A stretch of DNA of 64,000 nt. Origin: a candidate division FCPU426 bacterium (GTDB taxonomy: Bacteria; Oederibacteriota; Muellerivitia; Muellerivitales; Muellerivitaceae). This document shows, one piece after another, positions 1-64,000 of the stretch. The first letter of the stretch is position 1. Each line of letters begins with the position of its first letter. The notes below the pieces were generated by a model. That model saw nothing but the letters and a program-made list of their open reading frames with translations. It was not told the origin of the DNA and did not search any database. Where the stretch lies: NCBI GenBank assembly GCA_963847625.1, contig CAWKAR010000045.1:64001-128000 (forward strand), written 5' to 3'. The translations under genes were made by a program, and so were the position numbers.

Positions 1-510
1 CTCACTCATACCCCGACGGTGACGCCAACGGCAACCGATACCACTACGGGAACCACTTCACCCACGCCGACTTTCACGATCACCTCAACAAGTACGCAAA
101 CTCCAACATCGACAAGGACGAACACATCCACCAATACGCCCACGAATACGGCTACATCCACGCTTACCCCGACAAGGACGAACACTCTGACCAACACACC
201 GACGGCGACGCTCACTCATACCCCGACGGTGACGCCAACGGCAACCGATACCACTACGGGAACCACTTCGCCCACGCCGACCTATACAATCACCTCAACC
301 AGTACGCAAACTCCAACATCGACAAGGACGAACACATCCACTAATACGCCCACAAATACGGCTACATCCACGCTTACCCCGACAAGAACGAACACGCTGA
401 CCAACACACCGACGGCGACGATCACTCATACCCCGACGGTGACGCTAACGGCAACCGATACCACTACGGGAACCACTTCGCCCACGCCGACTTTCACGAT
501 CACCTTAACT
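1..510 (+). repeat. 210-bp (70-aa) intragenic tandem repeat, about 2.4 copies visible
   Basis: (c/a)tcactcataccccgacggtgacgc recurs at 1, 211 and 421 with near-identical downstream sequence. Confidence 0.95.
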
Positions 511-966
511 GCTACTCAAACTCCCACACTTACGATATCTTCCACGTCGACTCCAACGTCCACGTTGGGGCTTCCGACACCCACGGTTACTAACACCCCG
601 CTTAATACGTATACCTCGACGCCAACTTCAACCCCGACTTCCACACCTCCGTCCTATATGACCGTGACTACGACACTGACCCCGGTCACGAACACCGCCC
701 TGCGCGTGTATCCCAATCCCGCGGATGGCACGGAACCGGTCACTATCAGGCTTCCGTATTATTCGGGGCTTTCGGATGTCAAAATTCAAATCTTCACCAT
801 TGCATTCCGGAAAGTTCAGGAAAAAGTTTATCCCTCTCAGGTCTGGGGGCTCATCCCCATCCAACTCGTGGATATTTGGAACAAACCCCTGGCGAGCGGC
901 CTTTATTATGTTGTGGTCATAACGAATGAAGGCCGAAGTGTGGCGAAGTTGCTGATCATTCGGTAA
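1..966 (+). CDS. 3' part of a secreted Thr/Pro-rich protein with a C-terminal Ig-like sorting-type domain (T9SS type A/FlgD-Ig-like); 5' end lies outside the window
   Basis: Frame open from base 1; TPT-rich repeats, then RVYPNP...IFTIAFRKV...[10 protein letters not shown]...VAKLLIIR*. Confidence 0.85.
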
Positions 967-992
967 TTCCCCCCAAAACCCATATTCATCCT

Positions 993-1137
993 AAAAAACC
1001 AATAAAACTGCCCTTTTAATGCCTATTTATTTTTGGATTAAATCGGCCCTTTTGCCGTCTAGTGAGTATGGAAAGAATCCCCCTAATATAAAAATCGTGA
1101 GAAAATTATCTATATCTTGCTCGCTATGGGCGGACTC
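993..1137 (+). promoter_or_regulatory. Conserved 145-bp upstream leader of SBBP genes, copy 1
   Basis: Collinear with 7111-7255 (aaaaaaccaataaaactgcccttttaatgc...ttttggattaaatc.gcccttttgccgtctag); both end at an ATG encoding MILMKI. Confidence 0.75.
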
Positions 1138-4101
1138 ATGATTCTGATGAAAATATTTCGAAATAGGTTACATCTTTTAAATGCAGGTCTATTTGCCTGC
1201 GTCATCGCGGTATTTGGAATGGGCTTAGTCTCCACAAACAAAAATAATCCTTCCCTTATTTCGCAGAAATCCCATGCTTCTTCCAAAGCCCAACTTGATG
1301 CAGGCACTCGATTAAAACTCAACCAGAATTATGGACATATCCCGCTTTACTTCGAACCCAACGAAGGCCAAACCGATCCCCAAGTCAAATTTATTTCCAG
1401 GGGAAGCGGCTACACCCTCTTTATTACGCCCGCTGAAGCGGTGTATGTATTGAAACGTGGAGATTCCAATCACTCCCTAAACAAGTTTAAAGGTTTTGAC
1501 ACTAAATTTCGAACTCCTAAGTCTTCTCTCCAAACTAATCCACCCGATGTTTTACGTCTGAGATTAGAAGGAGGTAACCGCCTAGCAGAATTCGAGGGGA
1601 TGGAAGAAGCGGAAGGGAAGAGCAATTATTTTATAGGGAACGATCCCAACAAATGGCATACGAATATTCCTAATTACACAAAAGTGAGGATGAAGGAGGT
1701 CTTTCCCGGAATTGATATGGAATATTACGGCGAACAGCGAAAACTAGAGTACGACTTTGTGGTGAAGCCGGGCGCAGACCCAAGCGTCATTGGCCTCAGC
1801 TATGAGGGCGCCAAGAATGCGGAAGTAGATGGGCAAGGGAACCTGTTGTTCCACATGGCCCAAGGGGATGTGGCATTCAAGGCGCCGGTGATTTACCAGA
1901 AGAGAATGAAAAATGGAGAATGGACAATTGAAAATGAAAAGATAGAAGGCCGTTACTCGTTAAAAGCGGATGGGAAAATCGGATTTGAAACGGGGAACTA
2001 TGACAAAACCCTTCCCCTGGTAATCGATCCCCAATTGGATTATTCGACATTCTTGGGTGGAAGCGGTGGCGATGAAGGTTATGCCATCGCTGTGGATGGG
2101 TCGGGGGACGCGTATGTGACCGGTTGTTCCTATTCAACGAATTTTCCCACGACCAGCGGAGCTATTCAGACGGTTAACAACGGATATACTAATGTTTTTG
2201 TGACGGAGCTTAATCCCTCTGGAAGCGCATTGATTTATTCAACCTATCTGGGAGGGAGCGCACAGGATTATGGTTATGGCATCGCGGTGGATGGGTCGGG
2301 GAACGCTTATATCACGGGGCGAATAGCTTCCAAGGATTTTCCCACTACCAGTGGAGCCTTTCAAACGGTGCATGGCGCAGACGGCCCCTATAACGACGCT
2401 TGTGTTGTAAAACTTAATTCCTCTGGAAGCGCCGTGATCTATTCGACGTATCTGGGCGGGAATGGGGATGATTGTGGTTTTGGCATCGCATTGGATGGGT
2501 CGGGAAACGCTTATGTGACTGGATATGCGCAATCAACGAATTTCCCAACGACCAGCGGGGCCTATCAGACGGCATTGGGCGGCACAAACGCTATGAACGT
2601 TTTTGTGTCAGAATTGAATGCAACGGGAAGCGCCCTGGTCTATTCGACTTATTTAGGCGGGAGCGGAAGCGTTTATGGCGATATTGGCCAAGGCATAGTA
2701 TTGGACGGGTCGGGGAATGTTTATGTGACAGGTGCTGCGGCTTCTCAAAATTTTCCCACAACTAGTGGGGCCTATCAAACGGTTTATGATAGTGGCGGGA
2801 ATGATGCATTTGTGGCGAAACTGAAACTGGCGGGCGGCGGGGCGAGTGACTTGATTTATTCTACCTATCTAGGCGGGAATAACTGGGATCAAGGCAATGG
2901 CATCGCGTTGGATGGGTTCGGGAACGCTTATGTAGTTGGCTATACAATATCAACAAATTTTCCTACGACCAGTGGAGCCTTTCAGACGGCTAGAGGTGGA
3001 ACGAATGGGAATTGTTATAACGTTTTTGTCACGGAGTTGAACCCCTCATTAAGCGCCTTGGTATATTCGACCTATTTGGGCGGGTACAATCCCGATGGCG
3101 ATTTTGGATTTGCCATTGCCGTAGATTCGGACGGTGATGCATATGTGACGGGATTGACCTCTGGAAATTTCCCCATAACAAGTGGTGCTTATCAAACGAC
3201 TTTTGAAGGTGGCATACCCAATCCCTGGCCAAGTGACGTTTTTGTGACGGAATTAAATGCCACGGGGAGTGCTCTGATCTATTCGACTTATTTAGGCGGT
3301 GTCAGGGACGATTCCGGCCAAGGCATAGCATTGGATGGGTCGGGTAATGTTTATGTGACTGGATATGCAGGCTATAATTTTCCTACTACCAGTGGGGCGT
3401 ATCAGACGGTTTTAGGTGTCTCTCCGAACGTATTTATAGCAAAGTTGGACAATAGCGATTTTTATACACCCACAATTACACCATGGCCGGCAGGTGTTCC
3501 TACCTATACTTCTACCAATACACCAACAATAACGAACACTCCCACAATTACCAAGACTCCGACTTTAACCCTAACTCCCACGCCCACTGCTTCCACCCTG
3601 CCCGGCGTACCGACGGCTACCTACACAAGCATATGCTTTCCTATTACCTGTACACCGACGCCTACACTAACACCCGGCAGTCCGTCGGCTACTCCAACCT
3701 TGACAAACACACCAACTGTTACTAATACACCTACGGTAACTCTTACGCTAACAATGACCAATATTCCCCCCCCGACAAACACCATAACGCCTACATTAAT
3801 ATTTCCTCCTTCCTGCTCCGAGTTCTCCGTCTCGAAAAATACGTTTTTCCCGTCCAACGGGCCAGTATCGATTTATGTTTCGTACTGTCAGTACCCAGGT
3901 GCCTTTTCCTTGGGGATTTATAATTCCGCTGGGGAGCACATTAAAACCCTAGATGCGCGACATTTGGAAGCACCCATTATCGCTTCTTACCTTTGGGACG
4001 GACGGAACAAATACGGTGATCCCTGCGCCAGCGGGGTCTATATTCTTTACCTCGTCGAACCCTATAACCGGCAAATCAAAAGAGTGCTTCTTTTAAAGTA
4101 A
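1138..4101 (+). CDS. Secreted SBBP-repeat beta-propeller protein with Thr-rich linker and FlgD-Ig-like C-terminal domain
   Basis: Hydrophobic N-terminus, [10 protein letters not shown] domain, repeated YSTYLGG...[14 protein letters not shown]...NFPTTSGAYQT units, TPT linker, YNSAGEHIKTL...WDGRNKYG...SGVY tail; start 1138 chosen by alignment with the paralog at 7256. Confidence 0.9.
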   Translation: MILMKIFRNRLHLLNAGLFACVIAVFGMGLVSTNKNNPSLISQKSHASSKAQLDAGTRLKLNQNYGHIPLYFEPNEGQTDPQVKFISRGSGYTLFITPAEAVYVLKRGDSNHSLNKFKGFDTKFRTPKSSLQTNPPDVLRLRLEGGNRLAEFEGMEEAEGKSNYFIGNDPNKWHTNIPNYTKVRMKEVFPGIDMEYYGEQRKLEYDFVVKPGADPSVIGLSYEGAKNAEVDGQGNLLFHMAQGDVAFKAPVIYQKRMKNGEWTIENEKIEGRYSLKADGKIGFETGNYDKTLPLVIDPQLDYSTFLGGSGGDEGYAIAVDGSGDAYVTGCSYSTNFPTTSGAIQTVNNGYTNVFVTELNPSGSALIYSTYLGGSAQDYGYGIAVDGSGNAYITGRIASKDFPTTSGAFQTVHGADGPYNDACVVKLNSSGSAVIYSTYLGGNGDDCGFGIALDGSGNAYVTGYAQSTNFPTTSGAYQTALGGTNAMNVFVSELNATGSALVYSTYLGGSGSVYGDIGQGIVLDGSGNVYVTGAAASQNFPTTSGAYQTVYDSGGNDAFVAKLKLAGGGASDLIYSTYLGGNNWDQGNGIALDGFGNAYVVGYTISTNFPTTSGAFQTARGGTNGNCYNVFVTELNPSLSALVYSTYLGGYNPDGDFGFAIAVDSDGDAYVTGLTSGNFPITSGAYQTTFEGGIPNPWPSDVFVTELNATGSALIYSTYLGGVRDDSGQGIALDGSGNVYVTGYAGYNFPTTSGAYQTVLGVSPNVFIAKLDNSDFYTPTITPWPAGVPTYTSTNTPTITNTPTITKTPTLTLTPTPTASTLPGVPTATYTSICFPITCTPTPTLTPGSPSATPTLTNTPTVTNTPTVTLTLTMTNIPPPTNTITPTLIFPPSCSEFSVSKNTFFPSNGPVSIYVSYCQYPGAFSLGIYNSAGEHIKTLDARHLEAPIIASYLWDGRNKYGDPCASGVYILYLVEPYNRQIKRVLLLK

Positions 4102-4139
4102 AAACCCCCTTCGAGCTATAATTGGTCTAGAGAATAATC

Positions 4140-6935
4140 ATGCCGAAAGTATCCCGGAATCATATGCGGCTGTTGAACACCGGTCTATTTACCTGCGTCT
4201 TATTGGTTTTTGGTATGGGTTTAGTCTCCACAGGCCGAAACAATTCTTCCCCCGCCCAGCAAAAAAACCATGCTTCTTCCAAAGCCCAACTTGATGCAGG
4301 CACTCGATTAAAACTCAACCAGAATTACGGAAAAATCCCACTTTACTTTGAACCCAACGAAGGACAATACGATCCCCAAGTCAAATTCATTTCCCGGGGA
4401 AGCGGCTACACCCTCTTTATTACGCCCGCTGAAGCGGTGTATGTATTGAAACGTGGAGATTCCAATCATTCACCCCGGCAATCTACCCTGAGTAAACGAA
4501 GTGCATCGAAGGGCTCCTCACTCCTAACTGCTTCCCCCGAGGTTTTGCGCCTGAGGCTCGAGGGCGGGAATCGCATAGCTTTTTTCGAAGGGATGGAAGA
4601 AGCGGAAGGGAAAAGCAATTATTTCATCGGGAATGACCCATCCAAATGGCGAACTAACATCACCCACTATGCCAAGGTGAACTTGAAAGAGGTCTATCCC
4701 GGTATTGACATGGTGTATTACGGTTCACAGCAAAAGCTGGAATACGACTTTATGGTAAAACCCGGTGCGGATCCAAAAGAAATTAGGCTGAAAATTGAGG
4801 GTGCGGAGAGTTCCAATGTGAATGACTCGGGCAACCTTCAAATGAGTGTCGGCGGCTGCCAAGTGGTTTTCAAAGCACCTGCTATTTATCAGGAGGACCG
4901 CAACGGAAAAGTAACCATCATGGGAAAATATGTAAAGACCGGTAGTAACGAATTAGGTTTCGAGGTGAAGGGATATGATCATTCAATACCATTGGTGATC
5001 GATCCAGTTTTGGATTATTCCACCTTCCTTGGCGGGACCGCGAGCGAAGGAGCCAATGCCATCGCGGTGGATGGGTCGGGGAACGCTTATGTTACGGGAG
5101 AGACCGGGTCCATTAATTTTCCCACGACCGCCGGGGCCTACCAGACGGCTTCTGGCGACATTTTTGTGACGGAGCTAAATGCAAATGGAAGCGCCCTGGT
5201 CTATTCGACCTTTCTGGGCGGGATCGGAGGGAATGAAGCCTTTGGCATCGCGGTGGATGGGTTGGGTAACGCTTATGTGACGGGGCAGACCAGCGGAAGT
5301 TTCCCTACGACCAGTGGGGCTTATCAGACGATTTTCGGTGCTGGTACTTATGACGCCTTTGTGACCAAACTCAATCCGTCAGGTAATACACTCCTTTATT
5401 CAACTTATCTGGGCGGAAGCGGTTGGGATCAAGGCGATGGGATCGCGGTGGATTCAAGCGGGAGCGCCTACGTGACGGGTTATACCTATTCCACCGATTT
5501 CCCCACCACAACGGGTGCTTACCAAACCACTTCGGGAGGAACCTGGGACGCCTTCATCACCAAGTTGAATGCGGCGGGCACGGCCTTGGTCTATTCCACC
5601 TATCTGGGCGGAAGCTACATTGACTATGGTTATGGAATTGCTGTGGATTCAAGCGGAAACGCCTACGTAACGGGTACTACTGCGTCCACCGATTTTCCCA
5701 CCACGGCTGGGGTTTACCAAACAACTTTTGGGGGAAGCTGGGACGTCTTTGTGGCCAAGCTGAATGCGGCGGGTACGGTCTTAGTCTATTCCACGTACCT
5801 AGATGGGAGTTCAAGTGAAGAAGGTTATGGAATAACCGTGGATTCAAGTGGGAACGCCTACGTGACTGGAAGTACGGAATCAACGAATTTCCCAACAACC
5901 AGTGGGGCCTATCAGACGAATTATGGCGGCAATATTGATGCGTTTGTGACGAAGTTGAATAACACGGGAAGCGCCTTGTTGTATTCAACCTATTTGGGCG
6001 AGGGTAATGAGGATCATGGAAATGCCATCGCGGTGGATGGCTCTGGAAACGCATATGTGACGGGATATACGCAATCCACCAATTTCCCCACGACCAGTGG
6101 GGCTTATCAGACGGTTTTTGGAGGGAATCAGGATGCTTTTATGATGGAGCTGAATGCCGGGGGTAGCAACCTGATCTATTCGACATACTTGGGCGGGGGT
6201 GCGTCCGAATCCGGTCTGGGCATTGCGGTGGATGGGTCGGGGAACGCCTACGTGACGGGGTATACGCAATCCACCAATTTCCCCACGACCAGTGGGGCCT
6301 ATCAGACGGCTTTTGGAGGAACCTGTGACGTCTTCGTGGCAAAGCTTTCTTTTCCCACCCCAACACCGACACCTACCATGACTCCCACACCGACGGCGAC
6401 AGACAGCCCGACGAACAGTTCGACTTCGACCCCGAGTAGTACACCCACGCCCACGGCTACATACAGTTCGACATTGACGAATACCCTGACCAACACACCC
6501 ACCCTAACAAACACCTCCACTGCCACGGGTACTTATACAATGACGAATACACTGACCCCCACATACACCCCGACGCTGACCAGCACCTCCACGCAAACGA
6601 TGACCCCAACAGTTTCAAATATCCCGACCTCGACATCACTTCCATCCTGCTCTGGGTTCTCCATCTCGAAGAACGCGTTTTTCCCCTCCAATGGGCCGGT
6701 CTCGATCTATGTTTCCTATTGCAAGTATCCGGGCGATTATTCCTTAAAGGTTTATAACTCCGCCGGGGAACACGTCAAAACGCTGGACGAGAGGCATTTA
6801 GAGGCACCAGTAGTGGCTTCTTACCTTTGGGATGGCAGGAATAAATATGGTGATCCCTGCGCCAGTGGCGTCTATATTTTGTACCTCGTGGAGCCTTATG
6901 ACCGTGAGACCAAAAGGGTGCTTCTTTTAAGGTAG
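4140..6935 (+). CDS. Secreted SBBP-repeat beta-propeller protein (paralog 2)
   Basis: Same architecture as 1138-4101, with a closely similar C-terminal domain. Confidence 0.9.
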   Translation: MPKVSRNHMRLLNTGLFTCVLLVFGMGLVSTGRNNSSPAQQKNHASSKAQLDAGTRLKLNQNYGKIPLYFEPNEGQYDPQVKFISRGSGYTLFITPAEAVYVLKRGDSNHSPRQSTLSKRSASKGSSLLTASPEVLRLRLEGGNRIAFFEGMEEAEGKSNYFIGNDPSKWRTNITHYAKVNLKEVYPGIDMVYYGSQQKLEYDFMVKPGADPKEIRLKIEGAESSNVNDSGNLQMSVGGCQVVFKAPAIYQEDRNGKVTIMGKYVKTGSNELGFEVKGYDHSIPLVIDPVLDYSTFLGGTASEGANAIAVDGSGNAYVTGETGSINFPTTAGAYQTASGDIFVTELNANGSALVYSTFLGGIGGNEAFGIAVDGLGNAYVTGQTSGSFPTTSGAYQTIFGAGTYDAFVTKLNPSGNTLLYSTYLGGSGWDQGDGIAVDSSGSAYVTGYTYSTDFPTTTGAYQTTSGGTWDAFITKLNAAGTALVYSTYLGGSYIDYGYGIAVDSSGNAYVTGTTASTDFPTTAGVYQTTFGGSWDVFVAKLNAAGTVLVYSTYLDGSSSEEGYGITVDSSGNAYVTGSTESTNFPTTSGAYQTNYGGNIDAFVTKLNNTGSALLYSTYLGEGNEDHGNAIAVDGSGNAYVTGYTQSTNFPTTSGAYQTVFGGNQDAFMMELNAGGSNLIYSTYLGGGASESGLGIAVDGSGNAYVTGYTQSTNFPTTSGAYQTAFGGTCDVFVAKLSFPTPTPTPTMTPTPTATDSPTNSSTSTPSSTPTPTATYSSTLTNTLTNTPTLTNTSTATGTYTMTNTLTPTYTPTLTSTSTQTMTPTVSNIPTSTSLPSCSGFSISKNAFFPSNGPVSIYVSYCKYPGDYSLKVYNSAGEHVKTLDERHLEAPVVASYLWDGRNKYGDPCASGVYILYLVEPYDRETKRVLLLR

Positions 6936-6939
6936 GCAT

Positions 6940-7083
6940 GTTTCCGGGAATGGCACCCTCTCTTGGGATTTGAAGGATATGGACGGTACCCCTGTGGCCG
7001 ACGGACTTTATTACCTCCGGGTGAAGGCGGTTGAGGGGGGGACCACGACCGTGAAAATCCTGAAAGTCCTCGTTCTGCGCTGA
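6940..7083 (+). pseudogene. Orphan 47-codon C-terminal sorting-domain fragment
   Basis: Translates [47 protein letters not shown], 44/47 identical to the end of 7256-10366 (nt 10223-10366); different frame from the upstream gene. Confidence 0.9.
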
Positions 7084-7110
7084 GCGGAAATTCAGCTCGC
7101 GAATTCTCCC

Positions 7111-7255
7111 AAAAAACCAATAAAACTGCCCTTTTAATGCTTATTTTTTTTGGATTAAATCTGCCCTTTTGCCGTCTAGAGGGTGTGGAAAGAGACAACC
7201 CTAACAGCCAAATCGTGGGAAAATATCCTATATCTGGCTCACCCTGGACGGGCAA
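7111..7255 (+). promoter_or_regulatory. Conserved 145-bp upstream leader of SBBP genes, copy 2
   Basis: Collinear homolog of 993-1137. Confidence 0.75.
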
Positions 7256-10200
7256 ATGATCCTGATGAAGATATCGCGCAATAGATTGCGTCTTTTAAAT
7301 GCAGGTCTATTGGCCTGCGTCATTCTGTTATTTGGAATGGGGTTGGTCTCCACAAGCCGAAATGGTTCTTCTCACGCCCCGAAAGAATCTAATATCTCTT
7401 CCAAAGTTGCTCAGCCGAATCAATCAGCGCTCATGAAACTTAATCAGAATTATGGACATATCCCGCTTTACTTCGAGCCCAACGAGGGACAATTCGATCC
7501 CCAAGTGAAGTTTCTCTCCCGGGGAAGTGGATATTCCCTATTCATCACGCCCGCCGAAGCGGTGTTTGTCCTAAAGCATAGCGAGCCTAAAGATTTTTCG
7601 AATAAAGGTGGAAGACTTGGTCGTAAATTCCCAATTCCTAATTCCTCATTCCTAATTACCAAAACTTCACACCCAACTGTTCCGCCCGATGTTTTGAGAT
7701 TGAGATTGGAAAATGGAAATAGGTTGGCTGAATTCGAGGGAATGGAAAAGGCAGTAGGGAAGAGCAATTACTTTATCGGGAATGACTCATCCAAGTGGCA
7801 CACCAATATACCCAACTATACCAAGGTAAAGATGAAGGATGTCTATCCCGGGGTCGACATGGTGTATTACGGCAATCAACGTAAGTTGGAATACGATTTC
7901 GAGGTAAAGCCAGGGGCGGACCCAAGTGCCATTAATCTCAGTTACGAAGGCGCCAAGAACGCTGAAGTGGACGGCCAAGGGAATCTGATATTCCACATGG
8001 AGAAAGGGGATGTGGCTTTCAAAGCGCCTGTAGCCTACCAAAAAAAAATGAAGAATGGAGAATGGACAATTGAAAACGAAAAAATAGAAGGCCGTTATTC
8101 ATTAAAAGCTGATGGGAAAATTGGTTTTAAGATTGGAAACTATGACAAAACCCTTCCTCTGGTGATCGACCCCCAATTGGATTATTCAACTTATTTGGGT
8201 GGGAATATCGAAAATGAGGGCAGTGGCATCGTGGTGAATGGATCGGGGAATGCTTATGTGACAGGTTGGTCTATGGGAGATTTCCCCACAACAAGCGGAG
8301 CCTTTCAGACGGCTTTGGATGGTGGTATGGATGCTTTTGTGGCGGAGATAAGTGCTGATGGAAGCGCCTTGGTCTATGCGACCTATCTGGGTGGCAGCGG
8401 GGGTGCTCAAGGCAATGGCATCGCGTTGGATGGGTCGGGAAACGCTTATGTGGTTGGAAGTGCCGGCGCAAATTTTCCCACAACCAATGGAGCCTATCAA
8501 CCAGCTTATCAGAGTTTATATAGCCAATTGAATGCTTTTGTGACGAAACTGAATACTTCGGGAAGCGCCTTGGTCTATTCGACCTATCTTGGCGGGAGCG
8601 GGGAATCTAATCAAGGGGATGTTGGCACTGGCGTTGCGGTGGATGGGTCAGGAAATGCTTATGTGTCGGGTCATACGTTTTCACCGAATTTCCCCACTAC
8701 CGGCGGGGCCTATCAGACAGCTTTAGGTGTCAGCGGTGATATTTTTATTACGAAACTGAATGCCTCAGGAAGCAACCTTATTTATTCGACTCTTCTGGGT
8801 GCGAACGGTGGCGGTGTGTGTAATGGCATCGCTGTGGATGGATCGGGGAACGCTTATGTGACGGGCTGGGTAGATGACATAGATTACCCCATAACCAGTG
8901 GGGCTTATCAGACGGATTTTGGTGGTGGGGGTATTGACGCTTTTTTGACAGAGTTTAATGCAACTGGAAGCTCCTTGGTCTATTCGACCTATCTGGGTGG
9001 TAGCGAGGACACTCTTGGCAATGGCATCGCTGTGGATTCCTCGGGAAATGCCTACGTTACAGGATACACTGGAGAGGGGTTTCCAACGAATAGTGGGGCC
9101 TTTCAGACGGCTTATGGCGGCAATACCGACGTTTTTGTGGTGAAGTTGAATCCGGCGGGTGACGGGGCCAGCGACTTGATCTATTCAACCTATTTGGGAG
9201 GAAATGGGGACGATCAAGGAAACGCCATCGCGGTGGATGGGTTGGGGGACGCTTATGTAACGGGCTTTACGAATTCAACGGATTTCCCCACGACCAGTGG
9301 CGCCTTTCAAACGTCTTTTCAGACGTCCGCAGGTGACATCCACGGAAATACTAACGCTTTTATGACGGAACTGAATCCTTCGGGAAGCTTCCTGATTTAT
9401 TCGTCCTATCTTGGCGGGAGTGGGGACGTGTACGGGGGTGATCTAGCCAATGGAATTGCATTGGATGGCTTAGGAAACGTTTATGTGACAGGAGAAACAG
9501 AATCATCCGATTTCCCGACTACTAACGGCGCCTTTCAAACGTCTAATGGTGGCGCATCTGTTGACGGTTTTGTTACAAAGTTTGACGTGAGTGATTTTTA
9601 TACACCCACGCCCTGGCCGACGGGCGTTCCCACATATACTTTTACATCCACACCTACCCTTGCGTTTACACCAACGCCCACCTCTACCCCAACTCCCACC
9701 ATGACAAACACGCCAACCTATACTTCGGGTGTTTTAACTTTTACACCGACTAACACGCCAACTTCCACCGCGACAAACACATCCACGAAAACGACAACCC
9801 CTACAATCACATTGACACCGACAATTACTCCCACTGATACTCCGCCTCCTTCACCAGACCCTACTTGGACAGTAACAACTTCTCCAACTTTCACCCCGAC
9901 AAATACCTCAATCAACACATCTACGAGGACGATGACGCCAACAACGACCCCAACGCCCACCCGCAAAGCTACGTGCACAAACACACCCACTTCAACGGCC
10001 ACCCCAACATGCACTGTTGGTGTGATACCCGCCACTAACACGCCAACACCCACAGCAACACGGACCTCGACTGTGACAGGTGTGGTTATCAGCCTGTCTT
10101 ATCCAAATCCTGTTAAAGGCGCAGGGCCGGTTTCCATAAATGTCCAAGGGCCGCCAGGAACTAACTTTATCTGTGACGTCTTCACGACGGCCTTCCGAAA

Positions 10201-10366
10201 AGTGGCCAGCGCTACATGGCTTGTTTCCGGGAACGGCACCCTCTCATGGGACTTGAAGGATATGGACGGCACCCCTGTGGCCGACGGGCTTTATTACCTC
10301 CGGGTAAATGCGGTTGCGGGGGGAACCACGACGGTGAAAATCCTGAAAGTCCTCGTTATCCGCTAA
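7256..10366 (+). CDS. Secreted SBBP-repeat beta-propeller protein (paralog 3) with YPNP-type C-terminal domain
   Basis: SBBP repeats, long TPT linker, SYPNP...VFTTAFRKV...ADGLYYLRV...KVLVIR*. Confidence 0.9.
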
Positions 10367-10562
10367 CGTTCTTTTGCCAACCGATGCGGTTTTAGAACCC
10401 CAAATCCCTAATACCTCCATGGGGTTAACTTTTAACCTGTTTTGCCTCTTTTTTTGTAGAACCCCAATAAATCCCACTTTTAAAATACCACGAAGCAGAT
10501 ACCCATACCTGGGGTTAGTAGTCCTGCCCGCAGGGGACCGCGAACCCAGTGCAGGGGACCGG

Positions 10563-10976
10563 GAACCTAGTAGCAGAACCCGGTGAACCTAGTAGCAGAT
10601 TCCGGGGAACCTAGTAGCAGAACCCGTGAACCTAGTAGCAGATTCCGAGGTACCTAGTAGCAGATACCGGGGAATCTAGTAGCAGAACCCGGTGAACCTA
10701 GTAGCAAATTTCGGGGTACTTAGTAGCAGATACCGGGGAACCTAGTAGCAGAACCCGGTGAACCTAGTAGCAGAACCCGTGAACCTAGTAGCAGATTCCG
10801 GGGTACCTTGTAGCAAAACCCGTGAACCTAGTAGCAGATTCCGAGGTACCTAGTAGCAGATACCGGGGAATCTAGTAGCAGAACCCGGTGAACCTAGTAG
10901 CAGATTTCGGGGTACTTAGTAGCAGATACCGGGGAATCTAGTAGCAGAACCCGGTGAACCTAGTAGCAAATTTCGG
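10563..10976. repeat. Non-coding tandem array, units 1-19, consensus G(A/T)A(C/T)(C/T)TAGTAGCAGA(A/T)(C/T/A)CCGG(G/T), 21-22 bp
   Basis: 18 complete units counted by hand (three are 21 bp) plus unit 19 cut by the IS; two degenerate 21-bp units just upstream (about 10530-10570). Confidence 0.97.
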
Positions 10977-12329
10977 TAGTGTATTTTTGGGGGGTGTAAA
11001 AAGAAGCGGGCGTAACATGGTGTTTGTCTAGAACGCCATATCCTTTTTGTGAAAGGAAGTTACGCCCATGAAGAATATACACCTAGCCTTACAGGCCTTG
11101 GCAAGAGAGAAAACTCAAGCCTGGGTGAAATCTGTGGTTGGAAGCCGTGAGGTCGGCGAATGGGTAGGAGAAGCCCTGAATCAACAACTTTCGGAGGCTT
11201 TCAACGCCCAGTTGAGGAAAGAACGGGATGAAGCGTTGAATCGCCAGCCATATGAAAGGCAGGAAGGAAGCCGGTATCGCAATGGGTTCAAGCGGATCCT
11301 AGTTGCTGGATTTCTGGGACCTTTGGTGCTGAAAAAGCCAGTTTTGAGGAAAGGCGGATTTGTTTCGGAAACTCTGACGGCATTGAGAGCTGGAAGCCAA
11401 GCCTTGGTGGGATTTCTGGGAATGAAGTTCTGGCTAAAGGGGGCTTCCACCCGGTCGGTGGCGGCAGGGCTAAACGAGGCCTTTGGAACTAAGCTGACAG
11501 CCAATCACGTTAGCCAGATGACCAATGCCTTAAAACCTACCCTGGAAGCCTGGGCTAAACGGCTATTACCCACCGGGATTCAATACTTGTACTTGGATGC
11601 CCTTTACCTGACGGTCAGGCGACAGGAAGCCGGTGTGAAACAAGCTTTGCTGGTGGCCATCGGGGTGGATGGGAACCTGAAGAGGCATTTTCTGGGGTAC
11701 ATGGTGGGAGACCGTGAAAGTGAGTCGGCCTGGGAAGCCATGTTGGAAGACTTGTTGAACAGAGGCTTAGACAGAAAAAGCTTACGAATGGTGGTATCCG
11801 ACGCCCACGGTGGAATTGTCGCGGCGGTGAAAAATCGTCTTGGAATCCCCCATCAATTATGCTTGGTACACAAGATGGAAAACGTCCGGTGTCGAGTGGC
11901 CCAGAAGGACAGAAAGGCATTCATGGCTGATTTCAAAGCGGTGTATTGGGCCGAAAGTCGAGAGAACGCCTTGGTGGCACTAGGAAGTCTCAAGGCTAAG
12001 TGGGCCAAAACCTATCCCAAAGCAGTGGAGATGGCAGAGGAAAAATTCGACTCCTATACGCAGTTTTTCCAGGAAGACCGGAAGTTTTGGAAGATTACCC
12101 GCACCAGCAACCTAATCGAACGGCTTAACGAGGAGTTAAGGAAAAGGCTGAGGCCAGCGGGGATGATGCAGAACGAGCTGGAGATCGCCAAGTTGGTGTG
12201 GGGGGTAACCGAAACCCAACAACAAAATTGGAACAAGACTAAAGCCTACACCTCAAGAAGGGAGGCGGAGGTTCAAGCTGCTTGATTAAGACGCCCGTGG
12301 AAATTTACACCCAAAATATTGACGCAGGG
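10975..12329 (+). mobile_element. IS256-family insertion sequence
   Basis: Transposase ORF; imperfect 26-bp terminal IRs sharing GGGTGTAAA; target duplication CAAATTTC at 10967-10974 and 12330-12337 (ends uncertain by 1-2 bp). Confidence 0.92.
11068..12285 (+). CDS. IS256-family (Mutator-type) DDE transposase
   Basis: YRNG, YLYLDAL, VVSDAHGGI, QLCLVHKMEN and RTSNLIERLNEELRKR motifs; 405 aa. Confidence 0.95.
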   Translation: MKNIHLALQALAREKTQAWVKSVVGSREVGEWVGEALNQQLSEAFNAQLRKERDEALNRQPYERQEGSRYRNGFKRILVAGFLGPLVLKKPVLRKGGFVSETLTALRAGSQALVGFLGMKFWLKGASTRSVAAGLNEAFGTKLTANHVSQMTNALKPTLEAWAKRLLPTGIQYLYLDALYLTVRRQEAGVKQALLVAIGVDGNLKRHFLGYMVGDRESESAWEAMLEDLLNRGLDRKSLRMVVSDAHGGIVAAVKNRLGIPHQLCLVHKMENVRCRVAQKDRKAFMADFKAVYWAESRENALVALGSLKAKWAKTYPKAVEMAEEKFDSYTQFFQEDRKFWKITRTSNLIERLNEELRKRLRPAGMMQNELEIAKLVWGVTETQQQNWNKTKAYTSRREAEVQAA

Positions 12330-12450
12330 CAAATTTCGGGGTACTTAGTAGCAGATACCGGTGAACCTAGTAGCAGATTCCGGGGAACCTAGTAGCAGAT
12401 ACCGGGGAATCTAGTAGCAGAACCCAGTGAACCTAGTAGCAGATTTCGGG
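12330..12450. repeat. Continuation of the 22-bp array (rest of unit 19, units 20-24)
   Basis: Units start at 12341, 12363, 12385, 12407 and 12429; a degenerate unit (acacctattggcata) follows. Confidence 0.97.
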
Positions 12451-12489
12451 ACACCTATTGGCATATTGGCTTTTTAAAAGGAGTTTTAT

Positions 12490-14043
12490 ATGGCTGGTAT
12501 AAAACAAGAATCCCTATCTTGGATCGATCAAATTAAAGACCTAAAAGCCTATCTTAAGAAAAAGCCCTCCGCTAAAAGAATTGAGCTTAGAGAAGCTCTC
12601 AAACTTAGCGATGGTCGAATCACCATTCTTTACTCCATTGAAACCTGTTTCGACGAACTTGCCTTGAAAAAGGTTCGTCAGGCGGCAAAAGGGGCATCCC
12701 CCTTTACCCTGTCCTCAAACGCCGCCCTGGCCTTGGCAAAGTTGAAAGGGAGAGTCCAGGATTTTCCCAAGATATTCCACCAGGTTTTGGATTTTGTTTT
12801 GGCCCAAAGATTGATTCCGATGAAAATCGAAGCCCTGGTGGAGTGGATTATAGAAGGTAAACCAATTAGTGGATTCGACCCCACCCGGGTCAAGAGAAAG
12901 AGCCCGAAAGGCCCCTCCTTGGGACCCAGGGAGGTTCGGGAAGAAGCCGCCCCAATAGGGAATAAATCCGATGTCCAAACGCCAGGGGCGGCCGTTGGCC
13001 GGGAGGGGGAATTACCGCCCCAAAAGCCGGGGGAAAAACCGGACTGGAAGGGCATTAGGGAAGCTATTTACGGGGCCGCGACTTTGGTGTTCATCATATT
13101 GTTCGCGAGGTGCGCGTGGCATGATTTTAAAACCTGGGAGGGCGCGCAAACCCATTCTGATGCCGCGGCCACGCCGGCAGTCGCCAATAATCCAAGCGGT
13201 TCGAATGAGGCCACGAATGCAGGAAGTAAGTTAGAAGTTAGGAGTGAGGAGTTAGGAGTTAAGGCGAACAACCAACCTACCTCAATTCAAAATTCGGGCG
13301 CGCCAGCGCCCGTTGTTGCTTGGAATGCTTCCCTCGAAACCGAAACCCAAATGGACAATGAACTTTTCCCCTTGCCCGATTACTGCGTCATCAAGCCCAT
13401 CCTGCCCTTGCCGGCGGTGAATATGGACGCGGTAAAAGCCGGGAATTTATTGGCTCTTTTCCAGGATGTCGACAAATACTCGGTCTGGTACGGGAACGAG
13501 AGAGTGACCGTCGAATCAGCCCCCGTCAACCCCGCCTTCCTGGCTCTTTTTTTCAAGGACAAGGGACCGGTGGAAATAAATTGGAATACCCTGAAAGCCA
13601 TTCATTGCGATGAAGCGCAGGTGTTCGGGGAACACACCGGGGAGACCCTGTACCAATGCGGGTTGGTTTCGTCCGGCTTGGAAAAGGCCGTCGAAATCGA
13701 ATGTACCGCGCTTGATGATTTCAACAACCTGGTATCGGCCCTGTTTTTTTGGGCCAAGAACGTGACGCCGTCGGGACTGCCTTACCTTCACCAGGGAACC
13801 GTGTTCGACAGCCAAGCGCTGGTCAAGGTGGTATGGGCCGGAAGCCCGGCGGACAAGGCGGGTTTGAGACTAAACGACATGGTTTGGGGATTGGACCAGG
13901 ACGGCGACCGACAACAAAAACCCATCGCCGTGGAAAAGGGTTTGGATGCCCTCGAAGCGGGAAGGCATGCGCTATACGTGATCCGGGGAGGGAGGGTGTC
14001 CCCGGAAACGCCCAGGACGAGGCTTGAGTTGATGGTTCCATAA
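12490..14043 (+). CDS. Bitopic membrane protein: N-terminal ParB/Spo0J-like HTH domain, single TM helix, C-terminal PDZ-like domain
   Basis: RBS AAGGAG; QESLSWID...ELREALKLSDGRITILYSI...LSSNAALALAKL...QVLDFVLAQRLIPMKIEALVE follows the ParB DNA-binding-domain pattern; TM AIYGAATLVFIILFA; VKVVWAGSPADKAGLRLNDMV is PDZ-like. Confidence 0.7.
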   Translation: MAGIKQESLSWIDQIKDLKAYLKKKPSAKRIELREALKLSDGRITILYSIETCFDELALKKVRQAAKGASPFTLSSNAALALAKLKGRVQDFPKIFHQVLDFVLAQRLIPMKIEALVEWIIEGKPISGFDPTRVKRKSPKGPSLGPREVREEAAPIGNKSDVQTPGAAVGREGELPPQKPGEKPDWKGIREAIYGAATLVFIILFARCAWHDFKTWEGAQTHSDAAATPAVANNPSGSNEATNAGSKLEVRSEELGVKANNQPTSIQNSGAPAPVVAWNASLETETQMDNELFPLPDYCVIKPILPLPAVNMDAVKAGNLLALFQDVDKYSVWYGNERVTVESAPVNPAFLALFFKDKGPVEINWNTLKAIHCDEAQVFGEHTGETLYQCGLVSSGLEKAVEIECTALDDFNNLVSALFFWAKNVTPSGLPYLHQGTVFDSQALVKVVWAGSPADKAGLRLNDMVWGLDQDGDRQQKPIAVEKGLDALEAGRHALYVIRGGRVSPETPRTRLELMVP

Positions 14044-14132
14044 AACAACCCAGGGCGTGTAATTAAATTGAATGATGGCATAATGAAAGCCGGTTTTGCC
14101 AAACGCGGTCCTAAAAAGGCGGCATTGATAAG

Positions 14133-15035
14133 ATGAAAATATTTTTAACAGGCGGCAGCGGCTTTATCGGCCATTGGGTCGTCAAAGAGCTTTTGGCCCG
14201 GGGGCATCCCCTTCGCCTTTTGATCCGGAACACGGCTAAAATCCCCTCGCTGAAAACCATGACGGGTGTGGAGATCGTGGAAGGCACGCTATACGACCAG
14301 CCCATCATCGAGAAAGCCTTAAAAGATTGTGAGGCCTGTGTTCATATTGCCCTGGGTTGGGGGGAAACACCGACCACCATGCTTCAAAAGGACACGGCGG
14401 TCACCGCGTTTTTGTTGGAGGCGGCTGAAGGGGCGGGTGTGAAACAGTTTCTTTATACCTCCTCCACGGCCGCGGTGGGGGAGTTCCGCCCTCTCATGGC
14501 CGAAAGCGTTGACCTGAGGCCGGTCGACCTTTACGGGTCCACCAAGGCGGCTTCGGAGGCCTATCTGTTGGGCTTCGCGGCCAAGGCGCGTATTCGCTGC
14601 AACATCATCCGGCCCGGTTATACTTTCGGCAATCCCGCTTTCGCGGATGGGGTCACCCAGCCGGACCAGCGTTTCAACCAGATCGTCGCGGCGGCGAAAA
14701 AGAATGGGCCTATCAAGGTCACCCAGCATGATGGAACGCAGTTCATCTGGGCGGGGGACCTGGCGAAGTTGTATTCCGCTGTTTTAAGGGGCGGAATGAA
14801 CCGCCGGATTTTCTTCGGCTTATCCAATGAGTTTGTGACTTGGAAAGCGGTGGCTCAAAAAGCCAAAGAGATCATTGGCTCCCACAGTGAGATCGTGGCC
14901 GAGGACAAGGGCTGGGACGAAAAGCCGATGTTGTTTGACCTGGGCATGATCAAGAAAGAGTTCGGCCTGGAATTCACGGCCTCCCAAGAAATCGAGAAGC
15001 ATTTGGAATATTTGGCAAGGCGAGCCATCGCTTGA
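14133..15035 (+). CDS. NAD-dependent epimerase/dehydratase (extended SDR)
   Basis: TGGSGFIG Rossmann motif, YTSST, YGSTK catalytic motif. Confidence 0.92.
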   Translation: MKIFLTGGSGFIGHWVVKELLARGHPLRLLIRNTAKIPSLKTMTGVEIVEGTLYDQPIIEKALKDCEACVHIALGWGETPTTMLQKDTAVTAFLLEAAEGAGVKQFLYTSSTAAVGEFRPLMAESVDLRPVDLYGSTKAASEAYLLGFAAKARIRCNIIRPGYTFGNPAFADGVTQPDQRFNQIVAAAKKNGPIKVTQHDGTQFIWAGDLAKLYSAVLRGGMNRRIFFGLSNEFVTWKAVAQKAKEIIGSHSEIVAEDKGWDEKPMLFDLGMIKKEFGLEFTASQEIEKHLEYLARRAIA

Positions 15036-15088
15036 TCTCAAATCAAGCGATGATGATTGCTCGCACAGATTCAAAAGGAATCTGTGCG
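15026..15088. repeat. Twin perfect hairpins (11-bp stems, 5-nt loops)
   Basis: CATCGCTTGAT-ctcaa-ATCAAGCGATG (15026-15052) and CGCACAGATTC-aaaag-GAATCTGTGCG (15062-15088). Confidence 0.8.
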
Positions 15089-15423
15089 TGCCTAGAAATT
15101 ACAACTTTTCAAATAGGCCGGATTTTGGAAATGGCGCGAGGTGTCCATTTTTTCAGGGAAACTCCAGCCTTCGCCCCAACCGCGGCACCCGCATAAAAAT
15201 TCCCAAACGTCCTTGCCGTTCCTAAAGGTTTTCCTTTTATTCCTCAGCCCCACACCCTTGCATCTCCATCTTTAAAAGTTGCCCTAAGGAATAGTGTGGA
15301 ATAAGCTATATCAACGTTTTTAAGATTTTTTTACCCTAGGTATCCATGCGCCGGTTCACTATAAAAATTAAAATGATAATCTGTGCAATACCAAACTCTA
15401 TAAATGCTTTAAGGAAGGTTGGC

Positions 15424-16686
15424 ATGCAGAAGATTTTATTTCGATTGAGTTCCGGCCTAATGCTATTGGCGTTTTTAGGGTTATTTCCGGCCGCATGCGG
15501 CAAGAAAGGCGTCACCGTGACGACCCTGGCGGGGACAGGGAATGCCGGATGGAACAATGGTACGGGGACCGACGCTTCGTTTTCTTATCCCTATGGGGTC
15601 GCGGTTGATTCCACTGGAAATGTTTACGTCGCGGATTGGGGCAACAACCTGATCCGGAAAATAACCGCTACGGGTGAGGTGACGACCTGGGCGGGCGGCG
15701 GGTCGGGTACTGCGACCAATGGTACGGGAACCTCCGCAACGTTTTGGATCCCCACGGGAGTTGCGGTTGATTCTAACGGTAATGTTTACGTCGCGGACCA
15801 AGGCAACCACTTAATCCGGAAGATCGACTCAAATGGCGTGGTGACCACCTTGGCGGGAAGGGCAGGTGTTGTTGGGTCCTCGGATGGGCCGGCGAAAGAC
15901 GCTACCTTCAATTTGCCCACTGGAGTCGCTGTCGATGCCGCCGGGAATGTTTACGTGGCCGATTCGGGCAACCATGTGATCCGAAAAATTTCCGAAGGGG
16001 GTGTCGTGACGACCTTGGCTGGTTCCGCGGGCGTGACCGGCTCCGGCGACGGGACGGGAATCGCCGCGGATTTTAACACGCCCTTCGGGGTCGCGGTTGA
16101 TGCTTCCGGGAATGTTTATGTCGCCGATTACGGCAACCATCTGATCCGTAAAATCAATTCGGCGGGGTTGGTGACGACCCTGGCGGGGACCGGGGTGGTT
16201 GGGTCCGCCAACGGGCCGGCGACCGCCGCCCAGTTCTTCAATCCCGAGGGAATCGCGGTTGATTCCTCCGGGAATGTTTTTGCCGGGGATTCGGGCAACC
16301 ATTTGATCCGGAAAATCACACCCGACGGGATGGTCTCGACCCTGGCGGGGACGGGGCAAGCGGGTTATGCGGACGGACCCACCATTGTCCCATCGTTTTC
16401 GTGGCATTTTTGGAAATCTGTCATCGGATGGTTCCGAAATGTCAACGCCGGCGCCCCGGTGCAGATTATCGGGGGGGCCATGGGGGTTACCACCGGCGGT
16501 TTATCGTCTCCCCCGACACCTGGGAACCAGGGGATGCCCCAGGCGACTCCGGCGGGGACTGCCATGCCCCCCAGCAGACCGGTGGTTCCAGCGTCGTTCC
16601 AGTGGCCCGCGGGAATCGCGGTTGATTCCTCGGGAACTGTTTACGTGGCGGACCGGGACAACCATATGGTCCGGAAAATTAAATAA
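15424..16686 (+). CDS. NHL-repeat beta-propeller lipoprotein
   Basis: Signal peptide ending FPAA-CGKK; repeats of FNxPxGVAVDSSGNVYVADxGNHLIRKI; RBS-like AGGAAGG before ATG 15424. Confidence 0.9.
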   Translation: MQKILFRLSSGLMLLAFLGLFPAACGKKGVTVTTLAGTGNAGWNNGTGTDASFSYPYGVAVDSTGNVYVADWGNNLIRKITATGEVTTWAGGGSGTATNGTGTSATFWIPTGVAVDSNGNVYVADQGNHLIRKIDSNGVVTTLAGRAGVVGSSDGPAKDATFNLPTGVAVDAAGNVYVADSGNHVIRKISEGGVVTTLAGSAGVTGSGDGTGIAADFNTPFGVAVDASGNVYVADYGNHLIRKINSAGLVTTLAGTGVVGSANGPATAAQFFNPEGIAVDSSGNVFAGDSGNHLIRKITPDGMVSTLAGTGQAGYADGPTIVPSFSWHFWKSVIGWFRNVNAGAPVQIIGGAMGVTTGGLSSPPTPGNQGMPQATPAGTAMPPSRPVVPASFQWPAGIAVDSSGTVYVADRDNHMVRKIK

Positions 16687-16729
16687 CTTTAAAGAAGGTT
16701 GGCATGCGCCGATTCTTTATAAAAATTAA

Positions 16730-16908
16730 GGTAAGTATCCTTTTACAACAAGTAAAAGCAAAAAGATATGGAACCGCCGATCAAATCCGATGGACGCCGA
16801 TAAGTTTGAGAAAGCCTTAAACTATAAGCCGTTATCGGCGCGTGCGGAGCACGTCGGTCGTTATCCGCGGTAAAAAAATTTCTTTACGGTCGTGAAGGTA
16901 TAGTCACC
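16730..16908. mobile_element. Putative 179-bp MITE with internal palindrome
   Basis: Imperfect TIRs (14/20), flanking AAAATTAA/AAAATAAA, and an uninterrupted homologous site at 15346-15392. Confidence 0.6.
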
Positions 16909-17032
16909 AAAATAAAATGATAATCGGTGCTATACCGCGCCGGTTCCCCTATGGAACCGACACATCAAAACATGCGCCTCGGTTTGAAGCCCCGGCGCAG
17001 GTGCTCCTTTAACATCTTTGTGGAAGGTTGGC

Positions 17033-18091
17033 ATGCGCCGAACTTTATTCCCTCTGGGTTCCAGCCTTGCGCTATTAGTTGTTTTTGGTTTATTCCCATC
17101 CGCTTGCGGAAAAAGAAGCGGCGCAGTGACGACCCTGGCGGGAAATATCTTGGCTGGGTTCGCCGATGGAAAGGGAAGAGAAGCAACGTTTACTCATCCT
17201 GGTGGTGTCGCGGTTGATTCTTCCGGCAATGTTTACGTCGCGGATACTGAAAACCAACTCATCCGTAAAATCACAGCTGACGGGGTGGTGTCGACCCTGG
17301 CGGGGTCGGCGGGGGTCACCGGGGAAAGCAACGGAACGGGAACCGCCGCCTCGTTCAATCATCCCACTGGAGTCGCGGTCGATTCATCCGGGAATGTTTA
17401 TGTCGCGGACTCCAACAACAACCGGATACGGAAAATCACCCCGACGGGCGTGGTAACGACCCTGGCGGGGTCCGGTTCAGTTGGTTCCGGCAATGGGACT
17501 GGTACCTTCGCATCGTTCAATTGGCCCCGCGCGGTCGCTGTCGATTCTTCGGGAAATGTTTACGTCGCGGATGCGGCGAACCGATTGATCCGGAAAATCA
17601 CCCATGAGGGCGTGGTAACGACCCTGGCTGGGTCGGGATCTCAAGGGTCTTCCAATGGGCAGGGAACATCGGCATTGTTCAACCAGATTTGGGGGATCGC
17701 GGTTGATTCCCCGGGAAATGTTTACGTGGCGGACACTTTCAACCATCTGATCCGGAAAATCACCCCTGCCGGTTTGGTGTCAACCCTGGCGGGGTCGGGG
17801 GCGCAAGGATCTGCCAACGGAACGGGCCCCGCGGCAGCCTTTTCTTATCCTGCCGGCGTCGCCGTTGATGCTTCCGGGATTGTTTATATCGCGGATTACC
17901 ATGACTTCCTGATCCGGAAAATTACCGCCGGGGGAGTGGTGACGACCCTGGCAGGGACGGGATCTCCGGGGGCTGTCAACGGGATAGGGACCGACGCATC
18001 GTTCAATAAACCCACCGGAATCGCGGCCGATTCCTCCGGTACTGTTTACATCGCGGATACCTTCAATAACTTGATCCGAAAAATCCAATAA
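17033..18091 (+). CDS. NHL-repeat beta-propeller lipoprotein (paralog)
   Basis: Signal peptide ending FPSA-CGKR; six NHL repeats; same GGAAGGTTGGCATG start context as 15424. Confidence 0.9.
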   Translation: MRRTLFPLGSSLALLVVFGLFPSACGKRSGAVTTLAGNILAGFADGKGREATFTHPGGVAVDSSGNVYVADTENQLIRKITADGVVSTLAGSAGVTGESNGTGTAASFNHPTGVAVDSSGNVYVADSNNNRIRKITPTGVVTTLAGSGSVGSGNGTGTFASFNWPRAVAVDSSGNVYVADAANRLIRKITHEGVVTTLAGSGSQGSSNGQGTSALFNQIWGIAVDSPGNVYVADTFNHLIRKITPAGLVSTLAGSGAQGSANGTGPAAAFSYPAGVAVDASGIVYIADYHDFLIRKITAGGVVTTLAGTGSPGAVNGIGTDASFNKPTGIAADSSGTVYIADTFNNLIRKIQ

Positions 18092-18132
18092 ATTTAATCA
18101 ACCCCTGGAGAAACGAAAAAGGTTTTTCACCC

Positions 18133-20244
18133 ATGGCCATACCTAAAACATGGTCGTACCATTCCCGGTTCAACCGCTGGATCTATTTCGCCATCCTTCT
18201 CTTGGCCAATCTGGGCATTTCAATTTTAAAATTACCCCCGCTCCTTCTTGCAGTCGTGGTCATCCTAGGGCTGGCCCTCCCGCTTTATATCGCATGGAGA
18301 ACTTCCACCCTTCAGGCTCCGGGACAGCCACCGTCTTACTCCGTTGAATTGTTCGAATCTTTTCCAACAGCCCTCATCCTCGCGGGTTTTGCCCTGTGCG
18401 TTTTCCTGCGGTTCTATAAATTGGAAGGCCTTTTCGCCTGGCCCAACGGGGATGAGGGTTGGATCGGGATGAATGCCATGGAATTGGCCCGCCACTGGAA
18501 CTGGAAATTTTTTTACACCACGGGGGAGGTCCCCCCCCTTTCCGTGTGGGCGGTAGCCGCCATGTTCAAAACGGGCCTCTCCCCCTTTTTGTGCCTTTGG
18601 TTCCTACCCGCCGCCGCGTCCAGCCTTACGGTGGCGGCCGGGTATTACGCGGCCCGCCAATTATTTTCAAGGTCCTTCTCGCTCCTGGCGGGAGCCCTGC
18701 TGGCCTTCAGTTACTGGCCCCTTTTCATCGGCCGGACCTGCAACCATGGGGTCTGGATGGCCTTCTGGGTTTGCGGTTGTTTTTTCTTTTTAGGCCGCTT
18801 CCTTAAAAACGACACGGGCAGTCAAAAAGGCGGGGAAGCCGCCGTCTTGGGTTTCGTCTCGGGCCTGGGTTCATTGATCTTCACCCCCTGGCCGGTCGTG
18901 ACCCTGGCCATCGCGGTTTTTGTGTACCAGCGCACGATGGCCGGAGAGAGAAAGAACCGGAAAAATTTTTTCATTTTCACCGCCTTCCTCCTCCTTTCAC
19001 TGCTTCCTTACTTGGCGGCCGTCCTGTCCGCGAGGCCGGGGCAGCACGCCTCCGCGGTGGCGGCCTGGAGCGGATGGTTCCCGTGGAACCACCAAATCCC
19101 GGTCGTGCTTCACTATTTTACCTGCCTTTTCTGGAAGGATTTCGACGACACAGCGGCCTATACCCCCACCTGGTGGGGATTCTTGAACCCGGTCCTCAGC
19201 TCCTTTTTTTTCCTGGGGGTTATGGAAATTCTGCCATACCGGAGGATTCCAAGGGCCAAGTGGTTCTTTCCTCTTTTCCTTTTTTTCATGCTCCCGGGGC
19301 TTTTAACCATGAACTTGGAAGCCTTCAGGATCATCCAAGTCATGCCCCTTTTGACCGCCGTGTCGGCCCTGGGCCTGTTTTCCTTTCTTACCCCCCTTCC
19401 GCCGGCGGGGCGAATACCCGCGCTAGCGGTTATTCTTTTAGTTTCCGGCTCCATGGACTTTTTCCAACTGACCGCGCCATTCCGGGATATTGCCGCCCAT
19501 CCCGGACTCTTCGGCAGAAACGGCAGGTCCTTTCAAAGATACAAGGCCTACCAGGAGCTTCTCCAGGAAAGCCGGCAAAAAGGGCCCGGGTTGATCTTCA
19601 CCGATTTCGACCCCGACAGCCCCAATGACACGACCCTTTCTTTGATGACCCATCCCTTCAATGCCGCGCTGAACCCCGCTTTGGATTCTTCACAGGCCCA
19701 ATGGGCCGCCCTCTTCGTTAACGTGAATTACAAGCCTTACCTGGAAGCCCGTTTTCCCAATGGCCGTTGGGATTGGATGGCACAAGGCCTATCGATCGAT
19801 AACGGCGGATATATGCTGGGCGTGATTAACCTGACCCCTGAAACCCGGCCCGTGATCGCGCAATGGCTCCAGGTTCATGGCTTATTTCACGAGAACAACC
19901 TGCTGTGGTATTCGCAAAGCAGGCTGATGTGGGATGAGGTTTTCCAATCGCTTCAAAAAGCCGAGCCCCTCGTCCAGCAAGACCCTTTTTTATTCACCGT
20001 TTATTGGGAAAAAACCGCGGCCTATTACTACAAGAAAGTGGATTTCCCGGATTGCATCAAGGCCTATCTTAAGGCCATCAACCAGGGTTATCCGACGGCG
20101 GGGCTTTGCTACGACCTGGGTGACTTGATGTTGGCCCTCAAATACCCCAAAGACGCCATTCCGGCCCTCCGGTTGGCCGTCAAAGCCCCATTGGACATGA
20201 CCTCGGCCCGGAGCGTTCTTTTGCCAATGGGTGGTTACAAGTGA
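18133..20244 (+). CDS. GT-C fold (PMT/ArnT-like, GT39-type) membrane glycosyltransferase with short C-terminal TPR
   Basis: FLRFYKL...NGDEG acidic motif after the N-terminal TMs, many TM helices, TPR-like tail (CYDLGDLMLAL). Confidence 0.75.
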   Translation: MAIPKTWSYHSRFNRWIYFAILLLANLGISILKLPPLLLAVVVILGLALPLYIAWRTSTLQAPGQPPSYSVELFESFPTALILAGFALCVFLRFYKLEGLFAWPNGDEGWIGMNAMELARHWNWKFFYTTGEVPPLSVWAVAAMFKTGLSPFLCLWFLPAAASSLTVAAGYYAARQLFSRSFSLLAGALLAFSYWPLFIGRTCNHGVWMAFWVCGCFFFLGRFLKNDTGSQKGGEAAVLGFVSGLGSLIFTPWPVVTLAIAVFVYQRTMAGERKNRKNFFIFTAFLLLSLLPYLAAVLSARPGQHASAVAAWSGWFPWNHQIPVVLHYFTCLFWKDFDDTAAYTPTWWGFLNPVLSSFFFLGVMEILPYRRIPRAKWFFPLFLFFMLPGLLTMNLEAFRIIQVMPLLTAVSALGLFSFLTPLPPAGRIPALAVILLVSGSMDFFQLTAPFRDIAAHPGLFGRNGRSFQRYKAYQELLQESRQKGPGLIFTDFDPDSPNDTTLSLMTHPFNAALNPALDSSQAQWAALFVNVNYKPYLEARFPNGRWDWMAQGLSIDNGGYMLGVINLTPETRPVIAQWLQVHGLFHENNLLWYSQSRLMWDEVFQSLQKAEPLVQQDPFLFTVYWEKTAAYYYKKVDFPDCIKAYLKAINQGYPTAGLCYDLGDLMLALKYPKDAIPALRLAVKAPLDMTSARSVLLPMGGYK

Positions 20245-20450
20245 GGAGGCGTTCCCTGAAGGAAATGAACAAGGCCATCGAGGCCAACCCCCGTTTCGAG
20301 AAGGCCCGTGTAAACGCTGATTTTTTGGAGGAAATCTACAAGAAAATCCTCATGGTCATGCGTAACGCCTACTCTTCGGCAAACGGGGAAAAACAAACAT
20401 CCGCTGGTTTCGCACGCCGGGCGGAAATGTCCTCCAAAACATCCAACTAG
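20241..20450 (+). CDS. Small hypothetical protein, possibly a TPR remnant
   Basis: GTGA start/stop overlap with the upstream gene; KAIEANPRFEKARVN resembles a TPR turn. Confidence 0.35.
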   Translation: MRRRSLKEMNKAIEANPRFEKARVNADFLEEIYKKILMVMRNAYSSANGEKQTSAGFARRAEMSSKTSN

Positions 20451-20451
20451 A

Positions 20452-20497
20452 AAACAAAAAAGCCCCACCGTTCAGACCGGTGGGGCTGATCTTTTTT
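20452..20497. terminator. Likely bidirectional intrinsic terminator
   Basis: AGCCCCACCG-ttcagac-CGGTGGGGCT (20461-20487) with an A tract before and a T tract after, between convergent genes. Confidence 0.85.
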
Positions 20498-20531
20498 AGG
20501 GATTGCTGGTTCGGAAATCCCCGACTGCCAA

Positions 20532-22337
20532 TTATAAATCCAGGTAATTCTTGAGCACGCGGCTCCTGGAAGGATGCCGCAGTTTCTTCAGGGCCTTGGC
20601 CTCGATCTGCCTGACGCGCTCACGGGTAACGTGAAATACATTTCCAACCTCTTCCAGGGTGCGGGGAGGGCCGTTGTCCAGGCCGAACCTCTGCCTCAAG
20701 ACCTCCGCTTCCCGGTCCTTGAGCGTCCCCAGGGCCTTGGTGATCTTCTCCTTGAGGAGCGCGAAAGCGGCCGCGTTGTCCGGGCTGATGGCATCCTTGT
20801 CTGCGATAAAATCCCCCAGGTGGCTGTCCTGCTCCTCACCGACGGGCGTTTCCAGCGAAATCGGCGACTGGGCGACCTTCAGGCAGGACCGGATCTTTTC
20901 CACGGGCAATTCCAGGCGGTCGGCGATCTCATCCACCGTGGGCTCATGCCCCAGTTCCTGTACCAGGTCGCGGGAAGCTTTCACGGATTTGTTAATGATC
21001 TCGTTCATGTGCACCGGGACACGGATCGTGCGGGCTTGGTCCGAGATGGCGCGGGTGATGGCCTGGCGGACCCACCAGGTGGCGTAGGTGGAAAACTTGT
21101 AACCCCGCCGGTACTCGAACTTCTCAACCCCCCGCATGAGGCCGATATTCCCCTCCTGGATGAGATCCAGGAACGGCAGGCCACGGTTGACGTATTTTTT
21201 CGCGATGGAGATGACCAGCCGCAGGTTGGCTTCCACCATCTCCATGCGCGCGCGGTAGGCCTCGCGCTCGCCCGTGCGGATCACGCGCATCATTTCCTTG
21301 ACGCGCTCCCGCCCGGCCATGGCCTTCTTCTCGAGCTTCTTGATCTGGCGCCTGGCCGCGTCCCAACGTTGGCAGGCATCCATGAAGTCCCCGCCCTTCA
21401 GGGCGCTTTTTCTTTCCAGGGCCTTGAAATCGCCGGGCCCGCCGTGTTTGAGCGTACCAGGGAGTTTGATGTAGTGCTCGGGAGCGAGCTTCAACCGCTT
21501 GTCCTGCTGGTGCATGAAGTGTTCCTGCTCCTCGATGGCTTCGCCGGGGCCATGGAGACAGCCGACAATGCGTTCCTTCACTTTCTTCTGGAACTGGCAG
21601 TCCTTGACCAGCCAGATGAGGTCAATGAGGGTTTCGTCCAACCGCACTGCCAAAGTCTTGCGTTTCTCGTCCCCCAAGGACTTCAATTCCACCCGGTGCT
21701 GCAATACCTTGATCCGGCGCTCCAGAACCTTGAGCTTGGAGTGGTTTTTCTTGAGCTTGGCCAGGATCTTTTTTTCAGGCGGCCCTCCCGGCAGGTCCTC
21801 ATAGGGCTCCAGGTTGATGGTTTCTTGGAGGGTTTTCTTTTTCTTGAGGATGTCCTTCAGGAGGGCGTGCAGTTCAATAAACCCCAAGGCCGATCCCAGG
21901 ACGATTTTTTCGTGCTTGAACTCGCCCGCCTCGATGCGTTTGGCGATGGCGATTTCCTGATCGCGGGTCAACAGCGAAATGCGGCCCATCTCGCGAAGGT
22001 ACATTTTGACCGGGTCGCCCATCCTGGCCTCGAAGACGGCGGCCCCGGCGGTTTTGTCGAACTCCGCGCCGTCGCCCCCCTCATCGTCCCCCGGGGCGGC
22101 TCCGGGGGTACCGGCCTCCGCCTTGCCGTCTTCCTCGGCGCTTTCAACTTTTTTTTCCTGGTCTACGATCTTGACGTCGTTCTCGCCTAGAAGAAGGAGG
22201 ATCTCATCGATCTCATCGGAAGAGACGGCCTCTTCGGGCAGGATGTCGTTCACTTGCTTGTAGGTGATGTAGCCCTTTTCCTTCCCGACCTTGAGGATGT
22301 TCTTGGCGCGGTCGAACTTGGACATTTCCGTCTTCAT
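20532..22337 (-). CDS. rpoD: RNA polymerase sigma-70 factor, RpoD type
   Basis: Region 1.1, [50 protein letters not shown]...[20 protein letters not shown] before ATG 22337. Confidence 0.93.
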
Positions 22338-22591
22338 GAGCTCTCCACGTCTTAGGGGATAGCGGCACACAAGGGGGTGCATCTTAGCTGAATAAGCCGC
22401 CAAATGCGCAGGTTTCGTAAAATGTTTCTTATGAATACTTTCCTAGTCCCGGGGAGATGACCGCATGACAAGGGGGGCGAAAACCACTTTTTGCAAGCAA
22501 ATTGCTTGAAAAACCAAAAAGTGGATAATGGGTTGTTGTTCATCCAACCATAAATATAGAGTTAAAATCGGACTTTAATAAGGGGGGGCTG

Positions 22592-23197
22592 ATGAAAAAG
22601 GGGTTTTTATTTCGCTTTCTGGCATCCATCCTGCTCGGGGGAATGCTCGGCTTATCCAGCCAAGGGGAAGACGCCCGGATCATCGTCAAGCTTGGGCACA
22701 ACCCCCCGGGCGAGGAGCTGAGAACCGCTTCCCTCTACCTGGTTTTCAAGGGGGACAAGAGCGACAGCCTGACTGGCGTCGAAACCGAGGATGAGAGCCG
22801 GTTCTATGCCGAGGTTTGGGACGATCTGTACCTGCAAGTCACCCCGGATCCAGGGGAAGAGGGAACCGAGGGTTATATTTTCGCCTTTACCAAGGATAAG
22901 GCGGGCAAGGATCCCGTGGCTTTAAAGGAATCCAAGGATGCCCTCTTTATGAAGGGGATTGCGGCGATGGATTTTCGGACCGCAGATAATTCCTCGGCCC
23001 GCCCCCTGAAGCCCGGTCCCGGGACGCTAGAAGACCGGGGCGCCCTGAGGCTGATCCATTACGACGGGTTTGACGCGGAAATCCGGGTGCTGGAATTCAA
23101 TATCGGCGGTGCCACCGTGAAGAAAAAACCCTTCTTTAAATCCCTCTCATGCCTGGTGACGATTACGGAAAAAGCGCCGGCCGCGCGCGAAAAATGA
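22592..23197 (+). CDS. Hypothetical exported protein
   Basis: Signal-peptide-like N-terminus MKKGFLFRFLASILLGGMLG; no recognised domain. Confidence 0.7.
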   Translation: MKKGFLFRFLASILLGGMLGLSSQGEDARIIVKLGHNPPGEELRTASLYLVFKGDKSDSLTGVETEDESRFYAEVWDDLYLQVTPDPGEEGTEGYIFAFTKDKAGKDPVALKESKDALFMKGIAAMDFRTADNSSARPLKPGPGTLEDRGALRLIHYDGFDAEIRVLEFNIGGATVKKKPFFKSLSCLVTITEKAPAAREK

Positions 23198-23289
23198 TGA
23201 AAACAGCCGTTCACAAGACATGAGACATTGTGAATGAATCTTTAATATAATAAGCTGACGTTAACATTATTCTAAAAAAGGCCACCCCC

Positions 23290-24399
23290 ATGAAACACAA
23301 AGCCGCCTTGAAGCCGGGTATGAAAATGAAAATCCAAAAGAAAACCACTCTTGAAAAAACAATTTTGCAGCGGGAACTGGATATGTTCCACCGGATCATC
23401 GAGGGCATGCGGGAGGAGCTTTCCTACGTGGACCTCCTGAAGCTCACCGTCACCTGCGTGTGCAAAGGTTTGGGATACGACCGGGCCGGTATTTTCCTGG
23501 TGGAGCCGGGGGGGAAAAGCATCGCCCGGGCCATTGGAGTGGACGCCAAGGGTCGGTTTGAGGTCGGATACGACCACGTGGACCCTTTGCACGACAAAAG
23601 GGGTTTCAGCACCTTCTCTGACTTGGTCCACGGCTACCGGAAATATTTCTACACCGGCAATCTGCTTAAACTGTATCCCAACGCCAAGGGTGTCGAAAAA
23701 GGGGTGACCTGCAACGCCAACGTGCCGATCTTGGTGGGGAGGAAAAGGATCATCGGCGTCCTGGCCGTCGACAACCTATTCACCCAGCGCAACCTGACCC
23801 GCAAGGACATCGGCTCCCTGATGAATTTCGCAACCCAGGCGGGAATGGCCATCGAGACCATCCGGCTCCATGAGCAGGTCCGGGAGCTTTCCGTCACCGA
23901 CGGATTGACCCGGATCCATAACCGGCGGTATTTCGAGAGGGTCCTGGATGACGAGATCACGCGCTGCAAAAGGTATATCCGGGCTTGCAGCCTTCTGTAC
24001 CTGGATGTGGACCATTTCAAAAATATCAACGACCACTACGGCCATCCGGCTGGCGATGAAGTGTTAAAGTTCATCGCCCTGTTTTTGCGCGCGGACCTAA
24101 GAACCATCGACGTGGTGGCCCGGCTAGGGGGCGACGAGTTCGGCATCATCCTTCCTGAAATCCATCCGGAAGGCGCTTTGACGGTGGCGCAAAGGCTTCA
24201 CCGGAAGATCGCGGATGTGCACCTGCCAGTGGAAGCAATGGTGAAGGACCGTAAAAAAATCACGCTTAGTATTGGAATAGCCACTTTCCCCGAGAACGCA
24301 GGCACAGCTGATGAACTGGTCAAGATGGCGGATAAAAGCCTTTACAAGGCCAAGACTTCCGGCCGGAACCGCGTGGGGCCCTTTATTAGAAAGTCTTAG
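23290..24399 (+). CDS. GAF-GGDEF diguanylate cyclase
   Basis: GAF-like region, TDGLTRIHNRRYF, DVDHFKNINDHYGHPAGD, I-site RTID, intact RLGGDEF; exact start uncertain. Confidence 0.92.
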   Translation: MKHKAALKPGMKMKIQKKTTLEKTILQRELDMFHRIIEGMREELSYVDLLKLTVTCVCKGLGYDRAGIFLVEPGGKSIARAIGVDAKGRFEVGYDHVDPLHDKRGFSTFSDLVHGYRKYFYTGNLLKLYPNAKGVEKGVTCNANVPILVGRKRIIGVLAVDNLFTQRNLTRKDIGSLMNFATQAGMAIETIRLHEQVRELSVTDGLTRIHNRRYFERVLDDEITRCKRYIRACSLLYLDVDHFKNINDHYGHPAGDEVLKFIALFLRADLRTIDVVARLGGDEFGIILPEIHPEGALTVAQRLHRKIADVHLPVEAMVKDRKKITLSIGIATFPENAGTADELVKMADKSLYKAKTSGRNRVGPFIRKS

Positions 24400-24607
24400 C
24401 CGCTCCAGTTGTTCATTGTTAAAGATCCGCGCCTTATCCCAAATGCTTTCCTGTTAACGGTATCTTTATAAGCTTTTTAGAAGACCGGTAAGAAATCAGA
24501 TGATTTTTTATCGTTGAATATTTCAATAACAAAAATCCATTCGTTTTCCGGATGGTGAACTTCAACCATTTCCAGAGTATTTTTTAATTTCTTTTCCAGG
24601 TTGCGTG

Positions 24608-24636
24608 TTGCGGGGAGATAGATACCCCCCTATAAT
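24608..24636 (+). promoter_or_regulatory. Sigma-70 promoter for the accA operon
   Basis: TTGCGG-17 bp-TATAAT, 35 bp upstream of the start codon. Confidence 0.65.
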
Positions 24637-24671
24637 AATGCCGCTTTTGAAATCCCCATTCCAAGGCGAGC

Positions 24672-25526
24672 ATGAAAGTTAATCAAATTTCACCGTTAAA
24701 AAAGACAACGCATAAGCACAAGGACTCGAAAACCGCATGGGATCGAGTTCAATTGGCCCGCCATGCCCAACGGCCCTTCACGGCCGATTATATCCCGCGG
24801 ATTTTCACCGATTTCATTCCGCTCCATGGGGACCGGGCCTTCGGGGATGATCCCGCCCTCATCGGCGGGCTCGCCTACCTGGACGGCCAGCCAGTGGTTG
24901 TTTTAGGCCACCAAAAGGGCCATGACACCAAGGAAAACCTCCGTCGAAATTTCGGAATGCCGCACCCGGAAGGGTACCGAAAAGCCCTTCGCCTTATGAA
25001 ATTGGGCGAAAAGTTCAAAAAACCCATCATCACCTTTATCGACACGGCCGGCGCTTACCCCGGGTTGGGCGCCGAGGAACGCGGACAGGCTGAGGCTATT
25101 GCCCGTAATCTCTTTGAAATGGCCAAAATAACGGTTCCCATCATTGCCGTAGTTCTGGGGGAGGGAGGAAGCGGGGGTGCCATCGGGATCGGAGTGGCCA
25201 ACCGGGTTTTGATGCTGGAAAACGCCTGGTATTCGGTCATTTCCCCTGAGGGCTGCGCGGCCATCCTCTGGAGTGAAAGAGAAAAAATTCAGCAGGCCGC
25301 CGATGCGCTCAGACTGACTGCGGCTGATCTCCTGGGTTTAAAAGTGGTGGATGAGATCATTCTCGAGCCCCATGGAGGGGCCCAGAACGATTACGACGCG
25401 GCCGCCCATCGATTAAAAAAATCCCTTTTAAAGCACTTGCCAAGACTCCTGAAAATGTCACCCACCGAACTGGAAAATCAAAGGTATGAAAAATTCCGGG
25501 CGATGGGGATTTTTAAGGAAAAGTAA
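24672..25526 (+). CDS. accA: Acetyl-CoA carboxylase carboxyltransferase alpha subunit
   Basis: [59 protein letters not shown]. Confidence 0.97.
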
Positions 25527-25565
25527 AACCCTGGAAACCACCCACATTAAAGGCTCCTGAATCGA

Positions 25566-26294
25566 ATGAATTCCATCACTAAATCCATCCTCATATTTTC
25601 ACTGGCGTCCTCATTTCTCACTCTTAACTTATCAAGCTCCTGGGCTAAGCCTAGGATCGCCCTCTATGCCGCCCACGGTGGATCGGAACCAGGTTTAAAA
25701 TCCGGCTCGTATTGGGAAAAAGACTGGAACCTCAAGGTGGCCCTGGCCCTGCAAAAGGCTTTCGAAACTGCGGGTTTCGAGGTGGTGATGATTCGAAAAG
25801 GGGACCAGTACAGCGCTCCGGAGAAATGGATCAACCAAATCAATACCTCCATGGCATCCGCCGCCATTGTTGTTCACGCGGACCGGGAGTGGACCGGTAA
25901 AATCTCCGGACCCCTTTTGGTGGTGGAACCTCCTATCCATGTTGACGCGAGTGACGCCAATAGTGTTCAGAAGTGGGGAGCGGTCAGCATGGCCCAATAC
26001 CGTTCCAGCTTAAAACTGGCCAGGGCCATCGGACAGAAACTCGGGATCAATTTGGCCCTCAACAATCTCTCTGATTCAAAAACCCAGGCGGGAGAGGCCG
26101 TATCACCGGAAGGCAGAATTTTCTGCGTTCCTCATGAAAGCCTGAGATGGTTAGCCATGCCCTCGGTGGTCCTGACGCCTCTTTTCATGACTTCCGCCCA
26201 GGATGTGAAAACCATGAACCGCCAGGATCATCTGCAGGATTTTGCCGAACGGACGGTGGAGGGAACGATGGAGTATCTCCAGATCAACCCATGA
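25566..26294 (+). CDS. Exported N-acetylmuramoyl-L-alanine amidase-like protein (Amidase_3), possibly inactive
   Basis: Signal peptide; AAHGGSEPG, EKDWNLKVALAL, VVHAD. Confidence 0.75.
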   Translation: MNSITKSILIFSLASSFLTLNLSSSWAKPRIALYAAHGGSEPGLKSGSYWEKDWNLKVALALQKAFETAGFEVVMIRKGDQYSAPEKWINQINTSMASAAIVVHADREWTGKISGPLLVVEPPIHVDASDANSVQKWGAVSMAQYRSSLKLARAIGQKLGINLALNNLSDSKTQAGEAVSPEGRIFCVPHESLRWLAMPSVVLTPLFMTSAQDVKTMNRQDHLQDFAERTVEGTMEYLQINP

Positions 26295-26983
26295 AAAATT
26301 CACCTAAATCGAAGGATCAACTTCCCCTCTTCCAGCGCGAGGCCAACGTGGCACCTGGAAAAAGTCCGGAAAGGCCGAAAATGAATGCGCGAGGCAATGT
26401 TTTACAAAAAATATTTTTAGGACTAATGGTAATGGTTTTAATCCTTGGCGGATTTCTCATCGAGCACATGAGAAAAGCTGAAGCCGTAAAATTAACAGCG
26501 TCCAGCGCCGCCAAGGAAATCAAGCTCTTCGAGACGCAGGATAAACCTTGGCCCATCTTAATCAAGGAGGTGGATGTCGAAAATGGAAAGGCCGCTAATT
26601 TGGGAGTCACCATCCACCAGAGTAAGAGCAGGTATAACCAAATGAAAGAAGCTATACTGGCATTTCTTCATGGACCCCGGATTGGAAAACTCCAAGTACC
26701 GGTTCCCGGAGGTGTGGAATTAAACGAGTTTTACCTGACCCGCGACGGATTCGCCGTTGTGGATTTATCCCTCTCCAACGTAAAAAAGGAAGAATTCGGT
26801 TTTTACGAGGAAACCCTGTTCGTGCGGGGTTTGATCGAAGCATTAAGCCGGAACTTTTTCGAAGTCAAACAGGTGAAAATATTGGCCGACGGGCAGGATA
26901 CTCCAACCCTCTGCGGCCATTATGCACTGGGAGCGACTGAAGCCGCATCACCGGCCATGGTTCCCGGGGTAAAGGTCCATTAA
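26291..26983 (+). CDS. Membrane-anchored GerMN-domain protein
   Basis: ATGA overlap with the amidase gene; one TM; FLHGP...AVVDLS...EVKQVKILADGQDTPTLCGH. Confidence 0.75.
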   Translation: MKNSPKSKDQLPLFQREANVAPGKSPERPKMNARGNVLQKIFLGLMVMVLILGGFLIEHMRKAEAVKLTASSAAKEIKLFETQDKPWPILIKEVDVENGKAANLGVTIHQSKSRYNQMKEAILAFLHGPRIGKLQVPVPGGVELNEFYLTRDGFAVVDLSLSNVKKEEFGFYEETLFVRGLIEALSRNFFEVKQVKILADGQDTPTLCGHYALGATEAASPAMVPGVKVH

Positions 26984-27061
26984 AAATTTTTCGTCATTAG
27001 CATTACTGCGTTGATCCCGCGGACAAGTCAGGACCTAAAGCAAGTTTTAAGGAAAGATCGT

Positions 27062-29734
27062 ATGGATAAACCCAATGAAAATATCCTCCCTCCAGCTTAC
27101 AACCCGGCGGAAGTGGAATCCCGTTGGTACTCGCAATGGGAAAGCTCGGGTGATTTCACGGCCTCCGCCGACTCCAATAAACCCGCTTTCAGCATGGTTA
27201 TTCCGCCTCCCAATGTGACGGGAAGCCTGCATATGGGCCACGCCTTGAACGAGACCCTTCAGGACCTGATCGCGCGGTTTAAACGCATGAGGGGTTTCAA
27301 CGTGCTTTGGCTTCCCGGGTGCGATCACGCTGGAATCGCCACCCAAAACGTGGTGGAAAAAGAGCTGAAAAAGGAGGGCAAAACGCGCTACGACCTGGGC
27401 CGGGAAGCTTTCGTGAAACGGGTCTGGGAGTGGAAGGGGAAATACGGCGCTACTATCATGCGGCAGTTGCGGAAGCTGGGTTCTTCCTGCGACTGGACCC
27501 GCGAACGGTTCACGATGGATGAGGGACTTTCAAGGGCCGTCCGGAAGGTATTCATCACCCTCTTCAACGAAAAATTGATCTATCAAGACTACTACCTTAT
27601 CAATTGGTGCCCCCGCTGCCAGACCGCCCTTTCCGACATTGAGGTGGAGCACAAGACCACCCAAGGGCATTTTTACCATATCCGTTACCCTTTCCTCCAC
27701 GATCCCTCGGCGGGTGTGGAAGTGGCCACTACGCGGCCGGAGACACTGCTGGGGGATACCGCGGTAGCCGTGCACCCGGAGGATGAACGATATACGGCGT
27801 TAGTAGGGAAATCGGTCATTCTTCCCCTGCTCAACCGCCACATTCCCATCATCAAGGATGCGTATGTGGACAAGGAATTCGGAACAGGAGTGGTTAAAAT
27901 CACGCCCGCACACGATTTCAACGATTTCCAGGTGGGCAATCGGCACAAGCTCGAACGGATCAACATCCTGAATCCTGATGGAACATTGAATAAGTCGGCG
28001 GGCCCCTACCAGGGCTTGGACCGTTTTGAGGCCCGCAAGAGGGTATTAAAAGATTTGGAAGCCCTGGGGCTTCTCCTGAAAACCGAACCCCATGAGCACA
28101 ACGTGGGCCACTGTTACCGGTGTGGAACGGTGGTGGAACCCTATTACTCCAAGCAGTGGTTCGTGCGGATGAAGCCCCTCGCCGAGAAAGCCCTGGAGGC
28201 CGTGGCCCAGGGAAAAACCCGGTTCGTGCCGGAAATGTGGCGCACCGAGTATGAACGGTGGCTGGGACAGATCCAGGACTGGTGCATCAGCCGCCAGATC
28301 TGGTGGGGCCATCGCATACCGGTTTACACCTGCAAGCGGTGCAACACCCAAATGGCGGCCGAAGAAAACCCTAAGGCTTGCCCCCAGGGGCACCCGGGGC
28401 CCCTGGAACAGGACCCGGACGTGCTGGATACCTGGTTTTCTTCCGGTCTCTGGCCCTTTTCCACTTTGGGTTGGCCCGAAAAAACCCGGGACTTGGAAGT
28501 TTTTTATCCCACCACAGTCCTGGTGACTTCCTGGGATATCCTGTTCTTTTGGGTGGCCCGAATGATGATGATGGGCTTGAAATTCATGGGCAACGTGCCT
28601 TTCCGGGAGGTCTATATCTATTCCCTCGTGGCCGATGCAGAAGGGAAGAAGATGAGCAAGTCCAAGGGAAACGTGGTGGATCCCCTCGGTCTCATCGACC
28701 AATACGGCACGGACGCCTTACGGTTCACCTTGACCAGCATTGAGACGAAACAGAGGTACGTTTCCCTGACCCCGCAGAAGTTGGAGTCATCCCGAAATTT
28801 CGCCAACAAACTTTACAACGCCGCGCGTTTCGTACTGATGGGTTTAGCCGACGGCACGGAAGTGAGGCCTTTATCCGGCGAGGATAAAAAGGAACTTAAG
28901 CTGGAGGACCAGTGGATCCTGACGCGCCTGTCCCAAGTGATACAGGAAGTGAGTGAGGATTACGAAAAGTACCGGGTGGCCGAACTTTCCCAGACACTTT
29001 ACCGGTTTCTCTGGAACGAGGTGTGCGATTGGTACCTAGAGGCGGTGAAGCCCCGGCTTTACTTGGAGCCGAAATCGGATGAAAAAAAGCTCGCGGCCTC
29101 GGTGACAGTTACGGTGTTGGATGCGGTGCTTCGCCTGCTTCACCCGGTCATGCCCTTCGTAACTGAAGAGTTGTGGCACAAACTTCCGGGCAAAGGACAA
29201 AGCATCATGAAGGCTTCCTGGCCCCTGGCTTCCGATTATCCTGTGAACGAAGCAGCCGTTATGGATTTCGAATTTCTTCAAGAGGTGATCACTGCCATCC
29301 GTACCAGCCGAAGCGAATTGAACGTTCCCTCCGCGGCCGAGGTGAAGGTGGCTGTCCTGGGAAATAAAGAAATACACCAAAAAATCATTTCCAACCAATC
29401 CCTCATCAAATTTCTTACCCGGGCCGGGGAAGTGAAGCCGGTAACGGAGCGACCGGTTGTTCCTGCGGCGGTTTCCAAGATTAAAGACGGGGAAATTTTC
29501 GTTCTTCTTGAAGGCTACGTGGATTTGATCAAGGAAATTTCAAAGATAAAAAATGAAATCGAAAAACAAGGAAATTACATCAAGACCATCGAGGAAAAAC
29601 TTTCAAACGAACAATTTGTAAAAAAGGCCCCCATTGGAATGGTGGATGCGGAAAAAAACAAGATTGAATCAACCCGTAAACGGCTTGAAAGGCTTCAAAT
29701 GAACCTTCGGCAAATCACTGGATTAAAATCTTGA
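27062..29734 (+). CDS. valS: Valine--tRNA ligase
   Basis: PPPNVTGSLHMGH, DWCISRQIWWGHRIP, KMSKSKGN, C-terminal coiled coil. Confidence 0.98.
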   Translation: MDKPNENILPPAYNPAEVESRWYSQWESSGDFTASADSNKPAFSMVIPPPNVTGSLHMGHALNETLQDLIARFKRMRGFNVLWLPGCDHAGIATQNVVEKELKKEGKTRYDLGREAFVKRVWEWKGKYGATIMRQLRKLGSSCDWTRERFTMDEGLSRAVRKVFITLFNEKLIYQDYYLINWCPRCQTALSDIEVEHKTTQGHFYHIRYPFLHDPSAGVEVATTRPETLLGDTAVAVHPEDERYTALVGKSVILPLLNRHIPIIKDAYVDKEFGTGVVKITPAHDFNDFQVGNRHKLERINILNPDGTLNKSAGPYQGLDRFEARKRVLKDLEALGLLLKTEPHEHNVGHCYRCGTVVEPYYSKQWFVRMKPLAEKALEAVAQGKTRFVPEMWRTEYERWLGQIQDWCISRQIWWGHRIPVYTCKRCNTQMAAEENPKACPQGHPGPLEQDPDVLDTWFSSGLWPFSTLGWPEKTRDLEVFYPTTVLVTSWDILFFWVARMMMMGLKFMGNVPFREVYIYSLVADAEGKKMSKSKGNVVDPLGLIDQYGTDALRFTLTSIETKQRYVSLTPQKLESSRNFANKLYNAARFVLMGLADGTEVRPLSGEDKKELKLEDQWILTRLSQVIQEVSEDYEKYRVAELSQTLYRFLWNEVCDWYLEAVKPRLYLEPKSDEKKLAASVTVTVLDAVLRLLHPVMPFVTEELWHKLPGKGQSIMKASWPLASDYPVNEAAVMDFEFLQEVITAIRTSRSELNVPSAAEVKVAVLGNKEIHQKIISNQSLIKFLTRAGEVKPVTERPVVPAAVSKIKDGEIFVLLEGYVDLIKEISKIKNEIEKQGNYIKTIEEKLSNEQFVKKAPIGMVDAEKNKIESTRKRLERLQMNLRQITGLKS

Positions 29735-30594
29735 AGAATAAGAATAGAAATATCGGAAATCCCTTAGATCTCAAATCAATCAGGCATCTGCTCCTGAAGG
29801 CCCTTGAAGAAGACGGTGCTTGGGGGGACCGGACAACGAAAGCCGTTATTCCAGAAACCCTTAAAGCCAAGGGAGAGATCTTGGCCAAGGGTATTGGGAT
29901 TCTTGCGGGACTCCCGGTTATGGCCGAACTCTTCCGACTTTTGAATAAACGATGCCGTTTGAAGCCCCTTCTCGCGGAGGGAGCCCGGGTAAAGCCGGGC
30001 AAAAGGGTTGCCCTCCTCACGGGTCCGGCTCGCGCACTTCTCTCAGGGGAAAGGAGCGGACTCAACTTTCTGAGCCGCCTTTCAGGTGTGGCGACATTAA
30101 CCCGGGAGATGAGGGGGATATTGGGCACCGATAAACTTTATGATACACGCAAAACAACGCCCCTATGGCGGATCCTGGAACGCTATGCGGTACGGATAGG
30201 GGGGGGCAATAACCACCGATTCAATTTGGCGGGACATGTCCTTTTGAAGGACAACCATTTGAGGCTGGGCGGAGGAGTATACGCCTGCGTGAAGGCCGCC
30301 CGGAAAAAATACGGATTCAAGGAATTCATCGAAGTGGAAGTGGAGGATTTCAACGGAGCGTCGGAAGCCCTCCGGGCCGGGGCAGACATCCTCCTGGTTG
30401 ATAACGCGCATCCCTCCCTGCTCGGAAAAATCCAGGTCTTGGTAAAAGATAAAATGAAGATTGAAGTATCAGGTGGTTTGCACCACGAAAATATCCATCA
30501 ATACAAAAATTTAAAGGTCGACCGATATTCTTCCGGAGCTTTGACCCATTCCGCCAAGGCTGTTGATTTTTCCATTGAGCTTTACCCGCTTTGA
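29731..30594 (+). CDS. nadC: Quinolinate phosphoribosyltransferase
   Basis: DTRKTTP, NHRFNL, LLKDNH, IEVEV, ILLVDN, EVSGG. Confidence 0.95.
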   Translation: MKNKNRNIGNPLDLKSIRHLLLKALEEDGAWGDRTTKAVIPETLKAKGEILAKGIGILAGLPVMAELFRLLNKRCRLKPLLAEGARVKPGKRVALLTGPARALLSGERSGLNFLSRLSGVATLTREMRGILGTDKLYDTRKTTPLWRILERYAVRIGGGNNHRFNLAGHVLLKDNHLRLGGGVYACVKAARKKYGFKEFIEVEVEDFNGASEALRAGADILLVDNAHPSLLGKIQVLVKDKMKIEVSGGLHHENIHQYKNLKVDRYSSGALTHSAKAVDFSIELYPL

Positions 30595-31415
30595 CCTCCG
30601 GAACCGGAAAAAACGGGTTTTTAACCGCTGAATCCCTCCGGCGGGGCTTGAAAACTTTTAACTTCGGCAAAATCTTGTTTTGCTTTGAGAAATTATCCTC
30701 CACGAACGACCTGGCTTTGGAATTGGCACAAGGAGGTGCGGAGGAGGGAACCCTTATTGTTTCCGAGACCCAGACCAAGGGACGGGGCCGTCAAGGCCGC
30801 CGGTGGATCTCTGCGCCCGGAAAATCCATCACCTTTTCCATCGTGCTCCGGCCCAATCTTCTGGCGGATGAAATGCCTGAAATCACACTGGCTTCCGCGG
30901 TGGCCGTCGCCTGGACTCTTGAAAAATGGAAATTCAAACCGGCGATCAAATGGCCCAACGATATACAGATCTCCGGCCAGAAAGTCTGCGGCATTTTGAC
31001 CGAAATGGGGTCGAAAAAAGATAAAATGGGACTGACTGCGGTACTTGGAATCGGGGTGAACTTGAATCAAAAACCCTCTGATTTCCCGGACGAATTCCGG
31101 CGAACCGCCGCAAGTCTTTTCAGCTTGAGCGGGAAGAATATATCCAGGGTCCGCTTTTTCCAGGATCTCCTTTTACGGCTGGAGGAAACTTATGGGTGGG
31201 TGAAGGAAAGGCGCTTCTCCAAAGTCCTGGCCGAGTGGCGCAAGAGGGCTTCCACTCTCGGCAAACAAGTCAGAATCACGCAGTCCCATCGGAACTTTTA
31301 CGGTCATGTCCTGGATGTGGATGAAAAAGGAGCTTTATTGGTGCGAAACGATTTGGGAATGTTAGAAAGAGTGATATCCGGCGACGTGGAAATACTAACG
31401 CTGAGGAAAAAATAG
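30591..31415 (+). CDS. birA: Biotin--[acetyl-CoA carboxylase] ligase (no HTH)
   Basis: SSTND, QTKGRGRQGRRW, IKWPNDI, KVCGILTE, GIGVN. Confidence 0.95.
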   Translation: MTSGTGKNGFLTAESLRRGLKTFNFGKILFCFEKLSSTNDLALELAQGGAEEGTLIVSETQTKGRGRQGRRWISAPGKSITFSIVLRPNLLADEMPEITLASAVAVAWTLEKWKFKPAIKWPNDIQISGQKVCGILTEMGSKKDKMGLTAVLGIGVNLNQKPSDFPDEFRRTAASLFSLSGKNISRVRFFQDLLLRLEETYGWVKERRFSKVLAEWRKRASTLGKQVRITQSHRNFYGHVLDVDEKGALLVRNDLGMLERVISGDVEILTLRKK

Positions 31416-31423
31416 GAGATTTT

Positions 31424-32173
31424 ATGTTCTGGGCCGTGGATATCGGCAACAGCCGGACCGTTTCCGGGCACATGCGGGATAACCGCGTGTTTCGGAAAAG
31501 CAATGTTGACACCGGCCGCCTTCGGACTCTTTCCGGCGCTCTCCGGTGGGCCAGAAGCCTCCAAAAAATCGGACCCAACAAAGGATTCATCATCGCCAGC
31601 GTGGTTCCGGCAGTAAATGGACCAGTTCGGGAAGCCCTCCAAATAGCAACCCGGAGGGCCCCCTTTTATGTAGATCCCTTGAAGGAACCGGGAATAACCA
31701 TCCATTACCGGAAGCCCGCTGAGGTAGGAGCGGATCGAATTGTAAACAGCATTGCAGCCAAGAAAATTTTTGGTGCTCCCGTGATAGTGGTGGACTATGG
31801 AACCGCCACTACCTTTGACGTTGTGGACAAAGCCGGGGCTTACCGGGGCGGGGTTATTTGGCCCGGGATCGGTATGTCCCTGAAAGCGCTTCACAATCAA
31901 ACCGCTAAATTACCCCTGGTGACCTTCGCCAGGACCCGAAACGCGGTTGGATCGACCACTCGGGATGGAATACGATCAGGACTTTATTTTGGGACTTTGG
32001 GCGCAACCCGTGAGATCCTCCTGCGTATCCGCAAGCAATTGGGATCGGTGGCACCCGCAATCGCAACCGGAGGTTACTGCCACTGGTTCAAAGGAACCAA
32101 TGTATTCCACCATATCGAGCCTGACTTAACTTTGATAGGACTTGCCATGATCTGGAATAAAAAATATGGATAA
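31424..32173 (+). CDS. coaX: Type III pantothenate kinase
   Basis: VDIGNS, ASVVP, VGADRI, VVDYGTATTFD, ATGG. Confidence 0.95.
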   Translation: MFWAVDIGNSRTVSGHMRDNRVFRKSNVDTGRLRTLSGALRWARSLQKIGPNKGFIIASVVPAVNGPVREALQIATRRAPFYVDPLKEPGITIHYRKPAEVGADRIVNSIAAKKIFGAPVIVVDYGTATTFDVVDKAGAYRGGVIWPGIGMSLKALHNQTAKLPLVTFARTRNAVGSTTRDGIRSGLYFGTLGATREILLRIRKQLGSVAPAIATGGYCHWFKGTNVFHHIEPDLTLIGLAMIWNKKYG

Positions 32174-32346
32174 TCAAAACTTTTTTCCGGGTTCACGAGG
32201 TAACCGCATTATAGCCCTGGGGTTGCGACTCGAAAACATTGTGGTTCGAGAACTTATTCTTGTGAGTTCTCGGGTCCGCCCTTTTATCTGTCACGGGCTA
32301 ACTCGGGGTCAGAGCTTGAAGATGAACCTTCATTCGGGCGTGATGC

Positions 32347-34707
32347 GTGCCTAGTATCGAGGAAATCGCGGCGGAAGAAGAAATCCGATACCGGGAGATT
32401 TCCCGGGAGAGGAGACGCAGGCTTTTAATCTTTTTTGGTATAGTTTTTTCTGCATTGGGATGGTTTTATTTTGCAAAAGGCTGGATGGGCAAGGGCGGTT
32501 TACTCATCCTGCTTTCCCTTGCTTTTTTACTGTCCGCGTTAGAGTTTAAAAAGTATTTTCAAAAATTTTCCCCTTATTTTTTATTATTCAGCCTGCCGGT
32601 CGCGTTGTTATTGTTCATACTCTACGGCACTACCCACATTTCTTCTTTCTATTGGGGGAAAGATCCTTCTTTTTGGCTTTCAGTCCATGCGGGTGCTGTG
32701 GGGGAACCATTCTGGTCACCCCTGCCCACTCTTTTGGGACAAGCCGCTTGCTACTTATTTCCAACCCGGCAGTTCACACTTCTTCCATTACTTTCGGGCC
32801 TGGTTCTTTCCACGGTTTCAGTATTTGTCCTTATAAGTTATTTTCTGCAATTGAAAACACGCAACAGCATAAACATGGCGTTAGCAAGCATTATTTGCTT
32901 AACCATGGGATTCAGCCACCCCTGGTGGGATTCCGGCACCATAGGATCCGGATTGATCGCATCCCTGGGCCTATTTCTTTTCCTCATCCAACGAGAACTT
33001 CTTCGATGCGAGGAAAAGCCCTGGAAATGCCTCTGCCTGGTCCTCGGGTTGTTATTTAGCGTCCACCCTTTTTGGGGAATATTAGGATTTGTGAACCATT
33101 TTGCCCATATGGATTACCTGGGAAGGGACTTGAAAGCTGGGTTGAGCCCCTTTCTTCTGGGACTCACTCCTTACCTTTGGTTATATTTCCGCGCCGGGTG
33201 TTTTTTCCCCTCTTGGGGCGGGACCCATCCATTTTTTATTTTCCTGAAAGAATGGCGGGGTCTTTGGGAATGGCATCTGTCCGCGGATTGGGATCCGAAG
33301 AGGGCCTTGGAAGCTTTCGGTATTCCGTTGGGCATCATGTGTTTAATGCTGCTCTTTTTGGCAGGGTTTAATCTTTTCTACTGGAAAACTGGTAATCCCA
33401 GAATGATCCGCATTCCAGATGTATGGGTTTGTATTTTAGCCGCATTATTCGGCTGGGCATCCTATTCTTCCTCTTCTGGACAATTAGGGCCCACTGCCCT
33501 CTGGGTGCCTGCGGGTTTGGGCAGCCTTCTTCTTTCTTTCATCGAGAAAGGCATGGACCGGAAACTATCCGGTTATTTTTCGGGCCTTCCTTTGGCTCTG
33601 GGTGTGGCGGTTATTCTCTTACTAACCATAGGTCTTGCTTTTCTTCCGGGACAAGACTGTTTGCGAAACCTTTTAAATTTTCCAGAGCAGCATGCCCTAA
33701 ACTTGTTGCGGGTCTTAAATGGAAAATCCCTGTTAATTTTCGATGATCCCTTCGAAGCCGCGGCCTGCCGGGAAATACGCCTAATCGAACCTTTTCAACC
33801 CAAGGCTGTTTTTTTAGAGGAACGTTACTTGAACCGCCGTTGGTACATGGCCCAATGCATCGATCGCGAGCCGGATTTGGTTTTCAGTTCCATTCAAGGC
33901 TCCCCTGAGGGAGCCCTGAATGACCTGGTTGTGAATAACTATCCGGATTGGGAGATCCATTGGGCCTGTTCCCGAATGCCCAGCGATTGGAAAGGACTGA
34001 AAACTTTTCCGACTGTTTTGACCCAGGAATTCACCGGACCGGATTTATCCTCGCATCCGCCCGAGAATGTGCAATTCCGTTACGATTTAACCTCGCTACC
34101 TGAGCCGGATAATCGCGAGTGGGATCCTTCCACCCGCTATATCTTGCGTTATTCACAAGGATTTGATGAATTGGGCATGGCTTTGATGGGGTTGGGACAA
34201 TATTCTGCCGCCATCCGGTCCTTTGAAAGGGCTGCTCACCTGGATCCCATGGATGAGGAGCCCCGGAAAGCACTCTCGCAAATATTCACCCAGCAAAATC
34301 TTCTGGAAGCGGCGCGCCTGGACTTCGAAAAAACCATTAAACAACACCCTGCCCGAATCGAAGATTTGATGCATCAAATAGAACAGGTCAAGAAGAATCA
34401 GGATGAAGTCCGGACTGTCTTGTTGCTGGATGAAATGATTAGATTGAATCAGGAGCTGTCAGACGCACAGTATCATTTGGCGATGATTTATGAAAAACAA
34501 GGCAATCTTACGGAATCAAAAGCCCTACTCGAATCGTCGGTAAAATTAAACCCCCAAAGGTTGGAGGCGCAACTGACCCTCGGCCACTTGATGGCGAAAT
34601 TGGGCAATCGCATTCGGGCGGAGGAGGCCTTTCGATCGGTTCTTGGCATTGACCCACAGAACAAGGACGCCCAAAAGGAACTTTGGAGACTTTTAAACCA
34701 ACCTTAA
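32347..34707 (+). CDS. Multi-TM DUF2723-like membrane protein with degenerate signature and C-terminal TPRs
   Basis: Topology parallels the neighbouring DUF2723 gene (GLTPYLWLYFRA vs GISPYLYLPFRA); TPR tail. Confidence 0.65.
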   Translation: MPSIEEIAAEEEIRYREISRERRRRLLIFFGIVFSALGWFYFAKGWMGKGGLLILLSLAFLLSALEFKKYFQKFSPYFLLFSLPVALLLFILYGTTHISSFYWGKDPSFWLSVHAGAVGEPFWSPLPTLLGQAACYLFPTRQFTLLPLLSGLVLSTVSVFVLISYFLQLKTRNSINMALASIICLTMGFSHPWWDSGTIGSGLIASLGLFLFLIQRELLRCEEKPWKCLCLVLGLLFSVHPFWGILGFVNHFAHMDYLGRDLKAGLSPFLLGLTPYLWLYFRAGCFFPSWGGTHPFFIFLKEWRGLWEWHLSADWDPKRALEAFGIPLGIMCLMLLFLAGFNLFYWKTGNPRMIRIPDVWVCILAALFGWASYSSSSGQLGPTALWVPAGLGSLLLSFIEKGMDRKLSGYFSGLPLALGVAVILLLTIGLAFLPGQDCLRNLLNFPEQHALNLLRVLNGKSLLIFDDPFEAAACREIRLIEPFQPKAVFLEERYLNRRWYMAQCIDREPDLVFSSIQGSPEGALNDLVVNNYPDWEIHWACSRMPSDWKGLKTFPTVLTQEFTGPDLSSHPPENVQFRYDLTSLPEPDNREWDPSTRYILRYSQGFDELGMALMGLGQYSAAIRSFERAAHLDPMDEEPRKALSQIFTQQNLLEAARLDFEKTIKQHPARIEDLMHQIEQVKKNQDEVRTVLLLDEMIRLNQELSDAQYHLAMIYEKQGNLTESKALLESSVKLNPQRLEAQLTLGHLMAKLGNRIRAEEAFRSVLGIDPQNKDAQKELWRLLNQP

Positions 34708-34745
34708 GGGATGATGGGCTATGACACGAATCACGGAGTGATGGC

Positions 34746-36923
34746 TTGAGAACAAGCAAAAACACAGGGGCAATCGGAATCAATATTTTGTTTTTCCTGT
34801 CATTGTGGTGTGTCCTATTAAGGGCACAGAACCCGGGTATTATGTCCGATGATAGCGGGGAGATGGCCGCATCCGCTTGGAACCTGGGATTGCCCCATCC
34901 GCCGGGCTATCCTTTGTTCAACCTTCTAGGATACTTTTTTATCTGGTTTCCTGTTGGATCTCCGGCTTTCAGGCTGAATCTTTTTTCACAATTGCTGGTT
35001 CTGGTCTCCCTCTGGTTCACCCTGGATTCAAGCCGACGGCTCGGATCAAGCGATAAATGGTTTAATTCACCATCGCGGCAGAAGATCTATCAAGTGCTCC
35101 TGGCCTGCATGGGGTTCCTTTTTGTTTCATGCCGCAGTATTTTCGCTCAAAGCCTCACGGCCAAAGGCTGCATTTACAACCTGTCACTTTGCCTGTCCGC
35201 TTTCCTAGTTTGGCTTTTCATCCGACGGCCCAAAAGCCGGGGCGGCTTTTTCGCGCTAGCTAGTTTCCTTTGGGGACTGGGGCTTGCCCATCACTGGCAA
35301 ACCTTTATTTTATTCATTCCTTTCCTTTTGGTTTGGGCCGAGTTTTCCCCAACAAAGCTTAGTGCCAAAGCTGTTCTTCATTCTTTTTCTTTCGCCTTGA
35401 TTGGGATTTCGCCGTATCTCTACCTTCCTTTCCGGGCCGCCTTGTGCGCTCAACCATGCTGGGGCAACCCGGTAAACTTGAAGGAATTCCTTTGGGTGAT
35501 TTCCCGGCGGTTGGTCTCAGGACTCGAGCCCTGGGTCCAGCCGCCCGTTTTTTATCTAGAAACCCTAAGGGAATTTTTCATGACCGCCTTTTGGTACTGG
35601 ATGCCGGGCTTTGCCATCCTGGCCGTGATAGGCTCCATTTACCTTTGGGGAAGGGACAAGCAGTTTTTTTTCGCTCTTTTCTCGTTTATTGTGCCGGTGT
35701 CAGCGGCGGTATTTTTTATCCACGAACTTAAAAACCTGTATCTTCTCCACCTTTACCTTATCCCGCTTGCTGGTGCTTGGGTGGTACTTGGTTTTTTAGG
35801 CGTCCTGTGGTTATTGACCAGCTTTTTCAAAAAAGAAAAAACGGCTTGGACTTTATCGATTTGCCTGGCTTTGCTTTCTTGCGGGTGGCTCGTTCATGTA
35901 TTTCACCTCGAGGACAAAAGCCGCTATACCCTGGCGGAGGATTTCGGTTTGAACGCCTTGAAGGATATTCCCAAAGGCGCGGTATTCTTAGGGGATGGCG
36001 ACCATTATGTGATGCCCATCTGGTATGTGAAATACGTCCGAGGATTCAGGCCAGATGTCTCATTCATTCCCTCTGTTTTTCTACTTCACAGTTGGGGATG
36101 GAAACAGCTATTGCCGGAACGCGATGGGCTATCCTGTACTCCGGTCGATGATGCCCAGGTGGGGGAATGTCTCGGGAAACTCACGGGCGGCGGTCTGAAC
36201 CGGCCCTTGTTTCATTCCCTGGGTTGGGAATTCCTGCCAATCCTGGAACATCCAAAGAATGGGGTTTGGTCACCTTACGGACTGGCTTACGAATGGGCGG
36301 CCCAGCTTCCCTCAATCGACATGATTTCCGATTCCACCAGGGTGCTTTCAAGCCAGGGAAGATACCGGGGGCTCGAGGAATATTGGAGGAGCCCGGGTAG
36401 GGACTTTTCAAGCACTGAAATGTACCGCTATTACTCCAACCAGCATTTTGAAATTGCCCATCTACTTTATCTGGGCTCAAAAGATCTTCCGGCGTTGAGA
36501 CAATTTGAAAAAGGGTTGGATTTTTATCCAAAGGCGGCCTTTGCTTACGCCGACCTGGCGGTCATTCTGGGAAAGTGGGGATACCTGGAGATGTCGAAAG
36601 GTTTGTGCGAAATAGGTTTCCAATGCGATCCGAACTATTTGCCTTGTTACTTGAATTACGCGAACGCCTGTTGGTTGGCCGGGGACAAGGACTCCGCCAT
36701 CGGCTGCTGCCAAAAAGCTCTGCTTTTTTACCCCCAATCCCGGGAAATTCTGTCAAAAATCGGTGAAATCAAGGCGTGGCCTTCCGGAAATGTCCCGGCG
36801 AAATATAAAAAAACACCAGGGGATTACGGGAAGTTGGCACAATATTTCCAAGACCAAGGCTTGAACCGGCTTTCGGCATTGGCCTCCACATGTATCAGCG
36901 TGGTTGAAAGGGGAAACAAATAG
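34746..36923 (+). CDS. DUF2723 (TMEM260-like) GT-C membrane protein with TPRs
   Basis: DDSGEMAASAWNLGLPHPPGYPLF signature, GLGLAHH, PYLYLPFRA, WGNP; start codon uncertain. Confidence 0.85.
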   Translation: MRTSKNTGAIGINILFFLSLWCVLLRAQNPGIMSDDSGEMAASAWNLGLPHPPGYPLFNLLGYFFIWFPVGSPAFRLNLFSQLLVLVSLWFTLDSSRRLGSSDKWFNSPSRQKIYQVLLACMGFLFVSCRSIFAQSLTAKGCIYNLSLCLSAFLVWLFIRRPKSRGGFFALASFLWGLGLAHHWQTFILFIPFLLVWAEFSPTKLSAKAVLHSFSFALIGISPYLYLPFRAALCAQPCWGNPVNLKEFLWVISRRLVSGLEPWVQPPVFYLETLREFFMTAFWYWMPGFAILAVIGSIYLWGRDKQFFFALFSFIVPVSAAVFFIHELKNLYLLHLYLIPLAGAWVVLGFLGVLWLLTSFFKKEKTAWTLSICLALLSCGWLVHVFHLEDKSRYTLAEDFGLNALKDIPKGAVFLGDGDHYVMPIWYVKYVRGFRPDVSFIPSVFLLHSWGWKQLLPERDGLSCTPVDDAQVGECLGKLTGGGLNRPLFHSLGWEFLPILEHPKNGVWSPYGLAYEWAAQLPSIDMISDSTRVLSSQGRYRGLEEYWRSPGRDFSSTEMYRYYSNQHFEIAHLLYLGSKDLPALRQFEKGLDFYPKAAFAYADLAVILGKWGYLEMSKGLCEIGFQCDPNYLPCYLNYANACWLAGDKDSAIGCCQKALLFYPQSREILSKIGEIKAWPSGNVPAKYKKTPGDYGKLAQYFQDQGLNRLSALASTCISVVERGNK

Positions 36924-36942
36924 GCCTGGCCTTTAGGGATGG

Positions 36943-39216
36943 CTACCGGGGACGGGAACGGCGCAGGGATTCGGCCGGAATAACTTGGAATTTACCGTCG
37001 CCCTTCTTCTTCCACAACAGGGTGAAAGACGTGTCAACACCGGAAGTTTTCCTCAAAGCGGCCTGTAACCGGTGGAACCCTTTGTGAAGGTAAACCTTCT
37101 CGGAAATCTTATTTTCCTCCTGAAGAATCCACTTCCCATCGATTAAAAGTTCGGATGGGTCGTTGCCTAGTTCAAGGAAAAGATAAGGGCCTTCCTGGGG
37201 GCATAGGAGCCACCCATCCCACCGGGCCAGAAGCGGCGGAAAGTGCGTTATGGAAAAATCATTGCGGAAGGTGAAATTCAACAATGGATCCAGGTGACTG
37301 AAAGTGACGGTCCGTCCCTTGCCGTCCAGAACCTGGTAACGTCCCTCCAGACCGAAATTCCGCGGCAGGATTTTTTCCACTGGGAAAGCTTTTTCTAACA
37401 CCAAACGGCTGAGTCGGTAAAGATAGGCGACACTGGCTCCGCTGGGGGTTTTGAGTGTTTGAACATCCCCACCCGGGTAAAGTTCCTGGAACAATCCCAA
37501 AATCCCCGTTTGTCCCTCCTCGAAAACCAGGCATATGCATTTTTCCTTCGGAAGAAAATTGAGGTCCAACGACTCGGGCAAGCGCAAGGGATACATGGCA
37601 TCCCTGTGGTCGAAACCCAGGAACTGCACGGTATATTGGCCGTAAAAATGTGAACAGATGAGGTAGGAACATGTGTCGCCGTCCCGGGCAATGGCCTTTC
37701 CGATCCAGGACGCCTCTGCCCCGTTTCCAACCCGCCAACAGTCCTCTTGGACCGCTTGCTCATGGAAGTAATCCCGGAAGTTCTGGCCGGCGCAAAAAAT
37801 GAGAAATACTACCAGGAGAAAAACGCTTCCCTTGCGCCCGGACTTCGAGGCTCCCAGTGTGGTGATGAGGCGGGAAAGGAAACTACCGCATAAGAGAACA
37901 ATGAATGGGATGGTTCCAAAAAGCCGGCTGGCATGATTGGGATTCACCGAGAGAAAGGCGGGAAGGCACATGACGGCCAGGCCCGTCACTGCATAAAAAG
38001 ACGCCCGCTCCCTGATCCGGAATAGGGCGTGAAAAAATCCGAGAACCAAAAGAATTCCCATTCCATCATCCAAAAGACGGTGTCCCGGGATATTGTGGTA
38101 ATACCAGACGTCCCCCCATCGATTAAAAGAGAAAACCGTTCCGAGAAAATGTTCCCAGATTCCCCTGAGGCCTCCATGGACGTAAACTCCAGGAAAAGCC
38201 ATCAACTCCTTTTCGCGCCAACCCAGGGACTGTTGGGACGTCATTTCCCGCAAGAGGGGAAAACAAAGGGTCCCGCAAATCGAAAAAAGCAGGGCCAGTT
38301 GGCCCAAAAAACGGTTCCGGAATTTTGAGTTCCTCAGCCATTCATAGGCCGCATAAACCGCCATGAGGACCACGAATGCCTTGCTTACCTGGTAGGAATA
38401 AAGCGACGCGGCCAAAAAAACACCGGTCAAGGCGAAAGCCCAGGTTTTCCTGTGTTTGACAGAGTAAAGCCAAAAGGCCAAGGATAGGGCCATGTAAAAA
38501 GGGATCTCAATGGCGGGATGCCCGTCCCGGCTGTAGGTGATATGCCAGCGCATGACGGCCAGGAAAAAAACAGCGAAGAGGGCCGTCGTCGAACCGGATA
38601 AATGGCGGAAAATCCGGTACAGGAAAGGAAACGCCGCCAGGGACATCACCACCGAAGCGAGGAAAAATGAAACTTGGGTTGCCGGAAAGAATTTGAACCA
38701 AAAGAGAAGGTAACCGTAAACACTGGGTACGCAGACCGGCTGCTGGAATAAATCGGAGAAAGAAGGACGCCAGCCTTCCCGCAATATGCGCAGGACATTC
38801 AGGCATTCGGAACTCTGGTCGGTGAACATACCCGCAGGAAATTCCCCGATTCGGTAAATCCGGAGGAAGAACGCGAGAAACAGAATGAGGAAGAAGAAAA
38901 GCCTTTCCCGAGCACCTTCCAAGATAAAGCCCCCGGCCGGGGCCGAAGGGCCGTTTTTATGGAATAACCGTTCGAAGAGAAAAACAGCCGCGGAGAAAAA
39001 AAGAAAGCCGGTCAAGACCGTCAGTGGCTTTTCACGTTGGATCCATTGGGTTTGACCGAGAACCGCAAGCGCCAAAGCACTTAGGCCCAGCGGGAAAAGA
39101 TTTAAGGATCGGATCGTTTTTGATTTCAGGGAGTGCCCGTCCAGGGAGCGTGGGATTTTAGTCCGGATGCCATTATATACAAATTCAGAAACATGGAAGG
39201 AATTGCCCCTTTTCAA
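36943..39216 (-). CDS. GT39/PMT-like membrane glycosyltransferase with C-terminal PA14-like domain
   Basis: FLRIYRIGEFPAGMFTDQ, AVMRWHITYSR, GLEGRY...LNF...ARWDGWL...LLIDGK...GFHRL; start uncertain. Confidence 0.8.
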   Translation of the reverse strand: MKRGNSFHVSEFVYNGIRTKIPRSLDGHSLKSKTIRSLNLFPLGLSALALAVLGQTQWIQREKPLTVLTGFLFFSAAVFLFERLFHKNGPSAPAGGFILEGARERLFFFLILFLAFFLRIYRIGEFPAGMFTDQSSECLNVLRILREGWRPSFSDLFQQPVCVPSVYGYLLFWFKFFPATQVSFFLASVVMSLAAFPFLYRIFRHLSGSTTALFAVFFLAVMRWHITYSRDGHPAIEIPFYMALSLAFWLYSVKHRKTWAFALTGVFLAASLYSYQVSKAFVVLMAVYAAYEWLRNSKFRNRFLGQLALLFSICGTLCFPLLREMTSQQSLGWREKELMAFPGVYVHGGLRGIWEHFLGTVFSFNRWGDVWYYHNIPGHRLLDDGMGILLVLGFFHALFRIRERASFYAVTGLAVMCLPAFLSVNPNHASRLFGTIPFIVLLCGSFLSRLITTLGASKSGRKGSVFLLVVFLIFCAGQNFRDYFHEQAVQEDCWRVGNGAEASWIGKAIARDGDTCSYLICSHFYGQYTVQFLGFDHRDAMYPLRLPESLDLNFLPKEKCICLVFEEGQTGILGLFQELYPGGDVQTLKTPSGASVAYLYRLSRLVLEKAFPVEKILPRNFGLEGRYQVLDGKGRTVTFSHLDPLLNFTFRNDFSITHFPPLLARWDGWLLCPQEGPYLFLELGNDPSELLIDGKWILQEENKISEKVYLHKGFHRLQAALRKTSGVDTSFTLLWKKKGDGKFQVIPAESLRRSRPR

Positions 39217-39257
39217 AAAATATCCTCAATCAACCCACAGACCATTAAAATAGCGCA

Positions 39258-41705
39258 ATGGCTTCCTCCTGGCGCACTCAATCTCTTTTAACCTCGCTCC
39301 TGCTGGCTGTTGTTGCGCAGTTTTTGATGGCAAACAATAGGGAAGCTTGGACCCTGCTCCCCGGAATCATGCTTTACGCTTTCGCGATTTTTATTTTTGT
39401 TTACTCAAGTTCAGGGCATAAAAAGACCTATTTCCCAACCGGAAGCCTCTCTTTAACGGCCGAAATATTTCTCGCCTCGGGAATTGGTTTGGTGGCGTTG
39501 TTTTTCCGTCTCTACAAAATCCCGGATATACCCCAGGGCATGACCATTGAGGAGACTTGCGGGCCTTGGCTGGGTTTTTCATCACCGCCTTCTCAATGGG
39601 TCATGTTCGACCCGAACCACATTGCCATGGCCTACCTGGACATAGATTTTCTTTCCTACCTCTGGTTCCACATTTTCGCTCCGAGCCGATTGACCTACAG
39701 TTTTTTCTTTGTTTTTTTCTCTTTGATATCCTTTCCACTGGCTTACTGGTTTTTCCGGGACTTGGCCGGGCCCAAGACCGCACTTTTAACCCTTTTCCTT
39801 TGGTCGGTGATGCAATGGCATGTCACTTTGAGCCGCAACGGGCACCCCATCGTCACAACTGTTTTTTACGTCGTGGCCATGCTGACCTTTTGCCGAATGG
39901 GCTGGCGGAAAGGACAGATTATTTATTGGGTGCTGTCTGGTTTTTTCGCTGGCGTGGGTTTTTACGCGCATCCATCCTTCCGGGCCTGTTTCTTGCTTCT
40001 CGTCGTGCTTCTTGTTTTTGAATATCGTTTCGACAAGGGAAAAACGCGGTCCCATCTAAAAGGGATCGGGATTTTCGTGCTGGTTTGCCTGGCGGTTTCC
40101 TGGCCATGTTGGAAATCCATGTTACATAACCATTGGCTGATCGGCGCCACCTACGATGATCACCTTTTTGTGGGTCAAAAAATGCTCGAAGAAAAAAGCC
40201 TGGAACCTTTTTGGAAAAACCTATATCGGGCACCGTTGGTTTTAATCCGAATAGGTTCCCCTTATACGCAAGACAGCTTGCCCGGCCACCCCCTCTTGGA
40301 CCACGTTACCGCGGTATTTTTTGTTCTTGGTTTTTTTGCCGGGATCAGGCGTTGGAAAGAAAGGAAATATTTCTACGGGCTCGCCGGTTTGACTGTGCTC
40401 TGCCTGCCAGGCCTGCTTTCGATTGATCCGACACATGCCAGCCGTGTATTGTGCATCTCCCCTTTCGTTGCCTATTTGGCGGCAAACGCAGTTTTTGAAT
40501 TTTGGGAAAGACTTTCCTTTTCGGCGGGAGGCCGCAAGTTTTTCATGGTTTTGGGCGTTTGCCTCGCGTTGTTCATCGTCTCCGAGAACTTCATGGTTTA
40601 TTTCATCGACCGTCCCCGGGATATGGCGGTCTGGCTGGAAGCCGACGCAGCGCCGATGAAAATAGGGCAAGCGATCGCCCGGGAGGGGGACGCTTATGAC
40701 TACTACCTTTCTCCAGCTTTTTTCGGGCGGTTCGTCGTGCTTTTCCTGGGCCATTCACAACAAAGCCACATGCACTCCCTTGATTTGCCCGGCTCCTTCC
40801 GGTTTCTTTCACCCTCCTCGGGCCGGGGGCTTTTTTTCATTCTCCAGGAGGGTCGTACTGGTGTTTTAAAGGTTCTTCAGGAACTTTATCCGGAAGGCGT
40901 CACTGAAAAGTTATTGGATCCTTGGGACCAGCCCTATTTATATTTTTTCCATGTGCCGCCCAGGGCTTGCGGCTTAAACCGGGGATTGCGCGGTGTTCCT
41001 TACGGTTCTTATGTCGATTTCCCGCGAAATCTGCCGAAGAAACCCTTTAAGATTCATTTGACCGGAAGTTACTGGGTGGAACAACAGGGAACATACCGCT
41101 ATCGAATAAAGGATCCTGCCAAAGTGGGCCCATTGGATGAGTGCCCCTGGAGTTCAACCCGGCTCCAGTATTTGGCCCGGGGTTTTCATCCCTTGGATTT
41201 CACCCTGAGTTCCCAGTCCGGGGAGAGTGTCTTGATTGAGGAATCTTTTGAAGAACAATCTTATCACCCCCTGGATTCCAGCCGTTTTATACCCCATCGC
41301 TTTTCGCACGGCTGGATGGGAACTTACCGACTTTCCAGCGCCCCGGATTCCACTCCATTGCTGGTGGAATCCGAACCGATCTTAAATTTCTCCCATCGAG
41401 ATGATTTTCCCCTGAAAAACACCGTAAATCTGCTGGCGGAGTGGCGGGGGATCCTTCATCCCGGCAAGGCTGGCTTTTACCATTTCCTGATGCTCAACAC
41501 CGATCACATTAACGCCGAAATGGATATCAACGGGAAAAAGACCGCGGTATCCAACCAGGAAGCCGGGCTTTTATTTGGGAAAAAAGATTATTCGGTGATC
41601 ATTCGACTTCAGCAGGAGGGCGGATTTGAAAACGCATTCCACCTGCTTTGGAAACAGCCAGGTCAAAGTAATTACGAAGTCCTACCCCCATCGGTTTTGA
41701 AATAA
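39258..41705 (+). CDS. GT39/PMT-like membrane glycosyltransferase with C-terminal PA14-like domain(s)
   Basis: FFRLYKIPDIPQGMTIEE, SVMQWHVTLSR, ILNF...AEWRGIL...HLLWKQPG; paralog of 36943-39216. Confidence 0.8.
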   Translation: MASSWRTQSLLTSLLLAVVAQFLMANNREAWTLLPGIMLYAFAIFIFVYSSSGHKKTYFPTGSLSLTAEIFLASGIGLVALFFRLYKIPDIPQGMTIEETCGPWLGFSSPPSQWVMFDPNHIAMAYLDIDFLSYLWFHIFAPSRLTYSFFFVFFSLISFPLAYWFFRDLAGPKTALLTLFLWSVMQWHVTLSRNGHPIVTTVFYVVAMLTFCRMGWRKGQIIYWVLSGFFAGVGFYAHPSFRACFLLLVVLLVFEYRFDKGKTRSHLKGIGIFVLVCLAVSWPCWKSMLHNHWLIGATYDDHLFVGQKMLEEKSLEPFWKNLYRAPLVLIRIGSPYTQDSLPGHPLLDHVTAVFFVLGFFAGIRRWKERKYFYGLAGLTVLCLPGLLSIDPTHASRVLCISPFVAYLAANAVFEFWERLSFSAGGRKFFMVLGVCLALFIVSENFMVYFIDRPRDMAVWLEADAAPMKIGQAIAREGDAYDYYLSPAFFGRFVVLFLGHSQQSHMHSLDLPGSFRFLSPSSGRGLFFILQEGRTGVLKVLQELYPEGVTEKLLDPWDQPYLYFFHVPPRACGLNRGLRGVPYGSYVDFPRNLPKKPFKIHLTGSYWVEQQGTYRYRIKDPAKVGPLDECPWSSTRLQYLARGFHPLDFTLSSQSGESVLIEESFEEQSYHPLDSSRFIPHRFSHGWMGTYRLSSAPDSTPLLVESEPILNFSHRDDFPLKNTVNLLAEWRGILHPGKAGFYHFLMLNTDHINAEMDINGKKTAVSNQEAGLLFGKKDYSVIIRLQQEGGFENAFHLLWKQPGQSNYEVLPPSVLK

Positions 41706-41993
41706 CGGATGGTCCCGAGACCATATTTAAAATCAATACTAATGTTCGGCCTTTAATAGAAATTGTTTTACCTGTTGTTATCCCAAATAGTGAGCCGGTT
41801 AAAACCAACGCAAAAAATTAGGTCAAGAATTCCCGTCTCATTCGCTTAAAACCGTCAAGGATTACCTGAAGTTGTAGGATTTCTTCCAAAGGGGAAGAGT
41901 TGATCTTTCTCACCGGAATAGCTTTTCAAATTCCACGAGATTTTCTCAGGCGGGTAAAAACGTTAAAATATTGGGTTTTTCCAATGGGACTAT

Positions 41994-42002
41994 TGATATA
42001 AT
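41994..42002 (+). promoter_or_regulatory. Extended -10 promoter element upstream of the pilT-che cluster
   Basis: TGaTATAAT about 40 bp upstream of ATG 42042. Confidence 0.55.
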
Positions 42003-42041
42003 AGTTTGTTAAATGGTTATACGGCGTTCATAGGAGATGGA

Positions 42042-44345
42042 ATGGACCTGCAAGAAATCCTTAATTCCATGGTTAACAAAAAGGCCTCTGACGTCCATTT
42101 AAAAGCAGGCGCACCTCCACTTTTCCGCATTGACGGGGACCTATTCCCGCAAAGTGATGTCCCCCTTTCACCTCAGGAACTGGCCGAAGTCGCATCCTAT
42201 TTAATGGACGAGAAACAGCAAAAGTCTTTTTTTGAGGATCACCACGAAGTGGACCTGGCATATGCGGTGGAAGGTTTGGCCCGTTTCAGAACGAACGCCA
42301 TGTGGCAAAGGGGCCTGCCGGAGATCATCATGCGGGTTATTCCTCAGATTGTTCCCCGTATTGAAGACATCAACATGCCCACATCGGTTTTAAAACAGAT
42401 CGCCATGGAACCACGTGGAATGGTCCTAGTGACTGGTATCACCGGTTCCGGCAAATCAACCACCCTTGCGGCCATAATCCACGAAATCAACGTAAACCGA
42501 TCCACCCATATTGTCACCGTTGAAGACCCAATCGAATTTGTGCACCAGGACGTCAAATCCAGCCTGACCCAGAGGGAGGTGGGTTTAGACACGGAAAATT
42601 TTAAAACAGCATTAAAGTATGTATTGAGGCAGGATCCTGATGTCATTCTCATTGGCGAAATGCGGGACGTTGAAACGGTCCAAGCCGCTATAACGGCCGC
42701 TGAAACAGGTCACTTAGTGTTTTCGACTCTTCATACCATGGATACTATCCAGACTATCGAGAGAATTTTAGACTTTTTCCCTCCTGACCAGCAAAACCAG
42801 ATGCGAATCCAACTATCCAACACCCTCCGGGCAGTCATTTCGCAGCGCTTGGTCTCCAAGGCGGATGGAGCTGGAGTGGTCCCAGCCTGTGAAATCATGG
42901 TCGTGACACCCACCATCAAGTCCCTTATTGCCGATGATAAAATTAGCTCAATTCGCAGCTTCATTGCGGAAGGACACAGCCAGTACGGCATGCAAACTTT
43001 CGACCAATCTCTTATCGAACTTGTACGGAAGGGCTTTATCACCAAAGAAAGCGCCATGGAACAGGCCACCTCCCCCAGTGAAATCGATCTAGGCCTTAAG
43101 GGTATTTCCTCGTCAAAAGCTTCTGCACAGTCTCTCATTTCCCAAATGGAGAGTTCCCAGCAAAAGGAACGCGTTGGTGGTTGGCTTAAAAGGGCCCAAG
43201 AACTTTATGAAAAGCGACGCAATGATGAGGCGAAAGCTGAATTAAAGCGGATTCTTCAGGAGATTCCCGAACATAAGGAAGCCAATGCATTGATGGCTCG
43301 GCTTCGGGAAATGGAGGATAAAACCGACAAAAAAAAGGACGCGTCTTCCTCTGTCAAGTCAGCGCTCCAGCTTTACCGGGAGAGTAAATACCAAGCCGCC
43401 ATCTTGGAATTCCAGAAAGCCTTGGAAATCGACCCCGGCAACAAACAAGCCGAAGCTTATATCCGGTCCATTCAAACAGAAATGGATAATCGTGTCCGTG
43501 CCCGGGAGTTTGTACAGGCGGCCATGCAAAAACAACAGCAGAATGATCTTGGAACAGCTCTCAAACACTTGGAGCAAGCCCTTATTCTCGACCCGGAAAA
43601 TGAGCAAGCTCGGGTTCTCCAAAGAGACCTTAAAAACGCTATCCAGAAGGATCAGGCGAAAGAAAAAGCCAAAGAACAAAACCAAACCGCGATTGAACTT
43701 TATAAAGCAGGCGATTTGCTCGGGGCCTTGGTGGCTTGGAACAGGGCTTACGAGTTTAATTCTGAGCTTGAGGAAGTTTCCCGCTATTTGCAGCAAGGCA
43801 TCTCCAAACTACTTTCCTTCGGGGTTGAAGGATTGGAAGGGAACCCTGAAACACAAAATGTTCTTGCCCTCTTTGAGCAAGGTATCCGTAGTTATGTAAG
43901 GAGCGATTTCCAAACGGCTATAGAATTTTTTAAGAAGGCACTTGTCAAGGCCGATGGAAACGCTTATTTGAATGCGTATCTTGAAAAATCTCTACAGATG
44001 GAAGAACAGCAAGTTGAAGAGTTGTTTCGACAAGGTTGGAAAGCTCAAGAGGCGGGAGACTTGGCTGCCGCCCAGAAGGAGTACACAAAGGTTTTAAGAC
44101 TTTCACCTGGACATCCTGAAACAGTCAAACAATTAGCGATCCTCAAGGCTGCCATACAGCAAAAAACCGAAAAATTATACAACGATGGAAAAGTATATTT
44201 CGATCAAAATGACATGGATCGAGCTATTCGAATCTGGGAAAACATACTGAACTTGGATCCGACCAATGAACGGGCTCATAAGAAGATTGAAGAGGCGAAA
44301 ATTAAAAAAAGCACTCTGACTGGAATTTTTTCCAAGATCAGCTAG
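42042..44345 (+). CDS. PilT/PilU-family type IV pilus ATPase fused to about 400 aa of TPRs
   Basis: ASDVHL, Walker A GITGSGKST, TVEDPIE, DPDVILIGEMRD, GHLVFSTLHT, GMQTFDQSL, then TPRs; AGGAG RBS. Confidence 0.92.
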   Translation: MDLQEILNSMVNKKASDVHLKAGAPPLFRIDGDLFPQSDVPLSPQELAEVASYLMDEKQQKSFFEDHHEVDLAYAVEGLARFRTNAMWQRGLPEIIMRVIPQIVPRIEDINMPTSVLKQIAMEPRGMVLVTGITGSGKSTTLAAIIHEINVNRSTHIVTVEDPIEFVHQDVKSSLTQREVGLDTENFKTALKYVLRQDPDVILIGEMRDVETVQAAITAAETGHLVFSTLHTMDTIQTIERILDFFPPDQQNQMRIQLSNTLRAVISQRLVSKADGAGVVPACEIMVVTPTIKSLIADDKISSIRSFIAEGHSQYGMQTFDQSLIELVRKGFITKESAMEQATSPSEIDLGLKGISSSKASAQSLISQMESSQQKERVGGWLKRAQELYEKRRNDEAKAELKRILQEIPEHKEANALMARLREMEDKTDKKKDASSSVKSALQLYRESKYQAAILEFQKALEIDPGNKQAEAYIRSIQTEMDNRVRAREFVQAAMQKQQQNDLGTALKHLEQALILDPENEQARVLQRDLKNAIQKDQAKEKAKEQNQTAIELYKAGDLLGALVAWNRAYEFNSELEEVSRYLQQGISKLLSFGVEGLEGNPETQNVLALFEQGIRSYVRSDFQTAIEFFKKALVKADGNAYLNAYLEKSLQMEEQQVEELFRQGWKAQEAGDLAAAQKEYTKVLRLSPGHPETVKQLAILKAAIQQKTEKLYNDGKVYFDQNDMDRAIRIWENILNLDPTNERAHKKIEEAKIKKSTLTGIFSKIS

Positions 44346-44465
44346 GATGGTATTAATAGGAAGTGCTTTATTTCACTGCTTAGAAACTTCTTGTCTTCTT
44401 CACTAATAAAAGAAGACAAATGTGCAAATGAAATTGATTAATAATTTTTAAGGACGGGTGTTGGA

Positions 44466-44864
44466 ATGAAAAAATTGGTCATTGCGATTTTGGTTTTGAT
44501 AGTCTTGTTTTTCCTGGCGTTGAACACTTCCATGATGGCTGATCAAGCTTTGAAATGGGTTAAAGAAAATCCTAAGGATCCCCACGCGCCAAAGGTTCTT
44601 TATGACGCGGCACGCTGGTGCGATATATTGGGTGATAATAAAAAAGCCTTGGAAGTTTATTGGGACCTTTATCAACAATATCCTGAAAACTCAGCTTTGT
44701 CCGCAGCAGCTTTATATTACAGCGCCCAAATTGAAGTGGATACGAGCGTTTCAAAACGTCTAGCGGATCCGTTCTTGGCAATCATTTTTAACCAGTATTC
44801 TGGTGAAAGTGATTGGGTGGGAAAGGCCCGAAAGTTACAGGATGAGGTGAATTATGTTCGTTAA
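44466..44864 (+). CDS. Small exported TPR-like protein
   Basis: Signal or anchor MKKLVIAILVLIVLFFLAL; helical repeats (LYQQYPENS...ALYYSAQI). Confidence 0.7.
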   Translation: MKKLVIAILVLIVLFFLALNTSMMADQALKWVKENPKDPHAPKVLYDAARWCDILGDNKKALEVYWDLYQQYPENSALSAAALYYSAQIEVDTSVSKRLADPFLAIIFNQYSGESDWVGKARKLQDEVNYVR

Positions 44865-45831
44865 ATACGATCGCTGGCTTGTTTTCTACTTTATAGGTTT
44901 GATTACCTTAAGTTGGGGTTCATGTGGTTTTGCTAAGACTATTGAGGTGGAAGAAGATTCTGAAAGCTTGTCGGCATCACCCACCCCTGTCGCTGTCTCG
45001 CCTGCACAAAAAACTCAAAAAACAACGGCCAAATCAATTACAACTAAAACCAAACCGGTTTTAAATAATAATGACACTTTAGAAGCTTCACCATCTGGTT
45101 CTCTGACTGCGCGGGTCCGGGCCGGAGATAATATCAGCTTTTATTATTTTACCAAGGCTGGCTTCGTGGCCAACCAACCTTCTCAAATTCCTTCCATTGG
45201 AAAGATCGTGGGTGATCTCAGCGAAAACGAAACATCGGGTTCTGGGGATATAAGTTACAGCATGGCGAAAAAACCCTACGTTGAAATTTCCTCCAAAGTG
45301 GAATTGAAAAAAGGTGATTTGCTGGTTGTATATCAGTTTGGCCCTGACAAATTAAACGAACCCAGATCGAATTTTACGGGTTTTTTGGTTGAAAATAATG
45401 CAATCGTCAAAGTGAGTAGTGCCCAAAAAAAATATTGCGAAATCGAAATCGTGAAGTCCTTCACTCCTTTTCATGCCGGAGACCATGTTAAATATTACAG
45501 TGATGAGTTGCAAAGATGGAGAAAGGCTCAAACAAAAAAATCTATGCCTAACAAAGAAGTGCGGTGTTTTGTCGCGGGGGGTGATCCGCAAAAAAGCGGT
45601 TATTCTCAAACCGATTTCATTGTGTTGACGGCCGGTTCCAATAACGGTGTTGTTGAAGGCCAAACCTTTCAAATATGCCAACCCGTGAGGAACTCTGGAA
45701 TAAGCGATGAGCTTCATGTCCCCAGGGGTATGGCCCGCGTTTTTTATGCCGGACCAAATTATTCGATGGCCCAAATCCTTTCTAGCCATGAAGCCATCCA
45801 AAAGGGGTTTGAGGCGATTTACCGGCCTTAG
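44854..45831 (+). CDS. Exported protein with tandem FlgT-C/TsaP-like beta domains
   Basis: Signal peptide; LKKGDLLVVY...IVKSFTPFHAGD and IVLTAGSNNGVVEGQTFQI...SMAQILSS...IQKG. Confidence 0.55.
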   Translation: MFVKYDRWLVFYFIGLITLSWGSCGFAKTIEVEEDSESLSASPTPVAVSPAQKTQKTTAKSITTKTKPVLNNNDTLEASPSGSLTARVRAGDNISFYYFTKAGFVANQPSQIPSIGKIVGDLSENETSGSGDISYSMAKKPYVEISSKVELKKGDLLVVYQFGPDKLNEPRSNFTGFLVENNAIVKVSSAQKKYCEIEIVKSFTPFHAGDHVKYYSDELQRWRKAQTKKSMPNKEVRCFVAGGDPQKSGYSQTDFIVLTAGSNNGVVEGQTFQICQPVRNSGISDELHVPRGMARVFYAGPNYSMAQILSSHEAIQKGFEAIYRP

Positions 45832-45853
45832 GTTGGATCGGGCTAGGCCCAGC

Positions 45854-46690
45854 ATGGATTCTCCCAAACGTACAATGATCGAAGAAGAGCCGTATTTTAG
45901 AAAAATTCTTGAACATATCCTGAATGAAAAAGGTTTTGACGGAAATCAGTATAAATTAAATTACATAAAAAGAAGGTTGGCAGTCCGTATGCGGGCGACT
46001 GGGTCCCGCACATATATGGAATATCTCCGGGTCTTGCATAAAAATCTCAATGAAGTTTCTTTGCTTTTTGATCGTTTAACCATCCACGTAACAGATTTTT
46101 TTAGGGATGCCGATGTTTACCAGTCCTTGAAGGTTCGGGTTCTGCCGGAAATCATCAGAAGCCCAGAAACCCATCTGAAAGTTTGGTGCGCTGGATGCAG
46201 TACGGGCCAAGAACCTTATTCAGTCGCCATCACATTGAAAGAAAGCACTTTGGAAAATGAAGAATTCGATTTTGGAATTATTGCCACGGATATTGACGAA
46301 TCTAGCATCCGCGCAGCAGAACGCGGAGTTTATCCCAAAGTTTCTCTAAATAAACTTACCAAAAGCCAAATCCTAAAATGGTTTTCGGTTGAAGAAGAAC
46401 AAGTTCGGGTTTCGGAAGAACTCCGGAAACACATAAGATTTAAAACCCATGATTTACTTGGCCGATGGAACACGGAACTTTCCGGCTTTCAACTTATCCT
46501 GTGCCGGAATCTTTTTATTTACCTCACTTCCACTCAACAACAAAAGCTTTACGAAAGGTTTAGCCGAGCATTGAAACCCTGTGGTTATTTAGTTCTTGGC
46601 TTAACTGAAACTTTGATGGGTAAAGCTCGGGATTTATTCCATTGCGTGGACGTTCGGAACCGCATTTATCAAGCATACGGTCAGGACTAG
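45854..46690 (+). CDS. cheR: Chemotaxis methyltransferase
   Basis: LTIHVTDFFRD, VWCAGCSTGQEPYSVA, ATDID, ILCRNLFIY, LVLGLTETL. Confidence 0.95.
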   Translation: MDSPKRTMIEEEPYFRKILEHILNEKGFDGNQYKLNYIKRRLAVRMRATGSRTYMEYLRVLHKNLNEVSLLFDRLTIHVTDFFRDADVYQSLKVRVLPEIIRSPETHLKVWCAGCSTGQEPYSVAITLKESTLENEEFDFGIIATDIDESSIRAAERGVYPKVSLNKLTKSQILKWFSVEEEQVRVSEELRKHIRFKTHDLLGRWNTELSGFQLILCRNLFIYLTSTQQQKLYERFSRALKPCGYLVLGLTETLMGKARDLFHCVDVRNRIYQAYGQD

Positions 46691-46722
46691 TTTAAAAATA
46701 GTTTTACCGAGGTTTATGGGTA

Positions 46723-47904
46723 ATGGACAAGGCTCAAGACCATATCAATTTGGGAACCGCTTTTACCCTCTCCAAACGCTACGAAGACGCGATTGTGGAG
46801 TTTAAAAAGGCTCTTGCCTTAAGTCCTTCAGACGGTGAAATCCTTTTTCAACTCGGTGGACTTTGTACTAATGTCGGGAATTACGAAGAAGCGGAAGGGT
46901 TTTACCGCAACGCACTTGGGATTAATCCCATGAACTTGAACGCACATTGCAAGTTGGGGTTATTGTTGGAAGTCCAAGGCAAGTATCAGGAGTCTATTCT
47001 TGAATTCCAAAAGGCTACTGAACTGAATCCCACGGATGCAGGCCTTTATAATAACTTGGGAAATGTTTATTCCAAAATGGGAAAATACCAGGACTCTATT
47101 GAACAGTTTAAGAAATATATCAGTATCAATCCGAGCAATGCGGAAATATTTTTCAAAATGGGTTTTTCCTTTGAACAATTGGCAAGACTTGATGAAACCA
47201 TTAATTCCTATGAGAAGGCTCTGGTTCTCAACCCCCGCCACGCGGCTGTTTATTCCATCCTCGGAAATGCCTACGCAAAAAAAGGGGATTATCAGGAAGC
47301 CATTTCCCTTTATCAACAGGCCCTTCGCCTAAACCCTCATGAGCCGGAAGTCCATTTAAAACTAGGTATAGCCTTTATGTCCCTCGGTCAATACGATAAG
47401 GCCCTTGAGGTTTTGGAGGAAGCTCGTCAAAAGAATCCTAAAAATGCTGAAGTCTATTTGAAATTCGGAATGATTTACGCCGGTCGAGGTCAACATGAGG
47501 AAGCTATCCAAATGTATCGCAAAGTCATGGAAATTAACCCGCATGATGCAAGTGTTCATAACGTATTGGGGTATATTTACGACCGTCAAGGAGAAGCAGA
47601 GAAGGCCATGGAAGAATACCGCGCGGCCAAACTCATTAACCCAAACGATATTTCGATTTTGGACAATCTAGGCAACTTAAATTACAAGCAAGGATATTTT
47701 GACGAGGCTGCCCAGGATTTCGAGAACCTCGTGCGTCTCAATCCTTCTCACAGCGATGCTCACGCCAAATTGGGAAATGTCTATTTAAAAAAAGGCGAAA
47801 AAGATAAAGCCATTACACATTGGGAAAGGGCCCTGGAATTGGATCCTTCCAACGAAATCTTGAAGAATAATCTGAGGATTGTGAAGGGGAGCCCCGCTTC
47901 ATGA
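46723..47904 (+). CDS. TPR-repeat protein
   Basis: About 11 consecutive 34-aa TPRs (A...NLG..Y...G.Y.EA...KAL.LNP). Confidence 0.92.
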   Translation: MDKAQDHINLGTAFTLSKRYEDAIVEFKKALALSPSDGEILFQLGGLCTNVGNYEEAEGFYRNALGINPMNLNAHCKLGLLLEVQGKYQESILEFQKATELNPTDAGLYNNLGNVYSKMGKYQDSIEQFKKYISINPSNAEIFFKMGFSFEQLARLDETINSYEKALVLNPRHAAVYSILGNAYAKKGDYQEAISLYQQALRLNPHEPEVHLKLGIAFMSLGQYDKALEVLEEARQKNPKNAEVYLKFGMIYAGRGQHEEAIQMYRKVMEINPHDASVHNVLGYIYDRQGEAEKAMEEYRAAKLINPNDISILDNLGNLNYKQGYFDEAAQDFENLVRLNPSHSDAHAKLGNVYLKKGEKDKAITHWERALELDPSNEILKNNLRIVKGSPAS

Positions 47905-48539
47905 TGAAAACTCAAGAGAAATCACTTGGCGAATTACTGCGCCAAGCTGGGAAAATCACTTCCCGGCAAATTCAAGTAGCACTGGCTGAACAACGAAAAA
48001 CACATGAACCCATCGGAAAAATCCTAGTGGCGCTAGGATTTGTCGAAGATAGGGATATTTTGCAGGTTATGGAAGGCATGGTGGTATTAACATTCCGGAT
48101 TGAAAAAGAGCTTTATGGCATAGAAACTTTTCGGACGAGAGAGGTATTGAAATTTACACCTTTAAAATCCATTACCCAATCCACGCGAAATTGGGAAGGA
48201 ATTTTTTTGCTTCGCGGTGAGGAAATTCCCGTGTTGTCCTTCCGGAAATACCTTGGCCTTCCGGCAGTTTCCTGCCCCAATCAGAGTTGGTTTGTCGTTC
48301 TTGAAAAAAAAGGAAAGTCTTTCGCCCTTTGGGTTGATCAAGTAAAAGAGGTCACCCGCTTCAAGATTGAACAAATAGAACCTGTCCCACCATATCTTTT
48401 TGGAAAAAAATCCGATTTATATTATTGTTTAGGTAAAATAAAAGATGAGCTTTATTCGATTATCAATCCCGATAAAATAATGGAGGATAGCATCCAAATG
48501 CAACAATCCTCTGAGGATGACCATGTCAGCCCGACCTGA
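47901..48539 (+). CDS. cheW: CheW with N-terminal MshEN-like domain
   Basis: KSLGELLRQAGKITSRQIQVALAEQ...PIGKILVALGFV, then a CheW fold (LYGIE...EVL...GIFLLRGEEIPVL...ALWVDQVKEV). Confidence 0.85.
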   Translation: MMKTQEKSLGELLRQAGKITSRQIQVALAEQRKTHEPIGKILVALGFVEDRDILQVMEGMVVLTFRIEKELYGIETFRTREVLKFTPLKSITQSTRNWEGIFLLRGEEIPVLSFRKYLGLPAVSCPNQSWFVVLEKKGKSFALWVDQVKEVTRFKIEQIEPVPPYLFGKKSDLYYCLGKIKDELYSIINPDKIMEDSIQMQQSSEDDHVSPT

Positions 48540-50733
48540 AACCAAAACCATTCGCGAATTAGCCCATGGAAGTGACCAAGGGGATGCATCTACCCATAAC
48601 AATCTTGGTGTTTTTTATTATTCAAAGGGTATGTATGCAGAAGCCATTAAAGAGTTCAAGACTGCGCTGGAAGTTGACCCGGAAAACATCCAGTCCTTGG
48701 AAAACCTCAAGGCTGTCAACCGCCACACCGGCCTCTACGACCGATCCATTGAAGCCTACAAAAAATCCGTCCAAATGTTCCCCTCGGATCCCGAGGCCTG
48801 TTATAACCTCGCCAATTCCTACCGATATACAGGGCAATATGAAAAGGCTGTGGCCGAATATCAAAAAACCATCGTCTTAAATCCCGAACACCCCTTTGCA
48901 CGAAACTACCTTGGTATAACCTATAAGTGCATGGGGCAATTAGAGGATGCCATAAAGGAATTTAAGAAGGCCATCGAGGATAATCCCTATTTTGCTGACC
49001 TTCACAACAATTTGGGCGAAGTCTATTACAAAAAAGCCATGCTCAATGAAGCCCTCGTTGAGTTCAAAAAAGCTATTTCACTCAATCCCGATTATGCCAT
49101 TGCCCATTACAACCTGAGTTTCGTTTACGGCGACAAGAATATGATGGACGAAGCCGAAAGAGAGTTTAAAAAAGCTGTCGATTTGAATCCGAATTACGGG
49201 CAGGGGGCTCAGACACTTTTATCGATAGAACGATCAAAAAGCATGGAGGAAAAAGTCGCCGAAAAGATAGCTTCCCAGCCTCCTACCTCTGCTGTGGAAA
49301 CATACTTGAGCCTTGCCTCCGCTTATCGGGGGAAAGGACTTCTCGATGAGGCGATCCGGGAGTACAAAAGAGCCCTTGAAGTTATACCTAATGAAGAAAA
49401 ATCATATCGATCTTTGGGAGAAATCTATCTCCAGAAGGGAATGATGGAAGATGCTTTGATGTCCTTCCAAAAGGCCATCGATATTTCCCCTGGCAATATC
49501 GAAAATTACATTCAACGCGGCATCGCTCTTCGAGAGTTGAATCGGGTTGATGCGTCGGTCGATGAATTCCTAAAAGCCATTGATCTTTCACCTGATTCCA
49601 GCATGGCTCATTTTGAACTCGGAGTGACATACTTTAAAATGGGTGAAAGTGATAAAGCCACGCGAGAAGTCCGGCGCGCCTTGGAAATTGATCCGGAGAA
49701 CGCCGAAGCACATTATTACCTTGGCGTTTATTACTACAAAGTCAATCTTTATGACGAAGCCATCCGTGAAATCACTCAAGCAGTTGAACTGGATGTTTCC
49801 ATCGCCTCAAGTGCGGAAGCTCTGATATATTTAGGTTTGGCTCTTGCCGATAAGGGCCGATTTGAAGAAGCAATCGCCGAGTACAAGAAGGCGATGGAAT
49901 TGGATTCAAAAAATCCCATCATACATAACAGTTTGGGAGTGGCTTATAAAAACGCTGGTATGATCGAAGAAGCTATCCAACATTATCAGAAAGCTATCTC
50001 TCTAAATCCCCAATATGCTAAGGCTTATAACAATCTAGGTGTAGTTTATTTCAAGATGAGCCAGTATGAAAAAGCAATCGAAACGTTCAAAAAAGCTGTT
50101 GAAATCGAGCCGGAATACAAAACCGCACAAAACAATCTTTCGGTGGCTATGAAAAAAAGAAGTGTTCTTTCCGAAGCGTCAGAAGTCTTGATTAAGCAGA
50201 TCATGGCTGATCCGGAAAATTACTCCTTGCACCAAAACCTTGGGATACTTTATAAAAACACAGGACAGTTTTCCGAAGCCGTTCGCGAGTTCCAAGAGAC
50301 CATTCACTTAAGTCCGAAAAACCGGGAAGCCCTTACACAACTAGGCGAAACCCACCTCCAACTCGGGCAGTTGGACGAGGCGGTCAAAATTCTCGCCAGA
50401 GCGATTTCCTGCGATCCGGCGCATCCGGACGCACATTTGCAATTGGGAAAGGTTTATATCCAACGACAGTGGTGGGACGAGGCACTTGTGGAATTGAAGA
50501 AAAGCCTTGAAGGTAATACGGGTATGGCGGAAGTCTATTACTATCTCGGCCAAGTCTACCGCTTTAAGGGCTGGTGGGATGACGCCATTCAAAAATTCCA
50601 GATGTACCTAGATTCATCCAATACTGAAGAAGACAAGGTCATCCAATCCATTGATATAATCCAACAAATCCAAGTTTGGAGAAAAGAACTACAAGTTTCT
50701 CCAAGCGGGGATAAGTCAAAATATATAAAATAG
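48523..50733 (+). CDS. Large TPR-repeat protein
   Basis: About 19 TPRs across the length; no signal peptide. Confidence 0.92.
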   Translation: MSARPETKTIRELAHGSDQGDASTHNNLGVFYYSKGMYAEAIKEFKTALEVDPENIQSLENLKAVNRHTGLYDRSIEAYKKSVQMFPSDPEACYNLANSYRYTGQYEKAVAEYQKTIVLNPEHPFARNYLGITYKCMGQLEDAIKEFKKAIEDNPYFADLHNNLGEVYYKKAMLNEALVEFKKAISLNPDYAIAHYNLSFVYGDKNMMDEAEREFKKAVDLNPNYGQGAQTLLSIERSKSMEEKVAEKIASQPPTSAVETYLSLASAYRGKGLLDEAIREYKRALEVIPNEEKSYRSLGEIYLQKGMMEDALMSFQKAIDISPGNIENYIQRGIALRELNRVDASVDEFLKAIDLSPDSSMAHFELGVTYFKMGESDKATREVRRALEIDPENAEAHYYLGVYYYKVNLYDEAIREITQAVELDVSIASSAEALIYLGLALADKGRFEEAIAEYKKAMELDSKNPIIHNSLGVAYKNAGMIEEAIQHYQKAISLNPQYAKAYNNLGVVYFKMSQYEKAIETFKKAVEIEPEYKTAQNNLSVAMKKRSVLSEASEVLIKQIMADPENYSLHQNLGILYKNTGQFSEAVREFQETIHLSPKNREALTQLGETHLQLGQLDEAVKILARAISCDPAHPDAHLQLGKVYIQRQWWDEALVELKKSLEGNTGMAEVYYYLGQVYRFKGWWDDAIQKFQMYLDSSNTEEDKVIQSIDIIQQIQVWRKELQVSPSGDKSKYIK

Positions 50734-50739
50734 GTAAAA

Positions 50740-51078
50740 ATGAAACTACTTCTTTGTGTCATTTCGCCGAAAAAAATCGAACAGGTAAAAAAGGCCCTAT
50801 GGGAAGCGGGCGTGAGAGGTGTTACTCTATCAGAAGGATCGGGTTACGGTTATCAAAAGGTCCAAGTAGATTCGGTTCGCGGAACTGATTACAAGGTACA
50901 ATATCAAGACCGCATCCGTTTGGAAATTGTTTTACCGGATGACGAAGTGGAAGCGGTCATTGACTTGCTGTTGGATAACATCCGGACTGGAAGAATCGGG
51001 GACGGGAAGTTATTTGTTCTTCCGGTTGAGGAGGTTATCCGCGTTCGGACTGGCGAGAGGGGAGAAAGTGGATTATAA
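50740..51078 (+). CDS. P-II family signal transduction protein (GlnB/GlnK-like)
   Basis: 112 aa; GYGYQK, RGTDY T-loop, RTGRIGDGKLFV, IRVRTGERG. Confidence 0.93.
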   Translation: MKLLLCVISPKKIEQVKKALWEAGVRGVTLSEGSGYGYQKVQVDSVRGTDYKVQYQDRIRLEIVLPDDEVEAVIDLLLDNIRTGRIGDGKLFVLPVEEVIRVRTGERGESGL

Positions 51079-51167
51079 AACCGTATTCCTTTGTTGAAAT
51101 ACGGAATTATTAAAGGTTTTGTCTTTCGTGTAATTCGGAATGGAAATTTCCGTTGAAGGAGGGTGTG

Positions 51168-51530
51168 GTGGCCCATCGTGTTTTAATCGTCGACGACGCT
51201 TCGTTTATGCGGATGATGTTAAAAAACATTTTAGTGGGTGCAGGCTATGAGGTGGCAGGAGAAGCTGAAAACGGATCAAAGGCAATTGAACAGTTCATGG
51301 CCCTAAAACCTGATCTGACCATTATGGATATCATTATGCCTGAAATGGGTGGTATTGATGCCGTGCGAGAAATTATCAAAAACGTGCCAAACGCGAAAAT
51401 TCTGATTTGCAGTTCTATGGGCCAGCAGTCACTGGTCGTAGAAGCCATACAAGCCGGCGCGAAAGATTATATCGTAAAACCGTTCCAACCATCCAATGTG
51501 CTGGAAGCGGTAAAAAAGGCCTTGGCGTGA
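51168..51530 (+). CDS. cheY: CheY response regulator
   Basis: VDDASFMRMML, MDIIMPEMGG, SSMGQQ, VKPF; AGGAGG RBS before GTG. Confidence 0.93.
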   Translation: MAHRVLIVDDASFMRMMLKNILVGAGYEVAGEAENGSKAIEQFMALKPDLTIMDIIMPEMGGIDAVREIIKNVPNAKILICSSMGQQSLVVEAIQAGAKDYIVKPFQPSNVLEAVKKALA

Positions 51531-51578
51531 TGACTGGTCTTTTGATCCTTTCCGGATGGAGATTTTTGGTATGAAGGG

Positions 51579-52226
51579 ATGAATCCTATGGGTAAGGAAT
51601 CGGAATCTTTTTCGGAACTTCAATTGGACGCTCTTCGCGAAATAGGTAATGTGGGGGCCGGTAATGCTGCAACCGCTCTTTCTCAAATGGTGGGGCGACC
51701 CATTGAAATGTCCGTTACTCGTGTGAAGGTTCTTCCCACAGAAGAGATCGCGAAATTCCTGGGCGGAATGGAAAAAAATGTTGCCGCCGTCCATATGCCC
51801 GTTTATGGAGATATTTCCGGCGTTGTCCTTATATTCTTTCCTATTGAAGTATTACCTGGTTTGGCAGTTTCCTTACTTCAAAGGGAAATAACAACGACAA
51901 CCGACCTCATGGAATTGGACCGATCCGCTATCAAAGAATTAGGAAGCATTTTAACTGGTTCTTATTTGAGTGCTTTGTTCCGCTTTGTCCAAGTTCAAAT
52001 GATTCATGGGGTTCCTACCCTTGTTATCGACATGGCCCAAGCAATACTAGATACAGTACTGGTCGACCTGGAGCAAAAAGAGGAAATCGCTATTGTGATT
52101 GAAACAGAGTTTTTGGAGAAAGATCGAAAAATTACCGGTAGTTTCTTTCTATTACCTGAAACCGGCACTTTGAAAAGATTTTTTACCTCATTTTCAAAGT
52201 CAATTGGGTCACTCGGTGATGTATGA
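51579..52226 (+). CDS. cheC: CheC phosphatase
   Basis: DALREIGNVGAGNAATALSQM; second site SAIKELGSIL. Confidence 0.92.
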   Translation: MNPMGKESESFSELQLDALREIGNVGAGNAATALSQMVGRPIEMSVTRVKVLPTEEIAKFLGGMEKNVAAVHMPVYGDISGVVLIFFPIEVLPGLAVSLLQREITTTTDLMELDRSAIKELGSILTGSYLSALFRFVQVQMIHGVPTLVIDMAQAILDTVLVDLEQKEEIAIVIETEFLEKDRKITGSFFLLPETGTLKRFFTSFSKSIGSLGDV

Positions 52227-52704
52227 AACGGATAGGGTGGTTGGAATTGCCGAATATTTAACCGCTCAGAATCCTGACCGACTAGTGGCATATGGTTTAG
52301 GTTCTTGTGTAGGAATAGCATTATATGACCCTAGGCTTAAATTGGGCGGTTTGGCACACGCCATGCTGCCATTGAGTCAGTTTCACCCACAATCCAAGTC
52401 ACGTGGGAAATTTGTCGACACCGCTTTAGAAGAGCTTTTAGGAATAATGAAAAAGGTGGGGGGGCGCCAAAAACGTTTGCAAGCTAAGCTGGTTGGAGGT
52501 GCGAATATGTTTACCTCGATTGTTAGGAATCCCCTTCCTATTGGGCTCCGAAATATCATGGCCGCCAGAGAAATATTAAAAAATTACCAAATTCCCATCG
52601 TTAGCGAGGAGGTGGGAGGGATGCAGGGACGAACGATGTTCTTTTCTCTATCCGATGGAAGAATTCAGATAAGGAAATTAAACCAGGTGGATCAATGGAT
52701 TTGA
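52219..52704 (+). CDS. cheD: CheD receptor deamidase
   Basis: GLGSCVGIALYD, GGLAHAMLP, AKLVGGANMF, IGLRN, VGGMQGR. Confidence 0.95.
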   Translation: MYETDRVVGIAEYLTAQNPDRLVAYGLGSCVGIALYDPRLKLGGLAHAMLPLSQFHPQSKSRGKFVDTALEELLGIMKKVGGRQKRLQAKLVGGANMFTSIVRNPLPIGLRNIMAAREILKNYQIPIVSEEVGGMQGRTMFFSLSDGRIQIRKLNQVDQWI

Positions 52705-52859
52705 CAAAAGTGTTTTGTAATTTAAAAGTTTAAGCTTTAAAAACAATAATATTGATTAAAAAATCAAAAAGAACTTGAATAGAAAATATTTTGATTGATC
52801 GCTTCTTTTTTTTCTGACTTAGATCTGTTTTATATCAACGCAAAGGAGTGAATTGACGG

Positions 52860-53375
52860 ATGGCCACAGAGGTGTCAGAAGTTGTCAATACATCTTCACA
52901 GGAAAGCACTCAAACTCAGCTGGTAGTTTTCGCGCTTTCGAGTTGTTTATTCGGCGCGGGGATTCGACAGGTCCGAGAGATTATCCGTTTGACCGAAATG
53001 ACACTGGTCCCCAAGACACCCGCATTCGTAGAAGGAATCATCCATTTACGGGGAAAGATCATTCCTATCATGGACTTGAAAAAGCGTTTTGGAATGCCAC
53101 TTATAGAATATACCCCTGAAAGCCGAATTCTTATCATGGATTGGCAGGAACAGACGATGGGTCTTTTGGTAGACAAGGTTTTAGAGATTGGGCGCATTGC
53201 TCCCGATACTCTTGTTCCGGTTACTGAACCTATTTTGGATATTAACGAGACTTTTTTTGAGGGGAGGTTGAAGTGGAGGGAGCAAATGGTTTTACTGTTA
53301 AACTTGGAAAAGGTATTTTGGTTTGAAGGCTGGAAAATATTACCGGAATACGAGATGAATTCCCAGGAGGAGTAA
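52860..53375 (+). CDS. cheW: CheW coupling protein
   Basis: QLVVF, QVREIIR, VPKTPAFVEGIIHLRGKIIPIMDL, GLLVDKV. Confidence 0.95.
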   Translation: MATEVSEVVNTSSQESTQTQLVVFALSSCLFGAGIRQVREIIRLTEMTLVPKTPAFVEGIIHLRGKIIPIMDLKKRFGMPLIEYTPESRILIMDWQEQTMGLLVDKVLEIGRIAPDTLVPVTEPILDINETFFEGRLKWREQMVLLLNLEKVFWFEGWKILPEYEMNSQEE

Positions 53376-53378
53376 CCC

Positions 53379-53741
53379 TTGGCTTATCGAGTTTTATTCG
53401 TCGACGATTCGTCTTTTATGCGCACCATCCTGAAGGGAATTATTTTGAAAGAACCTTTTGTTTTAGCGGGGGAAGCCTCCAATGGCAAGGAAGCATTAGA
53501 AATTTTCAAAAAGGAAAATCCCGATTTGGTAACCATGGACATTGTCATGCCCGAAATGGATGGTATTGAAGCCGTGCGTCAGATCCGAGCCCTTAAACCT
53601 GATGCAAAAATCATCATGGTTAGCGCAATGGGACAACAAAGCATGGTGATTGACGCCATTCAGGCAGGCGCTCGTGATTTTATTATTAAACCCTTTCAAC
53701 CACCCCGTGTCCAAGAAGCTTTGAAGAGAGTGATGGGCTAA
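53379..53741 (+). CDS. cheY: Second CheY response regulator
   Basis: VDDSSFMR, MDIVMPEMDG, SAMGQQ, IKPF; AGGAGG RBS before TTG. Confidence 0.93.
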   Translation: MAYRVLFVDDSSFMRTILKGIILKEPFVLAGEASNGKEALEIFKKENPDLVTMDIVMPEMDGIEAVRQIRALKPDAKIIMVSAMGQQSMVIDAIQAGARDFIIKPFQPPRVQEALKRVMG

Positions 53742-53779
53742 GGTATAAATAAAGATCGGGATATTTCCCAGGAGATTTC

Positions 53780-54880
53780 ATGCCCGCTGAAAAAAATCCC
53801 ACCGTACGGGTTCTGGTGGTGGACGATTCTTTTTTCATCCGGAAAATTCTATCAGAAATTCTCAATGCACCCGGAAACAATATAATCGTTTTAGATACAG
53901 CCCAAGACGGTTTAGAAGCCGTAAAAAAAGCAAAAGATTTAAAGCCGGATGTGATTACTCTTGATATTGAAATGCCCCGCCTGAATGGTATCGCTGCTCT
54001 TGAAAAAATCATGATGGAAAATCCAACTCCCGTGGTCATGCTTTCAAGCCATACGGGGAAGGGCACCGAAGCCACTCTTCGTGCTCTTGAAATCGGCGCT
54101 GTGGATTGCGTCTTAAAACCATCGGCCAAACCTCTTGTGGATTTGCGAAGTATCCAGCAGGAATTAGTGGAAAAAATTAAAATGGCCGCACTTTGCCGCC
54201 CACGTTTTGGTCATTTGAATCTGGGCGGGATGTTGTCCACCGCTTTAGAAACTGCGCCTACAACGGTTTCACAGCCATTTGAAGGGTTGGGAATTTCGGA
54301 ACAACCTGCCCAATTCTTAATTACTGTTGCATCTTCAACCGGCGGTCCCAGGGCTTTAAACGAATTTTTTTCGAAAATTGAGACCAATCCTTTAAACGCT
54401 TTCCTAATCGTCCAGCATATTCCGGTGGGTTTCACCAAAGCATTGGCAAAACGCCTCTGCGAAGTTAGCGCCATGATGATCACGGAGGCGATGGATGAAG
54501 AAATTATATTGGGGGGACATGCTTACGTAGCCCGGGCGGGAAGTCATTTAACCGTGACCGGAAAACCTGGAAATTTCAAGCTGGCCTTGAATGACTTACC
54601 TCCCCGTCTCGGAGTAAAACCTTCCGCGGACATCCTTATGAACTCGGTCGCCAAGGCCGCGGGAATTCGTTGTGCGGGTGTGATTTTGACTGGGATGGGC
54701 CGGGATGGGACCGCCGGGTTGAAGGAAATCCGTTTAGTTGGGGGCAAAACCTTCGCGCAAGACGCGGAAAGCTGTGTTATTTACGGTATGCCCAAATCAG
54801 CAGTGGAATCGGGAGTGGTGGATCGCCAGTTGCCTCTGGACCAATTGGCCCGAGAGTTGAATATTCTGTTCAAGGGGTAA
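53780..54880 (+). CDS. cheB: Chemotaxis methylesterase with receiver domain
   Basis: LDIEMP receiver; ASSTGGP, VQHIP, KPSAD, LTGMGRDG. Confidence 0.96.
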   Translation: MPAEKNPTVRVLVVDDSFFIRKILSEILNAPGNNIIVLDTAQDGLEAVKKAKDLKPDVITLDIEMPRLNGIAALEKIMMENPTPVVMLSSHTGKGTEATLRALEIGAVDCVLKPSAKPLVDLRSIQQELVEKIKMAALCRPRFGHLNLGGMLSTALETAPTTVSQPFEGLGISEQPAQFLITVASSTGGPRALNEFFSKIETNPLNAFLIVQHIPVGFTKALAKRLCEVSAMMITEAMDEEIILGGHAYVARAGSHLTVTGKPGNFKLALNDLPPRLGVKPSADILMNSVAKAAGIRCAGVILTGMGRDGTAGLKEIRLVGGKTFAQDAESCVIYGMPKSAVESGVVDRQLPLDQLARELNILFKG

Positions 54881-54949
54881 TAATGGAACCATTAAATTGT
54901 TTTAGGATGAAATGCAACTACTCAGACAATTCTTGACGGGAGTCGGATT

Positions 54950-57034
54950 TTGAACGGAAACGAATACAAGGATGTTTTCCTCAACGAAGCAAGAGAATAC
55001 CTTTCTTCACTGAACAACGCCCTCGTGGTTTTAGAAAAAGATCCCACACAAATTGAACCCATTCGGGAAATATTCCGAGTGGCCCATACAATGAAAAGTA
55101 TGTCCGCTACCATGGGTTATGAACCCATGTCACGTCTTACCCATCAGATGGAATCTGTCATGGAACCAATACGCTCCGGCTCGGGTTTCCTATCATCAAG
55201 GTTAGTGGACAGCCTTTTTTCTTGCCTCGACCAATTGGAAAACTGGATTAAAACGCTAGAAACCCAGGATGAAATCAAGGAAGGAGATTTGGAAAAGAAA
55301 TTAAATATGCTTAAAGAGAATGCCGGGGAGAAAGTCCCGGGGCCCGTTTCAACTCCCGCTGGCGCAGTTTCCCCTGACGAAATATTTCCGTTTCAAATTT
55401 CCGATTCTGAAGAAGAAGTTCTTTCCCAGGCTAGAATGAGCGGATTTTTTGTGTATGAAATTAACGTTGTGCTTGATCCGGAATGTGTATTCAAGGAAGC
55501 CCGGGCTTTTTTAGTGCTCCGAACCGTCAACGAGCTTGGGGAAATTGTAAAATCAAGCATATCTCCGAAAGATTTGGAAAAAGGCCAATTTGATAGGAGA
55601 TTTTGCCTTATCGTGGTATCGGAAAAATCCAAAGAAAGTATTAAGGAAGCTATTTTAGGAATTTCCGAAATTCAACATGTGCGAGTGGAAAATTTCCAAC
55701 AGGGGATAAAAGAAACGGTGGACCCCTTGCCCAATAACGAAGTACAGTTCCCGTCAACCGTTGAACAAAGTGGTTCCGCCCTGACGGAAGAAAAAACATA
55801 TATCCTTTCCACAGTCCGGGTACACACCTCGAAACTCGATAAACTCATGGCTTTAGTGCAGGAATTAATGATTTCAAAAAGCCGATTTGAACAGGTGATT
55901 CGCACGAACGCCATAAAGGAATTGGTTGAACCACTCTCCCGGCTTAATTTCATCACCGATGAGCTCCAGGACGAGATCATGAAAGTCCGTTTAATCCCAG
56001 TAAAACAAATATTCGAACGCTTTCCACGGATGGTTCGTGATTTGGCTAAAACCTTGGACAAGAAAATAAATCTGGAAATAGAAGGCGCCGAGGTGGAACT
56101 AGATCGGACTGTTATTGACGAAATTAGTGAGCCCCTTGTTCACTTGCTTAGAAACGCGGTAGACCATGGCATTGAGCACTCCGATGAACGTGTACGGGAG
56201 AGAAAGGAAGCCTTCGGTACGATTCGTCTCCAGGCAAAACGTGACCGATCCTACGTGATAATTTCCGTTTCTGACGACGGACGGGGAATCGACCCGGAAA
56301 AAATACGCCAAACTTCTGTTGCGAAGGGATTAATATCAGCTGAAGATGCATTGAAATTGACCGACGAGGAGGCCTTGCGCTTGATTGGTCTTCCGGGCTT
56401 TTCCACCGTAGAAAAACCAACGGAAATCTCTGGACGCGGGGTTGGCGTAGAAGTAGTGAAAACCCGGGTCGAAGCGATGGGAGGAAGCTTTCGCATTCTC
56501 AGCCGAAAGGGCCAGGGGACAACGATGATTCTCCGCTTTCCATTAACCTTAGCCATTATTAAAGTCCTGCTTGTTAAATGTGACGAGGAAACATTTGCTA
56601 TTCCCGTCGTAAACGTCGTGGAAACCATTGATTTGATTCCGGCCGAAATCAAAGTGGTACAACAACAGGAAACATTCGTTTTGAGGGACGAAGTCATACC
56701 ACTTTATCAGCTTCATGATTTGTTGGAATTGGAAGGCACCCTTGAAAGAATAAACTTGAATGATTATGAGTCTTTGATTATCGCTGAGGTTGGGGATTCA
56801 AGAATCGGTATTAAGGTTGACCAGATTCTCAGCCAACAGGAAGTGGCTATTAAATCACTCGATAAAGCGCTGAAGGGAATCAGGGGTTTTTCAGGCGCCA
56901 CCATACTGGGTAATGGGGAAATCGCCCTCATATTGGATATTAACGGCTTAGTGGAAGACCTTAAAGATCGGCGGATTCGTGCCGATTCATTTTATCCACG
57001 GAAGGGGATTCACCATGTTACCCAATCTCGATGA
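54950..57034 (+). CDS. cheA: Chemotaxis histidine kinase
   Basis: P1 FRVAHTMK, P2 domain, HLLRNAVDHGIE, DDGRGID, GFST, SGRGVG, P5 domain. Confidence 0.97.
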   Translation: MNGNEYKDVFLNEAREYLSSLNNALVVLEKDPTQIEPIREIFRVAHTMKSMSATMGYEPMSRLTHQMESVMEPIRSGSGFLSSRLVDSLFSCLDQLENWIKTLETQDEIKEGDLEKKLNMLKENAGEKVPGPVSTPAGAVSPDEIFPFQISDSEEEVLSQARMSGFFVYEINVVLDPECVFKEARAFLVLRTVNELGEIVKSSISPKDLEKGQFDRRFCLIVVSEKSKESIKEAILGISEIQHVRVENFQQGIKETVDPLPNNEVQFPSTVEQSGSALTEEKTYILSTVRVHTSKLDKLMALVQELMISKSRFEQVIRTNAIKELVEPLSRLNFITDELQDEIMKVRLIPVKQIFERFPRMVRDLAKTLDKKINLEIEGAEVELDRTVIDEISEPLVHLLRNAVDHGIEHSDERVRERKEAFGTIRLQAKRDRSYVIISVSDDGRGIDPEKIRQTSVAKGLISAEDALKLTDEEALRLIGLPGFSTVEKPTEISGRGVGVEVVKTRVEAMGGSFRILSRKGQGTTMILRFPLTLAIIKVLLVKCDEETFAIPVVNVVETIDLIPAEIKVVQQQETFVLRDEVIPLYQLHDLLELEGTLERINLNDYESLIIAEVGDSRIGIKVDQILSQQEVAIKSLDKALKGIRGFSGATILGNGEIALILDINGLVEDLKDRRIRADSFYPRKGIHHVTQSR

Positions 57035-57629
57035 TTTAACCCCTTCCCAGTTGGACGCTTTGAAGGAGGTTGGGAATATAGGTGCTGGGCATGGGGCGAC
57101 AGCTCTTTCTCAACTTTTAAGGAAAAAAATTCTAATAACGGTTCCAAAGGCCAATATTCTCGCCTTTTCAGATGTACCCAAATTAATGGGAGACCCGAAT
57201 ACCTTGGTTGCAGGCTTGGTCTTGAATATTCTTGGGGATGCTACCGGGAAAATACTTTTATTATTCCCAAGGGATTCTGCCCTTCATTTAGCCGATTTAC
57301 TCTTGAAACAACAAGTGGGTACCAGCCAGATCCTAACTGAAATGGGACATTCCGCAATCAAGGAGGCTGGAAATATCCTAACGGGAGCCTATTTGAGCGC
57401 GTTAAATGAATTTTTAGGAATGCTCTTGTTGATTTCCGTGCCTACACTTGTCTTTGACATGGCTGGAGCCCTATTGACCACTATCACCCAGGGAATGGAG
57501 GACGTAACAAAGGTCATTTGTATTGAAACACAATTTATCGATTCCAACGAGGTGGTGGGTGGCTATTTCATTTTGGTTCCAGATGCCACTTCCTTGAGGG
57601 CTATATTTCAGGCTATTAAATTGAGATAA
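57015..57629 (+). CDS. cheC: Second CheC phosphatase
   Basis: DALKEVGNIGAGHGATALSQL; SAIKEAGNIL. Confidence 0.92.
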   Translation: MLPNLDDLTPSQLDALKEVGNIGAGHGATALSQLLRKKILITVPKANILAFSDVPKLMGDPNTLVAGLVLNILGDATGKILLLFPRDSALHLADLLLKQQVGTSQILTEMGHSAIKEAGNILTGAYLSALNEFLGMLLLISVPTLVFDMAGALLTTITQGMEDVTKVICIETQFIDSNEVVGGYFILVPDATSLRAIFQAIKLR

Positions 57630-57906
57630 ATTTAGAATAAGTATCAAACTTCTCTTTTATTCAGCCTAATCGTTAATTGTGTACCAGCTGTTCAATTATC
57701 TTGTTCCACATAAGGCGATACTTTATTTTATGTTATTTCGGCTACCAGCGAATAGTCACAAATCTTTTACGTTAAACAACCGGGGTTCTGGGAATTCAAA
57801 TATTATGATAAATGAAAGTATTCATCGTAAAAAGAACAGTGTACTATTTGAAAAAATCTGATCGAATAACCCTGATAATAAAACAATAACGGTTGGGAAG
57901 GACTTT

Positions 57907-59001
57907 ATGATCTCAATTTCTCTCATCGCAGGAAAAATCATTGTTTTTTGTAAACACCCTAAACCCACCAAGACTCAATTAGGTGCCTGCTGCAAGGAAA
58001 TATTAGAAAATTTTAAATTTGATTGCGTTTTCCTCGCGCACTCCACCCTTCCGGAAGGCGAATTGAATAAAGTGGCATTTGAAGGCAAGGAAGAAATTAT
58101 GGAAGCTTGTATTTACCGGTTGGGTGTTGAAGAAAGGTTGGCATTGACAAAGCTTTCGTATAAGACTTATTCGGATATCACCGGAAAACCCGTATTTAAT
58201 AAGTCGGGATCCTTGCGCATCCAAAAACCCAATAGCGGAGTTTACCTGGTTCTGTATCGGCCTAAAAAAGATTTTTTAATATTAGGATGCGCTCATCAAG
58301 AGCCCCGAACCTATGATTCCAAAATGTTGAACGATCTTGCTGATGTTTGGAAAGCCTCCCGTGAAGACTTATGTGAAACAGTCCGTAAAGTTCAGGGATT
58401 GGGAATGGCTTCCGACCAAACGGTGACTACGCCACTCTCCGCACCTCCAGTCCAGCCCAAGCTAGATTTAAAGATACCAGATATCCAAAGGCCAACCCAA
58501 AAGACCGTATCCAATGGAAAACACCGCAAGTCTACCCTTCTTGTGGATGAGGTTACAAAGCTTTTCAACCGTGATTACTTTGAGGATTGCCTGGCAATCG
58601 AGGTGGAGAGGGCAAAACGGTATTCCAGGCATCTAAGTCTTATTTTCTTAAGTGTGTCCCCAATGAACCAATCTGTGCAGAAAGAGGATGAGATTGCGCT
58701 CCAAATCACCGAAATTCTTTCCCGCAGTTTGCGCCGGGTGGACGTGATCTGCAGGCTTGAAAAAAACAAATACGCGCTAATTTTACCGGATACAGCGACC
58801 AACACTTACGGCACAATCGCCAAGAGGATTTTCAAGCATTTCAAAGATGTCATGGGTCCTAACCCGCCCGTTTTTCTCAATGTTAGTGCGTCATCTTATC
58901 CAAAACATGCCGATAACCATCTTTCGTTGTTTCAAAACGCCGAAAATTTATTAATTCAGGCCAAGGAAGTCGGACCCAATAAAGCTGTTCTTCCGGAATA
59001 G
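57907..59001 (+). CDS. Degenerate GGDEF-domain protein (probable c-di-GMP receptor)
   Basis: VDEVTKLFNRDYF, EVERAKRY, RRVD I-site; GGDEF replaced by EKNKY. Confidence 0.8.
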   Translation: MISISLIAGKIIVFCKHPKPTKTQLGACCKEILENFKFDCVFLAHSTLPEGELNKVAFEGKEEIMEACIYRLGVEERLALTKLSYKTYSDITGKPVFNKSGSLRIQKPNSGVYLVLYRPKKDFLILGCAHQEPRTYDSKMLNDLADVWKASREDLCETVRKVQGLGMASDQTVTTPLSAPPVQPKLDLKIPDIQRPTQKTVSNGKHRKSTLLVDEVTKLFNRDYFEDCLAIEVERAKRYSRHLSLIFLSVSPMNQSVQKEDEIALQITEILSRSLRRVDVICRLEKNKYALILPDTATNTYGTIAKRIFKHFKDVMGPNPPVFLNVSASSYPKHADNHLSLFQNAENLLIQAKEVGPNKAVLPE

Positions 59002-59039
59002 GGTAGTCTGCTGATGAAGCCCTCGGAGAAATAACAAAT

Positions 59040-60152
59040 ATGGACAATCGGAAAGTCTTATTGGCCCTTCACTTAACGGGTGTTGTCGGCCCAAGGCGTT
59101 TACATTCTGCCAAGGAATCCTTCGCAAACCTAGAGGATGTTTTTGGGGCCTCCGAGGAGCAACTTGCGTCTCTTCAGGATTGGAACTCTTCATCTGCTCT
59201 GAAAGTACTGCGTTTAAAAAATCCTGGAGATCGAGTGAACCAAGAGTTGGAAGAAGCCGAAACCCATCAGATTAAAGTTGTCGTGGAAGGAGAAGAGGAT
59301 TTCCCGGGAGTTTTTGATGAACTGTACGATCCTCCTTTTGTTTTATGGCGGTTGGGCCAATATTTACCAGGCGATATAAACGCTGTAGCTATGATAGGCT
59401 GCCGGAAACCAAGCCCTTATGGCCGGCATGCTGCTTTATATCTTTCCGAAGGTATCGCGCGTGCCGGTTATACGGTGATTTCCGGGTTGGCCCGAGGGAT
59501 CGATTGCCTTTCGCACTTGGGGGCCTTGAAATATTCCAAGGGAAGAACTGTCGCGTTCTTGGGAAGCGGCCTTTTGAATATTTATCCTCCCGAAAACAGC
59601 AAATTAGCCTTGGAAATCATTGATCGGGGTGCCCTTTTCAGTGAATACCCGTTGCATGCCAAACCGTTAGCACTTCATTTTCCCCAGCGCAACCGTCTCA
59701 TTAGCGGAGCATCCCGGGGTATTTTGGTCGTCGAAGCTAAAAAAGACAGTGGTACTTTCATCACAGTTGACCATGGGATCGACCAGGGGAAACCCGTATT
59801 TGCAGTACCGGGCCCAATAGATCATCCCCAATCGGAAGGAACTCATTCTCTGATTCAACAGGGTGCCAAGCTTGTCACCTGCGTTGAGGATATTTTTCAC
59901 GAATTTCAGGACCGCAGGGCGGAGGCATTATACCGTTCACGAAAATCGAACGAAGCACCCCAGGTTCCTTTGGAAGATCTCACGGACGAAGAGAAATTAG
60001 TTTTGGAAAAACTTTCCCATTCTCCGATCCATGTGGATTCATTAGCGAGGGAGACACAACTTTTGTTACGAAAATTAAATGAACTGCTTTTAATGTTGGA
60101 GATGAAGGGTTTCGTCCAACAAACACCCGGCCATTGCTACTTTAAAATTTAA
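59040..60152 (+). CDS. dprA: DNA-processing protein DprA
   Basis: VISGLARGID, FPQRNRLISG, VVEA...SGTFIT, VFAVPG, LIQQGAKLV, C-terminal winged helix. Confidence 0.96.
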   Translation: MDNRKVLLALHLTGVVGPRRLHSAKESFANLEDVFGASEEQLASLQDWNSSSALKVLRLKNPGDRVNQELEEAETHQIKVVVEGEEDFPGVFDELYDPPFVLWRLGQYLPGDINAVAMIGCRKPSPYGRHAALYLSEGIARAGYTVISGLARGIDCLSHLGALKYSKGRTVAFLGSGLLNIYPPENSKLALEIIDRGALFSEYPLHAKPLALHFPQRNRLISGASRGILVVEAKKDSGTFITVDHGIDQGKPVFAVPGPIDHPQSEGTHSLIQQGAKLVTCVEDIFHEFQDRRAEALYRSRKSNEAPQVPLEDLTDEEKLVLEKLSHSPIHVDSLARETQLLLRKLNELLLMLEMKGFVQQTPGHCYFKI

Positions 60153-60212
60153 TGATGAGTTTCAAATTGGTTGAATTTATTATTCCCTCCTGAACACAAT
60201 TCACCCTGAAAC

Positions 60213-60241
60213 TTGACAAAGTGTTGATGCATGCCTATTCT
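60213..60241 (+). promoter_or_regulatory. Sigma-70 promoter for topA
   Basis: TTGACA-17 bp-TATTCT. Confidence 0.65.
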
Positions 60242-60335
60242 TGCCCTTCAAAGGGAACCTTGAGAAACCCCTCGTTCATAAATATTATTTCAGGAATACT
60301 TTGTGACAAAAGCGAAAAAAATAAAAAAAGTCTCC

Positions 60336-62648
60336 ATGAAAAAATTGGTAATAGTGGAGTCGCCTTCCAAGGCCAAGACCATCAACAAATATCTCGGGCC
60401 GGAATTTTTGGTTTTAGCTTCCAAGGGCCACCTGATTGACCTCCCGAAAAGTAAGTTGGGTGTTGATTTGGTTAATAATTTTGAACCTCTTTATATTCCT
60501 ATTCGGGGAAAGGCTCCTATCATTAATGAGCTTAAAAAAGCCTCCCAAAAGGCTTCCGTAGTCTATCTCGCCACGGACCCCGATCGGGAGGGGGAAGCCA
60601 TTGGCTGGCATATTAAGAATTTCCTTTCTGCATTGGCAATCACCCCGCCTATGTACCGCCTTCGTTTGAATGAAATAACGAAGCATGCCATTGAGGAGGC
60701 CATTAAAGAACCCAATGAAATGGATTTGAATATGGTCAATGCCCAACAGGCTCGAAGAGTTTTAGACCGCTTGGTGGGTTACGGCATTTCTCCCATACTT
60801 CAGCATACTATCCGAAGGGGGCTTTCCGCCGGCCGTGTCCAGTCTGTTGCCCTTCGGCTTATCTATGAACGGGAAAAGGAAATCGAGGGGTTTAAGCCGG
60901 TTGAGTATTGGAGCTTGGAAACCGACTTTTTGACAAGCGATGGAAGGATTATTCGAACCAAGCTTTCCAAGGTGAATGGGGAAAAGCCGGAGTTGAAAAC
61001 GCAGGAAGAAACCCTCAATTTGATCAAACGATTGGAGGGTGCTGATTTTAAGGTTTCAGCGGTTTTGCACCGTGAAAAATCCAAAAAACCACCCATGCCT
61101 TTCACGACATCCAAGCTTCAACAAGAAGCCTATAAAAGGCTTCATTTTGGCGCCCGTAAAACCATGTCCATCGCGCAAGGTTTGTATGAGGGGGTGGAAA
61201 TTGGGGAATCGGGGCCTGTGGGTCTTATCACCTATATGAGGACAGACTCCCGCAGAATTTCACCTGAATTTAAGGCGGAAACATCAAAGTATATCGTTGA
61301 AACCTACGGTGAAAAATATCAGGGCCCTGGGGACCGGGATACCTCCAGTAAAGGAAAGATCCAGGACGCCCATGAGGCTATTCGCCCGACGTCCATTTAT
61401 AGAAGCCCGGAAAAAATCAAGCAATTCTTGACCCCTGAACAGTTCAAGCTTTATCAACTGGTTTGGGAAGACTGTTTGGCGAGCCAGATGGCAAACGCGC
61501 TTTACCGGGAAACCACTATTGAAATAAGCGGCGGGGAGGCTCTTTTCCGGGCGACCGGCACCGAGACTCTTTTTGACGGGTTCACGAAAGTTTATGAGGA
61601 AGCCGCCGATGAGGATAAAAAGACAGAGAATTCGGAATCTGAGGAGACCGAAGAGGTAAATCCGAACAAGTTATCGGGAATTGAGGAAGAGCAGGATATG
61701 GAGTGGAAAGAACCCATTCCCGAACAGCATTTTACCCAGCCGCCTCCCCGCTTTACCGATGCCTCCATGGTTAAAACTTTGGAAGAATTGGGTATCGGTA
61801 GGCCCTCTACCTATGCCCCCACCCTTGAAACCATTCAAGCGCGTCATTATGTCAAAAAAGAGAGTGGAAGATTTTTCCTGGCAGAATTGGGGAACTTGGT
61901 ATTGGGACTTTTATTGAAAAATTTTCCGCAAATTCTTGATTATGAGTTCACCGCCAAAATGGAATCGGAATTGGATCTGGTGGAATCAGGCGAGCAGGAA
62001 TGGCGAAAAATCATCGGCGATTTTTACGAGCCATTTAAGGGTACGTTAGCCGAGGCTGAGAAATTAATGGGCGAGGAGAAATCAAAAATTGAGCAGGTGA
62101 CGGATATCCCCTGCGAAAAATGCGGAAATCCCATGATTGTGAAGTGGGGGCGGCATGGAAAATTCCTCGCTTGCTCAAAATACCCCGAGTGCCAATCCAC
62201 CAAAAGCTTGAAGGAGACCTCGGATGGTTCCATTCAAGTGGATACGGACGTGGTGACTAACGAGAAATGCCCGAAATGCGAAAGCCCCATGGTCGTCAAA
62301 ATGGGACGGTTCGGGAAGTTCTTGGCTTGCTCAAAATATCCCGAATGCAAGACGGCCAAACCCATCTCGTTGAATATCCCCTGCCCATTGGGCTGCGGAG
62401 GTGAAGTTGTTACCCGCCGTGCTTTTAGGGGGTCGGTCTTTTATGGCTGTAACCGATATCCGGAATGCCAATTCCGCTCTTGGAACAAACCGGTCAACCG
62501 TCCTTGCCCGCAATGTAATAACCCATTTCTGGTTGAAAAATATACTAAAACCCTGGGGCCCCATATTTCTTGCCCCAATAAAGAATGCGATTACAAGGAA
62601 TTACAAAAGACTGAGGAAGGACCCCCGGTACAAACACCTGTTTCTTAA
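60336..62648 (+). CDS. topA: DNA topoisomerase I
   Basis: IVESPSKAKTI, ATDPDREGE, SAGRVQS, ITYMRTDS, GIGRPSTY, C-terminal Zn ribbons. Confidence 0.98.
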   Translation: MKKLVIVESPSKAKTINKYLGPEFLVLASKGHLIDLPKSKLGVDLVNNFEPLYIPIRGKAPIINELKKASQKASVVYLATDPDREGEAIGWHIKNFLSALAITPPMYRLRLNEITKHAIEEAIKEPNEMDLNMVNAQQARRVLDRLVGYGISPILQHTIRRGLSAGRVQSVALRLIYEREKEIEGFKPVEYWSLETDFLTSDGRIIRTKLSKVNGEKPELKTQEETLNLIKRLEGADFKVSAVLHREKSKKPPMPFTTSKLQQEAYKRLHFGARKTMSIAQGLYEGVEIGESGPVGLITYMRTDSRRISPEFKAETSKYIVETYGEKYQGPGDRDTSSKGKIQDAHEAIRPTSIYRSPEKIKQFLTPEQFKLYQLVWEDCLASQMANALYRETTIEISGGEALFRATGTETLFDGFTKVYEEAADEDKKTENSESEETEEVNPNKLSGIEEEQDMEWKEPIPEQHFTQPPPRFTDASMVKTLEELGIGRPSTYAPTLETIQARHYVKKESGRFFLAELGNLVLGLLLKNFPQILDYEFTAKMESELDLVESGEQEWRKIIGDFYEPFKGTLAEAEKLMGEEKSKIEQVTDIPCEKCGNPMIVKWGRHGKFLACSKYPECQSTKSLKETSDGSIQVDTDVVTNEKCPKCESPMVVKMGRFGKFLACSKYPECKTAKPISLNIPCPLGCGGEVVTRRAFRGSVFYGCNRYPECQFRSWNKPVNRPCPQCNNPFLVEKYTKTLGPHISCPNKECDYKELQKTEEGPPVQTPVS

Positions 62649-62806
62649 AAAGGAATCCAATAGATGGATCCAAAGAAAAATGTTTTAGAGCTGTTATTAC
62701 AACTTATAATTTCTGTGCGGTAAGAACAATTTGTTCTTGGTTTATTGAGTAATAGTGTCCCGAAACAATAGTTTTTTCATTTCTTGGCAAATCTCGAAAG
62801 GTGACA

Positions 62807-63670
62807 ATGAAAGATTCCATTCGGAAAGCTCAAATACTGGTTGAGGCTTTTCCCTACATTCGCCAATGGTTCGGGGCCACAGTGGTCGTGAAATACGGCG
62901 GTAGCACGCGCGCGGGGACTGAGGAATTAAAAACAACGCTTCAGGACATCATTTTGATGAAATTCGTCGGGATGAGACCTGTGGTAGTCCATGGGGGCGG
63001 AAAGGACATCACACGGCTCACTGAAAAGCTGGGAATCCATTCCCAGTTCGTGGACGGCCTGCGGGTGACTGATTTACCAACGATGGAAGTGGTTGAAATG
63101 GTGCTCGGCGGAAAAATCAATAAAGAGTTGGTCAGCATGATCCACCATCTTGGCGGGCAAGCGGTTGGGCTATCGGGGAAAGACGGCGCAATGCTGGAGG
63201 CTTCCAGGATTACCTCGAAGACCGGGAAAGATATCGGCTTCGTGGGAAAAGTTTCAAAAGTGAACACGGCCATATTGGAGATCTTGGATAAAGAACAATT
63301 TATTCCCGTCATCGCGCCATTAGGATTGGGAAAAGACGGTAACACTTATAACATTAACGCGGATGAGGCCGCCGGTGCCATCGCGGGAGCTTTGAAAGCC
63401 GAAAAACTTGTTTTCCTGACGGATGTCCCCGGCATATGCAAGAAAAAGGAAAATCCAAAAAGTCTTCTTACTACTGTTAAAGCGAAGGATGTGGCGAAAT
63501 TAATAAAATCCGGGATTATCGTAGGGGGAATGATTCCTAAAGTGGAGGCTTGCCTTTTGGCCTTGAAGTCGGGGGTGAAGAAAACGCATATTATCAACGG
63601 AACGCTTTCACATGCTTTATTATTGGAAATTTTCACTCCCGAGGGTGTTGGAACCGAAATTATCCCGTAA
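62807..63670 (+). CDS. argB: Acetylglutamate kinase
   Basis: VVKYGG, VVHGGG, GLRVTD, YNINAD, LTDVPG, GGMIPK. Confidence 0.96.
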   Translation: MKDSIRKAQILVEAFPYIRQWFGATVVVKYGGSTRAGTEELKTTLQDIILMKFVGMRPVVVHGGGKDITRLTEKLGIHSQFVDGLRVTDLPTMEVVEMVLGGKINKELVSMIHHLGGQAVGLSGKDGAMLEASRITSKTGKDIGFVGKVSKVNTAILEILDKEQFIPVIAPLGLGKDGNTYNINADEAAGAIAGALKAEKLVFLTDVPGICKKKENPKSLLTTVKAKDVAKLIKSGIIVGGMIPKVEACLLALKSGVKKTHIINGTLSHALLLEIFTPEGVGTEIIP

Positions 63671-63732
63671 ACCGCATATATTCCTCATGACTCTTCAACA
63701 GCTTGATAGTTACCCGCCCTAAATTCTACCTA

Positions 63733-63741
63733 TGGTATAAT
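63733..63741 (+). promoter_or_regulatory. Extended -10 element upstream of nrdR
   Basis: TGgTATAAT about 40 bp before the ATG. Confidence 0.55.
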
Positions 63742-63782
63742 CACAATTGCGACAAAATCCACAACAGGTTGAGGTTTAATCC

Positions 63783-64000
63783 ATGAAGTGCCCTTTCTGC
63801 GGACATCAAGAAGATAAAGTGATGGATTCAAGGCCCAGTAAAGGAGGATCGGCTATCCGCCGTCGGCGTGAATGCCTTAAATGTGAGAAACGCTTCACGA
63901 CCTACGAGCAAATCGAGGAAATCCTTCCCATGGTCGTCAAAAGAGACGGCCGCCGTGAGCCTTTTGACCGGTTGAAGATCGTCGCCGGAATCAGAAAGGC
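63783..64000 (+). CDS. nrdR: Transcriptional repressor NrdR, truncated by the window end (absent from the ORF track)
   Basis: [17 protein letters not shown]...[18 protein letters not shown]...[19 protein letters not shown]. Confidence 0.96.

Follow-up and report, generated by a model that had tools for sequence, protein, structure and literature searches.

Short head-to-tail repeats upstream of a gene, coated by the gene's own product and autorepressing, are known from type Ib, II and III centromeres and from plasmid iterons. The arrays described here are similar in layout, although those elements are bound by small soluble proteins of the ribbon-helix-helix or winged-helix type, and their motor NTPase or Rep partner has no counterpart here. 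In the SopB-sopC system of the F plasmid, as here, a ParB-family helix-turn-helix (HTH) protein is encoded beside a tandem array on one helical face; sopC is phased at 43 bp, or four turns per repeat (PMC3177203), and its sites are 16-bp inverted repeats, whereas the present sites are direct repeats of about 10 bp placed every 21.4 bp, or two turns. The present system further differs from SopB-sopC in its chromosomal location, in the position of the array upstream of the gene, in its many paralogs with private cores, in having no ParA and no CTPase domain, and in its predicted transmembrane (TM) helix and periplasmic domains. The Noc-NBS system of Bacillus subtilis likewise employs a ParB paralog with altered specificity (PMC8429893, PMC7383237), which brings many dispersed DNA sites to the membrane and does so only with CTP spreading (PMC8429893); comparable tethering may take place here. 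Noc relies on an amphipathic helix gated by CTP and spreads outward from single 16-bp palindromes, whereas the protein studied here is predicted to be an integral membrane protein, has no CTPase domain, and has arrays as its sites. Chromosomal ParB-parS, KorB and VirB have the same DNA-binding fold (PMC12704722). ToxR, TcpP and CadC combine a cytoplasmic DNA-binding domain, a TM segment and a periplasmic domain in one chain and show lineage-specific expansion, as the present family does, but are of the winged-helix rather than the ParB type; a partner or target operon was not found here, and long phased arrays distinguish the family from them. A transmembrane transcription regulator has been defined by a predicted DNA-binding domain plus a predicted TM segment (PMC10269533), and the protein studied here falls within that definition, its TM segment being taken from hydropathy only.

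The window analysed comprises 64,000 nucleotides of a candidate division FCPU426 genome (contig CAWKAR010000045.1).

The array at the window locus

Twenty-four repeat units, each 21-22 bp long and built on the core TAGTAGCA, were located on the plus strand, 19 of them at 10568-10961 and five nearer the gene, at 12346-12434 (TRF scores, 494 and 153, respectively). No open reading frame of at least 80 aa covers the repeats. The two blocks are separated by an IS256-family element of 1355 bp (10975-12329, plus strand; PF00872, E 1e-70), which carries its transposase at 11068-12285, is flanked by an 8-bp target duplication, CAAATTTC, at 10967-10974 and 12330-12337, and is a later insertion into the array. 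The first-pass annotation had described 24 tandem non-coding repeats; their number, unit length and non-coding nature were borne out, and their continuity was not. The distal part (10523-10974, plus strand; 19 units of 21-22 bp, core CCTAGTAGCAG) and the proximal part (12330-12464, plus strand; five units, core starts at 12344-12432) contain in addition three in-phase variant cores at 10523, 10544 and 12454. The first two precede the distal units and belong to types known from other arrays of the genome. The last complete unit stops at position 12450, and the ATG of the 517-aa gene follows at 12490, which agrees with the gap of 39 bp originally reported; a Shine-Dalgarno-like AAGGAG (12478-12483, plus strand) was read from the sequence. 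On the upstream side of the array, an AT-rich leader (10419-10522, plus strand) is common by blastn to six other array loci of the same genome (C13, C48, C3, C38, C12 and C35) and is a probable promoter region; a sigma-70 consensus search of its plus strand gave no promoter match. DNA contigs from three runs covered the window locus in pieces only, and an allele free of the IS was not seen among them.

Other origins of the repeats were rejected. A CRISPR array is ruled out by the 10-bp cores with recurrent 11-12-bp spacers, and a known ncRNA by an Rfam search of 10300-12600 that gave no family match. For a REP- or MITE-like origin, no hairpin units or terminal repeats were seen, and the cores are polarised direct repeats.

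The 517-aa protein

The gene (12490-14043, plus strand) encodes a ParB-type HTH, a linker, a TM helix, a second linker, a PH-like domain and a PDZ domain, and the HTH, TM and PDZ assignments are supported by models and homology. The ParB/Noc/KorB-type DNA-binding domain (aa 1-135; 12490-12894, plus strand; model pLDDT 83.5) has its HTH helices at aa 30-37 and 41-53, and recognition-helix residues 41-46 (DGRITI; 12610-12627, plus strand) co-vary with the array core across the family. The domain model matched ParB, KorB, Spo0J and SopB with Z of 6.4-7.8, and Noc was the best Foldseek match; the fold scores are middling (Foldseek probability 0.99-1.0 but E 0.05 or worse, 0.054; Z 7.8). A profile bridge was obtained through longer paralogs, which are matched by the family profile and themselves match TIGR04285/TIGR00180 at E down to 1e-17. 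Together, the fold matches and this link to full ParB-CTPase paralogs uphold the ParB/Spo0J-type N-terminus proposed earlier. No match to the window protein was obtained in NCBIfam or PADLOC, the ESM Atlas search gave no usable match, and the N-domain profile, searched against PDB sequences, returned no ParB (three unrelated matches, E >0.3). A known defence system was rejected, as PADLOC profiles matched 0/4 proteins.

The protein begins at the HTH domain, and the ParB-CTPase domain with its Box II GxxR is absent, as first proposed. The single TM helix of that proposal was also recovered, by hydropathy, at aa 192-210 (13063-13119, plus strand; Kyte-Doolittle mean 1.8), with a predicted N-in orientation (4 K/R before, 1 after). 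An N-terminal amphipathic helix on a CTPase domain, as in Noc, was not found, the hydrophobic segment being internal. The predicted extracytoplasmic region had been thought to end in a PDZ domain; this part stands, on models and homology, and a PH-like domain preceding it had been missed. The PH-like fold (about aa 310-430; 13417-13779, plus strand; model pLDDT 93.8) matched SSRP1 with Z 9.5, rmsd 2.2 and 97 aligned residues, and the matches listed were PH-like throughout. The HtrA-type PDZ domain (about aa 431-517; 13780-14040, plus strand) was assigned by homology and by a PDZ_6 match, the sole Pfam match of the protein (E 0.008, below the PDZ_6 cut-off).

Short and long forms of the family

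Relatives occur in two forms, a short one without and a long one with the ParB CTPase domain. An upstream array was found at 57/58 distinct short-form loci, in agreement with the expectation, set beforehand, that homologs have upstream arrays, versus 0/37 long-form loci; at the lone exception, an IS lies between. Among metagenome loci, found by protein alone, all 43 with at least 300 bp upstream carry an array. Long forms consist of ParB-CTPase, HTH, TM and extracytoplasmic domains and are ancestral-type paralogs, with Noc as their best NCBIfam match. They resemble orphan ParBs (PMC12704722) in keeping Box II GxxR (22/26 representatives, versus 0/28 short ones) and in having no ParA-binding motif (0/26), and no palindrome common to the upstream regions was found among the 27 long forms listed. 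The pairing of array and short form is real and holds across the family. A TM segment is predicted by hydropathy in 31/34 short forms (3/34 without); the PH-PDZ part is missing from several members. In the HTH tree the short form is one clade with support of 100, while in the C-domain tree the forms are intermixed with 15 changes, so array and HTH behave as one module.

Array geometry and co-variation with the recognition helix

Short-form arrays consist of non-palindromic cores of about 10 bp every 21.4 bp (mean spacing 21.37 bp; 429/536 intervals), with 6-22 sites per array, and run up to the ribosome-binding site, ending 19-174 bp from the start codon. The core is more conserved than the spacer in 56/57 arrays, and its matches are 496 forward versus 11 inverted, that is, head-to-tail. 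A near-palindromic 8-mer occurs in 9/57 cores, and no family core was a palindromic 16-bp site of the ParABS kind. A 42-43-bp higher-order repeat is frequent in the family arrays.

Cores differ between paralogs and track the recognition helix, a co-variation that had been proposed as a check: Thr45 goes with core C9 in 22/24, and Arg41 proteins have core A8C9 in 14/14. The strongest amino-acid/base links sit in the HTH, at positions 45, 34, 46, 40, 30 and 41, of which 30, 40, 41 and 46 correspond by register to the ParB DNA contacts Q162, S172, R173 and N178, and the A8C9 of Arg41 cores resembles the innermost AC of the parS half-site, with R173 reading the G paired to it (PMC7383237). When the nearest neighbour was chosen by residues 41-46, 3.25/5 core bases were recovered at 25 metagenome loci; the corresponding values were 2.08 for a random choice, 1.92 with residues 52-135 and 2.51 with residues 1-29; residues 41-46 were the best of 130 windows for predicting metagenome cores. 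In the tree, a change of helix between sister proteins goes with a change of core, and similar helices in distant proteins go with similar cores. An all-branch pair test on a weakly supported tree gave 14 pairs, 8.8 the same way and 0.1 opposite, at the top of 194 controls; with starred branches only, 1-3 independent pairs were left, too few for significance in any sign test. Mantel tests on the whole motif gave weak results that depended on the register (0.13-0.14 for the helix). One version put residues 21-26 above the helix, at 0.2, for which physical linkage could be the explanation.

Gene-less arrays and genomic context

A whole-genome scan for phased repeats found 46 arrays in the real genome versus 0 in a block-shuffled copy. 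The window genome contains seven genes with such an HTH and 37 gene-less arrays of the same kind, which adjoin unrelated genes, yet consist of the paralogs' cores; the expectation that such arrays would not lie beside unrelated genes thus failed. Gene-less arrays preserve their cores amid changing spacers; in genome G016, 68 units have 59 distinct spacers between them. Six G016 arrays have the core CCAGTAAAC, for which no matching-helix paralog was present among the five found in this 89% complete genome. Strict KOPS-like replichore polarity was rejected, GC skew being irregular and array orientations mixed on some contigs.

The window locus is chromosomal, with rpoD-, valS- and topA-like genes (read by eye) around it. 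As reported initially, no parA or rep adjoins the locus; a canonical parAB is on another contig, and the ParA-type genes of this genome are either on other contigs or distant from the locus. Over 90 loci, ParA, Rep, integrase and transposase were not recurrent neighbours. A secreted protein of about 240 aa is encoded after some paralogs, but only within the genus of the window. Strong short-form matches occur in 9/31 family genomes and are missing from several 97-99% complete relatives, a patchiness that argues against core cell-cycle machinery; the PH-PDZ domain was seen in a single family, in 8/99 genomes of the phylum. In a genome contig collection from which the own lineage was possibly excluded, 21 pattern matches were obtained, none confirmed. 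An autonomous mobile element or plasmid/phage module was rejected, as neither a recombinase or Rep of its own, nor ends, nor plasmid or phage presence was found. The label "centromere-like" holds for the anatomy alone, the locus being chromosomal and lacking ParA and the family being patchy and multi-copy. Of the ParABS (type Ia) features, the ParB-type HTH is present, and a CTPase, a linked ParA and a palindromic site are not.

Discussion

We consider the locus a cassette of an array and a gene for an integral-membrane ParB derivative, in which the array would replace CTP-driven spreading, the protein would zip the locus to the inner membrane, and the gene would be repressed by its product; to this reading of the sequences we assign a probability of roughly one half. 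Copies of each protein would line up on the protein's own cores along one side of the DNA helix, the side accessible to proteins held in the membrane, and the array would do the job of CTP spreading in ParB/Noc, namely, gathering many protomers on one locus, so that a patch of chromosome would be zipped to the inner membrane. Self-repression would match protein number to site number, and gene-less mosaic arrays would give these paralogs additional points of anchorage, some of the arrays being relics of decayed cassettes. Since the array sequence shifts with the DNA-reading helix, the stretch of chromosome that a given protein holds at the membrane is probably its own. Speculatively, the anchor would be fixed or regulated by the periplasmic PH-PDZ module, through oligomerisation or through a ligand in the envelope. 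A broader and more tentative proposal is a chromosome-envelope addressing system in which orthogonal integral-membrane ParB derivatives with private 10-bp codes would anchor arrays by the dozen along the chromosome, polarised, in helical phase and in part mosaic, to the inner membrane under PH-PDZ control, the CTP clamp having been traded for the array and the membrane-spanning CTPase ancestors forming an undescribed class.

It is much less probable that the proteins are ToxR/CadC-like one-component regulators, with PH-PDZ sensing a periplasmic signal, the HTH controlling its own gene and the genes after gene-less arrays, and mosaic arrays integrating several paralogs. The architecture fits the published definition (PMC10269533), the PDZ is HtrA-like, a gene's own array abuts the ribosome-binding site, and 24/35 gene-less arrays point to a same-strand gene (16/20 in tandem gaps); however, gene-less arrays show no depletion in gaps between convergent genes (7/35 versus 116/884 background), often lie >400 bp from the next gene, have unrelated neighbours and show no promoter enrichment, the last of which makes us lean to a tether over a ToxR-like regulator. 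No conserved partner or target gene was found over the 90 loci. A usual operator, moreover, has fewer sites than the 6-22 per array seen here.

An equally low probability is given to a selfish cassette, where array and gene would spread and decay like a mobile element and diversify their specificity against cross-talk, gene-less arrays would be relics or slippage products, and tethering would serve the cassette or be incidental. The cassettes are indeed non-syntenic and multi-copy as well as patchy, broken copies are common, the epimerase adjoining the window gene has no upstream cassette in 4/4 relatives, toxin-antitoxin and IS genes are frequent neighbours, and gene-less array L213 ends in a ribosome-binding site and an apparent 5' gene remnant. 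Against this, no transposase, integrase or Rep recurs nearby, no element ends were seen, no relatives were found in viral contigs, plasmids or phages, the cores are intact in gene-less arrays, and two G023 paralogs have one core in common, so that specificity is not exclusive. Least credible by far is that the arrays are minisatellites to which nothing binds, passed on along with the gene's 5' end, their co-variation reflecting linkage and kinship only: the units in the window genome are strongly homogenised by slippage, residues 10-26 also correlate with the motif, and the strict independent-pair test is non-significant, but cores are conserved at two-turn spacing amid variable spacers, the signal peaks at residues 41-46 instead of those nearest the array, helices and cores change together in sisters and agree in distant proteins, and long forms have no arrays.

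Literature searches of openly available papers yielded no description of the family among the papers listed; the supplements of PMC12704722 and PMC10269533 could list such proteins. In the main text of the former the words "transmembrane" and "periplasm" do not occur, and in that of the latter "ParB", "KorB" and "PDZ" do not. Having no CTPase fold, short forms are invisible to a search based on it.

Within the same scope of literature, no membrane-spanning ParB-CTPases were found. For the question of what ParB proteins need a CTP clamp for, the family amounts to a natural experiment, an array being present where the clamp was lost (57/58 versus 0/37). From its 57 matched helix-core pairs a putative recognition code of the ParB HTH fold can be read, with many more examples than the ParB/Noc pair; they also supply orthogonal pairs, testable in E. 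coli, which could possibly be used as locus tags. Direct attachment of a chromosome to the membrane via a protein that is integral to the membrane and has a periplasmic domain has long been discussed, with few clear cases known, and the family offers short, defined parts with which such attachment may be probed.

Domain architecture of the 517-aa protein

Pfam gave a single match to the 517-aa protein, a sub-threshold PDZ. The ParB/Spo0J-type DNA-binding domain that the first-pass annotation had placed at the N-terminus was borne out by a model of residues 1-151 (pLDDT, 83.5), for which the top matches in both fold searches were the DNA-binding domains of Noc, ParB, Spo0J, KorB, and SopB. These scores were middling (best Foldseek E, 0.054; Z, 7.8), and the gap was closed by the family profile, because it led to longer paralogs, of which 5 of 11 tested carry Pfam ParB_N (E, 3e-11 to 3e-5) and 4 of 4 tested matched the Noc and ParB models of NCBIfam. 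A single TM helix is predicted from one hydrophobic segment (residues 192-210, hydropathy only), and the basic residues preceding it suggest an N-in topology. A comparable segment, also by hydropathy only, was present in 31 of 34 short forms (members without the ParB-CTPase domain) and 10 of 11 long forms (members with it). The PDZ-like C-terminus proved to be an HtrA-type PDZ, which follows a PH-like fold (Z, 9.5) in the model of residues 274-517 (pLDDT, 93.8).

A 7-bp repeat tract within the gene (13226-13264) forms an in-frame insert without counterpart in the paralogs; 8 comparable tracts occur in the genome, with many different flanks in other sequencing runs, and further short in-frame inserts recur in the HTH loops of relatives.

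Upstream array and its interruption

The 24 non-coding tandem units described upstream of the gene were present, but they are split by an insertion that had gone unreported. By repeat search, 19 units of 21-22 bp with the core CCTAGTAGCAG (10568-10961) and 5 units of the same length and core (12346-12434) were located on either side of a 1355-bp IS256 element (10975-12329) with an 8-bp target duplication. Variant cores at 10523, 10544, and 12454 are in phase with the array, and the gene starts at 12490. No family was matched by the window array in Rfam. The unit consists of a core of about 10 bp and a variable spacer (modal base frequency, 0.86 and 0.57, respectively), with a mean core spacing of 21.37 bp; cores are direct repeats (496 forward vs 11 inverted), and the start codon and last core tend to share phase. 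The closest precedent is F sopC, described in part of PMC3177203 as 43-bp repeats, four turns apart, on the same face. A second class of non-coding arrays in the window's genome (periods 17-20 and 27-28 bp; contig positions C13:119765, C24:43196, C25:55064, C27:181727, C45:133789, and C52:55132) falls outside the two-turn rule.

The gene is preceded by three beta-propeller surface-protein genes and followed by an epimerase, upstream of which the cassette is absent in 4 of 4 relatives; the locus is chromosomal, since housekeeping genes are on the same contig. The three tandem paralogs (994, 931, and 1036 aa; 1117-10366) combine DUF7948 and SBBP beta-propeller repeats with a Thr/Pro stalk and an end resembling FlgD (domains from a scan of the third), and similar genes lie directly downstream of two arrays without a paralog gene (gene-less arrays; C28:47461 and C60:57907). 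At 15346-18091 and 44854-57629, the window also encodes a pair of NHL-repeat-like lipoproteins and, together with TPR proteins, a cluster of chemotaxis type (CheR, CheW, CheC, CheD, CheB, and CheA-like), all named by eye.

All 3 IS256 and both IS3-like copies were inside or abutting arrays of this kind (about 0.3% of the genome), whereas 0 of 40 IS30-like and 0 of 12 IS1380-like copies were in or at arrays (all family names except IS256 by eye), which suggests targeting, by sequence or by bound protein. Besides the window element, insertions in or at arrays were recorded at C50:81250, C3:149642, C34:107600, and C35:7176 and at loci L216, L219, and L222; in other strains, array sequence was found at two further IS256 ends.

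Arrays of short and long forms

The short-form set comprised 81 loci with 300 bp or more of upstream DNA, or 58 after collapse at 90% identity. L125, L127, L142, L155, L157, L158, and C37 (partial, or upstream DNA too short) and L093 (5'-truncated match) were dropped before the count, outside which arrays were detected by TRF in C37 and L093. The check for upstream arrays in homologs, raised in the first-pass annotation, was positive at 57 of the 58 loci (best period, 21/22, 33, 42/43, 52/53, or 63/64), the sole exception being C13, whose array lies 1.5 kb off, beyond an IS. The weakest scores (0.45-0.55) reach into the upper tail of the control (486 random upstream regions; 95th percentile, 0.525), each nonetheless with 6-22 motif copies in a chain. 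At long-form loci, a comparable array was found in 0 of 30 (scores of 0.48 or below, save one 15-bp repeat) and in none of seven further examples; the best lag fell in the helical set at 9 of 30, the chance level.

The two forms separate cleanly in the HTH tree (support, 100) and are intermixed in the C-domain tree (15 changes vs 17.6 in shuffles), and therefore the front module was swapped as a unit. Because canonical ParB has the CTPase domain, we infer that the short form is derived. Members of 219-253 aa (C33:40738-41424; L024, L025, and L026) have the HTH, in most a TM segment, no periplasmic domain, and long 43-bp arrays; in both genomes of the window's genus, no core type is more common in gene-less arrays than that of C33. 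Long paralogs (L023, L036, L043, L056, L095-L110, and L225-L233), several per family genome, join ParB-CTPase, HTH, TM, and an extracytoplasmic domain in up to 1200 aa; their C-termini differ, and an array is lacking upstream.

Covariation of core and recognition helix

Cores were aligned automatically, and about five misregistered rows were kept uncorrected. The strongest amino acid-base link joined HTH position 45 to core 9 (z, 9.5), with C in 22 of 24 for Thr45 and A in 14 of 19 for Ser45, followed by positions 34, 46, 40, 30, and 41; Arg41 accompanied A8 and C9 in 14 of 14. By register, positions 30, 40, 41, and 46 would correspond to ParB Q162, S172, R173, and N178. The part of PMC7383237 that counts these four residues among the parS contacts also has R173 reading the G that pairs with the inner C of the TGTTTCAC half-site.

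On a tree that left the helix out, Thr45 underwent 14 changes, and the all-branch test gave 14 independent pairs (8.8 in the same direction vs 0.1 opposite; top of 194 controls). With 32 genome loci as reference and 25 metagenome cores as targets, residues 41-46 were the best of 130 windows, predicting 3.25 of 5 bases (1.92 with residues 52-135 and 2.51 with residues 1-29; random, 2.08) in a test not fully blind, since the frame and Thr45 rule drew on all loci. The proposed covariation of array and recognition helix was upheld by single-position links, all-branch pairs, and this prediction, but not by the starred branches, where independent pairs were too few for significance, or by whole-motif Mantel tests, which were weak and in one version favoured residues 21-26. 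Each protein is predicted, with high confidence, to bind its own array.

Distribution and neighbours

Seven short-form HTH genes and one further, HTH-less copy are present in the window's genome. Of 99 phylum genomes, 8 yielded the PH-PDZ module, every one in Muellerivitaceae, and 95 representatives matched it at an E of at most 1e-30 in a search of 1.84 billion; the HTH profile matched 18 of 31 family genomes, 9 with strong short-form matches. Pieces of the locus are present in peat sequencing runs. A secreted protein of about 240 aa without NCBIfam match lies 3' of four paralogs in the window's genome and one in the related genome G001, not of the window gene (L194:1896-2654; L195:6018-6791 and 2424-3137; L197:2237-2944), and a CRISPR-like array (period about 71 bp; L022:53-1463) lies 2.1 kb upstream of a G001 paralog.

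A genome-wide scan detected 46 arrays, against 0 in a shuffled copy; the 7 genes account for 9 pieces, and 37 are gene-less. The gene-less arrays are strand-polarised block mosaics, many with paralog cores or one- to two-base variants, and are present in G001, G016, G019, G022, and G023 too (20 regions examined). The strand of the array is that of most nearby genes in 37 of 44 cases, some non-independent. For six gene-less arrays of G016, a matching paralog was sought and none found.

Mechanism and alternatives

The window system fell outside both ParABS and Noc on the membership tests of each. As described in part of PMC8429893, Noc recruits DNA to the membrane only with CTP-based loading of many protomers from one site, and ParB shares such CTP-driven loading from a single site. 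In the family, loss of the clamp is accompanied by the acquisition of many phased sites. A protein anchored in the plane of the membrane would reach one DNA face only, which would fit the two-turn spacing. The likely result would be a locus zipped to the membrane together with autorepression, for which we put the probability at about one half.

This reading and three rivals overlap in part. A signal-responsive regulator appears unlikely. The protein agrees with a transmembrane regulator, as defined in part of PMC10269533, in architecture only; gene-less arrays are not enriched at promoters, 7 of 35 lying between convergent genes. A selfish cassette, with gene-less arrays as its relics, is similarly doubtful. 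In its favour are a C13 copy interrupted by an IS, a second C3 copy without its 5' part, and a gene-less array ending in an apparent gene remnant (L213); against it, no relatives were found in viral, plasmid, or phage sequences. The noted lack of an adjacent parA or rep extended to 90 loci, with no conserved neighbour and no ParA, Rep, or integrase neighbour. An unbound minisatellite is highly improbable; in gene-less arrays spacers vary and cores are constant, even for units chosen by phase instead of match.

Tethers that join DNA to the membrane at specific sites are already known; the anatomy of the present candidate appears undescribed. In the main text of a 2025 survey of ParB-CTPase fusions, 'transmembrane' and 'periplasm' are absent (PMC12704722). 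The long membrane-spanning ParB-CTPase paralogs of the family are a find in their own right.
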